From Ylistrum balloti (lineage: Eukaryota), in the NCBI RefSeq assembly GCF_031769215.1, contig NW_026782754.1, forward strand, positions 372,001 to 436,000: a stretch of DNA of 64,000 nt, written 5' to 3'. The position numbers and the translations under genes are program-made. The notes beneath the pieces were generated by a model. The model saw nothing but the letters and a program-made list of their open reading frames with translations, made no database searches and had not been told where the DNA came from. Positions 1 to 64,000 of the stretch are shown one piece after another. Position 1 is the stretch's first letter. The number at the start of each line of letters is the position of its first letter.

Positions 1-1928
1 AATTAGACTCTTCACAAAATTATAACACTCTTTGAGAGAACTTGATAAAGATTATCAGTTTCAAACTAACGCTAGTCGACACTCGCTGTTGTGTCTACCA
101 TCCATCACTGTTTTGATCGAGGATAGCCGAGTTTATCACGTGACCTTTCGGAATCTCGTTTTAACCCGACATTTTGATATGAATTCTCACTATCCATACT
201 TATGTAAATAGCCAAACCTTAATTTGCCAGCCATGTTTTAACTCTTATACGCGTGACAGAGCAAAATAAATTAACCTGAATCTAAAATTGCATGCGTAAA
301 GACATTGTTTACACTCTCCGAACGATAATGATATAAATTATTGTTGGATCGCTCCTATTTTATTTAATTTTTTGACGCTGTTATTAGAACAGTTATGCAA
401 AAAAAATCATATCAGAAAATATACACTTTTCAACAAAATGTTACAATGCTTTTTAACAGTTATGAAATGAATATTTAACCATTTAGTCCTTTGGATAAAG
501 TACATGATTGCTATTCTGTCCGAACGTCCGTATCGAGATTGAAAAACAAATGTAAAACCAAAATACTGCTAATGCCACATATCCTTTTCCTACACACGTC
601 TGCGGATGAGAATGGTATCACAATACAGTTGATTTCTAAGACTAACAGAGAAGTGTATTGAATTGGTACATGTAGATCTACCATCCGAGAGAGCACAGCA
701 TCTGTAGCAGAATGACTGATCCGAGGTACCGGAGTTTGGCGCCAAATTGTGTCGTTTGAGTCGAAGAAAAAGAAATGTAATCTACCGATATAGTTTGTAC
801 ACAAGCCTTATCATCTTAAAATCCCATTACATATCGGAAAGATTGCTAAGTATTTCCAACAAATCAAAGATGTCAAATATTTTATCGAACGAAGAAACAA
901 GGACAAATAACGATATGCTGTATCTGACTTTCAAATTTACAGCAATGAAATATTTTTTGTGAGTACTACATTTGATTACCAATTCCTAATGATTAGGAGA
1001 CAAGCTATAATTGAGGTTTTTATTTTTATTTATTTGTCATCTTATTTTCTATGAAGATATATGAAGTCACATTTTTTTCAGTAAGCATTCCACATCCGGC
1101 GTGCTTGCGAATGCTAATTTCTCCATTGGTAAACACACACCTAGTACTTATCTTCGTTTATTGAAATATGGCGAATCGACAAGGGATTTAAAAAAACGTC
1201 GATGAAAAATAATTCGACTTTCTCATATTATTTCCAAAATGAAATATAAAAATGAATACTTTTTGAGTCAAATGCTCATCCTTAATCTTGATGTATACAA
1301 CAGCCAGTTTGCTGTATCTATGTTATGAGTACACCAAGATATGTCTCTTTAGATATATGTAGGTATTTTTGACGGATGTGTTATTTTTTTCAAAGCTATT
1401 TCGACAAAATACGACGAACGACAAATTAACTGATTATTTTTACATACAATTTCTATAATCATAAAGACCTAATTAACTATTATCGTTTATCGATTTTAGA
1501 TATTATAAAGTGGATGTGTTATACATTTTGTTCTACAGTATGACTTGGCCTGTTTAACAGCTAAACATAATTATATTTCAGTATTTGATGGACGTTCGAT
1601 ATAACGTTAAAGTGAAATGAATTTTTCTTGGTCCTTCATCCAACTGAAACCATCACCGAAAAAACTGTCATTGTATAAGCTTCAAATATTTTACTAAGGT
1701 AACCATTTTTTTAAGTTTTGACGAAAATCTGAAATACGAAATACTTTAAAATCGTTCGGTTTTTTTTATCTAAAATAATCTATGAAGTTTTCAATTTCTG
1801 AAAAACACCATTCTAATGTGCAATGCAATTACGGAGTTCTGTTAATGTACAGAAGATTCTTACTAACAGAGAGTAAAGACTGAAAAAAAAACCACAAGAA
1901 AAGGATACTCATGAAATTGTATACCTAC

Positions 1929-2516
1929 TGCAAATATCTGTGAAAGACAAACTGCTAATCCGCATGTGAGGGCCTTCGGTACCAATACATCCCTCTTAAG
2001 TTCCAATGTAGAAAAATAACAAAACACAACGACAAAAGTTGCGAGAAATTCGAACCCAAATGCTTGCCCTTTGTCCACGTCTCTGTGAGGCATCGTCACG
2101 CCAAGGTTCCCTTGATACTTTGTAGGGGTGAGCCCGTAAAGGATCCCAGCCCCTGCCAAGGCTCCGACCATCTGTACCAGTAAATAGGTCAAGGCCTTGA
2201 CTATCGTAATGTAGCGCGCGCACAACATGGCAATAGTGATTGATGGGTTAAAATGGCCGCCACTTCCATGGCCAAAGGACTGGACAAGAACAGATTCGGA
2301 CAGTCCGAAAGAAACAGCTGTCTTTGTTTCGTATGAGTAGTAGTAATCGGCTTCTATCGGGTGATTTCGTAGAACGGCAGCCCCACATCCGAACACAACG
2401 TATAGCAGAGTTCCTAGAAACTCGCACCGCACACCTTTCCAGAAACCTTTTGTCTGAACTTCGGCTTTTGTCTTTTCCCATTGTTCTTTCATGCCCATTT
2501 TACACCACTCTTTCAT
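1929..2516 (-). CDS. Aquaporin (MIP family), first coding exon covering TM1-TM5; AQP4/big-brain-like
   Basis: ORF has MIP hallmarks: EFLGTLLYVVFGCG (TM1), SGGHFNPSIT (loop B), QMVGALAGAGILYGLTP (TM3), GFEFLATFVVVF (TM4), GLAVCLSQIFA (TM5). A phase-0 donor GCA|gtaggt at 1929/1928 falls at the same position as the ...LFA|I junction of AQP4-type genes. The ORF tail beyond 1929 is intron read-through. The start Met is ambiguous (MKEWCKMGMKE). No exon with the second NPA box was found in 1-1928. Confidence 0.93.
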
Positions 2517-5500
2517 GCATGTATCAAAGTCGATGAGGTATGTAGAAATGAACGTTGTGCATCAGTAAGGTAAAAATATTGACCAAAAATGTAATTTTTC
2601 CACACAAAGTTTTTGCCAAGAATTTGCGTCCTCCACGCCGATACCGTACCTGTGCGTGAATACTCCAGGGACCCTACTCACATCTCACTAACGTTTTACT
2701 GTCCGTGAAAATCGAATCACCAAGGAAAGTGTATAATTTTATGTTCCATGCATGTCCCATTGAAAGGATCATATATCTAATTATAACAAAGGACTTGACG
2801 TTGAGTGCTCCCTCCATTTATTATTGTCTGTATCAGTAGAGTATATATAACTTATCTTATCCTTCAAGGCCATACATATATCATCAACGGCACGGCAAAA
2901 AAGAGGCTTATTCCAAAGGTCCTAAGAGAAAAAACAATTCCAGACAGTTGTGATTCAGTCCATTCATCAAGCCATCTTCAACGAAAAAAAAATCATTGAA
3001 GGTTTCTTCACTGTCATTGACGTATCAATAAGTATTATGTATACTACAGATTACAGGGCAATGTCAGCCAGCCACTGATTGAAGATACGCAAAGAGACAT
3101 ACATAACTATCTTTAAACTGTTCCGTTGATCTAGAAAATATCAACTGTCTTATAAGATGCTTGAGAGTATTGACATGCTGGTACCAGACCTAAGATTGAT
3201 AATATACATACACATGTCTGTCTCAATTACCATCCAGCTGAATTATAGAAATCAGTAATTGTGTTGCCCATTTGTGAGGCGATGAACTACAGAGAACACT
3301 ATCTAAAGTTGAACGATCTAATAACTGGAATCATCGATCGATAGATAAATCCGGCAGGAGTATCACACCAGCAATGTTTATACCTAACAGATTAGCTGAA
3401 AATAGAATGAGTTATATTCTGTATGCTTTCTCAGATCACAGTGCACGCTTTTTGATATCCCCTGAGTGGAATTTACTTAACTGCTGAAATAGTTACAATT
3501 AAAACTTCTCTTGAAGTCTGAAGCGATTTCTTTATGGAAATGTCCAAACTTGATCAGCATCTATTCACGTCAATGTTAAATCTGATGTTTCTAAAAGTTT
3601 AAGATGTTCTTTTGTTGAAGTTCCGGAATATGAACCAAACCAGCGTTTATACTTTAGAAAGTTATAATTGATGACACTAAAAATGTCCAATCGTACCAAC
3701 ATTTATATTCCAGAACGCTGATTCTTTAAGAGTTAAAACCTTACTGCTGCATTGGTACTCCGGATGGTTATAGCTGGTACCACTTCGTGGCCTGATCGTG
3801 TCACTTTTGATATGCCAGAATATCAGATTTATTACCACTAAAAGTCCATTCCGCACCGTTGCCGAACTAAAAATCCAAACGGTACCAGTGTTAACATTCC
3901 GGAATGTTACAGCGGGTACCACTTAAAGTCCAAACCGTACCGTCGTGATTCTCCGGAACTGATATAACTGATATATACTTCTGAAACCCGTTGCGCCGAA
4001 CTTGGTCGGGGCGTTTTCCTGTGTATCACTGCTAGAACTCCTAGAATCGATACCGAACACCGGTATATATCTCCGCGGGATCATCACCAACCGACTTCTT
4101 AACAGACTATATGTAAATGGCCGCTGACTTGTGTAGCATTAGAAGGCCTTTAGCTGGTTCTCGTTTCATACCACCTTTGCTATTATTGGGTAAAAAAGTT
4201 ATTTATTCCGGTCCGGATTTAACCTAAACCTGTAAGATTACCCTCGACCTTCTGAACATTAGTGTGCTGTAAAATGGCAAAGGAAAAGTTAACATGCTGC
4301 CCCGATGTGTTTTGTGTGGTGCCATGTATACTAACCACGTTGTAATTTGCAAATGAAATTGTACAAAGTGTTGCTTCCGTCTCTGATAAGCATTTCGTCG
4401 GTAATGAGTATCATTAGATGGAACGAACAAACTTTCTGAAGCAGTAGATTACTCTTGGTGCTGACTTTGAATCTAAGATAAAATCCGAAGGATTCAGGTT
4501 TTGAGAGTTTTTCTTGTTAATACATATAGTTTTGCTTTATGAAATGTTTGAGTGTTTTTTCGTTTAATTTAGAACGATGGAAAGATTGTGATGCTAGATT
4601 TGGTACAAGTGGGCTAATATGGATACAATGATATTGGGACGGCAAAAAAGAGGCAGAGAATACTCTAAGACAAGGTCATGAACATACAACTAACAATTTA
4701 AAACAATATCTAGAGGACTCGATATCAATTGTTTCAATATGAACTAACGAAATAACATTTATATGAACATTCACGCAGTTTTGATTTTATTTAAAAATGA
4801 ATTCGGTGAGTAAGGAAAGTCAAATCTTATAATCATACGAGAGTAGTTAAAATGATATAGCATATTGGCGTTTTATGGTGGCAGCGGGCGGGGTCTTATG
4901 CACAGAGGTAGAGTTTGATAATTGGTACGGAGTGGTTACTGACGACCACACGTTAAACAGTTCTTAGAATTCGAAATTTTTTCTAGACAAACAGCAATTC
5001 TTAAGCTGATAATGTCACACAAATGTATAATTTTGTCAAATATTTCTCCTCTTTACAGCAATATTCCGGAAACCAAATTGCCCGAGTTTTCCTGTATGTA
5101 CCAAAAACGCCTGGGTTTAAAGCAAAGCGATGATCAAGTTCGCTGCGGAGAACTTATCAACTTTTTAACCTTTCACGTAAACGCCAAGATTAATTTACTA
5201 CTTGCTAAAGAATGTAATTAACCATGTACTCCCGATGTTCTGTTCTCAGTTTGTTTCAATCATTTTTTGTGTATTTATAACCAGAGGGTTTGTTTAATTA
5301 CATGTTTTAAATACGTGAAATGAGATATTTCTTCCATTTACCACACCGATCTTTAAAATACATCTGTTTTGCAAAATTTACGTATTTCAAGATGCAACGT
5401 GTATATTGCTTCCTACAGTGAATAAGACTCCAACATGCGAACGAAATTATCGCCCGACAAAGATCAGGATAACTTTCGTTCGGAAAAGGATCAATGATGC

Positions 5501-5754
5501 TAAGCAAGGAATTTGTTAATTACTTTCATGGATATGCAAAATACCTTTTTATAGCTTGTTTGTTTAAATATTTTGTGTTTTAAAGATTTTGAGATGTTTC
5601 CATAAATATCTTAGTTAATACTCTTGGTCACAAGACAATATATCGATCGATCTAAAAACAGACACGTTGTCCAGTATTTCATAATGATATGCTTTATGAA
5701 ACGGTCGTTCTGATTTAATATTGTTCGATACCGAGACACACTATATAAGGACTG

Positions 5755-8650
5755 ATAAGGAGAAACTCGCATAACGACTGGTAACAACGTACTCTGCAAA
5801 ACGAGCGGTAAGGAGACACTCCGTATAACGAGTGGTAAGGAGACACGACGTATAACGAGTGGTAAGGAGACACTACGTATAACGAGTGTTAAGGAGACAC
5901 TCCGTATAACGAGTGGTAAGGAGACACTCCGTATAACGAGTGGTAAGGAGACACGACGTATAACGAGTGGTAAGGAGACACTACGTATAACGAGCGGTAA
6001 GGAGACACTCCGTATAACGAGTGGTAAGGAGACACGACGTATAACGAGTGGTAAGGAGACACTACGTATAACGAGTGTTAAGGAGACACTCCGTATAACG
6101 AGCGGTAAGGTGACACTCCGTATAACGAGTGGTAAGGAGACACGACGTATAACGAGTGGTAAGGAGACACGACGTATAACGAGTGGTAAGGAGACACTAC
6201 GTATAACGAGTGTTAAGGAGACACTCCGTATAACGAGCGGTAAGGTGACACTCCGTATAACGAGTGGTAAGGAGACACGACGTATAACGAGTGGTAAGGA
6301 GACACGACGTATAACGAGTGGTAAGGAGACACTCCGTATAACGAGTGATAAGGAGACATTCTATATAACGAGTGTTAAGGAGACACTCCGTATAACGAGT
6401 GTTAAGGAGACATTCTGTATAACGAGTGGTAAGGAGACACTACGTATAACGAGTGGTAAGGGGAAACTCCGTATAACGAGTGGTAAGGAGACACTCCGTA
6501 TAACGAGCGGCAAGGAGACACTCCGTATAACGAGCGGTAAGGAGACACTCCGTATAACGAGTGGTAAGGAGACACGACGTATAACGAGTGGTAAGGAGAC
6601 ACTCCGTATAACGAGTGGTAAGGAGACACTCCGTATAACGAGTGGTAAGGAGACATTCTGTATAACGAGTGTTAAGGAGACACTCCGTATAACGAGTGGT
6701 AAGGAGACACTCCGTATAACGAGTGGTAAGGAGACACTCCGTATAACGAGTGGTAAGGAGACACTCCGTATAACGAGTGTTAAGGAGACATTCTGTATAA
6801 CGAGTGGTAAGGAGACACTCCGTATAACGAGTGTTAAGAGGAAACTCTGTATAACGAGTGGTAAGGAGACACTCCGTATAACGAGTGGTAAGAGGAAACT
6901 CTGTATAACGAGTGGTAAGGAGACACTCCGTATAACGAGTGGTAAGGAGACATTCTGTATAACGAGTGGTAAGGAGACACTCCGTATAACGAAACTCTGT
7001 ATAACGAGGTAAGGAGACTCCGTATAACGAGTGGTAAAGGAAACTCGTATAACGAGTGGTAAGGAGACATTCCGTATAACGAGTGGTAAGGAGACACTCC
7101 GTATAACGAGTGGTAAGGAGACACTCCGTATAACGAGTGGTAAGGAGACACTCCGTATAACGAGTGGTAAGGAGACACTCCGTATAACGAGTGTTAAGGA
7201 GACATTCTGTATAACGAGTGGTAAGGAGACGTATAACGACGTATAACGAGTGGTAAGTATAACGAGTGGTAAGGAGACACTACGTATAACGAGTGTTAAG
7301 GAGACACTCCGTATAACGAGTGGTAAGGAGACACTCCGTATAACGAGTGGTAAGGAGACACTCCGTATAACGAGTGGTAAGAGGAAACTCTGTATAACGA
7401 GTGGTAAGGAGACACTCCGTATAACGAGTGGTAAGGAGACACTCCGTATAACGAGTAGTAAGGAAACACTCCGTATAACGAGTGGTAAGGGGAAACTCTG
7501 TATAACGAGTGGTAAGGGGAAACTCTGTATAACGAGTGGTAAGGAGACACTCCGTATAACGAGTGGTAAGGAGACACTCCGTATAACGAGTGTTAAGGAG
7601 ACACTCTGTATAACGAGTGGTAAGGAGAAACTTCTCCGTATAACGAGCGGTAAAGTGGTAAGAGGACACTCTGTATAAAGGAGACACTCCGTATAACGAG
7701 TGGTAAGAGGAAACTCTGTATAACGAGTGGTAAGGGGAAACTCCGTATAACGAGTGGTAAGGAGACACTCCGTATAACGAGTGGTAAGGAGACACTCCGT
7801 ATAACGAGTGGTAAGGAGACACTCCGTATAACGAGTGGTAAGGAGACACTCTGTATAACGAGTGGTAAGGAGACACTCCGTATAACGAGTAGTAAGGAGA
7901 CACTCCGTATAACGAGTGGTAAGGAGACACTCCGTATAACGAGTGGTAAGAGGAAACTCTGTATAACGAGTGGTAAGAGGAAACTCCGTATAACGAGTGG
8001 TAAGGAGACACTCCGTATAACGAGTGGTAAGGAGACACTCCGTATAACGAGTGGTAAGGAGACATTCTGTATAATGAGTGATAAGGAGACATTCTGTATA
8101 ACGAGTGGTAAGGAGACACTCTGTATAACTAGTGGTAAGGAGAAACTCCGCATAACGAGTGGTAGACAGAGACACTCCGTATAACGAGTGGTAAGGAGAC
8201 ACTACGTATAACGAGTGGTAAGGAGACACTCCGTATAACGAGTGTTAAGGAGACACTCTGTATAACGAGTGGTAAGGAGAAACTTCTTGTAACGAGCGGC
8301 TAGGAGAAACTCCGTATAACGAGTGGTAAGGAGACACTACGTATAACGAGTAGTAAGGAGACACTCCGTATAACGAGTGGTAAGGAAACACTCCGTATAA
8401 CGAGCGGTAAGGAGAAACTTCTTGTAACGAGCGGCTAGGAGAAACTCCGTATAACGAGCGGTAAGGAGACACTCCGTATAACTAGTGGTAAGGAGAAACT
8501 CCGCATAACGAGTGGTAGACAGAGACACTCCGTATAACGAGTGGTAAGGAGACACTCCGTATAACGAGCGGCAAGGAGACACTCCGTATAACGAGTGGTA
8601 AGAAGAAACTCCGTATAACGAGCGGTAAGGTGACACTCTGTATAACGAGT
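5755..8650. repeat. Tandem array of a 27-bp unit (CCGTATAACGAGTGGTAAGGAGACACT), roughly 105 copies
   Basis: Directly visible; 9-aa periodicity (ITSGKETLR / SPYHSLYGV / TTRYTECLL) in every ORF over the region. Confidence 0.98.
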
Positions 8651-8720
8651 AGGGACGCACTCTATGTAATGAGTCTGTTTCTCTCTGTCCGTCCGTCCGT
8701 CCCTCCGCCCGAGAATACAT
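8651..8720 (+). mobile_element. Possible 5' end of a HINE/Helentron-like element ((GTCC)n microsatellite) abutting the 27-bp array
   Basis: ctctctgtccgtccgtccgtccc at ~8680-8702 resembles the (GTCY)n tract near HINE 5' ends. No matching 3' end was identified. Confidence 0.3.
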
Positions 8721-11254
8721 GTCGGTCAATTCTTAGTCTCAGCTTAACTGTGACACTTGACAGTACTTACACGTGACCCACATAGGGCCCATTAAGGTCT
8801 ATAATAGTCCCCAAGTGTTCATTCTGGGATTTGGTGCTGTCCAGTAATTGTCCATCACCGTTAATAAGCTTATTTAGCCATATCTACTTCTTCTTCCACC
8901 TAAAAAAGAGGCAAATCGATATTCTCGCCAAAATTAGCGCTGTACTGCCTCAGCGCCTGGTAGGTCGCGGCCTCACGGTGTATTGAGAGTAAATCGGAGT
9001 CGTTATTTCTTAGCCTTAACTGTCCGTTTACGCCGTCATTCTTTGGATCACGCCTTCTCGCTCTCGTGTCTATATCCTACAAACCTATCAATTCATCGTG
9101 TTAGTGTCTTTCCTTTCCTATCTAAAAATGGCCGGACAATTCTCATCATAATGTATTGGACAGCAACCTTCCCGTGGAATTTATTGTCACTGTGTGTAGT
9201 GAAATGGAGAACATGTTTGATGAAAACCAGATTCGATCAACTTCAGTCACGTGTGGAATGGTTATTAGTAAGGGAAAGCGAACTGGATATCGTGAAAATT
9301 TCATTATAGGTCTTGGTAAATACTTGACTAAATCATCTCGCTTTCCTGGTTCCGTAGATGGAAACACTGAAGAGTGCTAATTTGATCTTCTAGTGTCTGT
9401 TCCTATGGTTAAAGGTTTAGGTAAAAACAATCAACGAGCACAGGGATGGAACGAGAGACACTGACAGATTTCTCCTAACAAGTAGTCTGAGTAGTAATTC
9501 CCGAAGTGTACCAACCCTACACAGGGTGGTCTGGTCAACTTAAAACACGAATTTCTTTATGATGATGAGAATGTTAGATTTATTTATTTATTTATCTATT
9601 TATTTAACTATTTATTTATTTATTTATGTTTCCTTGGTTTGTTTGCTTTATTGGTTTGTTCTCAACATAAGCAGGCAGGGTTTTTTTTTTATTCAAAACT
9701 ATAGTTAAATGAATATCGAAACAAATTCATCAATAAATTTTATTACGCAAAGAAATAGAAGACATACCAAATATTTTACCACCCTGTTCTCTCTCTGTTT
9801 TGTGTGTGTATGTGTGTTTTGTATTTTTTTTTTTTTTCTTTCAGATGTTACAAAAATCGCTACATTCACAACAATGTCTAGACTATAGAATGATTTACGA
9901 TATATGAGCGCCTATAGTGGGGAGAATAGGACATAGGTTTAAGGATTAAAAAATAAGATAAATAAATGCTGATAAAATATGGATCGTGACAATACCATAA
10001 TGAACTTGTCAAATGATTATAAGGCTATGGCCTAGAGATATCCCCCAGCCACAATCCCGGAGTATAATGCTTTTACTCTCTTTTAACCAATGAATACATT
10101 CGTTTCAAACGCAGTCTTTACCTTTGAACAGAACTACAGACAGATTGAGTAATGTCGGCTTTATGATGATTTTCAAAAAGCTTTTTAACGGTCTCCGATG
10201 AGTAGAATAGGCGAAATTTCCTGACATAAATTGACAGTTCGTTCCACTGATTGTTGCGCACGGGTGGCGACCTAGTCCGCTAAATTCGCTTATTCACATG
10301 ACAATTTTATCATATATCTTGAAAATTATTGATGTATCAAAGAAAGCAGTTTAAAATTAACAAAAACAGGTAGCAATTCTAAAGATGTATCTCCTAAATT
10401 TTGCAGTGAATACGCCGCTTGAGGTGTGGCACAATGGGCACAGCCATTTTTTGGTAATGACATTCAAAACACTCGAATGCCATCCATTCGTGATTTGCTA
10501 AATGAAAGTTCATGTCAACATGATCCCTAACTGGTTTCTGTCAGATATTCACACGTGCTTTGCAATGAAGATCTGTACTTTAACGAAATTGAACAAAAGT
10601 CATATAATATTGATTTCATGGCGAACTTCCAAACTTTCAAAGGGTAATGGAGTTTTCGGTTGATATCGGACTGAACAGGAAGTCTGCGGAATGATGGGTA
10701 ATTTTTATTGACACAAAGTTACACACACTGAGCGAGTTTGAGTATAACACTTTGCTTGTTACCTGTCCTGTCTGTAATGAAACAAGTACAACAGGAAATG
10801 TTGTTTGGTAATCACTCCTCAGGAAAGTAATGGATTCGTATTAAAACAACGCAATTACACATAAACAACACGAACGAAATTATTTGTTTAGTTACTTAAG
10901 TTTGTTTACTTCAATTAAAGGTTTTCAGTCAATTGCAGGTACGACATAGAACTTCGTGTGTTCATCGGCTAATTACTTTTTTACTATCCAGGCTAATTGA
11001 TTTCAAAGTGACCTAGATACTTTCCTGACGTTTAGTAATGCATGAAATAGTTAATACATCTGTGTGGAGTGCAATGTTTATGACTGAAAATTCAATATTT
11101 GCACTATGTATGTATTTTTCTTTCAATTTTCACAACACAACTACTAATAATACATTAACCTGTCTACTACACATGCTTTTTCTGCGGTTAAACAATGTCA
11201 GGCTACTTTCTAGACAATCTTTGTATACATTGTCGTTATCATGAAAATTTCTTG

Positions 11255-11500
11255 AAAATCCCGGCATACATTGCGATTTTCGTGATAATCTCGGCATATA
11301 TTGTGACTTTCTTGATTGTCAAGGTATATATTGTGATCTTCGTGATAATCTCCGTATTCATTGCAATTTTCGTGATAATTTTGGTATCCATTTGGTATCT
11401 CACGATAATCTCTGTAGATGTTGCAATTTTCATAATAAACTCGGTATATATAGCAATTTCCGTATTAATATCGGTATCATTGTACCAAACATCTCGGTAT
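11255..11500. repeat. Degenerate ~30-bp minisatellite (GATAATCTCGGTATATATTGCGATTTTCGT-like)
   Basis: About 8 diverged units; explains the IIS/VYIVIFV-like periodicity of ORF 11195..11665. Confidence 0.7.
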
Positions 11501-12610
11501 ACAGGTAGCAGTACACAGTTTCATGGTGTTGCTATGGGAGATTCGTTTTCATTACATTACCCTGTTATAAATTTTCTTGATTATCGCGGTATGTATCGTA
11601 ATTTTCGATATAATCTCGGTATACCAGAACTACAATACTACAAGACACCAGGTGGCGCCATTTGACAGCACTAGATATCTTTTTTAAGGTTCTAGTAATT
11701 AGACCTCTGCATTCGAACATTTCTTTCGGTAAGTGAAATTAATACAAACGCACTTATTTACCTCCAAGCTTGTGTTGACGTGCCTCGGGTAGAAGTTCTT
11801 ACACGGCCATAACACTAACCATTAAAATGTTAATATGCCACAAGTACCACAACACTAATTGGCTGTATACATTGTCCAAGTTCAAATGATTCCCCCTTAA
11901 TTAACTAGCATTGACAAAGAAATGACATAGATTCCGCTATTCCAAGCAAAGAGGAAACAAACCGTGTTTCCGATCAATAGTCTTGGTAAGAACATGCCCG
12001 GTATTTAATTATGAAATTTACAAAAACTGGATTAATATATTGAAAAAGTCTTGTTTATCACAAGATGGCGACTAAAACTTCTCATGACAAATTTACTTCC
12101 ATTTCCATAGACAATAATTTGTATTTTTATGACATGGCAAGACACAGCATCTACAAAGGTATAACAATGGTAGAGTGGTGTGGGTAAGTAAACTCCACAA
12201 ACGTGCTGGTGCTTTAGTGTAAACATGGAAATTATGTGTCATTACCACACAACGGTATTGGTAACACGTAGTAAACAAGTATGGGAGCAGTTGAAATGTT
12301 AGTTTTGCGTTTCATATCCTTTCTATGGTTAAGTACCGAGGGTCATATACAACAACTTATCTGCATATATAGCCTGGTTCTCTTTCAACTTTCCTCTCTT
12401 CAGTAAATGGCATGCAAGTATAAATGATAAGTAAAAACGTGTCATTCTTAATAATATAAACCATATGTACAACATCTGGAGAAGTTGTGGTCAAACTTAA
12501 ATTTAAAATGCAGGTGATTAAATTAACTTGTATTTCATACATACAATAAGTTGTTCCCACCTATATTAATCACTCTTGTTGGCTCGGATGGAAACTCACG
12601 AGAGGTCTTA

Positions 12611-12714
12611 CTGTGGGAGGAAACCGGAGTGCACAAGGAAAACCCGTTCCGGGAATCGAACCCCGGACGTCTAGGTGAAACGCAGTGTGTTACCACTTTG
12701 TCAACCGACTACCC
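12611..12714 (-). mobile_element. tRNA-derived SINE fragment (tRNA-like head + CTCCGGTTTCCTCCCAC core, Meta/V-SINE-like)
   Basis: Minus strand reads gggtagtcggttgacaaagtggtaac...ggttcgattccc (A/B-box-like) followed by ctccggtttcctcccacag. Confidence 0.7.
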
Positions 12715-14202
12715 AATACATCCACGAGAAGGTAGCCTGTTTGTGAAACTCTGTGTGTGAAACTTCTTTCAACTCTTTATATGTAATTACATTCATATAG
12801 TACATTTCATTACTATGTATCACTATCCTCATTAACAGTAATTTTGTTATGTACAGGACCCGTGTATTGATTTGTAAACGTCCGCCTTGACATGTGCCGC
12901 ATGTGATGTATGTACAATTGTGCATTATGCAATTATCTACAAATGAAACGGCACTTACTGGATAAAAAAACTTTAATTGAATTGTCAAGGGGATACAGAA
13001 ATTCACAGTAAGATGAAACATGAAAGGAAGAGTGAACAACAGCATTTGTAGTGTTGTAAGTGGGCAGCCGATTGTTCCTGGTCTCTGTGATGGAAGAAGC
13101 CAAAGGAAAAAAGGAACATTCCAAATTCTGCAAGAGAGAACTCCTTTTCCAATCAGATGTGCGTTCTACGATGTCGTATGTCAACTTTTACGTTAAAAAA
13201 CATTGCGTTTTTGCTGAGTGTTCATGACATATAAATATCTATAGATGTATCAACCATTGGCTATTTACAACTGTGGTCGTGCTAATATACATAAGGGAAT
13301 GCAGTTTACTCCTTGGATGATAACAAACACTCTTGATATGTGAATTGATGTTGTTGTACAAGGATCCGCGACAACGCGTTTGTCTGTCCCGGTCAACTTT
13401 TTAAAAAGTGAAACAAAGCAACTGATTTGTGTACAGCGGTGTAGATTTGCTGAAGAGAGGGTGATAAAATGTGTATACGTTTGTTTTTTTCTCGTTTCTG
13501 TTCAATTTAGGATGAGCTGCATACGCGAATCTATAGTCGAGAGTATTGTATACTGTTACAAATACATCCCTTCATACTCAATAACTGCCTTTCGAGTTAG
13601 ATCCAAACCGAAGTTTTCTCTAATTTTAGTCACGCGATTCATGTTAGTTTTCGTATTTGTAAGCCCTAGGCACTTCCGGTTTGTGGAATCGATTGTTTGA
13701 AGCGAGAGATCTGTCTGCGAAGTATTCTACAGCGAATAGAAACTGTTACCAGGAATTTTTTAGAAATGTGTAATAACATTTATGTTTCTTTTTTTCTCTA
13801 TCAATAATCAAACGGTGAAAAACAGGAAGGAAAACTGGCTGAGACCTTTTGGTAGTATTACAGTACATCACCTCAGATATTCACCCCATCAAGAATCCAT
13901 CAAAACCTATATGACACGCTTCCAATACGTATGCATTGTTTTATGGTAGATTTCTAATTATAATTGTGATGTTAGATGTTATTATTGATTAACACACGTT
14001 TACCGAAAACCGGAAGTAGCTCGAACTAACTTTCAGGAGACACTTATCATTAAGCCAATTCCGGATATGGTTAGCTGGAAAGGCATCTATTACGACGGGA
14101 AACCTGCGTTGTTGGGGGTTCAGTGGAAAAACACCAGCCTTCATCTAGAGCATGGAAATGTATGGATTTACTTGGCTGACAGTGGTACCACAGTGAGACC
14201 CC

Positions 14203-14357
14203 TGTGGTATTGACAACATGAGGCGGCCATCTCAACACGAGAAAGTCACTTTATTGATGACGTAGCACACAGTACACAACAACAGTACAAGGGGAATAAC
14301 TCAAGCAACTTTGCACACACATGGTAACACAACACGTATCATATTATCTATACAACA
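14203..14357 (-). repeat. 3' LTR of the Gypsy element
   Basis: tgtggtattgac...ctatacaaca, matches 19498-19652. Confidence 0.93.
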
Positions 14358-14710
14358 TCTTCCATCTTAAAATTAACCTAATGATTTAGAAAAATAATGG
14401 CTATATAATCAAATTTACCCTAAACCTAGTATTACTTGCAGTGTATAATACTGTAAATGATTGTAAACGTTCATGTTACTTTCATTAATACAAATGTAAA
14501 TAATTGAAATTATTTGTAGTTCTTAGTGCAATGATTCACCATTTGAAATAAAGTTTATTATTGTCTACTTGACTTTCTGTAACTAAAATATAATTCAATG
14601 TTCGAGAACCTGCTACACATCTATTTTTCACAAGAATTAAACACATGAATACACCGACACGTGTTTGATGTTGTATTTTATGAGATGTTAATATTGTTCG
14701 AATATTCTGT

Positions 14711-17442
14711 TCAGTCCTCATAACATTTCGGTTTGATAATCGTTCTGCCACTGACACGACTCACATGTTGCTCGGGTACTGCAACAGATGGAGGTTGCCT
14801 AGCAACACCAGTCTCCTTAGCAACGTCAATGTCCTTAGCAACGACCGTTGGCATTAGGAATGTTTTTTGTTCATTCGACCTACACTGTAGTTCAGGATGT
14901 TTGGACTGCACAGAAGTAGGTTGTGCTCCTAGAATGTTCATATTTGCGTACGCGTTTGGTTGATAGTCAAACTTGTCATCACTGAAGTTTTCACGAGACT
15001 TCAGAATGTCTCTTCTGTTCCTCCCATAGCTTCGACCTTCACTTTTGATTATGCACGACCTTGGGTTGTCGTCCTTTCTGACACACTCTGCTGGTGTCCA
15101 GTTTTTTCCAGTATGTATTCTGACATATTCATCAGGAAGAATATCACGCATTCTTTTGGTTTCCTTATTGAACCATTTTTCCTGTGACCTCTGGTGTTTT
15201 CCTCCAGACGTGGACAAACAAATTTATTAGAATTGTCCCGAGGTTTTATAAGCGACTTCTTAATCGGAACAATTGTTGGTGTTTTACGTCCAATTTCCAC
15301 CGAAGAAAGACCAACACCTGAAATAGGTGTGTTTCGGATTTCTAACAATGCGATTTCTGGATCCGGGCTATCTTCCTTGCCTTTTTTGGTCAGCTTTTCT
15401 GCTGTTTGCACTATTCTTTCAGCAAATATATTGTTTTGAGGGTATCTTGGTGAAGATGTGACATGTTTAATATTGTATTCACTCATGAATGCTTGGAATT
15501 CTGCTGACGCGTGTTCGGTCAGTTCTCAGGATTTCCGGAATACCATAACGCGCGAAATGTAACTTCATATACTGAATCAATACCAAACTTGTCACATTCG
15601 GAATGTTGAATATTTAAAAATATTTTGAGTAATAATCAGCTGAGATCATAAACTTATCATCACCAAGATAAAATATATCACTCGCAAACTTCTGCCAGGG
15701 TCTGTCAAGAATTTCCTCCTGAATGAGTAGTTCCTCTTGCTGACACTTTCTATGCTTCCGACATATAAAACAATTTTCAACCTTACTTTTAATACATTTC
15801 GACATTCCAACCCAGAACAAACTAGATTAGGCAAGTTCTAAACACTTCATAAAACCTAGATGGCTGGCATGTACTTTGTTGATAATTTTACTTTGAAGCG
15901 ACAGTGATGTGACAATTCTGTCTCCTTCCATAAGTAGACCATTACACATGTTGACCTCATCCCTAATATTCCAATAGATATCGAGATTCCTTGCTATATC
16001 ACTCCTCTTATCTGGCCATTCAAGTATCACGTTTTGTTTCACCGCAGGTAATACACGATCATCGTCAACTTCCTGTATGAAGTCCGTACTTTTCCCACTC
16101 GATATACACACTAATTCGTGTACAGAAAATTCTGCGTTGCTGGGTTCATCCTTGAAAGGTGCAATGTAGAGCTCCTTGCCAGGAACATATCGAACACACA
16201 GATTATAATTCTGTATCTCATTCTTTGAATTCTCTGTGGTGCTTGTATGAGAGGCTTTTTGAACAAACTTTCGAGTGGCTTGTGATCTGTTTGAATGTTA
16301 ACCACATCTTTCCCATAGCTATACTGATGAAACTTCCCTGTTCCATAAACTATTGCTAACATTTCCTTTTCCATCTGCGTGTAATTTCTTTCCGTGTCTT
16401 TTGATGATCTCGAAGGAAAGGCTAAGGGTTTTCCTCTTTGCACGAGACACGCTCCTAGTCCAGTGGATGATGCATCTACGAACACATGTACCTCCTCATT
16501 CTGGTCATAATACTGAAGTACTGGTGTGTCCGATATGAGCTCCTTTAAACGTTGAAGTGCTCGTCTGTGTCTGTGCCTCCCAATGCCATGCTACCTTTTC
16601 CTTTAGAAGCTCAAGGAGTGGTGCATTCACTGTGGCTAGATCCGGAACAATTTTTTGTAGGTAACTGACCATGCCTAAAAGTCTTTGCAAACTTTTCACG
16701 TCATCGGGTTCTGGCATTGCCATGATTGCCTTGATTTTGTTCTTGTAAGGTTTCAGGCCATCCTTTCCAAATGTGTGACCTATATTCAACTTCATCTTGG
16801 CTGAGCATTTCTTTTCATTAAATCTGAGATTTACTATGTCTGCTTTCTCCAATACTTTTTCCAACCGTTCATTTAATTCCTGTTCGTCCTGTCCCCAAAT
16901 AAGTATATCGTCAACAATGACATCACAGTCTTGGATAGTCTCGAATATCTGTGTTGTAACTCTTTGAAAAACTTCACTAGCTGATTTGATCCTAAATGGT
17001 AATCTCTTAAACTTATATCGCCCAAATGGCGCATTAAATGCTGTCAACCAGGTACTTTCCTCGGCCAACTTTATGTGAAAGAACCCTTGCGATGCGTCAA
17101 GTTTTTTTGAATACTCTAGCATTATTTAACTTGGCTGCTACTTCCTCCACAGTTTTCATCGGGAAATGTTCTCTCTTTACCGCTTTGTTAAGATCCCCGA
17201 GATCTAAACACAATCGGACTGAACCATTTGACATTGTACGCAGCCCCTGTGTCTATTTTGAATGCAAACTTCTGATCATTTATTTTCACTTTTATGTGCC
17301 ATTCAGTTGCTTTCATAGACTTTTCTGTTCTGTTTACCATGCCAACAAACTGTGTATCACCGTAATCATCTTCATCTGTCTCGGCATCTAATGCATTCAT
17401 GAACACCCATTCTACACATTTTCGCGAAGGGATTGTTACCAT
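14711..17442 (-). pseudogene. pol: Gypsy pol remnant (protease, RT, RNase H, integrase), frameshifted
   Basis: FKIDTGA (protease, ORF 17188-17442); LDASQGF...PFGRYKFKRLPF...IVDDILIWG (RT); FVDASSTGLGACL...ERNYTQMEKEMLAI (RNase H); HASHLG...CFIC (integrase Zn finger); RPWQKFASDIF and TSSPRYPQNNIFAERIVQT (integrase core). Split across at least 7 ORFs. Confidence 0.95.
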
Positions 17443-17495
17443 GGCAATTTAGGCAAGATTTTCGATAAGCAGCACAATTTCTCGGAAGGTGTTTG

Positions 17496-18800
17496 CAGGG
17501 GCGGATTTAGAGGGGGGCGTGGGGGGCGCACGCCCCCCCCTAAAATTGGCAGAGTAAGGGTGAGTTACGAAGTATACTGGATGGTCTTGGTCGTATGTTA
17601 TGACTATCACTGTTCTAAACAGCTATAGATGACTTAAGTTGGGCTAATTTTCAAGTATACAGTAACTTTATTATAGTTGATCACATAACGACAGAAAGAG
17701 TTATCGCGATTATAGGAACTCTTTCGAAAATGAAGGCCATATTAGAGCAAAATGTGTCATTGTTGATATAGTATGAAACTGTAACGACGGTACAGTAGTC
17801 TCGAATATGTTTCAAAAGAAAATTGAATGTTTTTTTAAAAGGCGAGAGTAAGTATTTATGCCAAATAATTTCTTTAACTGTCACATGAACTGTAGACAAG
17901 CAGGCCTTGGCTTGCCACCCCTCCCCCCAACCCCTCCCATCGCCCCCGCGGTGGATGATCATACACACTTTTGTAGTAGCCTCGTGTCACCGGTTATGGC
18001 GCACTTAAGAAACGATCTTCGATTACAATTTCATTTTGCAGGATTTTGAACTAAAAACTGTTTGGATATATTGAAACATATGTGTACTATAAAATGCATT
18101 CAACAAAACAGCTGTTGAAGCCTACAAATTTCTTAAAACAATTTTCTAAATTTTAACGAAAATTCGATCACCCGTAATGGCCGGCATGTATTTTGGCGCA
18201 GCGGTCGTCTTTCCTTCTGCAAATTTTGGGAAATAGGCTAAAATTTGGAATAGTTTTAACTGCCTAGAGAACCTCCAGAAAAGACATGAATTTTCTCCGC
18301 ATTCTAGCTAAAATTGGTAACACTTTTCCGGCTTTGCACATAAAGAGTGTTAGGTGTTGGCGTGTGTTGCATTTAAAAATTTAAAATACATGTAATTCTT
18401 GAAATACATAGCCCAAAACGACAGGCAGGCACATTGACGCAAATACAAGTGCAAATACAAAAGCACACCAAAAAAGGTCTATATCACAACGCTTATTAAT
18501 AATGTCTAATGACATGCTCATTAGTAGCTTTTCTTACTCCTTACTTTTTTAGTTTTCCTATATATGATATTTTTTCGTAAACAACGCCTCCTCAAGTCCC
18601 TAAAACCAGTCATTTCCTAACGGTTTTTTGGGAGGTTTAAACCTGTTTAAACCATTTTCCGTCGGGGGGCTTCGCCCCCTTGAGCCCCCCACCAGGGCTC
18701 TGCCCTGGACCCGCTGGGGGCCTAGGCGGCCCCCAGACCCCTCGCCTGTAAGTTAATTATAACGCCCCCCCCCTAACTTAAATTCCTGTATCTGCCCTTG
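17496..18800. mobile_element. Non-autonomous TIR DNA transposon nested in gag, 5-bp TSD GTTTG
   Basis: Left end CAGGGGCGGATTTAG; right end reverse-complements to CAAGGGCAGATACAGGAATTT. GTTTG sits at 17491-17495 and 18801-18805. Removing the insert plus one TSD restores the gag knuckle frame. No transposase recognised. Confidence 0.9.
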
Positions 18801-19476
18801 GTTTGAATCCACATTTTTTGCATTTGAACATTTTTCTGTCACTTTAACCATCATTTTTGGGTTGTGAAGATGCTTGAGTTTTTTCTATTCTCTTTTTATT
18901 CCGTATTTGTTTTTATTTGATATCGTGGACATTCGCGTTCTTCGGTTCTCCTTGACCCTCTAGTTCTTTTTTCTGTTGTGTGCTGGCCTCTGACGCGCGA
19001 CAAAATTCGATGCATTTTTCTAATATTAAATCCGACCTCTCAACAGCCTTTCACGTAGATGTACATTTCTTATTCCACAAATTATGTGATCTCTGATGAG
19101 ACTACTTTCAAATGTCAAAAATTCACAGCTCTTTGCTTTTGTTTTCTAGTCTTTCACATATGCATCCATTTTCTCCTTCTTTCATATTGCGCGTGAAGAA
19201 AACATATCGTTTATACGTAATGTTCTTTCTAGGATTAAATATGACTTGAACTTCTCACATATTTTTTCATCTACATTTTCGAAGACGAACGTTTTGTAAA
19301 CGTCAGGAGTCTGAGGACTCGCGACAAGGAGAAAATTGTATGCATGCACTTTATCCTCTTCCTTATCGATTTTGGAAGCTACCTCGTAGATTTCGTAAGG
19401 TTATTTGAACCATCGCCAGTTTTCTGACAAGTTTCCGGCAAATTAAAGTTCATTGAGTGGCTTTAACCTGTCCATA
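18801..19476 (-). pseudogene. gag: Gypsy gag remnant (continues at 17430-17495 past the nested insert)
   Basis: MDRLKPLNEL*FAGNLSENWRWFK* immediately after the PBS. Across the insert it reads CKKCGFKHLPRNCAAYRKSCLNCHGNNPFAKMC (double Cys-His knuckle as in Mag-group gag). Confidence 0.85.
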
Positions 19477-19479
19477 TTC

Positions 19480-19497
19480 ATCCCACTTCTGACACCA
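19480..19497 (-). promoter_or_regulatory. Primer-binding site complementary to the tRNA-Leu 3' end
   Basis: Minus strand TGGTGTCAGAAGTGGGAT directly follows the 5' LTR; this is the complement of ...ATCCCACTTCTGACACCA, the 3' end of metazoan tRNA-Leu(CAA/CAG). Confidence 0.85.
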
Positions 19498-19652
19498 TGT
19501 GGTATTGACATCACGAGGCGGCCATCCCAACACGATGGAATCACTATATTGATGACGTAGCACACAGTACACAACAACAGTACAAGGGGAATAACTCAAT
19601 CAATTTTGCACACACATGGTTACACTACACATATTATCTTATCTATACAACA
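19498..19652 (-). repeat. 5' LTR of the Gypsy element
   Basis: tgtggtattgac...ctatacaaca, matches 14203-14357. Confidence 0.93.
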
Positions 19653-19657
19653 ATTCC

Positions 19658-20846
19658 TGTTAACCTAGCCGACTGTGGTACCACAGTAAGACCCATGTTT
19701 ACCTGGGCGACAGTGGTACCAAAGTAAGACCCCTGTTTACCTGGCCGACAGTGGTACCACAGTAAGACCCCTGTTTTCCTGGCCGACAGTGGTATCACAG
19801 TAAGACCCCTGTTTTCCTGGCCGACAGTGGTACGACAGTAATACCCCTGTTTACCTGGCCGACAGTGGAACGACAGTAAGACCCCTATTTACCTAGCTGA
19901 CAGTGGTACCACAGTAAGACCCTTGTTTTTTCCTGGCCGACAGTGGTACGACAGTAAGACCCCTATTTACCTAGCTGACAGTGGTACCACAGTAAGACCC
20001 TTGTTTACCTGGCCGAAAGTGGTACCACAGTAAGACCCCTGCTTTCCTGGCCGACAGTGGTACGACAGTAATACCCCTGTTAACCTGGCCGACAGTGGTA
20101 CGACAGTAAGACCCCTATTTACCTACCTGACTGTGGTACCACAGTGAGACCCCTGTTTACCTGACCGACAGTGGTACGACAGTAAGACCCCTGTTTACCT
20201 GGACGACAGTGGTACCACGGTAAGACCCTTGTTTACCTGGCCGAAAGTGGTACCACAGTAAGACCCCTGCTTTCCTGGCCGACAGTGGTACGACAGTAAT
20301 ACCCCTGTTAACCTGGCCGACAGTGGTACGACAGTAAGACCCCTATTTACCTACCTGACTGTGGTACCACTGTAAGACCCCTGTTTACCTGGCCGACAGT
20401 GGTACGACAGTAAGACCCATGTTTACCTGGACGACAGTGGTACCACAGTAAGACCCTTGTTTACCTGGCCGACAGTGGTACCACAGTAAGACCCTTGTTT
20501 ACCTGGGCGACAGTGGTACCACAGTAAGACCCCTGTTTACCTGGCCGACAGTGGCACCACAGTAAGACCCCTGTTTACCTGGCTGACAGTGATACCTCAG
20601 TAAGACCTCTGTTTACATGGCCGACAGTGGTACCACAGTAAGACCCCTGTTTACCTGGGCGACAGTGGTACCACAGTAAGACCCCTGTTTACCTGGGCGA
20701 CAGTGGTACCACAGTAAGACCCCTGTTTACCTGGCCGACAGTGGTACCACAGTAAGACCCCTGCTTTCCTGGCCGACAGTGGTACGAGAGTAAGACCCCT
20801 GCTTTCCTGGCCGACAGTGGTACGACAGTAATACCCCTGTTTACCT
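19658..20846. repeat. Tandem array of a 38-bp unit (GTTTACCTGGCCGACAGTGGTACCACAGTAAGACCCCT), about 31 copies; one orphan unit at 14165-14202
   Basis: Period measured as 38 (acagtaag at 20521 and 20559). The unit has a palindromic core around GGTACC. Confidence 0.97.
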
Positions 20847-22980
20847 CTCGCGTTTCCATTCGAGCCTGCTTAGTTGTCTTTCTGACATTTTTACAATGTT
20901 AACAACTTTTCCAACAAACCGATACTTTTACTGATTTTGTTATCAAGTGTATCACCTTATGAGCAATGACATGTGGTTTTCGCTAAGATATGCACAGTAT
21001 AAAAAGGAAATCTTTATTTGTTTATCAACAGTCTGGTTATGTCAATGATAACGCATGCGCATATACACAGCCGGCAGTAAACAAACATAGCACACGCATG
21101 TACTGGTCGCGACAATGCTGGCGATTAATCTTAATCCTTATTTCTGAATTGACTTATTAGTATCAAATAACATTTGTCACCTCCATAACAAAAACAGGTG
21201 TTTAAAAAAAAGTATTTTACTTCATATGTCACTAATGTCGCTTTCATTTCTGCTCCTCGTCATTATGTGTTCGTGTTTGCAAAATGAACTGCCTCATTTT
21301 CAAAACTATCGCGTGACTTTGTCTGCGCTAAATTTGAGAGAGGTTTCCCCGGACCAAAGAGGTTGTCAAGCTGGACATTGGAAATTATCAGTGGATAGCA
21401 TAGAAACGTAACTAGGAATATTAAAAAACACACGTACAATTTATAACAAAACTAATGTTTTTACCGTGATGTCCCTCTTATTTGACTGGAATTCTCCTGA
21501 GTTGAAATGATCAGTTCCGAAGACTGTTTGAAATAAAGAGAATTTCAATTGGGCATCTTTTAATTGGTTGATAAGGGTATCAAGACATTCAATGATCTTT
21601 AGAACTACTCACGCAATTATATTGTCAAACATTTACGGTTTTGGAAAGGCTATTTCGAAAACAAATCTTGCGGGCCGTTTTAGATTTTTAAAAGATGATT
21701 GAAACAAGACCATGTCAGTAGAGAACGGCATTCAATGCTGATCTATCAACTGGTAAAATAAGGGGTTTAGCTCACAGCGGTAAAGAACATTCTTCATTTA
21801 ACCTACAGACGAAACCTCAAGTCATTTCTCGGCAAAAAAAGCAGGACATCTTGAGTTCACAAAAGGTATTATGAACTTTGAATATCACACATGAAAACGG
21901 CTTTTGGGACTGTTATATACGCTAAAATCTACTTGACGGTCCACACCGATGGATTATTATAGTTTGAATGATATCCCAAACTATGACACTTATATTTTAT
22001 CCTGCAAACATTTCTGCATCACTGCCTTTAAATCGACATATGTGTTGTTAATCGCCTTGAGCTTTGATACTTACACACCAGGAAAGTGTCCATCCTTTTC
22101 CATTGTGTTGGGTCATGTTATGACGGAGTGGCTTAAGACAGGTTAACAACAGTTTGCAGTCGTCCCTGCTGTTGAATTGATAGAAATCAGTTTCAAGCCT
22201 CTGAACGGCAAACTTCTCTCCGAAAACTGCCTGTTAAATATTTTATACAGTTTTCGAACAAATGTTGGTTGATATCTCATTTCTTCTGACCGAATTGCCA
22301 AAGATGAAATCACACTTTCTGAACTTCTTGATCCACAATGTGTTCTCATCATCAACTCTTGTTATCAAAGAGAATTGCGTTATCTTTCCTGTCAGAGAAA
22401 CAAATGCAAGATTTACAAGCTCTTTGGAATTCGATTGTGTTAACGTTTCAAATCTTCCAACCATTTCTTTTAAAGCCTCGGATGTTTTGTCAGCGTCCTT
22501 CACGTTTCACTTCCGTGTTGCCACATACAGATCCGTCACCTCATAGAAGAAAAGAATCTGTTCTACCAAAGACGCCACATCTCCAAGTGGACGCGTGCGT
22601 TTTTGTAACATTTTTTTTCGTAGTAAACAATATTGTCAGAATACTAACTTGGTTACAAGCTTAAACGCAATCATTTCGAACAATTTTTTCTTGCAACTTT
22701 GAACGTAATCAAATCGTAATCGAATGTCCACACGAGGTTAATTTGATAAATTCGGACAAAGGTGTTGTTAACACATTTATTGAAAATAATGAATCAACAT
22801 TAAAGGTATTTTACATGACAGAATACAAAATTTTGATATTTCCCTCATTTTACCTTTTTTATAAAAACGAGTATAGACAAAAACATATCAGTAACTGCAT
22901 TAAGCAATACAAAGTACATGTGCGCTTGGAAGAGGCAATACATTCTGTCATCAGATAGACTAGTTATTGAATATATGTGT

Positions 22981-23334
22981 NNNNNNNNNNNNNNNNNNNN
23001 NNNNNNNNNNNNNNNNNNNNNNNNNNNNNNNNNNNNNNNNNNNNNNNNNNNNNNNNNNNNNNNNNNNNNNNNNNNNNNNNNNNNNNNNNNNNNNNNNNNN
23101 NNNNNNNNNNNNNNNNNNNNNNNNNNNNNNNNNNNNNNNNNNNNNNNNNNNNNNNNNNNNNNNNNNNNNNNNNNNNNNNNNNNNNNNNNNNNNNNNNNNN
23201 NNNNNNNNNNNNNNNNNNNNNNNNNNNNNNNNNNNNNNNNNNNNNNNNNNNNNNNNNNNNNNNNNNNNNNNNNNNNNNNNNNNNNNNNNNNNNNNNNNNN
23301 NNNNNNNNNNNNNNNNNNNNNNNNNNNNNNNNNN
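22981..23334. other. Assembly gap (N run)
   Basis: 354 N. Confidence 1.
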
Positions 23335-23539
23335 GTACCACCCCTGAGTACACAACCACGAAGTGAGGTATCAAAATAAAGCGAGGTACTTTTTCCCGTT
23401 ACCTCGCTTTGCGCACCTCGTTATCTGCTTAGAAACTTTATTTTAAGTACGCACACGAAATTTTAGCTGGTACTTCACTACAACGCTAGTTTCTCACAAC
23501 TCTGTGTGTCGCAGATCCACCGCTGTCGATTAGCTATAC

Positions 23540-23670
23540 ATCCGCCAATGGCACACACTCGGTATTTCCCGCCAAAATAACTTTCGGAACTTTCCTCACC
23601 TAGCACATCATCGCGCCTTTTCCACAGATGCTGTATCAACCTCGTTTTGACGTGAAAGCGGCATGGCAAG
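23540..23670 (+). promoter_or_regulatory. Putative promoter / 5' UTR exon of the PWWP-BRCT gene (CCAAT, E2F-type TTTCCCGCCAAA, donor AAG|gtgagt)
   Basis: ccaat at ~23545, TTTCCCGC at 23565-23572, consensus 5' splice site at 23670/23671, about 830 bp upstream of the ATG-bearing exon. Confidence 0.5.
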
Positions 23671-24499
23671 GTGAGTGTAATGATTTTTTACCGTTTGCAC
23701 GGGGTATTTTTATTTATTTTCTTCACAGACATGACTGAAAAAAATCTGCTTCAAAACGTGCAGTAGGATATGTAAAATTTAGTCAGTTTGGACAGTATAT
23801 GTCTGCTCTTAATTACTGTTACTTCCGAAGACAGGATCATCATGAAGATTATGAAAACCGCATGATTCATTTCTTTGATATTGAATCGATGTTGCAGTTC
23901 GTACAGTATTGTAACAACCTACGCTTTGCGTACATGTGTATAAATAACTGCTGCTTATATGACGAGCAAATCGGTAATTACTTAGCGTCAATTTTGTTTT
24001 GTGTGCAACAAGAACGGGAAAGGTCCATCGAAGTTTAGTGTGTAGATCTATACAATAAGACAGCGTTCCCCATTGATTAGCTATAGGCCTACAGTACCCC
24101 TGAATGAGTGTAAAAAAACCCTGAAAACTTCGGAAAAAATGGCATATTGAAAGTTTAAAATACAAGTATAGAACTACACGTAGTTTCATTGACGAACTAT
24201 CATAAGTATCTACGTTATACATTGACAGTAGTGTTCATTCACATTGTACTAATTCAGTATACGTAGAGCTCTGAATCTGCAGAGATATGGTCTTTATTTT
24301 AGACGGCTCATCTTAGAATCAAAATAAGAACAAAACAAAATTAAAACTAAACTTTCTTTTAATTTCTCTGTATATCAAAAAAATATCTGCTAAGTAGAAT
24401 CCATCTAAGATGTACAGTACTAAGGCCTACTCAGTATATATGTAAATTATGTAATATATAATCCTTGGATCTTTTGTATGCATATTGAACTTGTTTTAG

Positions 24500-24566
24500 A
24501 TGACGAAGAGAAAGAGGAAGTACGTGGAAAGGGAGGAGCCCGTCTCAGTCAATCAGTATAAAATTG
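24500..24566 (+). CDS. Exon 1 (MTKRKRKYVEREEPVSVNQYKI-G), basic NLS-like
   Basis: ttttag|ATG ... ATTG|gtaaga; phase 1 joins GDVVF. Confidence 0.75.
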
Positions 24567-27500
24567 GTAAGAATGGATCAAATAAACTTGTACATCATAT
24601 GACATTCTGAAGTTTAGTCTTTAAGATACCATAATATTCATCGTAATATATTCACAGTGTGCTTATAAAATCACAAAAAAGTATAATGGATGTGTTTATT
24701 AAAACCAGTCACAGAAGAAATTTGTGAAATCTATTGTCAAATGACTCAAAAAATATGAAGAAGCTTTCATTCAAGTCAATTGTTTAAACAGTACCAAGTT
24801 CTTCATTTCCATCACATAACTTGTGTTTCTTGCAATGGATTTCAAGTTATCAACCAAAGTTGGTGTGTTAATTGCTAGTATATATATTATCAAGATCTTG
24901 CAAGAGACCATTATTGGGGAAAATCCCCATTTACCAGAGTTATAATAGGACTGGATTTTCTACAAACTTTGGTGTGTTGCTTCATATAATCAAGATCTTG
25001 GATGAGTTTAATATTGAGAAAAATCAGTCAAGTTGCTAAAGTTATGGGACTTGAAATCTGTTAAAAGTGGTTATTTCTGCGTAGGGCTGCCACAATGTAT
25101 TGGTATATATCTATATATTGCAATACACTTTTATCATATTGTATCGCAATGCAGATGCTTGAAAATCGATTCTTCACAATGCAGGTATTATGTGTATTTT
25201 GGACTAATTCCCCTTCATTATTGTCATTTCAAACAATAAAGTTATATCATTCTTTTGAACATGAATTAAAAGCGATGGTATTGCTTTCTTCTAGAATGCC
25301 CTATTTCATTGTTCCTCAATCAATATTCTATTCTTGCGAGCAAATGTGTATGACCTACAGTGACAAAAACACAGTGCAATACATTACACAATGTCAGTGT
25401 TTTTCCAGGGTATTTAGGGAATTTTTCAAAAATTGCAATTTTGGGATTTTATCCGTACCTGTGAAAACCTCTGAACTTTTTTTTCAAATTTTGAAATATT
25501 AATTTTCCATAAAATAAGAATTTTTGTTTCCACGGCAGACATTTTAAAATCTAAATCCGGATATTTTAGAATGAATGTTTTGTGTGTTGCGGTATATATA
25601 TAGCAATTCACAAACATCATACTTAAATGCAAATAACATTTGTATGTTTTTTCATATTATCAATAGTTTGCTTAGAGTTGTAGACTTTGTCTCATTTTTG
25701 GATAACATCATTGTTTTAATCGATGGATGTTACACACACAAAAAAAAATTCAATTATAGATGAGATACATTAAAAATGAATATTTCATATGTCTTCTCAT
25801 ATCATCGACAAAACATTAACCTTGAATTATAGGGAGCTTTAAAAGGAAATTGTTTTAAAGGCAAGCCTTTACTATTTTTTTTTCTTGTCAATCAAAACTC
25901 TTATCACCGGTATCCTTGTTCTGTTAAAATTTAAAAAGTAATACATGGTTTTTTTTTTTTCAGGTGATGTTGTCTTTGCAAACCTTGAAATTAAAGGCTA
26001 CCCTAAAAGCTGGCCAGGTGTCATCAAGACGCTACACACTGACACTGCAAGTGTATACTTCAAAAGTGATGATGATGAGTGAGTATAACTTGAACTGTAC
26101 TGCAGTGCTGAAAAGTTTTTGTCAGGCTGCCATATAATAAACATCTAATGATATGGCCTGATAAAATTCTAGGCCAAATAAAATCTGAAAAATTAGATGC
26201 AAGGTTTTCTATTTTGGTTTTGATTTAAAGAGTCTATGGAAATGTAACAGCACATGAAATTTAAACATATTTCACTGCCTCTGCTGAGGATTGAACCCTG
26301 GAACCTCTGGTTTACTAGACTGACGCTCAACTGATCGAGCTAAAGAGAAGTTCTCTCTAGCTGAGCGGTATATTGCAGCTAGTATACACCAGGGTTACAG
26401 AAGCAATAACATAAATTTAATGTAAGTTTGAGATACACAAATGTTATCCATCTTAAAGTGCTGTTTCCACTTAAGTACTGCATAACATCATTTGTTTTGC
26501 AATTCATTATACAGTCAATATACATATGAATTGTCATAAATATATATTTATACCATTCAGGTTTACATTGAATCGAAAGAAAATCAAACGTTTTCATCTG
26601 GATGAAACAGAGATTTCCAGAATTGCAAGTATGTAATTATTAGTGACAATGTAGTTTTAACTACTATAGACCATCAATTTATTGTTGGAATTGTGTTCGG
26701 AATTATTATTTTGTTATTAACAAATAACTGCTGGGTACACTTTTCCCCTTGCAATAATGATCATATTATCTACATGTACAGTACATGGAGTAAAATATTT
26801 CTGTATTTTAACTTTTTGATCATGTGATATTTTCAGCAATACAAGCCCTTTGGCAAAGCTTTGGCCCCTGAAGTACATGTGAAAAAAATGAAAATAATCG
26901 ATTATGGATTTTCACTAGCGATTCAGTAACATCATGCTAATAATTGATCGGTAACCAATTACAATCGAGAATCTGCCAAACTCTAATTTGAATACATCAT
27001 TTTGAGGAAGGTCAAGTAGAGGCTGCATCATATGATATTTAATTTTGTTAGGTAGCAAAAAACCAAAGTTACACTTAAATTTTACAGGAATTAAACAAAC
27101 CGAATAATATTTGCAATGACATAAATTTCACAAATGTTGTAGCTACTAGCTGTTGAATTGACATGAAATGTAATCCCTCGTTATTTATATGATAAAGTCA
27201 GGTCCCAACAACATGAACATGAGACCATACAGGATGACAAGATTAACTTGAAAGCTGATAAATTGGAATAAATTGAAGGACATTTATGTTATGCATAAGG
27301 AACATACTGGAGAAGAAACTATTTTGATCCAATCTATATTTTTTTCAGGTAATGTTAAAAACTTGGAAATACGCCATATACTCCTAGAAGATTATGAGTG
27401 GGCAAAAAAGATTTTCCTTGAGACGAGGCCTGAAAAAATCACAGAACTAGACACAGAACCTGGGCCATCACCAAAAGAGGACCACACAGAACCTGGGCCA

Positions 27501-28337
27501 TCACCAATACAGGACCACACAGAACCTGGGCCATCACCACAGAACCTGGGCCATCACCAATACAGGACCACACAGAACCTGGGCCATCACCAATACAGGA
27601 CCACACAGAACCTGGGCCATCAGCAATACAGGACCACACAGAACCTGGGCCATCAGCAATACAGGACCACACAGAACCTGGGCCATCACCAATACAGGAC
27701 CACACAGAACCTGGGCCATCACCAATACAGGACCACACAGAACCTGGGCCATCACCAATACAGGACCACACAGAACCTGGGCCATCACCAATACAGGACC
27801 ACACAGAACCTGGGCCATCACCAATACAGGACCACACAGAACCTGGGCCATCACCAATACAGGACCACACAGAACCTGGGCCATCACCAATACAGGACCA
27901 CACAGAACCTGGGCCATCACCAATACAGGACCACACAGAACCTGGGCCATCACCAATACAGGACCACACAGAACCTGGGCCATCACCAATACAGGACCAC
28001 ACAGAACCTCGGCCATCACCAATACAGGACCACACAGAACCTCGGCCTATGGTACTTTGTCCTAGTGGACTGAATCATGACCAAAAGGTATGAAATCACA
28101 TTAGTAGAGAGATAAAAACTATATTAAGGCCACCTGAAGTCCCATGTTTCGACAAATAGATATGGTCTTGATCGCTGGTCAAGGATTGCCTTCATACACT
28201 TGATTGAACTTTGGCCTTTAACCATGCATACTAATGAAATAATAACTGGATACTATATCTATATTCTGCAAATGTATCCTTGAAAGGAGATTTATAAAAC
28301 TAAACTCAGTAATATTACAAGATTTATGTGGTTTTTG

Positions 28338-28368
<31 letters not shown>

Positions 28369-31300
28369 ATGCCTTTTTTTTTCTAAGAATTTTGCTTTGT
28401 CCAGTGGTACTAAGACCTCCACCAATGGAATCTTATAATAAGTAGTTTGACTCAGTTTCCGTAGCCTGACTTGGTTCAGGTTAGTTGAATTGTCAGCTTG
28501 TGATGTTTTGGACACATTAAAAACATTCGAATGCACAAATTAGAGAAGAAATTAATTTCACATTATAACCTTTGACACCACAGCTAATGCTAGAATCAAG
28601 TAAGAAATGGTTTTACCTGAAATTTTTTTTTATCTTTAACTATCATACTATCAGTATATTCCAACATGGCTTTTTTTTTTTTTTTTTTCAGATGAATGTC
28701 CTTGGCATTTGCAGAGAGTACACGTTCAGATTCAGTAATACATTCAGCAACGAAGTGACACATGTAATAATCAAGACTGGTAGGTGTTATACTCACTGTA
28801 TGTAATGAGAAAAAAAATGCGAAGTCATTGCATTTCTTCTGTCAGAATGAAAGATTTTTTTAGCCCACCATCTGATAATAGGAGGGCTATGCAAATCACT
28901 TTTTCTGTGGTCTGGCGTGCATCCTTATACAATATTTGTTATCGCTATTTCTATGAAGGTTCCAACCTGAGGTCTAGTTTTGCATGTCGTGTTTTCGGAC
29001 TGACCTGACTTCAAGACAGGTGGCCATATTGGATTTTGAAAACATTGCTAAAATTACTTTAATAGAGCAGCAAAATACATAGCCCATTTTTTTTCCAAAT
29101 TATGCTGATAATAATGCAAGTGTAGATTAATGTGTTTGATTTGAAACTGCTGGCAAAAGGCAAGCTCAAATATCTTTTGGTTTTTATATCAAATGTATTA
29201 TAATTTTCTCTGCATGAAAACAAAATTTGTTTGTAATCATGATAAAATGTTTGTAGACACATAATTAGACAAGCCAGGGTGGTTTCAGGGAACTCAGAAT
29301 TTGTTACAGATACATGTACTGTTTACAGATTGAACATAAAACTTGCTTTTGCATTATTTGGTCTGATTTCATTGAATTCCAACTTTGGTTATTGTACTGT
29401 TGAAATGTCAGTAATTTCATTGCAGAACCTGTCGGAAGTCGTATTTGTGAACGTACCATGAAGTTTTTTAAAGGTATAGCAAAAGGGTGCTGGATCCTTG
29501 ACTACCAATGGATTGTAGAAAGTGTATCTGCGAGTCATCTTTTACCAGAGGTAACATAATTTATGCAATATACTAAAGCTCATCTGTTGTACATTCTGGA
29601 CCATAGGCTTGATATTGATATTGAGAAACATATATTAGTGTAAAGTGTATGTAGTTTTCTTAAAGCTGGCAGGGTCATTGAAGAGCTTGCCATATTTAGA
29701 TTGTGAAAGAAAGTTGGTGAACCCACAAAAAAATCAAATGTCCAAAGTTGGATTCCAACCATGAAATCCAGTGGTTGAGGGTTTTAGCAATAGGTATTAA
29801 TGTGTCCTAGGTGCTAACCACTCACCCGCCATGGAGGCATTTACCATTTATTTCAGATTTTGACATTGATATTTTAAACTATTTTATGAAGTATCAAAGA
29901 GTGAGTTTTCCCCCATTGTATGTTTCATATTTAATTTTTGAAAACCATGGAAATGAAAGCAAAAAAAACGTGACACTGTGACATGTTTCTAATTTTGAGT
30001 TGATGAAATAAAAATGTGTGGTATTTCATAGGAAGATTTCGAATTCATAGGAGATGAAGTCACTACTGAAAAGCACTTTGGGCCAGAAAAGTCGCGGTTG
30101 AGAGCGTCACCACTTCTGGAAGGATATGGAATATACTGCTGTGGAAGAGCAACTAATATTTCAAAAGGTAAATCTAACTTCAAAATTATCTGGTCATTTT
30201 AAGACTTAAAGTTTTAAGTGCATTAGATATCTAAAGTTAGAGCGAGGTACTTCCAGAAGAGAGTCTGACAAAATAATCTGACACTCTACTTACTCTGCTG
30301 GAAGTGACTGATGGCTTGATTGCCAGCTAGACTTATAAACTTCTAAATTACCGAAAATTGTTTGCTGGATAGTGAAGAAAATATTCTGAAGTCAATTCTA
30401 AATTATAATGTCTTTCAGATGATCTCGAGGAGCTGATAATTTGGTGTGGTGGGTCCTTAATAGATCCTGCAAAATCAAAAACCTCTAATATAAGAAAGCT
30501 TGCTGTGGCATGTGTAGACGAATCCTTATTCGATTATGACATAGCGAAAGGTGAGTATCAGCACCTGAATTTTGTACTTGCTGAATATGTAATTTACAGT
30601 AAATGTAATGTACTTTTGCCAAATTACCTGTCATTCAAATACATAGGCCATAAAATAAATGAAATCTGCTATTCATGCACTTTATGCTGTATAAGATGTT
30701 TTTTGTGTGTATTTAATTTTACCAAATTGCGTGACTGTTTAAATTGCAAAAATTAAAAATCATAAAATTTCCACAACAATGTTTATTTGTACTACTTATA
30801 GTTACATCCCTATTAGTTTCTTCACATAGATTGCTTATAAAGTTTATGTTGACACATGACTGCTCAATTATAATACCTGGGTTCCGTGTATTTCATTCAG
30901 TGTTACAAGTTTGACGTTTAAATACCAGAGCACTTTCTAATCTTGATTACTTCTCAGACAAATATATGTTAATCCATCGACTGGTCAGTTTGTTTTCATC
31001 TTATCTATACCTACATGTGTATCCAACAATATTCATAATTTAAAAAAGAAGGCTACCAAGGAAACCTCTATATTATTGGAACTTAGCATTGTTTTGTCTG
31101 TCTTAGAATTGAAAATGTTTACCAAATTTGCTAATTTCAGTTGGTTTTATTTTTTGCCTCGAGACCATTTTCATCTCTGCTCACTCTTTTAATGTATGTT
31201 TTTCTTCATAACGATCAAATTGCGAAAACGTCAATATGCCTAAATTGCAAACGCAAAACTAACCTGATATATAATGATATCAATTTTAATCTGACCTTAA

Positions 31301-33292
31301 TTAATCCCCCACCAGGAAGCGGAGGGGGGACTATAGTTTTGCATTGTCTTCCCGCAATCTTGTCCGGACTCTAACTCGTAATTAGTCGTATACTATTTGA
31401 TACTTTAACTTCAAACTTGGCACGTGGATGCACCATAGTGCGATAGTATGTCACATACCAAAATTAGTTCACTGTGACCTTGGCTTGACCTTTGACTTCC
31501 TTCAAAGTATGCCTGGTGGGGAGACCTTCATGGGTCACGACATTAATGTTCACATATCATTCTACAGACTTCCAGAGTCTACTATCCAAGTGGCAAAGCT
31601 TGGGAAATTTCTGCTAGCCTTGATTCTGGAGAAATCAGTAAATTTAGTTCCTGTACACTTGATGGCGTCACTTTAGATGAAAACGGTAAGCAGTTCAAAT
31701 TTTGCAGTATGTTAAGAGCACTGTACTGTGTTAGAGTACAAAAATAACATTAAATGATAGAAAATATACCCGAATCATAACATGTGAAAATTAGGTCCAT
31801 AGTTTTCATCATTGCAATTAAGACCGGAACCCCTCTATTATAAAAGGGAATCTATAAATTAGTGCCCCACTTTGGGGTGATTGAATCAAGTATGCATTAG
31901 ACGGCCGAAATTGGACGTAGATCTTGCTGTACCTGGAATGGACACAAACATAACATTATCTGTGAAATTCTAGTTTCTGTTGTAAATGACTTGCAGTTAT
32001 TGATTGGATGTAAAGCAAATGTTCATTAAAGGTAACTTGTACAATTATTTGATAAACTAGATATTGATGTAGAAGATGACCAGGAGGTTGAAGCAATGGG
32101 GGATTCCTCAGAATCTGATCTTGGAGACTCTGATGATGATGACCTGCATGTAGAGCAAGGTTTGTTTGACAGTTTGTTGTTCATTATCTATGATCGTATT
32201 TATGTCGTTGAATTGATAATTTGTTTACTATGACCTGCCTTATTCAACTTAGAGATGGGGCATAAAAATTAAATCAAGCAAGAATGATTTTTAGAGAGGG
32301 ATGAAAGTTACTTGCTTAACCTTAATACAGTAGTAAAAGTTCTTTGATCCAACTAATGCTATACAGTTGTGGCATGTAAATAAGAGTACCCCAACCATAC
32401 AAAACAAGACCTGCAAAGTGTGCCAAATATGGTCATTGTAACGTGTAATGTCGTACTGTGCGTTATGAACCAAAGTAATTAACCCTTTCCTCCTTTATTT
32501 TACTCATGCTTTAGTAAATATAAAGAGTAAATACTCACGTTGGGAAAAAGTTATCTGGAGCCCTGCTATACCCAAAACAGTAATTGCAAATGTTGTGTCT
32601 ACCAGCAATGAAATTAGCTTGGAAATGTTCAGAAAACTGATAATATATACTATGATAGATATCAGTACCTTATCAGAATTTAGTATACTACAAGTGTAAT
32701 ATATGAATTTCAATTTCAGTTACCCCACGGTCACATTCAGCTCTATCAAAGCCACAAGATTCTAAACGAAAAGGTATGTTAGATTCCTGGGATAGTCTTT
32801 GGTCAGTTTGAAGTTGGATGACCATTAAGATCATGATTATAGGGCCTCTTGGTGTATTAAATGAAAAGGATGTAGCATACATATTTTTATAAGCCTAAAG
32901 TGTTTGTTTTAGATTGACTGAAGAAAGCTGTTTACAGATGACTCCCTAAAAACTAAAATTATTTAGCTCTGTTATTTCAGTTACTTTTTACAGCATCTGT
33001 AACAAACTTTGAATTAAAATATTCATCTCAAATAGGGATATTGGTAATTAATAACCTTTATGTTTTCTTTTTAGGCCAGGTCATCTTGAACACAAAACAG
33101 CAGGCTTGCTTGAGGAAATTGTTTGGAGAAAATATTTTACTTCGCCGAGAACTGAAGATGAAAGAGTGTAAAGATGCTATTGCAGATAATGAATGTCTGA
33201 GAAGCTTGGAATGGAGAAAAGTAAAGAACACTGTGCACAATTGGATTATGAATGAAAAGAGGAAAACAAGAAAAATATCAACGTTCTCATAG
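24500..33292 (+). CDS. 13-exon gene: NLS-PWWP-(HTEPGPSPIQD)n-tandem BRCT (BRCA1-type)-acidic tract-C-terminal helical domain; ~665 aa if the exon-4 frameshift is repaired
   Basis: Exons 24500-24566, 25964-26078, 26561-26628, 27349-28087, 28692-28779, 29426-29550, 30032-30167, 30419-30550, 30958-30983, 31568-31685, 32061-32159, 32720-32773, 33075-33292. All have GT-AG flanks and matching phases; the only break is a 13-nt deletion at 27539/27540. Confidence 0.85.
25964..26078 (+). CDS. Exon 2, PWWP core (GDVVFANLEIKGYPKSWPGVIK...VYFKSDDD)
   Basis: tttcag|...GA|gtgagt; fits the PWWP pattern GDxVxA-x-KGYPxWP...VxF. Confidence 0.85.
26276..26382 (-). mobile_element. tRNA-derived (Thr-AGT-like) SINE/pseudo-tRNA in intron 2
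   Basis: Minus strand tctttagctcgatcagttgagcgtcagtctagtaaaccagaggttccagggttcaatcctcagcagaggca: A/B-box-like with a ctAGTaa loop, but stems are imperfect. Confidence 0.6.
26561..26628 (+). CDS. Exon 3, PWWP beta4-5 (E-FTLNRKKIKRFHLDETEISRIA)
   Basis: cattcag|...GCAA|gtatgt; phase 2 to 1. Confidence 0.8.
27349..28087 (+). CDS. Exon 4: PWWP helix, 33-bp coding repeats, BRCT1 start (RPMVLCPSGLNHDQK); frameshifted internally
   Basis: tttttcag|GT AAT ... CAA AAG|gtatga. Length 739 is out of phase; adding back the missing 13 nt restores it. Confidence 0.8.
27451..28047. repeat. 33-bp coding minisatellite (ACACAGAACCTGGGCCATCACCAATACAGGACC), about 18 copies
   Basis: 11-aa periodicity HTEPGPSPIQD / TTQNLGHHQYR; the third unit lacks ATACAGGACCACA. 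Confidence 0.97.
28692..28779 (+). CDS. Exon 5, BRCT1 (MNVLGICREYTFRFSNTFSNEVTHVIIKT)
   Basis: ttttcag|...ACTG|gtaggt; THV motif of BRCT beta3. Confidence 0.88.
28857..29120 (+). mobile_element. HINE-like element fragment in intron 5
   Basis: T-run then TTAGCCCACCATC...GGAGGGCTATGCAAATC 5' hairpin; body resembles the other HINE copies. Confidence 0.5.
29426..29550 (+). CDS. Exon 6, BRCT1 (CERTMKFFKGIAKGCWILDYQWIVES)
   Basis: Closely parallels BRCA1 [26 protein letters not shown]; cattgcag|...GAG|gtaaca. Confidence 0.92.
30032..30167 (+). CDS. Exon 7, BRCT linker and BRCT2 start (EDFEFIGD...HFGPEKSR...YCCGRATNISK)
   Basis: Parallels BRCA1 HDFEVRGD...HQGPKRAR...ICCYGPFTNMP; ttcatag|...AAAG|gtaaat. 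Confidence 0.9.
30419..30550 (+). CDS. Exon 8, BRCT2 (DDLEELIIWCGGSLID...)
   Basis: Parallels BRCA1 DQLEWMVQLCGASVV; tttcag|...AAAG|gtgagt. Confidence 0.88.
30958..30983 (+). CDS. Predicted 26-nt micro-exon 9 (D-KYMLIHRL)
   Basis: cttgattacttctcag|...CTG|gtcagt; the best candidate found that converts phase 1 to phase 0 without a stop. Confidence 0.55.
31303..31550 (+). mobile_element. Short HINE/DINE-like non-autonomous element in intron 9
   Basis: ttaatcccccaccagg...ggagggggactatag 5' end; cctggtggggaga near the 3' end is an inverted match; body has aaacttggcac / tgaccttg motifs. Confidence 0.6.
31568..31685 (+). CDS. Exon 10, BRCT2 end (TSRVYYPSGKAWEISASLDSGEISKFSSCTL...)
   Basis: ttctacag|...AACG|gtaagc; phase 0 to 1. 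Confidence 0.7.
32061..32159 (+). CDS. Exon 11, acidic tract (DIDVEDDQEVEAMGDSSESDLGDSDDDDLHVEQ)
   Basis: aactag|...CAAG|gtttgt; phase 1 to 1. Confidence 0.8.
32720..32773 (+). CDS. Exon 12 (VTPRSHSALSKPQDSKRK)
   Basis: atttcag|...AAAG|gtatgt; phase 1 to 1. Confidence 0.75.
33075..33292 (+). CDS. Terminal exon 13, helical domain (…LRKLFGENILLRRELKMKECKDAI…LEWRKVKNTVHNWIMNEKRK…)
   Basis: ttctttttag|GC CAG ... TAG; AATAAA at ~33437. Confidence 0.85.
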
Positions 33293-33521
33293 GAATGATA
33301 TAGGAACAATCATGACACTTAAAAAAAATCATTATTCAATGGGTCAGAGACCAAGGTTTATAACATTAATTTCATTTTCACGGAAAATCTGGCTTGTGAA
33401 CAGATAGTCACCTTGGTGTTTGTCATAATGTCAGTGTAATAAAGATTACATTTTTTTTCATTGGTAAATATTTCATGACATCATGTCTATCTATACATGT
33501 AGCTATCAACCCAATATTTTA

Positions 33522-34748
33522 TTAGGTCACCTGAGACAAAGTCTCATGGTGACTTATTCTGATCGCCTTTTGTCCGGCGTCGTGCGACGTGCGTCTATAA
33601 ACAATTTACATTTTCGACTTCTTCTCTGAAACCCTTTAACCAATTTCAATGAAAGTTTGCAGAAACCTTCCATGGCCAAAGGTCAACCAAAATTGTAAAT
33701 TATATGATCCCTGACCCCAGGGGACCTGAGGGGCGGGGCCAAAAGGGGTCAAATTGACTGAAATTTTAAAATCTTCTACTCAACACTCAGGCATTGTAGA
33801 ATCAAATACTCTTCATAGGCAGAAATGTCTTCAGGTACTTTAACAAAATTGTAATTTTCATGACCCTGGGGTCCCAGCTTTTCCCATGGGGAGGGGATCA
33901 ATTTTATTATAGTTTTTATTGGGAAATCGTATTTTTGACCATTATTTCTGCATTGAAATATATTCAGACTTGGGTGGCATTATCAGTATTGGACAGCAGT
34001 TTGATGTTATGCACATATCAGATCTGACTGACCCCTAGGGGCTGATGGGTGTGGCCAAAAAGGGGCCAAATTGACTAAAACATCATAAATCTTCTCAACA
34101 CCCAAACATGCTATTATCAAATACTTTTTATGGATTGCAAGGTTTTAGATTCCTTATCCTAAATTGTGAATTTCATGGTGCCAGGGACCCACTTTACTCC
34201 CTGGGGAGGGGGTCAAGTTTCCTATAGATTATATAGGAAAACAAGAGTTTTGGTCACAATTTGTTTTAATTCTTTCAGAATTGATTCACACCAGCTTAGA
34301 GTGATTAGTTTTGGATAACCCTTTGGTCTCATTTCAAAATTTACCCGCATTGGGTTGCCCCCATGGGCCAGAGGGGTGGGGCCGAAAAAAGGGTAAAATA
34401 GACTAAAACTTCAAAAATTTTCTTCTCTGCACCCGGTTATGCTAGGATCAAATACTTTTCCTAGATGGAAAGGTCCTTTACCTAAATTGTGAATTTCGTG
34501 ACCCTTTCCTCCTGGGGAGGGGTTAAAGTTTACTATAGTTTATTTAGGAAAATACCATTTTTGTTTATAATTTATATTTAAATTCTATTGGAAATTATTT
34601 AAAATTACTTAGAATCATTAGTATTGGATACAAGTTTGATGACATCTCCTAACTGACGCTTACTGTCCCTCTTGGGGCCTGATGAAAATTAATCTTGCAA
34701 TTGGTACCCTTTTACTCAGGTGACCGTTAAGGCCCATGGGCCTCTTGT
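33522..34748 (+). mobile_element. Full-length HINE (non-autonomous Helentron-type) with ~3 internal ~320-bp repeats
   Basis: 5' hairpin AGGTCACCTGAGACAAAGTCTCATGGTGACTT; subterminal inverted CTCAGGTGACC at 34715; 3' palindrome AGGCCCATGGGCCT then CTTGT. Confidence 0.88.
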
Positions 34749-35234
34749 CCACAAATAATTTCCTGCTGACTCATAAATCAACTATTAAATTCAATAAATA
34801 AAGGTTGGATGATTACTGTACATGAAATAGATAGGTGAAGACCCGGCCATATCTAACATTTTATCCAAGCTGGTAAAAAGTATAATATTGCTTTAATGTT
34901 AAAGATGTCCCATTTATAGTCTTACGTGGAAGTTTTCAATAGAAAAAATAAGGTATATTTTGCAATTGAAATGAGATGTCATTTTGAAATGAAGATAAAT
35001 GAAAAGCAGTAGTTGTGTACGAAGTTTGGCTTATAATTTTGTGTTTTTGACTTGTTTTATTTATGTTTTTGCTATGTTGGCATAAGGAAAGTGTAAATCA
35101 TTTGTTGTTCATCAGACAGATGTTTTTTTCAGGTTTGCATTGTGATTTTGTTGTTGAAAACTATTAAGGAAATCTGCAGTGGTGGGAAACAAAAGATAAA
35201 CAAGAGATATCTTGATTGTTTTTCTCTACCTTTG

Positions 35235-35756
35235 TAGCTCACCTGGCCTTAAGGGCCAAGTGAGCTGATGCCATGGTATCCGTCATCCGCTTGTCCATGC
35301 TTTAAACAACTTCTTTTCAATAACAACTAGAAAAAAAATGACCTGAAACTTGTCAGAAAGGATCTTTACATGGTCCCGACAAAGTGTTGTTACTTTTCAG
35401 GCTGGTCCAATGGTGCCAGGTTGCCATTTTGAAAAATTATTTCAAGCTTCATCTCAAGTTGTACTTTTGCGATTGATCTGAAACTTGTCTGAAGTGATCT
35501 TGACATAATTACAACATAGTGTTGTTGATTTTAGCATTGGTTTCAAATCAAAGAAAATCTTGAAAGGAACTTTTTCTCAGGTTTTACCGGTGGAAATTGG
35601 GCTGACACTTGACTAAAAGGATCCTGGCATGGTCCAACAAAGTGTTGTTACCTTTTGGGTCAGTTCAACTTCAAGATGGTTCCTAACAAATCTGCAAATG
35701 TCTTTTCATAAACATTTATGCCAGGTGAGTGATACAGGCCCAATGGGCTTCTTGTT
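35235..35756 (+). mobile_element. HINE (non-autonomous Helentron-type)
   Basis: TAGCTCACCTGGCCTTAAGGGCCAAGTGAGCT 5' hairpin; 3' CCAGGTGAGTGATACAGGCCCAATGGGCTTCTTGTT. Confidence 0.85.
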
Positions 35757-36128
35757 ATCCTTTCAGTTTAGGGTTATTTAATGTGTCTTTCCATTATATT
35801 AATTTCCATAGTGTATTAGCTGTTCACTTTTAAGCTGTCATTATGAAAAAGGTATCTATGCATAACTTTCATTGAGATGAATTGCTACAGGATCTTAAGA
35901 GCATGTTAAGTGAACACAAATGCGGTATATCACTAATCGGCTACACTGAGACAAGGTGTAGAATGATTTTCAACAAGTTTCTCATACTTCCTACAATATT
36001 GATGTTGAGTTTTTAAAAACCTTGTCCTTATTTCCCAGTTTCAGTGGGGTTTTTTTTATTTCAAATTTTGAGGTTCACAATAAAACTGGAAATTTGTATG
36101 GAATGATTGTGTTTATTTATTATTGCTT

Positions 36129-36373
36129 TTTATGTCCATGAGATTTAGATCGGGGTCCATATTGTTTTTGATCTGTTTCTCTGCAATGGGGTTTTTGTAA
36201 AAAAAAAAATCTTAATTTCGTGCAATGGATTTCAACCAAATTTGGTATGTAGCTTCATATTTTCATATGATCCAGGATGCAGCTGAGTTCGATAATTCAG
36301 AGAATATCTGTAAACATTTGGCAGAGTAGTAAAAATTTGAATGGGGGCATAGTGTTTTATAAACCATCTTGTT
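36129..36373 (+). mobile_element. Degenerate HINE-like element
   Basis: tttttatgtcc...gggtccatattgtttttg start, ttcaaccaaatttggt body, gggggcatagtgttttataaaccatcttgtt end. Confidence 0.55.
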
Positions 36374-36621
36374 TGGAGTGTCATTATGAAGATCGTACAA
36401 AAGACACTAAGACAGCTGCACCGTTTAATGCCTAATCTTTATTCACTGTATTTGCAAAGGGCATGCCCTTGTGCATTCCAAGCATTACATATGATGGAAG
36501 GTGACAATGGTACATACAATAAGACTTATAACATGTGGTAATTTTTCAATACACCAAATTAAAATCAATGACGTCAACTCCTGGAAAAACTCAAATAGTT
36601 TAATATGTAGAATCAGATATA

Positions 36622-36850
36622 TACCTCACTTGGCTGGTTCAGTGTTGTTGACAAAATGTCGCTAGTTAGGTACTTTTTTATGAACCTCACATGGCTGGTT
36701 CAGTGTTGACAAAATGTCGCTAAAGTGAGGTAGTTTTTATGTACCTCACTTGACTGGTTCAGTGTTGCCACATCGTGTGTGTTGACAAAATATCGCTAAA
36801 GTGAGGTAGTGTTTATGTACCTCACTTGGCTGGTTCAGTGTTGCCACACT
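36622..36850. repeat. 76-bp minisatellite with AAGTGAGGTA-N9-TACCTCACTT hairpin (~3.5 units); inverted copy at ~54730-54965
   Basis: gctaaag recurs at 36719 and 36795. Confidence 0.85.
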
Positions 36851-37539
36851 GTGTGTTGGAACCACGCATACAGATTAACATCGTGCACATAAAAGAACGT
36901 AAATAAATTGATAAAAACCATATATTATATCATTGTGTATCATGAGAAAGGTAACGTATATTGAACGTATGTAAAACATATCCACTACACCAGAAACCAT
37001 TAGCTTCAAAATCTCCCCATATTTCAGCTTTATTTTATTGCTTCGTAGCTGGTATTTTAAACATGGATACCTTTCGATAGGTTTTGAATTTTAAGTGAAT
37101 CAGCGGCGTGAACGCTAATGACGCTACACCCACAGAGACGATTTCATGAGACCAATATGAGAAAAACACTTAAGGGACGACGATGGGCGAGAGTCTCTTT
37201 CTAAAGGGGGCATTTACAACGTCACTATGTCCAAATTTGACAACATATTTAAAGGAGTTATTTAAATATGCAAATTGGATTTTATCCGATATTTCCGGTC
37301 TACGCCACATCAGATACATATTATAAAAAAGTAATTAACAACGGCTTGAAAGGTTAGTTTTTTTTAATTTACGAGTGATTGGAACATAAATTACTACAGA
37401 TTTACTTATTACCTTCTCATTTTCCTTTAAACATTTCCATTCTTATTTAATTATTGTGTGTGTGTGTGTGTGGGTTTTTTTTTTTCAAAATGAGCGCTGT
37501 TATTCTATTATCCCTTTTTGCATGTTTCGTCACAATCCA

Positions 37540-37740
37540 TTGAATAGAAAGAAAGTTATTGATGAATATGAATAATGTTTGGTGCTTAATTGCGATATAG
37601 GGTTTGATCCCGTATCACTATGGATAGCAGCATATCTCTTGAGTTCATTACGTGTATTTAGTTTGTCTTTCCACCTTATATAATATAATTCATATAAAAA
37701 ACTATTGATGAAAATGTTCAACACATTATCGATGGTACGA
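37540..37740 (-). mobile_element. LINE (CR1/L2-like) 3' ORF2 relic; diverged direct copy at ~38880-39105; mirrors at ~52760-52990 and ~63415-63640
   Basis: FINSFLYELYYIRWKDKLNTRNELKRY resembles the W..L...KL..Y region following LINE RT. Confidence 0.45.
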
Positions 37741-39108
37741 ATAAGTTAAAGACTTAGTCATTAATGAACGAGTCTATATTAAATTTAACCTTTATGTTAT
37801 ATAAATTAGGCATGAATCCTGTGAGAATAACTGATAAACTGCCATACATAAATTGGCATAAACAAATTATAGACTTGGATATATAATTATAAGTTTTCCA
37901 TGTACACTCTACTTAAACGCTAATTTCCGCATCTCCACCTCTATCCCGATATAAAATGTCCTTAGACACTAAACAATCACTGATAAGGAGGAAGTTGTCG
38001 GGAGACCAAGACAACGCCTACATGCGTATCTTTGTGTACTTCCTAATTCTCCACAGCTTTTTGTACATACGAGTTCCGAAGTTAACATTCATACAGCACA
38101 CTTCAGTATGTAGCTTTTTTAACAATCTTAAAACATTTGATTTGGTTCAATCAATTAGTGGTGAGCACCGATACTAAGATATTAACTAAAGTGTCTCCTT
38201 CCTTTCACGAAAGTATCTTTTACTTCTAAAATTTATCCAGCATATGTTTCTGTGTTGTTATTAGTATTATATCAGAGCCAATTCTAGGCCGGTGCAAAGG
38301 GGTGAAATATCTCATTGATAGAAATGTTATTTTATATTGGATTATCAAATATACTACAGAGTTGTATAAAAGCTATATATATGCATGCTACGTATCGTAT
38401 TCACAAATAAAAATCTTACAGTTATCATCAAAATGCGGTTGACATACGGGACTTCAAAGTCAATCAACATGATGGTACCACGCTATATCATATTTCGTTT
38501 ACCAACAGTTCGCCGGAGATTTCGTTTTTCAAAACAGTTTTGAATTGATCCTGATTTATATGTAAACATAATTTTGTATTTGATAGTCAGGTAACCGTAT
38601 TATACCACTACATTAAAAGAATTATCTTTCCTTCATATTATGTTTTTTACATACATATGTATACGTTTATAGGTTTAATCAAATCATACTCTACATCTCA
38701 TACACCATTACATTGATATTTACAGCCATGTATAGCATCTGTGTTTCTAATTCGATATCAGTGAAATATACATGTAAACGACCACCAAGTAAAAAGTCTT
38801 CTATGGTCTTCAAACCTCAGATATGAAAACTGTGCATTTACAACACTATCCGTGATTTGTCAGTCTAGCATAAATTGAACATAGTATCCTTACCTGCTTT
38901 CTCACATAGTTTACAGGATACGGAATATTTGAATAATTCAACTAGATTCTAAACATGTTGTTAAGGAATTTGTTTGGTGCCTAATTGCTCAAAATTTCAG
39001 CTTATCTCTTGAGTTCATTACTTGTATCTAGTTTGTCTTTTCATCTTATGTAAAATAATTTATGTAAAAAGTCATTGATGAAACTTTCCAACATATTGTC
39101 GGTGTTGT

Positions 39109-39196
39109 TTCAGGGGTGCAGAGAGCAAAAGTGATAGTAACCTCTGGAGAATCGAGGATGGGGTTACGATCACTTTTGCTCTATGTACCCCTGGAA
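39109..39196. other. Long hairpin (34/35-nt arms, 19-nt loop); mirror at 63322-63409
   Basis: ttcaggggtgcagagagcaaaagtgatagtaacc ... ggttacgatcacttttgctctatgtacccctggaa. Confidence 0.85.
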
Positions 39197-39689
39197 CAGT
39201 TCATGGCAAAATCGAAGACTCCATGTGCGACACATTGTGGATAAGACGAGAAGACTAGTTTTATCCTTTGGTGTAGAAGTTGGTTGTGATCCGTGCCCTA
39301 AGAATCTTCAAAAGAGCGTATCAGTCTGGAATCGGTCCATTTTTTCTACACAAACCCGCTTTACATCAATCAAATTACTTCGCGTGTGCCTGCAATTTTG
39401 GCATGAAGTATTCCAGGGATGCAGAAAGGGGAAGTGATCGTAGCCCCTGGAGTATCGAGGATGTCTTACTCAGTGATCCATTCTCTCGTTTTGATCATGG
39501 TAAACACATCACACAGAAAGAGATAGTTATGAAAGATTGATAACAATCGATGAATGTAGTAATGGTTTTGATAATATCAAAAATGGGGAGAATATGGTAC
39601 AAGGTAGGTTTAATAGTAAAATTATGTAATTCCGGAAAAAAATAATTGTATGATAATGAATTAATCATGATTATAATAACGGAGCACTG

Positions 39690-40150
39690 TCAGAATTTCA
39701 AAACTACGGAATTGTAAATTCATGCCAAAAGGATTCAGAGACAGGCGGTGAATTACTAACTTGAGGCCATTAACCTTACTCAATCCTGACTACAAAATAG
39801 AATGTACGGCAATAGCTAACTGTACTGAAAGAGTACTACCATCTGTTGTAAGTAATACACGAAAAGGATTCACGAAAGACCGACTTATTGCAGGAAATGT
39901 AAACTTATTGTATGATAGCATTTCGAGGGGAAATATTGTTATTATTTGTAGATTAGGAAATGATTTTAATTCGATAGAGTGGAGTTATATTCATAGACCT
40001 TTACTGTCTTGAGTATTGATGACCCATTGATAAAATGGATACATGTTTCATATTTAGTGTAAAAAGTAGAATACATATTCTTGGTCGATATGGTTCTTCT
40101 AGTTCTTTGTCATACATTTAATATACAAAAACACCAACTGATATGGTTTG
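39690..40150 (+). pseudogene. L1/Tx1-clade reverse transcriptase relic; mirror at ~62368-62828 (-)
   Basis: RPLTLLNPDYKI...VLPSVV...KGF...FNSIEWSY...KWI matches the L1/Tx1 RT motifs NWRPITLLNxDYKI / QxGF / FDSVEW. Confidence 0.8.
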
Positions 40151-40354
40151 GTTTAAAAAATATTGGCTTCTATGTTACACCAAACGAAAAACAAAGGAAA
40201 TTTTGTTTTGTGTAGGATTTGGTTGTGAACCTATGTTGAACATCTATTAATATTGACCCAGTGGTGGCCTGGAAAGTACGTTTCACCTCATGGAAACATG
40301 ACAGCTCTGTCGAAAAAATATGTAGAACTAGGATTGGATAACTTGAATTGGAAC

Positions 40355-40800
40355 AGTTTCAAAACAATCGGTGTCTCTCCAGTTAAGACCGATGTCTCTC
40401 TAGCTAAAACCGAAAACTTTTCATTTAAAACCAGTGTCTCGTCAGTTAAAACTGCAAACTTTCCACATAAAACCGAAGCCTTTCCATTTCAAACCAAGAT
40501 ATCTCCTGTCAAAACTGAAGACTTTTCATTTTTAACCGAGATATCTCCAGTTTAAACCGAAAACTTTCCATTTTCTCTTGTTACAATCGGGGTCTCTCAA
40601 AATGGATTATTACTGTCAAACGCGGCATATCTTCTGTTAAAGCTGGCGTCTTTCTTACATAACCTGTGGTCTCTGAAGTTAAAACCGCCTTCTAAACTTT
40701 GAAAATAGTGTCTCTCAAGTTAATACCAGAGTTGTCCTATTAACACAGGAATCTCCCAAACTGGATTCTCACCAGTCAAAACCATGAGAAAAAGTTAAAA
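40355..40800. repeat. Degenerate ~21-bp minisatellite (AAAACCGGAGTCTCTCCAGTT-like); mirror at ~61720-62160
   Basis: 7-aa periodic xxxVKTx pattern in ORF 40253..40555. Confidence 0.65.
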
Positions 40801-41299
40801 CAGAAAATTCTTTCCATTTACATTTACCAACATATCTCTCAGTTTTGCCCTGTATCCGGATCAACATTCAAAGGTCTTCACGTATCACATTATGGAAAAC
40901 AATCTGCTTGGTGACACCAGGCCAAAAAATATCGATGGCAAGTTCTCCTATTTCTTGATTTGCATTTGAAAATTTCGCATGTTTAATTTTTCATTGATTA
41001 CGTGTAATGGTTTAAAGGGGGTTCACTGAGCAAGAAAACCACCTCGGGCAGGAAGTATTAAGAAGGTGTTGGTCACTAATTCTTTTAACCGCATGGTATA
41101 TCTCAGTACCAAAATGGCCAAAAGTGTTGACATTAGACTTGAAGTATGCTGATAATTGCTAAAAAATTTCAAACGACTTCTTCTTAATACGCAGATGTCC
41201 CAAGTAGCTGACATTGGGCATGTAGCACACTGGAAAGAGTAACCTTCTTTTGTAGGTTTTGTTTTTGTTTTATTCAAAGGATAAACTTGACCGACTCTT

Positions 41300-42520
41300 G
41301 GGGTCACAAGGGTCGAATGGGTTCAAATATGGTAATTACTTCTCAGTAACCAAAGGAAAAAGGTCCAGGCTGCTTATCTTGGTGGTATAATTGAATGAAG
41401 TTTATTCAAATGATTGAACTTTAAACACTTTTGAATTAACAAAGATCAAATGTTGTGAGAACTTCTTTCAACAAGTAATATATCCTGTGTTATGGTAAAT
41501 TTGGTATGGTAAATATCCATCTAGTCTTCCTTGGCCAAATAATTTAGGCCTGTATCATTAGCATACGGAAATTTAAAATTGGTACATTTTCAACATAAAA
41601 ACCATTTTAATATTAATTCTCATTCTTGCTGCAAGAATTTCAGCTGGCAGTAGAAAATGTAGGGAGCGATTGGAATTTCTAATTAGTGATTCAATTATTT
41701 ATGAAAATAAACAAAACTAGACAGATCAAAATATTTATAAATACCTGTATTCATAGTAACTACTGTATGCACATGCTAAAAACAACCTACAGCACCATAC
41801 AAACTGTAATCAAGGGAGGCCACTCCGGTTAGACTTGCCTATTAACTAAGCTTGACAGTTTGGAACACTTTAACACTTTTGGCCGAGATCGGAGTTTCGT
41901 TGAACCTCCAATTTAATACGTTTTGGATTTAGTGCATATGTATATTATCAGTCGTGCTACTTTTCCATCAAAGGAAACATGAGCGATTAAGGTAATCTCG
42001 TACACAAAAAATGCTCAGAATCATTAAACAACCAAAACCCACTTGATTTATCAAGGGACTGGAAATACTACATATATTGCACTGTAATAATATAGGACCA
42101 GGGTAACTCTTGTTATGGCAATGTACCATTTCAGTGACGCGCAATTTTAGTAAGATATGAAAGTTTATCAATTCGTGTAGACTAGCAATATACTGTTTGC
42201 TGTCGTTAACAGAATAAACCTTTATAATCACAGACTTCACACTGGTTTTAAGTTAACCCATGATCTCATAACAAAAACGATGTTTGATATCAATGAGTAT
42301 TCATTAATCCTTTTCTTACCACTTGGCATTTCTAAATATTAAAAAGGCTTAGCATCATAACCACTAACTCACAAACTAGCGGGGCGGTAAAATATCTTTA
42401 TGTATTCCAGTAGTATGACAGCCTAGAAAAGGCACAGGTGTCCTTCTTACGATATCAGCTGATGGTATCGAAATGTTTTTATTAATGAATTACTAGAGGT
42501 TAGATTGTGGTGAGCAAAGT
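41300..42520 (-). pseudogene. Highly decayed LINE (CR1/L2-like) RT relic; mirror at ~60000-61220 (+)
   Basis: FYRPASL...KPF followed by KTSVKSVII...ASLHELINFHILLKL resembles YRPISL...KLFE / ST...LD..KAFD...LL.KL; many stops. Confidence 0.5.
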
Positions 42521-43199
42521 AATTTATTATCATGGGATGTAAGACAGGATAACATCATGGCCCAAATTGATATTTATTCATCATTATATCGTATGAATTC
42601 TAACGCACCTTACAAAATATTTAGTCAGATGAATTTCTTGTTTATATTAGAAACAACAGTATTTATTACTCTTGCTTCCCGTAAATGTGCACTGACAGTA
42701 ACGAACTTGTGGAGTGGAATTCAATAGAATCGGCATGATAAATTTATTTTATTTTAGCAGCTGTGTCTTCCATGTGCTTTGTGTTGTAATATTTATTAAA
42801 TATGATTCTATTATTGAAAAATAATTTGATTTTACACATCACTTACGTATGCAACAGAAAAACAAAAACAAATTTTGAATTTCACAGGAGTTCAAATGTA
42901 ACATACATAATGACTGTAGTCTATTTAAGGACAAACTCCAGATCATTACTTTCTATTTTTTATAATATCTAATGCATATAATATTGATGTGTTAGACTCG
43001 TTAGTATACATTGCCGTTCCTTTGTTATATCCATGGTACGGTAACTTGGAATTACCGGGATCAACGATAAACAGATGACGTTTACCCTTTCGAAGCACAC
43101 GGTCATGTTTTTTTTTTATTGTACTTTCGTTTCCTCATGCGTTGGCCTCATTTCATAGATCATGAATTATTAGAATGAAAAAAAGTCCTGTTAACTTGT

Positions 43200-43640
43200 C
43201 AATGCATATATTTTCTCTAGATCCAAATGTAGGAATGAAATTGTGTCTTTAGATTGGACAACTGGACATATTTGACAAAGCTTTCACACCTATTGTATTT
43301 TATGAATGTGAAGTATTGGGTTCCTATACTTACATTCTTATCGAAAGTTTACAAGAAAAATTTTGCAAACAGTCTGAATTTCAAACGTGTGCCTAGAATG
43401 GTATGAGTTGCAAAGAACTTGGTATAAAATTGTAAATAAATAGTTGTTTTAGGCTAAAACGACAAAAAACCAGGATAGATTAAGTAACAATTTGTTAGTT
43501 ACATTATCCAATTATGAACATTCTTGGGTAAAGTATGTCAAACATATGTTTGATGAACGCAGTTTGTTAAATATATTCAACAGTCAAGTTGAAGTATTGA
43601 TTGGCTATAAATAGAAGAACCAGTGTCTAGCAAAATATTC
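43200..43640 (+). pseudogene. LINE ORF2 C-terminal relic; mirror at ~58880-59320 (-)
   Basis: IFDKAFTPIVFYECEVLG...IESLQEKFCK...KELG matches L.LFD..V.PIL.YG.EVWG...E..Q.KFCK...ELG. Confidence 0.7.
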
Positions 43641-45096
43641 ATAGGATGTCCATTTACAGTACAGTTAAAAACATTCCTTGACTATTACCGGAACACCTGG
43701 TCGTCCTTGGTCCTTTATCCTGCTCCTCCCTTTCCTTATTTGTGCAATCCCATTTAAGATGTGAATTACTACCACTAATCCAACACCGCTTCCGATCCGT
43801 ATATTTATTCTGTATAAGGTCTGATAATTCCTTTTCAATGTCAACATGCCCCTTTTCAATTGTTCCTGCTTTGAATATGTGTCCTGGTTCACGTTTTCGT
43901 TGCTTGGTTGAAAAAACCAATTGACGGTCTCTTAGTCTCTCCGCCACAGAAATAGCTTCCAGTTCAACACCTAAATTTTATCTTCATTCCAGGACTTTGG
44001 TCGAGACTGCTGCATCCGAATAAACATTACATAACCTGTCAAAGCATCAATAAAGTGATCACGAAACAAAATGCCAATAAGATCTCATGAGGCGTTACGG
44101 TTAATCTTTCTGCCTAAGCCTTTCACACTCAGAGACAATTCCGAGAGAGAATAAATCAGTTTGCATTCTGACTCAAACCGCTGATGGGGAGAGGTTATTA
44201 AGTACGTATAGTGTTTTAGTTTTCCATGCTCCACATCAGCAAGAATACCTTGGATACCTTGTCTTGGGCTAGAGACCGGACACAATGCCTTTGCTTCATC
44301 AGTTCATTGGTTGATATCCACCAATAATTTATATTGAACGAAATAGTCATTCCCAGGTCATTTGTCATCATTATATGCTGGTTTTATCAATGATTTACAA
44401 ATTCCTTCTTTTTGTTTTGATATGATTTAGGTCAGATTTTGATGACTAATGTTCTTACTCAAACATTCACAGTTATCCCTCAGCTGCTTAATCTCCTCAT
44501 TAAGCTAAGGTGTTGAGGTGCGAGGCCCGATACCAGTATCCCGTAATAAGTCTTTAGTCATAGAACGGGTTCTAGCTCTCACTACAACTGTTAGTGTCTA
44601 ATTAAAAAAACCTTCCTCTGACATTTTTCAGAGAAAAAAAACTGATCACTGATGTCGAAGATTTAACAGTTCACGTTTATTCCCGAAACTGCTTCCAGTC
44701 AGTGGAAATACAACACAACAACAAAAGTTCTATTTACAGGTTTATTATACTTTATACAACACATACCGTATTAGTCCATATAAACACCTGAGAAACCCCC
44801 AGATAACTGACTTCAGCTAAGTATCCGGAGAGAATCCCACAAACGTCTGTTCTTAACAGAGCAACTCCGCTCTCCCCGTTCCTCAACAGACATCCACTAC
44901 CACGCTTATGTAAGAATAGCCCTGAAGCCGTGACAGCCCCATTGAACGAAGGTCGAACTGCCCAGTTAAGCCATTAGCCGTGTCAGTCTTTTTCGGCTAT
45001 CACCACGTCCACCTCTTGGTGTCAATTAACCATTAAGTATATAACAAATTATTCCCCATTACCCTCTTTATTCCCTCATAATCCCAATTCATTACA
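43640..45096 (-). mobile_element. Truncated Gypsy element: ~444-bp LTR (44653-45096) plus decayed gag with CCHC knuckle relic
   Basis: TG...CA-bounded segment, then gag-like P.Y.D..W.DYF.Q...N.W.DE.KA and RCWISGSNSHLKWDC. No pol or second LTR. Confidence 0.7.
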
Positions 45097-48000
45097 ATAT
45101 TTACGAAATATATATCTTAGTCGTTTTTACAATCTCCGGTTAAGAACATCTATCACTTCTGACATTTACCCGAGCAAATAATAGAGCGAGAGATTGACGT
45201 TAATTGTATCATGTTGAGAACACGTCAGAGAACGCGTGGTATCAAAGTAGAAAAACGACTGGAGGACATTAGATCTGTGTTTTTTCTTGAACTATAAATA
45301 CAACACGAAATCAAATATCTCGTTGTCTGTAGATTTCGTCAAATGATCAAAAGCACTCTGTGGTAAGTTCTATTTCTTGAAATTTTGGTTTTCTTAACAA
45401 ACCAGTCTCCTAGAACTGTATATATATCAGGATATGCGGAGTTGTTGCTCGACATTTCCCTTCAATCATAATAAAGTTTACTTTATGACAATGGAAAAAG
45501 GAAACTTCAACTTATCTTAATTAATCTTTGTTAATATTATTGCATTTGTTATACAGGCACCATCTATTATACAAATCATGGCGACATTTGGAAATTAGTT
45601 CCCTGTATTACCGTTTAAGATCGGTATTGTATCTTCGATACCGTTTCCAAACACCGGCATCATCTTGGCGGATATAGGTAATTATATAGATTACTTTCTA
45701 TCTGATCGAGGTGCTCGAACACTTTCGTTTCTCATTCATATTCTTATGTTATTTCTATAACTCATTTATCCCATTTCCAGAACATCATATTTCATTCAAA
45801 ATAGATCGGGCTAAGTTATAACATTTATATCATTATCAAAATATATATCAATATATGAGAGAAAATGTCTAAGGGTTCCCCCTTATTGCAAGACTCGACT
45901 AATAGCAGATTTACGAAGTTTTACATTTTTTTTTTAAATTTATTATACAGCATAAAATGAGAATCTCAAAGTTTTAGACCTTAACGTGTTAAAGGACCAA
46001 ACAGATGAAGTATTTGACTCGAAGTGGTTTTATACAAAATTACATTTCTTTATTATGGCTAGTCACAATGTAATGAAGCGAACACAATTTTCTTTTGAGG
46101 AATATAGAAATATAGAATAAGTCTAGCACACAAATATATATACAAAGGTAGTAGTAATATACGATGAGAAAAAACTAGCCTACACTCAGTGAAAGAGAAT
46201 GACTGAACAATTCCTCAAAACGTCTTTGTTAAACTGCCTCCATGTTATGTTTAAAGTTTTAAACAGTTAAGTATTTATATAATAAACTGCATTTTAAAAA
46301 TAAGTGACAGAGACTAAAGTACAACTGATCTGAACACACCATGAATCAATTAGAGTATTTCACCACACGAGGTAACTGTACATAATTTACTTACCGAAAT
46401 ATACATAACTTAATGTCCATAAAGTTTGTAGCTCTCTTTCATCGCAATATTAACTATATGTGATGTTGTAACATTTGAAAGAGTCACTATTGTAAAACGT
46501 CTAAACAATCATGCTTAAAAGATAAACTCTCTTATCTAATATGTCGATTGATTTTAATTCATCTTTTGCTTAGAAAAAGTTTACTTCAGGAAAAAATAAT
46601 TTTATTTCTTTTACCTCCAAAGACATTTCTCTTTATTTCAAAAATACCATTTTAGGAAATGAATTGCTTCCTGGCTCGCGTAACAAGATGGCAGCATTGA
46701 TGTAGAATAGTGAATTGGCAGCAAATGTTATTGATCAGCGGTTCAGTTGTCGAAATGTTTGAAGTTGGGTTACAAAACTTACATTTTCTTTGTTCTAAGC
46801 GGCCATTGTATTCAAAATGCTACGTCATAAACTAGAATATTTGCGCGCTTGGATAAATATATTGCAAAGCTTCTAAACAAGTGATAAGTTATCTGGTCGC
46901 AGGAGGATATAATTGTCAGAGAAGTGAAGTAACCTACCTTGGAAGATGAATTAAAAAGAACTTTAATACATTTTATTAGTAATTCTGGTTTCTTTAATGT
47001 TCAAAATCATCACTCTTGCATCGAAAATGATTTGTTTCGTTTTAATCATTGAAATATGGGTACACATAAACTATAGCTGGATTTTAATGACTAACAACAG
47101 CTTCAGCATCTCAAAGATTATGCCTGCAATGCAAAGTGACGCCTTGTGGAAATGAGATACAGAGGTGAGAACCATTCTGTCCTCTTTACTCATTCTGAGA
47201 CTCGCGATTACGGGTCAAGTTTATGTAGTAACGTTATTCCCATGATCACTGTCAATATATTGTTGATCATGACCATTTGTACAACAATTCAAACTTAAGT
47301 CAATATAGTGACTATCAGACATTAGAGAAGAAATGAACTGGGATGGTATTGGAAATGTGTTGCAGGTTTGCCCTCTTGATTCGAATATATAGATACTTTG
47401 AAAAAAAATTATCAATACATTTTGAATGTTGCAATGTACTCCTCAAGTACACTTTCTTGATAATGTTTGCATACATTACTGACTAAACATGTCCTTTGTT
47501 TTACTTTATATAATGGTACTATTGTATTAGTGGTATTAGTGGATGACATAGCGGAAGTCCTTTAAAACCACCCATCCTAGTCTGCAATACATACTGTTGA
47601 TAACATTTATATAATATGATTACTCTCATTTGATTATTTGGATCAACAAGTACTCCAAGCCCAATTAATCTTTATGTTCACGTGGTTTTTCATTAACCTG
47701 TTTTAGTTTATTGTGTTTTAACAATAAAAGTATGCAAGTTATTTCATATATATCAAAGATATACATACATCTGTATGTACCTCAAGATATTATTTCAGAT
47801 TCCATATTAAAACATAAACATGCTGTCAACATAAACATGATGTCCTGATATCAGCAAAACATTAAGATATCATGTATACACTGTACAAGGAAAACAAACC
47901 CTCATTGAAAACATTGAAATTTGACAGTAATCCAGTCATTTACCTTTCTCTTCTTCAATAACCTGTTTATAATCACTTCATTATCAGTAGTTTCCCAATT

Positions 48001-49618
48001 CTTGCTAAATTCAGCTCAGGCATCACACATCAAGAAAATGGTAGTTCCATGCAGAGAAAATACCTGGGATACTTTTGTTAAACCAATAATGTTTTTATTT
48101 CGACTGATGCATCAGATCAAAGATATCACTAGTATCACCAAACATTATCAATCAAAATGTGTTGTTGCAAAAAGTTAAAAATGTCGGCCCCGCTGAACCT
48201 CCTGTGTATCCAGTGCACTGGATTTTTTTTCAATCAATTGGTGAACTGATTATAAACCAATCATGCTTCATCGTTACTGGAAACAACATCAAAATCTTTG
48301 TTTGAAAGTATTGTTTGTTAAAATAATCAAATCCTTGTTTAATTTTCATTGGTTGTCCATATATCCACAGTCTTTCTTATAGACTGTCTCATGGCATGGA
48401 CATCATGATCATTGTTTGGCATTTTAGCATTATTACGATGACATGTAGTGATGCTTTTTCGATGTACTTTGTCTTTATTAAGGAGAAAAGGTAGTCTTCA
48501 AATTTCTTCCGTCATTCCAATCCTGAATTTAGTGAAACTGTGTTCTTTCCTTTGGATAGTGATGATTGTATTTTGTAAACGTGGATTTGACAATTTCATT
48601 TGAAGATTTTTGTCAGTGATTTATATATAGATCTCTGTAAATGTACAATGTAAGTTTTCTTTTATCTGTGGTTATCATAGACTATGACAGATTTATGCCG
48701 GAAAATAATTTTCCCTGTTAATTTTAAGAAATAAATGCCATATGTTTATTCAGAAAGGAGTAAACTAAAATCCATAGACTGCTGTCGTTGTTGTCAAGAT
48801 GGTTGCTACGACCATGCATAGAACAATAACAAAGGAAATTAAAAAACAAAAACATTTATGAGTTCATAACAACATCGGATATAAAACTCTTATTTAAAAT
48901 GTTCACCAGTATGGCTGATTTGTCAACAATATCAACGAGCTTTAAATGAGGTTACTTTTTCAAACTGTCAAAATTACTTTTTTTCTGCTTTGAGTAAGAA
49001 TCATTTCCCCATAGACGTGCTTTTTCAGGAAATATGACATTTAATTTTGATAACGTATTTTGTCTTATTGCGGTATAATTGTCTCAAGATAATGAAACAT
49101 AGTGGGTACTTTCAACTTATCAGGACAAATGAACTGCACTCTTACTTGTTTTTTGGAATTACTATATTTTAGTCTAAATCGTGTATGTACAATTTGTCTA
49201 CTTCCGATGTTAAAATATTTCATACCTGCCAACTTTCCCGATTCAATCGGGAGTTTCTCGACTTTCACTCCTTTATCCCGCTTCCCGAGAATTTTGATAA
49301 ATAAATTCCATCTTGAATCTTACGAAAAGACAAACATTTTTTTTCATTAAGATCAGTAAAGCATTAACTTTATCAATTTGAAGTTATTTTGAGGTATTTA
49401 TTAAATAAACATTAATTGATTTTTCCTTTGTGACAAATTGTGCCTTGCGCAAGGTATCGTGGCGAGGCCAAAATATTTTTCACACTCTTTTATCCCCATG
49501 AGAATTTTGAAAAGTAGGCAAATATGATATATGAGTCTTTGCTTTGTAAAGAATTCTTTTATTTCGAATATTTATTAATAATGCATTAAATAAAGATATA
49601 GACGAGTTCCCTTTTTCT

Positions 49619-49670
49619 TGTGTGTGTGTGTGTGTGTGTGTGTGGGTGTGTGTGTGTGTGTGTGTGAGTG
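49619..49670. repeat. (GT)n microsatellite
   Basis: About 25 GT units. Confidence 0.95.
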
Positions 49671-50541
49671 TTTTCTTTAGTAGCTTTCCTGATCTGAATC
49701 TCTTTTTTTACATAATAATAATAAAATACCAATATACAACACAAATGGCGATTTCGCCATCATCCCACCGTAATTACCTTTGTTTTGAACATACCAAAGT
49801 TTGAAATTGAACAGGAGCGATAAATGACAACTTCATATAATTTACATATACATTTATTCTAATCTACTGTCTATTTGATGTTGCCCCTGTTTATCAATGT
49901 ATCAATACTAGATGATGATACTGTTTACATATCGTACAGATTGTACATACAAAAGACACACAAGTCAACAGCACCTGTTATTCTGTTCAGAATCAGATTA
50001 AGTACAGCAAAATGATTAATTAAACTGCATCAAACCGTTATTTAGACCTTCAGATAATACCGACAGAACGTCAAGCAAATGTATACATTTTGAACCGAAT
50101 ACTTTCTTTTCATTTCAGTTAATCGTGGTTAGTTTTACATACAATGTATATCTATGTATATGCATGTGATCAATCGTCTGTCAATACTAGTAGACAAAAT
50201 GCAAACATACACAGTCACAAAACTGTATTATGCCTCAGTAAAGTTCTATATCAAATATATTTAGTCTCTAGAAGACATCACAAGTTGGGCGTTAGATGTA
50301 GTGAGAAAATAAGATACATATCATTTAAATGTAAAACTATCAAATAAATTTTGACTTCAGTTTGATAAGGAGCTACATCGTCTATCCACATTTCTTTATA
50401 AAGGTATATTAAGGATAAGGGGCATGAAACTTCGAATGCTTAAAATATAACTATATGGATATGAATCCTCATCAAGTTTACATTGTGTAATCAATATAAT
50501 AATACAATTATAAACATTCTAGTTACACATATTTTTTTCAG

Positions 50542-50777
50542 TTTTGGCGTAGTTTGTCATCAGATCAGATGTCTTTGATGGTCCACCAGGAGCAACTAGA
50601 AGAAAGGACGCGTCAGGAGCTACTGGAGCGACAGGCCCGACCGGACCTACTGGACCGACAGGGTCAACCGGACCAACGGGACCAAGAGTACCATAAGGCG
50701 CAGCCGGATCAATGGGAGCAGCAGGTGCAACAGGACCAACAGGATCAACTGGAGCAACAGGACCGTTGGGACCAACA
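50542..50777 (+). pseudogene. Decayed collagen-like (Gly-X-Thr rich) exon
   Basis: [65 protein letters not shown]: ~22 triplets with three Gly substitutions and an in-frame TAA; acceptor ttttttcag at 50541. Confidence 0.8.
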
Positions 50778-50959
50778 AGTGTTCCTTTCGTTTACAGCTA
50801 GGATGTACTGTAGAATCACTATGTGTTGCATTATTAGAAATAAAACATCCATCATCGATTGGTGTTTGGTTACATATAATTTTTTGAAAAAAAAGTCAGC
50901 GTGTTCAATATGAAACGCGGAATAAATATGCAGCGATCAGACTAAGACATGGTCGAAAA

Positions 50960-51430
50960 TGCAACAATAAACATTGACCAAAACATAACAGTAAACATGG
51001 ACAAAATATATCATATAACAGTAAGCATGGACAGTAAACACACATAAAAATGTAACAGTAGAACACACTAAAAATGTAACCGTTAACATGGACCAAATAT
51101 GTAACAATAGATATGGACCAAAAATGTAACATAACAGTAAACATGGACAACAAAATGTAACCGTAAACATAGACTAAAAATACAACAAAATAAATAAGGA
51201 CCGAAAATGTAACTGTAAACATAGACTACAAAATGTAACTGTAAACATAGACTACAAAATGTAACTGTAAACATAGACCAAAGTTACAACAATAGACATG
51301 GACCAAAAATGTCAATATTGACCAAAAGGTAGCACTTAAAATGGATAATATATGTAACATGACAAGAGAAACAAATTAAATTGTAACAGTAAATATGGAC
51401 AAAAATGTTACAGTAAATTAACAACAAAAT
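50960..51430. repeat. Degenerate 26-29-bp minisatellite (AAAATGTAACAGTAAACATGGACC-like)
   Basis: Repeated units, three near-exact at ~51205-51290. Confidence 0.75.
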
Positions 51431-52002
51431 CGTCAGTTAAACGGACCAACTATATTAGACAGAGGTTAAATTAATGATTTTGACAACTTTCGGTCAGGTT
51501 TACCTCGATATCATGTAATATTTTCTGAGTATTATTACATTAACCATATTATTGTCTAAGCGCCACACTACGATCCTGAAGTACTCTGTAACCTAAAAGA
51601 AAGTTACCAAGATACACACCAATAACTGTTAACTATATCTACTGACACGAAGATTAAAAATATATCTGTATAGTCAAACGACCTCGAAAAACAGAATAAA
51701 GTTATTTTATCCTGTAGCGAAACAAACTTTGCCGATAAAACCGTTTCAGCATAACTTAAATCAGTATTGAAATTCTCGTCAAGTTTAAGTATTGCATGCT
51801 GGTATGAGATCTCACATGTTGTTTTGGATTAGTGAAGGCCAACTTAGAGGTTTCGAGTTAGATTAAAAAGTAAGATAAAAGAAGTTTCCGCACTGAATCA
51901 AATACATCTCGCCAAAAATATAAGAGTTACCAAAATAGACATTGAAACTTTTTACCAGGGCGTCCGACGGAAGCGGCCAATAGCGAGGAATCACATTCAA
52001 GT

Positions 52003-54965
52003 GAACTGTTGGTAAACGAAATATGATATAGCGTGGTACCATCATGTTGATTGACTTTGAAGTCCCGTATGTCAACCGCATTTTGATGATAACTGTAAGA
52101 TTTTTATTTATGAATACGATACGTAGCATGCATATATATAGCTTTTATACAACTCTGTAGTATATTTGATAATCCAATATAAAATAACATTTCTATCAAT
52201 GAGATATTTCACCCCTTTGCACCGGCCTAGAATTGGCTCTGATATAATACTAATAACAACACAGAAACATATGCTGGATAAATTTTAGAAGTAAAATATA
52301 CTTTCGTGAAAGGAAGGAGACACTTTAGTTAATATCTAAGTATCGGTGCTCACCACTAATTGATTGAACCCTATCAAATGTTTTAAGATTGTTAAAAAAG
52401 CTACATACTGAAGTGTGCTGTATGAATGTTAACTTCGGAACTCGTATGTACAAAAAGTTGTGGAGAATTAGGAAGTACACAAAGATACGCATGTAGGCGT
52501 TGTCTTGGTCTCCCGACAACTTCCTCCTTATCAGTGATTGTTTAGTGTCTAAGGACATTTTATATCGGGATAGAGTTGGAGATGCGGAAATTAGCGTTTA
52601 AGTAGAGTGTACATGGAAAACTTATAATTATATATCCAATTATGTAATTAGTCTATGCCAATTTATGTATGGCAGTTTATCAGTTATTCTCACAGGATTC
52701 ATGCCTAATTTATATAACATAATGGTTAAATTTAATATAGACTCGTTCATTAATGACTAAGTTTTTAAATTATTCGTACCATCGACAATGTGTTGAAAAT
52801 TTTCATCAGTTGTTTTTTATATGAATTCTAGTATATTAGGTGGAAAGACAAACTAAATACACGTAATGAACTCAAGCAATATGCTGCTATCCAGAGTGAT
52901 ACGGGAAAAAAATCCTATATCGCAATTAAGCACCAAACCATGTTAAAGGAGTTGTTGCATATTTATATTCATCAATAACTTTCTTTCTATTCAATGGATT
53001 GTGACGAAACATGCAAAAAGGGATAATAGAATAACAGCGCTCATTTTGAAAAAAAAAAAAAAAAAAAAACCACACACACACACAATAATTAAATAAGAAT
53101 GGAAATGTTTAAAGGAAAATGAGAAGGTAATAAGTAAATATGTAGTAATTTATGTTCCAATCACTCGTAAATTAAAAAACTAACCTTTCAAGCCGTTGTT
53201 AATTACTTTTTTATAATATGTATCTGATGTGGCGTAGACCGGAAATATCGGATAAAATCCAATTTGCATATTTAAATAACTCCTTTAAATATGTTGTCAA
53301 ATTTGGACATAGTGACGTTGTAAATGCCCCCTTTAGAAACAGACTCTCGCCCATCGTCGTCCCTTAAGTGTTTTTCTCATATTGGTCACATGAAATCGTC
53401 TCTGTGGGTGTAGCGTCATTAGCGTTCTCGCCGCTGATTCACTTAAAATTCAAAACAACCTATCGAAAGGTATCCATGTTTAAAATACCAGCTACGAAGC
53501 AATAAAATAAAGCTGAAATATGGGGAGATTTTGAAGCTAATGGTTTCTGGTGTAGTGGATATGTTTTACATACGTTCAATATACGTTACCTTTCTCATGA
53601 TACACAATGATATAATATAAAATAATAAAAAGCGATTAGTTGAACGAGTGTGAAAACCGAATTTGATTATCACAATTTACAAAATGTAATATCAGACATG
53701 ACTTTGCTGTCTGGTTTCGTTAGGATTCTTACAATAGTGTATTTTGAAATGAATGGTTTGAAACACCGCGTGTAATTTCAACACGTCTTCAAAACGAAGC
53801 CAAGTGTGATTTCCTGGCAAGCTTGTGTTGGCACATGAACAAAGGTCCCCAAAATAGTGTTCAATCTGTCCCTGTTTTTATAATCGTCTTGAGGAATTGG
53901 GATATGCTAGGTTTGTTACGGTCTGCTGAATTTCTATACACTCTTGAGCTTTTTGTAGGCTTGTAAAATTTGTTTTAGTCTGTGGTTTTTATCAATTTAT
54001 TTACGTTTTTTATGTGCATGATGTTAATCTGTATGCGTGGTTCCAACAGGCTCTTTTTAAATCCGTTTTTTTTTTTTTTTTTTTTAATTTTTTAATTAGT
54101 AAATTGCATCCGGTTGATATGTGGTATGATCTAGGGACACTAAGTATGGGTGTCATTCACATTAATTTATAAAGGCGTATTTAATATAATCTCGAAAAAT
54201 TGATGACATCACATCATTTGTTCTCCTAATACTGAGAACATTCTGTTTTTTTGGTATTTGTGTATATCGGAAAAAATCGAATATTTCCATAATACCAACC
54301 ACTGTAACTCAAGCCCCCACCCCTCCCCAACACANNNNNNNNNNNNNNNNNNNNNNNNNNNNNNNNNNNNNNNNNNNNNNNNNNNNNNNNNNNNNNNNNN
54401 NNNNNNNNNNNNNNNNNNNNNNNNNNNNNNNNNNNNNNNNNNNNNNNNNNNNNNNNNNNNNNNNNNNNNNNNNNNNNNNNNNNNNAGAGGTACACTTTCT
54501 TGACTGATTTTGTGTGTGCGTTGAGAGGACCCTAACTTTGGGTAGAGATAATGAAATAAAAATTTGAATTTCCTTTTGGAAATCCATATATAAATATATG
54601 TATCACCAAAAATGTCTTAATATTTCAACTTTAACAATTTGACATTTTGCATGCATTTAGAGGTAGATTTGCATAAATCGTTGAAGATTACCTCGTTTTG
54701 TACAACACATTTCAGCGACATTTTGTCAACAAAGTGTGGCAACACTGAACTAGCTTAAGCGACATTTGATAACACACAATGTGCAAACACTGAACCAGTC
54801 AAGTGAGGTACATAAAAACTACCTCACTTTAGCGATATCTTGTCAACACACACAGTGTGGCAACACTGAACCAGCCAAGTGAGGTACATAAACACTACCT
54901 CACTTTAGCGATATTTTGTCAACACACACAGTGTGGCAACACTGAACCAGCCAAGTGAGGTACAT
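52003..54965 (-). repeat. Inverted copy of 36622-38511 with extra inserts (53620-53981, ~54050-54730) and a gap
   Basis: ORF 52325..52558 is near-identical to 37956..38177; homology break at 38511/52003. Confidence 0.93.
54335..54485. other. Assembly gap (N run)
   Basis: 151 N. Confidence 1.
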
Positions 54966-55385
54966 AACAATAGGCCCATAGGACCTGTATCGCTCATCAG
55001 GATCTTTATGACCAAGAGTTGTCTCATTCTATGCACGAGTTGCCCCCTCAACCCCATGTCTAGCTTAACAATTTGTACATTTTTGAATCCAAACCTCCTG
55101 ACAATGCTTCCAGCCAAATATAATTGATAGTCTTCATTTAGTTCCAGAGAAAAAGATGCTTAAGCAATATGACCAAATTACCCCTTTTGGGCCCCGCCCC
55201 TCAGGCCCCTCGGGGGGTAGGGGGGGGGTCAGCCACTTCATTTGTACATTTTTTAATTCCCACCTGCCAAGGATGCTTCCAGATAAATTTGATAAAATTC
55301 CACGCAGTAGTTTGTAAGAAGTCGATTAAAGAAATTGTTAACGGACGGACACCACAGTATGGCTATAGCTCACCTTGGTCCTTTG
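54966..55385. mobile_element. HINE fragment truncated within its terminal hairpin
   Basis: AACAATAGGCCCATAGGACCTGTATCGCTCATC end; ggacggac tract; TAGCTCACCTTGGTCCTTTG with the return arm missing. Confidence 0.8.
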
Positions 55386-58300
55386 TTTGAGATGCTGAAG
55401 CTGTTGTTAGTCATTAAAATCCAGCTATAGTTTATGTGTACCCATAATTTTGAAAGTATTTCAATGATTAAAACGAAACAAATCATTTTCGATGCAAGAG
55501 TGATGATTTTGAACATTAAAGAAACCAGAATTACTAATAAAATGTATTAAAGTTCTTTTAAATTCATCTTCCAAGGTAGGTTACTCCACTTCTCTGACAA
55601 TTATATCCTCCTGCGACCAGATAACTTATTACTTGTTGAGAAGCTTTGCAATATATTCATCCAAGCGCGCAAATATTCTAGTTTATGACGTAGCATTTTG
55701 AATACAATGGCCGCTTAGAACAAAGAAAATGTAAGTTTTGTAACCCAACTTCAAACATTTCGACAACTGAACCGCTGATCAATAACATTTGCTGCCAATT
55801 CACTATTCTACATCAACGCTGCCATCTTGTTACGCGAGCCAGGAAGCAATTCATTTCCTAAAATGGTGTTTTTGAAATAAAGAGAAATGTCTTTGGAGGT
55901 AAAAGAAATAAAATTATTTTTTCCTGAAGTAAACTTTTTCTAAGCAAAAGATGAATTAAAATCAATCGACATATTAGATAAGAGGGTTTATCTTTTAAGC
56001 ATGATTGTTTAGACGTTTTACAATAGTGACTCTTTCAAATGTTACAACATCACATATAGTTAATATTGCGATGAAAGAGAGCTACAAACTTTATGGACAT
56101 TCAGTTATGTATATTTCGGTAAGTAAATTATGTACAGTTACCTCGTGTGGTTAAATACTCTAATTGATTCATGGTGTGTTCAGATCAGTTGTACTTTAGT
56201 CTCTGTCACTTAATGTTAAAATGCAGTTTATTATATAAATACTTAACTGTTTAAAACTTTAAACATAACATGGAGGCAGTTTAACAAAGACGTTTTGAGG
56301 AATTGTTCAGTCATTCTCTTTCACTGAGTGTAGGCCAGTTTTTTCTCATCGTATATTACTACTACCTTTGTATATATATTTGTGTGCTAGACTTATTCTA
56401 TATTTCTATATTCCTCAAAAGAAAATTGTGTTCGCTTCATTACATTGTGACTAGCCATAATAAAGAAATGTAATTTTGTATAAAACCACTTCGAGTCAAA
56501 TACTTCATCTGTTTGGTCCTTTAACACGTTAAGGTCTAAAACTTTGAGATTCTCATTTTATGCTGTATAATCAATTTTTAAAAAAATGTAAAACTTCGTA
56601 AATCTGCTATTAGTCGAGTCTTGCAATAAGGGGGAACCCTTGGACATTTTCTCTCATATATTAATATATATTTTGATAATGATATAAATGTTATAACTTA
56701 GCCCGATCTATTTTGAATGAAATATCGTATAATGTTCTGGAAATGGGATAAATGAGTTATAGAAATAACATAAGAATATGAATGAGAAACGAAAGTGTTC
56801 GAGCACCTCGATCAGATAGAAAGTAATCTATATAATTACCTATATCCGCCAAGATGATGCCGGTGTTTGGAAACGGTATCGAAGATACAATACCGATCTT
56901 AAACGGTAATACAGGGAACTAATTTCCAAATGTCGCCATGATTTGTATAATAGATGGTGCCTGTATAACAAATGCAATAATATTAACAAAGATTAATTAA
57001 GATAAGTTGAAGTTTCCTTTTTCCATTGTCATAAAGTAAACTTTATTATGATTGAAGGGAAATGTCGAGCAACAACTCCGCATACCCTGATATATATACA
57101 GTTCTAGGAGACTGGTTTGTTAAGAAAACCAAAATTTCAAGAAATAGAACTTACCACAGAGTGCCTTTGATCATTTGACGAAATCTACAGACAACGAGAT
57201 ATTTGATTTCGTGTTGTATTTATAGTTCAAGAAAAAACACAGATCTAATGTCCTCCAGTCGTTTTTCTACTTTGATACCACGCGTTCTCTGACGTGTTCT
57301 CAACATGATACAATTAACGTCAATCTCTCGCTCTATTATTTGCTCGGGTAAATGTCAGAAGTGATAGATGTTCTTAACCGGAGATTGTAAAAACGACTAA
57401 GATATATATTTCGTAAATATTGTAATGAATTGGGATTATGAGGGAATAAAGAGGGTAATGGGGAATAATTTGTTATATACTTAATGGTTAATTGACACCA
57501 AGAGGTGGACGTGCTGATAGCCGAAAAAGACTGACACGGCTAATGGCTTAACTGGGCAGTTCGACCTTCGTTCAATGGGGCTGTCACGGCTTCAGGGCTA
57601 TTCTTACATAAGCGTGGTAGTGGATGTCTGTTGAGGAACGGGGAGAGCGGAGTTGCTCTGTTAAGAACAGACGTTTGTGGGATTCTCTCCGGATACTTAG
57701 CTGAAGTCCGTTATCTGGGGGTTTCTCAGGTGTTTATGTGGACTAATATGGTATGTGTTGTATAAAGTGTAATAAACATGTAAATAGAACTTTTGTTGTT
57801 GTGTTGTATTTCCACTGACTGGAAGCAGTTTCGGGAATAAACGTGAACTGTTAAATCTTCGACATCAGTGATCAGTTTTTTTCCCTGAAAAATGTCACAG
57901 GAAGGTTTTTTTAATTAGACACTAATAGTTGTAGTGAGAGCTAGAACCCGTTCTATGACTAAAGACTTATTACGGGATACTGGTATCGGGCCTCTCACCT
58001 CAACACCTTTACCTTAGCTTAATGAGGAGATTAAGCAGCTGAGGGATAACTGTGAATGTTTGAGTAAGAACATTAGTCATCAAAATCTGACCTAAATCAT
58101 ATCAAAACAAAAAGAAGGAATTTGTAAATCATTGATAAAACCAGCATATAATGATGACAAATGACCTGGGAATGACTATTTCGTTCAATATAAATTAGTG
58201 GTGGATATCAACCAATGAACTGATGAAGCGAAGGCATTGTGTCCGGTCTCTAGCCCAAGACAAAGTATCCAAGGTATTCTTGCTGATGTGGAGCAGGGAA

Positions 58301-61300
58301 AACTAAAACACTATACGTACTTAATAACCTCTCCCCATCAGCGGTTTGAGTCAGAATGCAAACTGATTTATTCTCTCTCGGAATTGTCTCAGAGAGTGAA
58401 ACGTTGAGGCAGAAAGATTAACCGTAACGCCTCATGAGATCATATTGGCATTTTGTTTCGTGATCACTTTATTGATGCTTTGGCAGGATATGTTATGCGT
58501 ATTCGGATGCAGCAGTCTCGTTCAAAGTCCTGGAATGAAGATAAAACCTAGCTGTTGAATTGGAAGCTATTTCTGTGGCGGAGAGACTAAGAGACCGTCA
58601 ATTGGTTTTTTCAACCAAGCAACGAAAACGTGAACCAGGACACATATTCAAAGCAGGAACAATTGAAAAGGGGCATGTTGACATTGAAAAGGAATTATCA
58701 GACCTTATACAGAATAAATATACGGATCGGAAGCGGTGTTGGATTAGTGGTAGTAATTCACGTCTTAAATGGGATTGCACAAATAAGGAAAGGGAGGAGC
58801 AGGATAAAGGACCAAGGACGACCAGGTGTTCCGGTAATAGTCAAGGAATGTTTTTAACTGTACTGTAAATGGACATCCTATGAATATTTTGCTAGACACT
58901 GGTTCTTCTATTTATAGCCAATCAATACTTCAACTTGACTGTTGAATATATTTAACAAACTGCGTTCATCAAACATACGTTTGACATACTTTACCCAAGA
59001 ATGTTCATAATTGGATAATGTAACTAACAAATTGTTACTTAATCTATCCTGGTTTTTTGTCGTTTTAGCCTAAAACAACTATTTATTGACAATTTTATAC
59101 CAAGTTCTTTGCAACTCATACCATTCTAGGCTCATGTTTGAAATTCAGACTGTTTGCAAATTTTTTATTGTAAACTTTCGATAAGAATGTAAGTATAGGA
59201 ACCCAATACTTCACATTCATAAAATACAATAGGTGTGAAAGCTTTGTCAAATATGTCCAGTTGTCCAATCTAAAGACACAATTTCATTCCTACATTTGGA
59301 TCTAGAGAAAATATATGCATTGACAAGTTAACAAAACTTTTTTTCATTCTAATAATTCATGATCTATGAAATGAGACCAACGCATGAGGAAACGAAAGTA
59401 CAATAAAAAAAACATGACCGTGTGCTTCGAAAGGGTAAACGTCATCTGTTTATCGTTGATCCCGGTAATTCCAAGTTACCGTACCATGGATATAACAAAG
59501 GAACGGCAATGTATACTAACGAGTCTAACACATCAATATTATATGCATTAGATATTATAAAAAATATTAAGTAATGATCTGGAGTTTGTCCTTAAATAGA
59601 CTACAGTCATTATGTATGTTACATTTGAACTCCTGTGAAATTCAAAATTTGTTTTTGTTTTTCTATTGCATACGTAAGTGATGTGTAAAATCAAATTATT
59701 TTACAATAATATAATCATATTTAATAAATATTACAACACAAAGCACATGGAAGACACAGCTGCTAAAATAAAATTAATTTATCATGCCGATTCTATTGAA
59801 TTCCACTCCACAAGTTCGTTACTGTCAGTGCGCATTTACGGGAAGCAATAGTAATAAATACTGTTGTTTCTAATATAAACAAGAAATTCATCTGACTAAA
59901 TATTTTGTAAGGTGCGTTAGAATTCATACGATATAATGATGAATAAATATCAATTTGGGCCATGATGTTATCCTGTCTTACATCCCATGATAATAAATTA
60001 CTTTGCTCACCACAATCTAACCTCTAGTAATTCATTAATAAAAACATTTCGATACCATCAGCTGATATCGTAAGAAGGACACCTGTGCCTTTTCTAGGCT
60101 GTCATACTACTGGAATACATAAAGATATTTTACCGCACCGCTAGTTTGTGAGTTAGTAGTTATGATGCTAAGCCTTTTTAATATTTAGAAATGCCAAGTG
60201 GTAAGAAAAGGATTAATGAATACTCATTGATATCAAACATCGTTTTTGTTAGGAGATCATGGGTTAACTTAAAACCAGTGTGAAGTCTGTGATTATAAAG
60301 GGTCATTCTGTTAACGACAGCAAACAGTATATTGCTAGTCTACACGAATTGATAAACTTTCATATCTTACTAAAATTCCGCGTCACTGAAATGGTACATT
60401 GCCATAACAAGAGTTACCCTGGTCCTATATTATTACAATGCAATATATGTAGTATTTCCAGTCCCTTGATAAATCAAGTGGGTTTTGGTTGTTTAATTAT
60501 TCTGAGCATTTTTTGTGTACGAGATTACCTTAATCGCTCATGTTTCCTTTGATGGAAAAGTAACACGATTGATAATATACATATGCACTAAATCCAAAAC
60601 GTATTAAATTGGAGGTTCAACGAAACTCCGATCTCGGCCAAAAGTGTAAAAGTGTTCCAAACTGTCAAGCTTAGTTAACAGGCAAGTCTAACTGGAGTGG
60701 CCTCCCTTGATTACAGTTAGTATGGTGCTGTGGGTTGTTTTTAGCATGTGCATACAGTAGTTACTATGAATACAGGTATTTATAAATATTTTGATCTGTC
60801 TAGTTTTGTTTGTTTTCATAAATAATTGAATCACGAATTAGAAATTCCAATCGCTCCCTACATTTTCTACTGCCAGCTGAAATTCTTGCAGCAAGAATGA
60901 GAATTAATATTAAAATGGTTTTTATGTTGAAAATGTACCAATTTTAAATTTCCGTATGCTAATGATACAGGCCTAAATTATTTGGCCAAGGAAGACTAGA
61001 TGGATATTTACCATACCAAATTTACCATAACACAGGATATATTACTTGTTGAAAGAAGTTCTCACAACATTTGATCTTTGTTAATTCAAAAGTGTTTAAA
61101 GTTCAATCATTTGAATAAACTTCATTCAATTATACCACCAAGATAAGCAGCCTGGACCTTTTTCCTTTGGTTACTGAGAAGTAATTACCATATTTGAACC
61201 CATTCGACCCTTGTGACCCCAAGAGTCGGTCAAGTTTATCCTTTGAATAAAACAAAAACAAAACCTACAAAAGAAGGTTACTCTTTCCAGTGTGCTACAT

Positions 61301-64000
61301 GCCCAATGTCAGCTACTTGGGACATCTGCGTATTAAGAAGAAGTCGTTTGAATTTTTTTAGCAATTATCAGCATACTTCAAGTCTAATGTCAACACTTTT
61401 GGCCATTTTGGTACTGAGATATACCATGCGGTTAAAAGAATTAGTGACCAACACCTTCTTAATACTTCCTGCCCGAGGTGGTTTTCTTGCTCAGTGAGCC
61501 CCCTTTAAACCATTACACGTAATCAATGAAAAATTAAACACGCGAAATTTTCAAATGCAAATCAAGAAATAGGAGAACTTGCCATCGATATTTTTTGGCC
61601 TGGTGTCACCACGCAGATTGTTTTCCATAATGTGATACGTGAAGACCTTTGAATGTTGATCCGGATACAGGGCAGAACTGAGAGATATGTTGGTAAATGT
61701 AAATGGAAAGAATTTTCTGTTTTAACTTTTTCTCGTGGTTTTGACTGGTGAGAATCCAGTTTGGGAGATTCCTGTGTTAATAGGACAACTCTGGTATTGA
61801 CTTGAGAGACACTATTTTCAAAGTTTAGAAGGCGGTTTTAACTTCAGAGACCACAGGTTATGTAAGAAAGACGCCAGCTTTAACAGAAGATATGCCGCGT
61901 TTGACAGTAATAATCCATTTTGAGACCCCGATTGTAACAAGAGAAAATGGAAAGTTTTCGGTTTAAACTGGAGATATCTCGGTTAAAAATGAAAAGTCTT
62001 CAGTTTTGACAGGAGATATCTTGGTTTGAAATGGAAAGGCTTCGGTTTTATGTGGAAAGTTTGCAGTTTTAACTGACGAGACACTGGTTTTAAATGAAAA
62101 GTTTTCGGTTTTAGCTAGAGAGACATCGGTCTTAACTGGAGAGACACCGATTGTTTTGAAACTGTTCCAATTCAAGTTATCCAATCCTAGTTCTACATAT
62201 TTTTTCGACAGAGCTGTCATGTTTCCATGAGGTGAAACGTACTTTCCAGGCCACCACTGGGTCAATATTAATAGATGTTCAACATAGGTTCACAACCAAA
62301 TCCTACACAAAACAAAATTTCCTTTGTTTTTCGTTTGGTGTAACATAGAAGCCAATATTTTTTAAACCAAACCATATCAGTTGGTGTTTTTGTATATTAA
62401 ATGTATGACAAAGAACTAGAAGAACCATATCGACCAAGAATATGTATTCTACTTTTTACACTAAATATGAAACATGTATCCATTTTATCAATGGGTCATC
62501 AATACTCAAGACAGTAAAGGTCTATGAATATAACTCCACTCTATCGAATTAAAATCATTTCCTAATCTACAAATAATAACAATATTTCCCCTCGAAATGC
62601 TATCATACAATAAGTTTACATTTCCTGCAATAAGTCGGTCTTTCGTGAATCCTTTTCATGTATTACTTACAACAGATGGTAGTACTCTTTCAGTACAGTG
62701 AGCTATTGCCGTACAATCTATTTTGTAGTCAGGATTGAGTAAGGTTAATGGCCTCAAGTTAGTAATTCACCGCCTGTCATTGAATCCTTTTGGCATGAAT
62801 TTACAATTCCGTAGTTTTGAAATTCTGACAGTGCTCCGTTATTATAATCATGATTAATTCATTATCATACAATTATTTTTTTCCAGAATTACATAATTTT
62901 ACTATTAAACCTACCTTGTACCATATTCTCCCCATTTTTGATATTATCAAAACCATTACTACATTCATCGATTGTTATCAATCTTTCATAACTATCTCTT
63001 TCTGTGTGATGTGTTTACCATGATCAAAACGAGAGAATGGATCACTGAGTAAGACATCCTCGATACTCCAGGGGCTACGATCACTTCCCCTTTCTGCATC
63101 CCTGGAATACTTCATGCCAAAATTGCAGGCACACGCGAAGTAATTTGATTGATGTAAAGCGGGTTTGTGTAGAAAAAATGGACCGATTCCAGACTGATAC
63201 GCTCCTTTGAAGATTCTTAGGGCACGGATCACAACCAACTTCTACACCAAAGGATAAAACTAGTCTTCTCGTCTTATCCACAATGTGTCGCACATGGAGC
63301 CTTCGATTTTGCCATGAACTGTTCCAGGGGTACATAGAGCAAAAGTGATCGTAACCCCATCCTCGATTCTCCAGAGGTTACTATCACTTTTGCTCTCTGC
63401 ACCCCTGAAACAACACCGACAATATGTTGGAAAATTTCATCAATGACTTTTTACATGAATTATTTTACATAAGATGAAAAGACAAACTAGAAACAAGTAA
63501 TGAACTCAAGAGATAAGCTGAAATTTTGAGCAATTAGGCACCAAACAAATTCCTTAACAACATGTTTAGAATCTAGTTGAATTATTCAAATATTCCGTAT
63601 CCTGTAAAATATGTGAGAAAGCAAGTAAGGATACTATGTTCAATTTATGCTAGACTGACAAATCACGGATAGTGTTGTAAATGCAGTAGAAGTGTTGTCA
63701 TATGTACAGTTTTCATATCTGAGGTTTGAAGACCATAGAAGACTTTTTACTTGGTGGTCGTTTACATGTATATTTCACTGATATCGAATTAGAAACACAG
63801 ATGCTATACATGGCTGTAAATATCAATGTATGGTGAATGAGATGTAGAGTATGATTTGATTAAACCTATAAACGTATACATATGTATGTAAAAACATAAT
63901 ATGAAGGAAAGATAATTCTTTAAATGTAGTGGTATAATACGGTTACCTGACTATCAAATACAAAATTATGTTTACATATAAATCAGGATCAATTCAAAAC
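55386..64000 (-). repeat. Inverted copy of 38538-47115, running off the window
   Basis: Coordinate sums stay ~102,500-102,540 along the arm; about 6 differences in the 444-bp LTR compared (~98.6%). Confidence 0.97.
57421..58870 (+). mobile_element. Mirror copy of the truncated Gypsy LTR (57421-57864) + gag relic
   Basis: Reverse complement of 43640-45096. Confidence 0.7.

Follow-up and report, generated by a model that had tools for sequence, protein, structure and literature searches.

A PWWP- and BRCT-encoding locus of the scallop Ylistrum balloti is very probably a degraded copy of a Crypton-like tyrosine recombinase transposon

The window analyzed here is a 64,000-nucleotide stretch of Ylistrum balloti DNA (contig NW_026782754.1, positions 372,001 to 436,000). 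It holds a plus-strand gene with parts of a PWWP domain, of a BRCA1-type BRCT pair and of a tyrosine recombinase. A sequence-only reading had assigned 13 phase-consistent exons to this gene. The retained exons are real, with canonical AG/GT borders, but they number 12, and no single open reading frame runs across them, the frame being broken by a 20-nt unit. The features are as follows, in window positions.

22981..23334, no strand: N run concealing the expected left end of the element; homology to the Argopecten irradians element is seen from the first post-gap base onward, ~25-30 nt into the element
23335..23946, plus strand: 5' subterminal non-coding region, with GTGAGGTA at 23363, partly conserved inverted repeat (76% identity to L001 7559-7841, 68% to L001 8040-8179)
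24500..24566, plus strand: exon 1, start codon and basic N terminus MTKRKRK...
25964..26078, plus strand: exon 2, PWWP core GDVVFA, KGYPKSWP, VYF(KSDDD) (67% identity to P0002 residues 20-56)
26561..26628, plus strand: exon 2b, remainder of the PWWP barrel, FTLNRKKIKRFHLDE...
27349..28087, plus strand: exon 3, PWWP helices, repeat array and first strand of BRCT1, MVLCPSGL (frame 2)
27451..28047, plus strand: 33-nt coding minisatellite of ~18 TEPGPSP-type units (TEPGPSPIQDH), with a 20-nt partial unit near 27518-27559
28692..28779, plus strand: exon 4, BRCT1
29426..29550, plus strand: exon 5, BRCT1, CERTMKFF...W (best PDB match BRCA1, E 2.5e-8; Pfam BRCT E 0.0016)
30032..30167, plus strand: exon 6, inter-BRCT linker and start of BRCT2 (BRCA1, E 5e-6)
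30419..30550, plus strand: exon 7, middle of BRCT2; last segment with homology to the N-terminal head seen in intact relatives (P0106 up to residue 274)
30565..31523, plus strand: deletion junction, ~1 kb without similarity to relatives, replacing ~3.2 kb of the A. irradians unit, including P0106 residues 275-1159
31524..31685, plus strand: remnant of the tyrosine recombinase C terminus, FMGHDINVHISFY, with His and the nucleophile Tyr; frame broken by a 1-nt deletion at ~31621
31576..31685, plus strand: exon part, 93.75% identical to P0106 residues 1160-1191
32061..32159, plus strand: D/E-tract exon, homologous to P0106 residues 1213-1241
32720..32773, plus strand: small exon VTPRSHSALSKPQDSKRK, homologous to P0106 residues 1242-1260
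33075..33292, plus strand: last exon, basic, conserved C-terminal helical domain of the recombinase family, and stop codon (71% identity to P0106 residues 1260-1327, E 7e-27)
36618..36858, plus strand: 3' subterminal 59-76-bp satellite with GTGAGGTA/TACCTCAC
37455..37472, plus strand: (TG)9, candidate right end on the basis of position alone; the Argopecten/Pecten terminal motif is not recognizable here

The ~18 SP-containing repeats reported earlier correspond to the 33-nt array, which is absent from the Argopecten and Pecten relatives. The D/E tract and the basic helical C terminus are likewise present, but they are the tail of a recombinase gene, and the domain of the last exon matched no Pfam family. 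The 8-mer GTGAGGTA is confined to the ends of the element. When the right terminus of the A. irradians element was aligned locally to window positions 36850-37600, only a TG run was recovered, no better than with shuffled sequences, so the right end of the window copy is uncertain.

Compared with the intact relative P0106, the window gene retains three blocks (residues 1-274, 1160-1212, and 1260-1327). Residues 275-1159 are missing, an internal deletion of ~885 codons that takes away the acidic repeats and the zinc fingers along with the final helix of BRCT2 and almost the entire recombinase. A second lesion, the 20-nt partial unit in the 33-nt array (~27518-27559), shifts the reading from frame 0 into frame 2; in the assembled sequence, the frame opened by the ATG continues into QNLGHHQYRTT repeats and stops at 28071-28073. 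An assembly error or an allelic difference could account for this unit. The third lesion is the 1-nt deletion at ~31621 in the recombinase tail, defined relative to two other species. Exon phases are preserved among the 5' exons and among the four exons at the 3' end; the fit depends on including exon 2b, since its omission produces a misfit. Joining 30550 to 31576 in the frame first proposed requires the weak donor TGA/GTATCA at 30554, and the acceptor for 31576 falls in the interior of an exon that measures 2.8 kb in intact relatives. The window copy could yield at most a PWWP-only polypeptide with out-of-frame repeats at its end, and it is incapable of recombinase movement or of chromatin and phosphoprotein tethering.

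The PWWP assignment is upheld by the predicted fold, though it falls below the Pfam threshold. Against a gathering cutoff of 25.6 bits for PF00855, the relatives P0002 and P0106 scored 15.7 bits (E 0.022) and 18.7 bits (E 0.0026), with the match in relatives spanning profile positions 1-77 of 93; the window exons, searched singly against Pfam, gave no PWWP match. The model of P0106:1-108 (pLDDT 71.5, from a 4-row alignment), a segment 59-69% identical to window exons 2 and 2b, has a five-stranded barrel followed by helices and is superposable on solved PWWPs. All of the top 50 PDB matches found by Foldseek are PWWP domains (BRPF1, TM 0.60-0.62, rmsd ~3 Å), and the phmmer matches in the PDB are dominated by PWWPs (best E 8.8e-4). 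A homologue search with the PWWP part returned no candidate inside its length range, longer kin lying outside its scope. The strand and helix order is that of the HDGF/LEDGF/JASPer PWWPs (PDB 6KCO, 2M16, and 5XSL; BRPF1, 2X4Y). By alignment, KGYP..WP and VYF line up with the JASPer motifs, so that the Tyr, Trp, and Phe of KGYPKSWP and VYF in the window would occupy the positions of a candidate aromatic cage. Unlike those PWWPs, the element has one additional residue within P-x-W-P (KGYPKSWP or KGYPDGWP).

Both BRCTs are complete in the relatives (Pfam BRCT, 3e-14; BRCT_2, 3.5e-10). In the window, BRCT1 is present as previously read and is BRCA1-like, but only about three quarters of BRCT2 remain: homology ends at P0106 residue 274, and the last helix is absent and, with it, a conserved Trp and the +3-pocket Leu. 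The predicted phosphate-binding residues, identified by comparison with snake and scallop BRCA1, are kept (Ser-Gly in strand 1, PSGL; Thr-x-Lys in helix 2, CERTMKFF). Among single window exons, only exon 5 touched the Pfam BRCT family (E 0.0016). BRCA1 tandem BRCTs (PDB 1L0B, 1JNX, and 1T15) gave the best sequence matches to exons 5 and 6; they have in common with the element the linker motif EDFE.xGD and, at the phosphate-binding positions, Ser-Gly and Arg-Thr-x-Lys.

The window BRCT exons and Pecten maximus BRCA1 (L005) agree at each of the four intron positions that were checked, with common exon borders after GL+5 residues, after HVI(V/I)KT, after LLPE, and before DDL; the BRCT exons therefore arose by copying of genomic DNA. 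The tree groups the BRCTs of the element in a clade of their own (97/97) within the mollusc BRCA1 radiation, on branches of 0.28-0.42, against 0.07-0.17 for scallop BRCA1. The BRCTs are thus specifically BRCA1-like, and sequence comparison indicates that the pair derives, introns included, from a mollusc BRCA1 gene. In contrast to BRCA1, the element lacks a RING domain and the long central region, its BRCTs constitute a separate, faster-evolving clade, and the BRCT2 of the window is truncated. A true BRCA1 orthologue with an unseen upstream RING exon was rejected, because scallop BRCA1 measures 2400-2570 aa and falls in a separate clade.

The nearest proteins to the window gene are scallop paralogues, not BRCA1 orthologues. 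An example of an intact relative is A. irradians XP_069115957 (1330 aa). In such proteins a PWWP precedes two BRCTs of the BRCA1 type, followed by acidic repeats and zinc fingers, then by a Xer/Cre-like tyrosine recombinase, and last by an acidic tract and a C-terminal domain that is conserved; the full layout was read from P0106, a computational gene model. A Pecten relative, P0114, has 1202 aa, and the exons of the window gene are also present in Pecten DNA. As to whether the architecture belongs to a known orthologue group, predicted PWWP + BRCT proteins do exist in Argopecten, but all are annotated as "uncharacterized" and no paper on them was found. The names that NCBI gives to relatives, "BRCA1 homolog" and "uncharacterized protein," are misleading.

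The AlphaFold2 model of P0106:820-1215 (pLDDT 86.8) adopts the two-domain fold. Its first 16 PDB matches by Foldseek are Xer, Cre, or XerD recombinases, and almost all of the remaining list consists of tyrosine recombinases and type IB topoisomerases; in Swiss-Prot, the top 30 matches are all tyrosine recombinases, almost all of them XerC/XerD. Across 62 relatives, R195, K243, R318, H344, and Y353 are invariant, while the His of H-x-x-R is replaced by a nearly invariant Thr. Pfam Phage_integrase is matched by 8 of the 62 (best E 7.5e-6), and Pfam does not recognize the recombinase of P0106 itself. DUF3504 (PF12012), the domain of classical animal Cryptons, gave no match at E values up to 5 and is not among the Pfam families listed for the 62 members at E values up to 1. 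The window keeps approximately the last 50 residues of the recombinase, and only the final His and the Tyr of the catalytic set survive. Exon 31576-31685, earlier taken as the end of BRCT2, is this recombinase tail; the reading of frame f2 of 31576-31672 as a divergent BRCT2 helix was rejected because P0106 shows f2 to be the native frame of the recombinase. In molluscs, echinoderms, and fishes, the same recombinase core is found with SET, FHA, HECT, or Ulp1 heads. This suggests a modular system, apparently unstudied.

In A. irradians, four copies on three chromosomes are 97-99% identical across ~17.3 kb. Their borders fall at identical nucleotides in (TG)n, their flanks are unrelated, and one copy is positioned inside the span of an unrelated gene. 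Each 17.3-kb unit holds one gene and ends in direct (TG)n, and the subterminal repeats at the ends carry the common 8-mer. A Pecten copy (on the P0003 contig) has the same satellite followed by the (TG)n end. Pfam searches of the relatives found no reverse transcriptase or DDE families. Since (TG)n adjoins each end while the flanking DNA differs among near-identical copies, we classify the element as a DNA transposon of Crypton-like type; its mobility is supported, at the level of genomic sequence, by the occurrence of these copies at unrelated loci with shared ends. The window region ~23.3-37.5 kb is very probably an old, non-autonomous remnant of this scallop transposon with its single intron-containing gene. 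What was read as a "PWWP + BRCT + helical" gene is a disrupted copy, with an internal deletion, of an element whose intact kin fuse both readers to a Cre/Xer-like recombinase. The alternative initially offered of a chromatin module borne by a transposable element is thus borne out by the full-length kin in precisely bounded ~17.3-kb units.

The other reading initially offered, a lineage-specific host adaptor linking H3K36 methylation to phospho-signaling, finds no support at this locus, because the copy is frameshifted, BRCT2 is truncated, and the 3' exons come from a recombinase gene. Such an adaptor would be a functional, domesticated deletion derivative whose frameshift is an assembly error or an array length allele. 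The canonical splice sites on all retained exons, the phases kept by the 5' exons and by the four exons at the 3' end, a PWWP frame open from the ATG, and the retained Ser-Gly and Thr-x-Lys residues would agree with such a derivative. So would a second individual (run X1), in which the locus is present over 24400-27650 with ~1% substitutions and without any indel in exons 1, 2, and 2b; among the contigs listed for that run and interval, none spans the 20-nt unit. However, BRCT2 would have to work without its last helix, the conserved Trp, and the +3-pocket Leu, two independent frame breaks would need repair (or a weak donor and an intra-exonic acceptor would have to be used), and homologue searches found no relative with the shortened architecture. 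We regard a functional adaptor as very unlikely.

It is very improbable that the copies belong to a family of host genes whose recombinase domain was domesticated and which spread through segmental duplication and not by its own transposition. The gene is long and intron rich, NCBI annotates the copies as ordinary genes, and the recombinase family is widespread in animals with many N-terminal domains, as domesticated Crypton genes also have (PMC3212892). Segmental duplication is hard to reconcile with four copies of such high identity that share end nucleotides in (TG)n between unrelated flanks on three chromosomes, with the copy inside an unrelated gene, and with the 8-mer common to the subterminal repeats. 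Moreover, the catalytic residues of the family are invariant, unlike those of domesticated DUF3504 genes, which are lost (PMC3212892). The transposon remnant remains our preferred reading, and the locus should be annotated as a degraded transposon copy rather than as a DNA damage adaptor gene.

How an intact element would work can be proposed from the order of its protein: an HDGF/LEDGF-type PWWP, a BRCA1-derived BRCT pair, acidic repeats, zinc fingers, a two-domain Xer/Cre-like recombinase, an acidic tract, and a helical tail. The recombinase would move the element by site-specific recombination between its own (TG)n and genomic (TG)n microsatellites, presumably through a circular intermediate. 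By analogy with LEDGF and HIV integrase and with the chromoviral chromodomain, the PWWP and BRCT head may act as a built-in tether, which would direct the recombinase toward chromatin methylated at H3K36 and toward damage- or replication-response phosphoproteins of the pSer-x-x-Phe kind.

The fusion of PWWP and BRCT domains to a recombinase is unusual for a transposon. A tyrosine recombinase element with a BRCA1 BRCT pair, introns kept, and a PWWP is a clear case of the capture of host chromatin and repair readers, and a literature search of incomplete coverage found no description of tyrosine recombinase elements bearing BRCT or PWWP domains. We tentatively suggest that scallops may host a lineage, active now or until recently, of an as yet undescribed Crypton-like class that extends across the Metazoa, in which interchangeable reader heads (PWWP and BRCA1 BRCTs here; SET, FHA, HECT, Ulp1, or BRCT alone elsewhere in animals) would steer (TG)n-specific integration. 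If so, the captured BRCA1 reader and the PWWP would direct integration to chromatin states or to the DNA damage response, a transposon co-opting part of its host's own repair machinery. Should the near-identical 17-kb copies of the bay scallop be active, they would provide an animal site-specific recombinase with a simple-repeat target and a natural experiment on the chromatin-reader bias of integration.

The chromoviral integrase chromodomain and LEDGF with HIV integrase both couple a methyl-lysine reader to a DNA-integrating enzyme and are thought to bias insertion sites. In the element, by contrast, the putative tethering reader would have a tyrosine recombinase as its fusion partner where those systems have a DDE integrase, and it is joined by a phosphopeptide reader. 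Cryptons (Goodwin et al. 2003; Kojima and Jurka 2011, PMC3212892) and the element share a single intron-containing tyrosine recombinase gene without reverse transcriptase, an absence of terminal inverted repeats and LTRs, direct repeats at the termini as the presumed crossover site, and internally deleted non-autonomous derivatives. The element differs in having no sequence match to DUF3504 or CryptonA, in its far larger size (~17 kb), in ending in (TG)n microsatellites where Cryptons end in 4-6-bp repeats, and in adding a zinc finger region, a conserved C-terminal domain, and the N-terminal PWWP and BRCT head, a head for which our literature search found no report on Cryptons. The recombinases of endogenous nimaviruses (PMC10871703) are similar by description, being zinc-binding tyrosine recombinases in animals, specific for microsatellite and telomere repeats, from elements that lie inside simple repeats, but these elements are giant viral genomes of crustaceans, and their target is (TAACC)n.

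The sequence-only reading had described a gene for a protein joining a PWWP domain, tandem BRCTs, and a helical domain. Between 24500 and 33292 on the plus strand of the window, twelve AG/GT-bounded segments without stops are indeed present. The first exon starts with the basic MTKRKRK, and exons 1, 2, and 2b, together with the start of exon 3, encode GDVVFA..KGYPKSWP..VYFKSDDDEFTLNRKKIKRFHL..DYEWAKKIF. Exon 2b was seen only via a homologue, and the exon phases fit only in its presence.

Features of exons 2b and 3 in the window
26561-26628, plus strand: short exon 2b
27451-28047, plus strand: 33-nt tandem array in exon 3, 99% matches, encoding TEPGPSPIQDH units

Within this array, a partial 20-nt unit near 27518-27559 moves the reading of exon 3 from frame 0 to frame 2, so that the assembled ATG frame enters QNLGHHQYRTT repeats and meets a stop at 28071-28073. 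At the 3' end of exon 3, frame 2 is the meaningful one, since it encodes MVLCPSGLNHDQK, the first strand of BRCT1. The BRCT pair is encoded by exons 4 to 7, with BRCA1 as the top solved-structure match (exon 5, E 2.5e-8; exon 6, E 5e-6). Intron 2 contains a very high-copy repeat (26253-26470; contig word depth of ~7170, versus ~15 nearby).

Relatives were sought exhaustively using exon 5 as the query. Two kinds of matches were obtained, namely, scallop BRCA1 orthologues (2400-2570 aa, exon 5 identity of 61-66%) and shorter scallop proteins (XP_069101758 from Argopecten irradians and LOC117319161 from Pecten maximus), which share 73-80% identity over exon 5 and ranked above most of the orthologues. 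The 90% cluster of XP_069101758 has eleven members on several chromosomes, and its longest member, XP_069115957 (P0106, 1330 aa), shows the full layout.

Layout of the intact A. irradians protein P0106
Residues 20-84: PWWP-like domain
Residues 105-310: two BRCTs
After the BRCTs, in order: acidic repeats, CxxC/H motifs, and a region with RRRGGEAERL, RGKKGRRVPV, TKLRKHIAT, and MGHDIDVHRSFY
C-terminal part: D/E tract, then a 70-residue tail

The linkers of several element proteins carry long, near-perfect tandem peptide repeats, which are acidic 37-60-aa units in P0106 and in the P. maximus protein P0114 and 11-aa units in the window; in P0158, also from P. maximus, the repeat stands after a SET domain. 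Expanded linker repeats seem to recur as a trait across this protein family.

Only residues 1-274, 1160-1212, and 1260-1327 of P0106 are matched by the window. In A. irradians, residues 278-1212 are encoded by a single 2.8-kb exon, of which the window keeps only the last ~160 nt (31524-31685), the rest being replaced by ~1 kb of unrelated sequence. Compared with both the Argopecten and Pecten copies, this surviving piece of the recombinase exon has a 1-nt deletion at ~31621, and hence two frames each seemed half plausible there. The window BRCT2 lacks its last helix and the conserved Trp. The window copy is dead and internally deleted. Of the earlier description, the exons, the PWWP domain, and the BRCT pair stand; the open frame and the last helix of BRCT2 do not, and what had been taken for the end of BRCT2, a D/E tract, and a basic helical C terminus is, given the match pattern with P0106 and the single 2.8-kb exon, the tail of another domain's gene.

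This additional domain of P0106, which was unrecognized in a Pfam search of the protein, is a tyrosine recombinase. Across the 62 aligned sequences of this region, R, K, R, H, and Y are invariant and spaced as expected, and a nearly invariant Thr occupies the H-x-x-R position at which most tyrosine recombinases have His. AlphaFold2 modelled the domain with confidence (pLDDT 86.8). Among PDB structures, the model matches XerA, XerH, Cre, and XerD best, with more tyrosine recombinases and type IB topoisomerases next; in Swiss-Prot, every one of the top 30 matches is a tyrosine recombinase, nearly all of them XerC/XerD (E down to 8.7e-6). Pfam Phage_integrase was matched by 8 of the 62 family members (best E 7.5e-6); none of them matched DUF3504, which marks classical animal Cryptons (PMC3212892).

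The evidence for the PWWP domain was obtained on relatives of the window protein. Their Pfam PWWP scores lie below threshold (E 0.0026-0.022), while a PDB sequence search with a relative placed the JASPer PWWP first (E 8.8e-4), ahead of DNMT3B, HDGF, and LEDGF. Language-model look-alikes fall mostly in PWWP clusters, which is a lead only. A model of the region built from a four-row alignment reached moderate confidence (pLDDT 71.5), and all of its best 50 PDB matches are PWWP domains.

The BRCT pair derives from a BRCA1 gene and was copied at the genomic DNA level, because its intron positions coincide with those of BRCA1. The four that could be checked in P. maximus BRCA1 agree with the window: after GL+5 residues, after HVI(V/I)KT, after LLPE, and before DDL. 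Human BRCA1 presumably shares the positions and phases of these introns, and also those of the intron that closes exon 7. The element BRCTs from the window, Argopecten, and Pecten group in a maximum-likelihood tree as one clade (support 97/97) and scallop BRCA1 as a separate one (100/100), both inside an unresolved mollusc radiation, the element branches being ~3 times longer than those of scallop BRCA1. An oyster element protein (P0196) has the BRCTs on a very long branch and no PWWP. The phosphate-binding Ser-Gly and Arg-Thr-x-Lys positions are retained in the alignment.

The scallop unit is very probably a mobile element. In A. irradians, one unit of ~17.3 kb recurs at four loci on three chromosomes (97-99% nucleotide identity) within flanks unrelated to each other, and one copy lies inside the span of an unrelated gene. 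Every copy opens with (TG)n and then TTGGTTTACAATAC, and closes with GCTTGGTAAACGGGTA and a further (TG)n. Between these ends lie only the one gene, a 5' region of 2.5 kb, and, close to the 3' end, a satellite with a 73-bp unit. In P. maximus, one copy is arranged in the same way (PWWP exon, BRCT exons, recombinase exon, tail exon, satellite, ~300 nt, and (TG)n) and has a similar terminal motif. In the window as well as in Argopecten and Pecten, the 8-mer GTGAGGTA and its complement are confined to the 5' subterminal region and the satellite, and the Pecten locus has 30 copies. The 8-mer is a candidate binding site. The 5' subterminal region also holds a 12-bp inverted repeat, AAGTGAGGTAAC and GTTACCTCACTT around a 25-nt spacer (7580-7700 in the A. 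irradians locus L001; 23355-23420 in the window), perfect in A. irradians and partly preserved in the window; the geometry of this repeat resembles that of a recombinase binding site.

In the window, homology to the Argopecten unit begins at the first base past the N run 22981-23334, ~25-30 nt inside the element, and the left end lies within this run. Two features stand on the right side.

36618-36858: element satellite
37455-37472: (TG)9

The right end is uncertain, since the terminal motif was not recognizable at this (TG)9. Contigs from the one public run with the locus are DNA of another individual (~1% differences); depth over exons 1-2b is about equal to that over introns, and the window copy is therefore single, at 95% identity or above, in this other individual. 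A second block of the 73-76-bp satellite with GTGAGGTA (54766-54967, minus strand) adjoins the N run 54335-54485 and no element gene; this block could represent either a second, truncated copy or a satellite standing alone.

Elsewhere, the window has a large inverted duplication, ~38000-44000 versus ~58500-63400, with the same open stretches in opposite orientation.

Pairs of the inverted duplication
39141-39434 (plus strand) and 63084-63377 (minus strand)
43657-43977 (minus strand) and 58545-58865 (plus strand)

Open frames resembling retrotransposon pol, with motifs like those of reverse transcriptase, RNase H, and integrase, occupy 14700-17450 (minus strand). A long, coding-looking minisatellite (5600-8750) is open in several frames on both strands, and a 38-bp repeat is present in 22 tandem copies at 20002-20846 (89% matches). 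An open stretch of 232 codons with an aquaporin-like HFNPS motif (1866-2561, minus strand) probably represents one exon from a host gene of the MIP family.

The module of zinc finger, recombinase, and tail has hundreds of relatives (E < 1e-117) in bivalves, one gastropod, echinoderms, one nemertean, many fishes, and one frog, with N-terminal partners that differ among them (BRCT, SET, FHA, HECT, and Ulp1). In the literature searched, no description was found of tyrosine-recombinase elements of this kind with BRCT or PWWP domains. Of the two readings first proposed, a host adaptor is not supported at this frameshifted, internally deleted copy; the alternative of a transposon-borne chromatin module is supported by the intact relatives, which carry the recombinase in ~17.3-kb units. 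The object of interest is the intact family in other scallops rather than the window copy.

The unit fits the Crypton in the broad sense (PMC3212892): it has one tyrosine-recombinase gene and no reverse transcriptase, lacks inverted or long terminal repeats, and bears direct simple repeats at both ends. Integration would proceed through recombination between the (TG)n of the element and a genomic (TG)n, in parallel with the mechanism proposed for Cryptons and with the microsatellite-specific recombinases of endogenous nimaviruses (PMC9977147, PMC10871703). By analogy with LEDGF and HIV integrase, and with the chromodomains of chromoviruses, the PWWP and BRCT head may tether the recombinase to chromatin or phosphoproteins.
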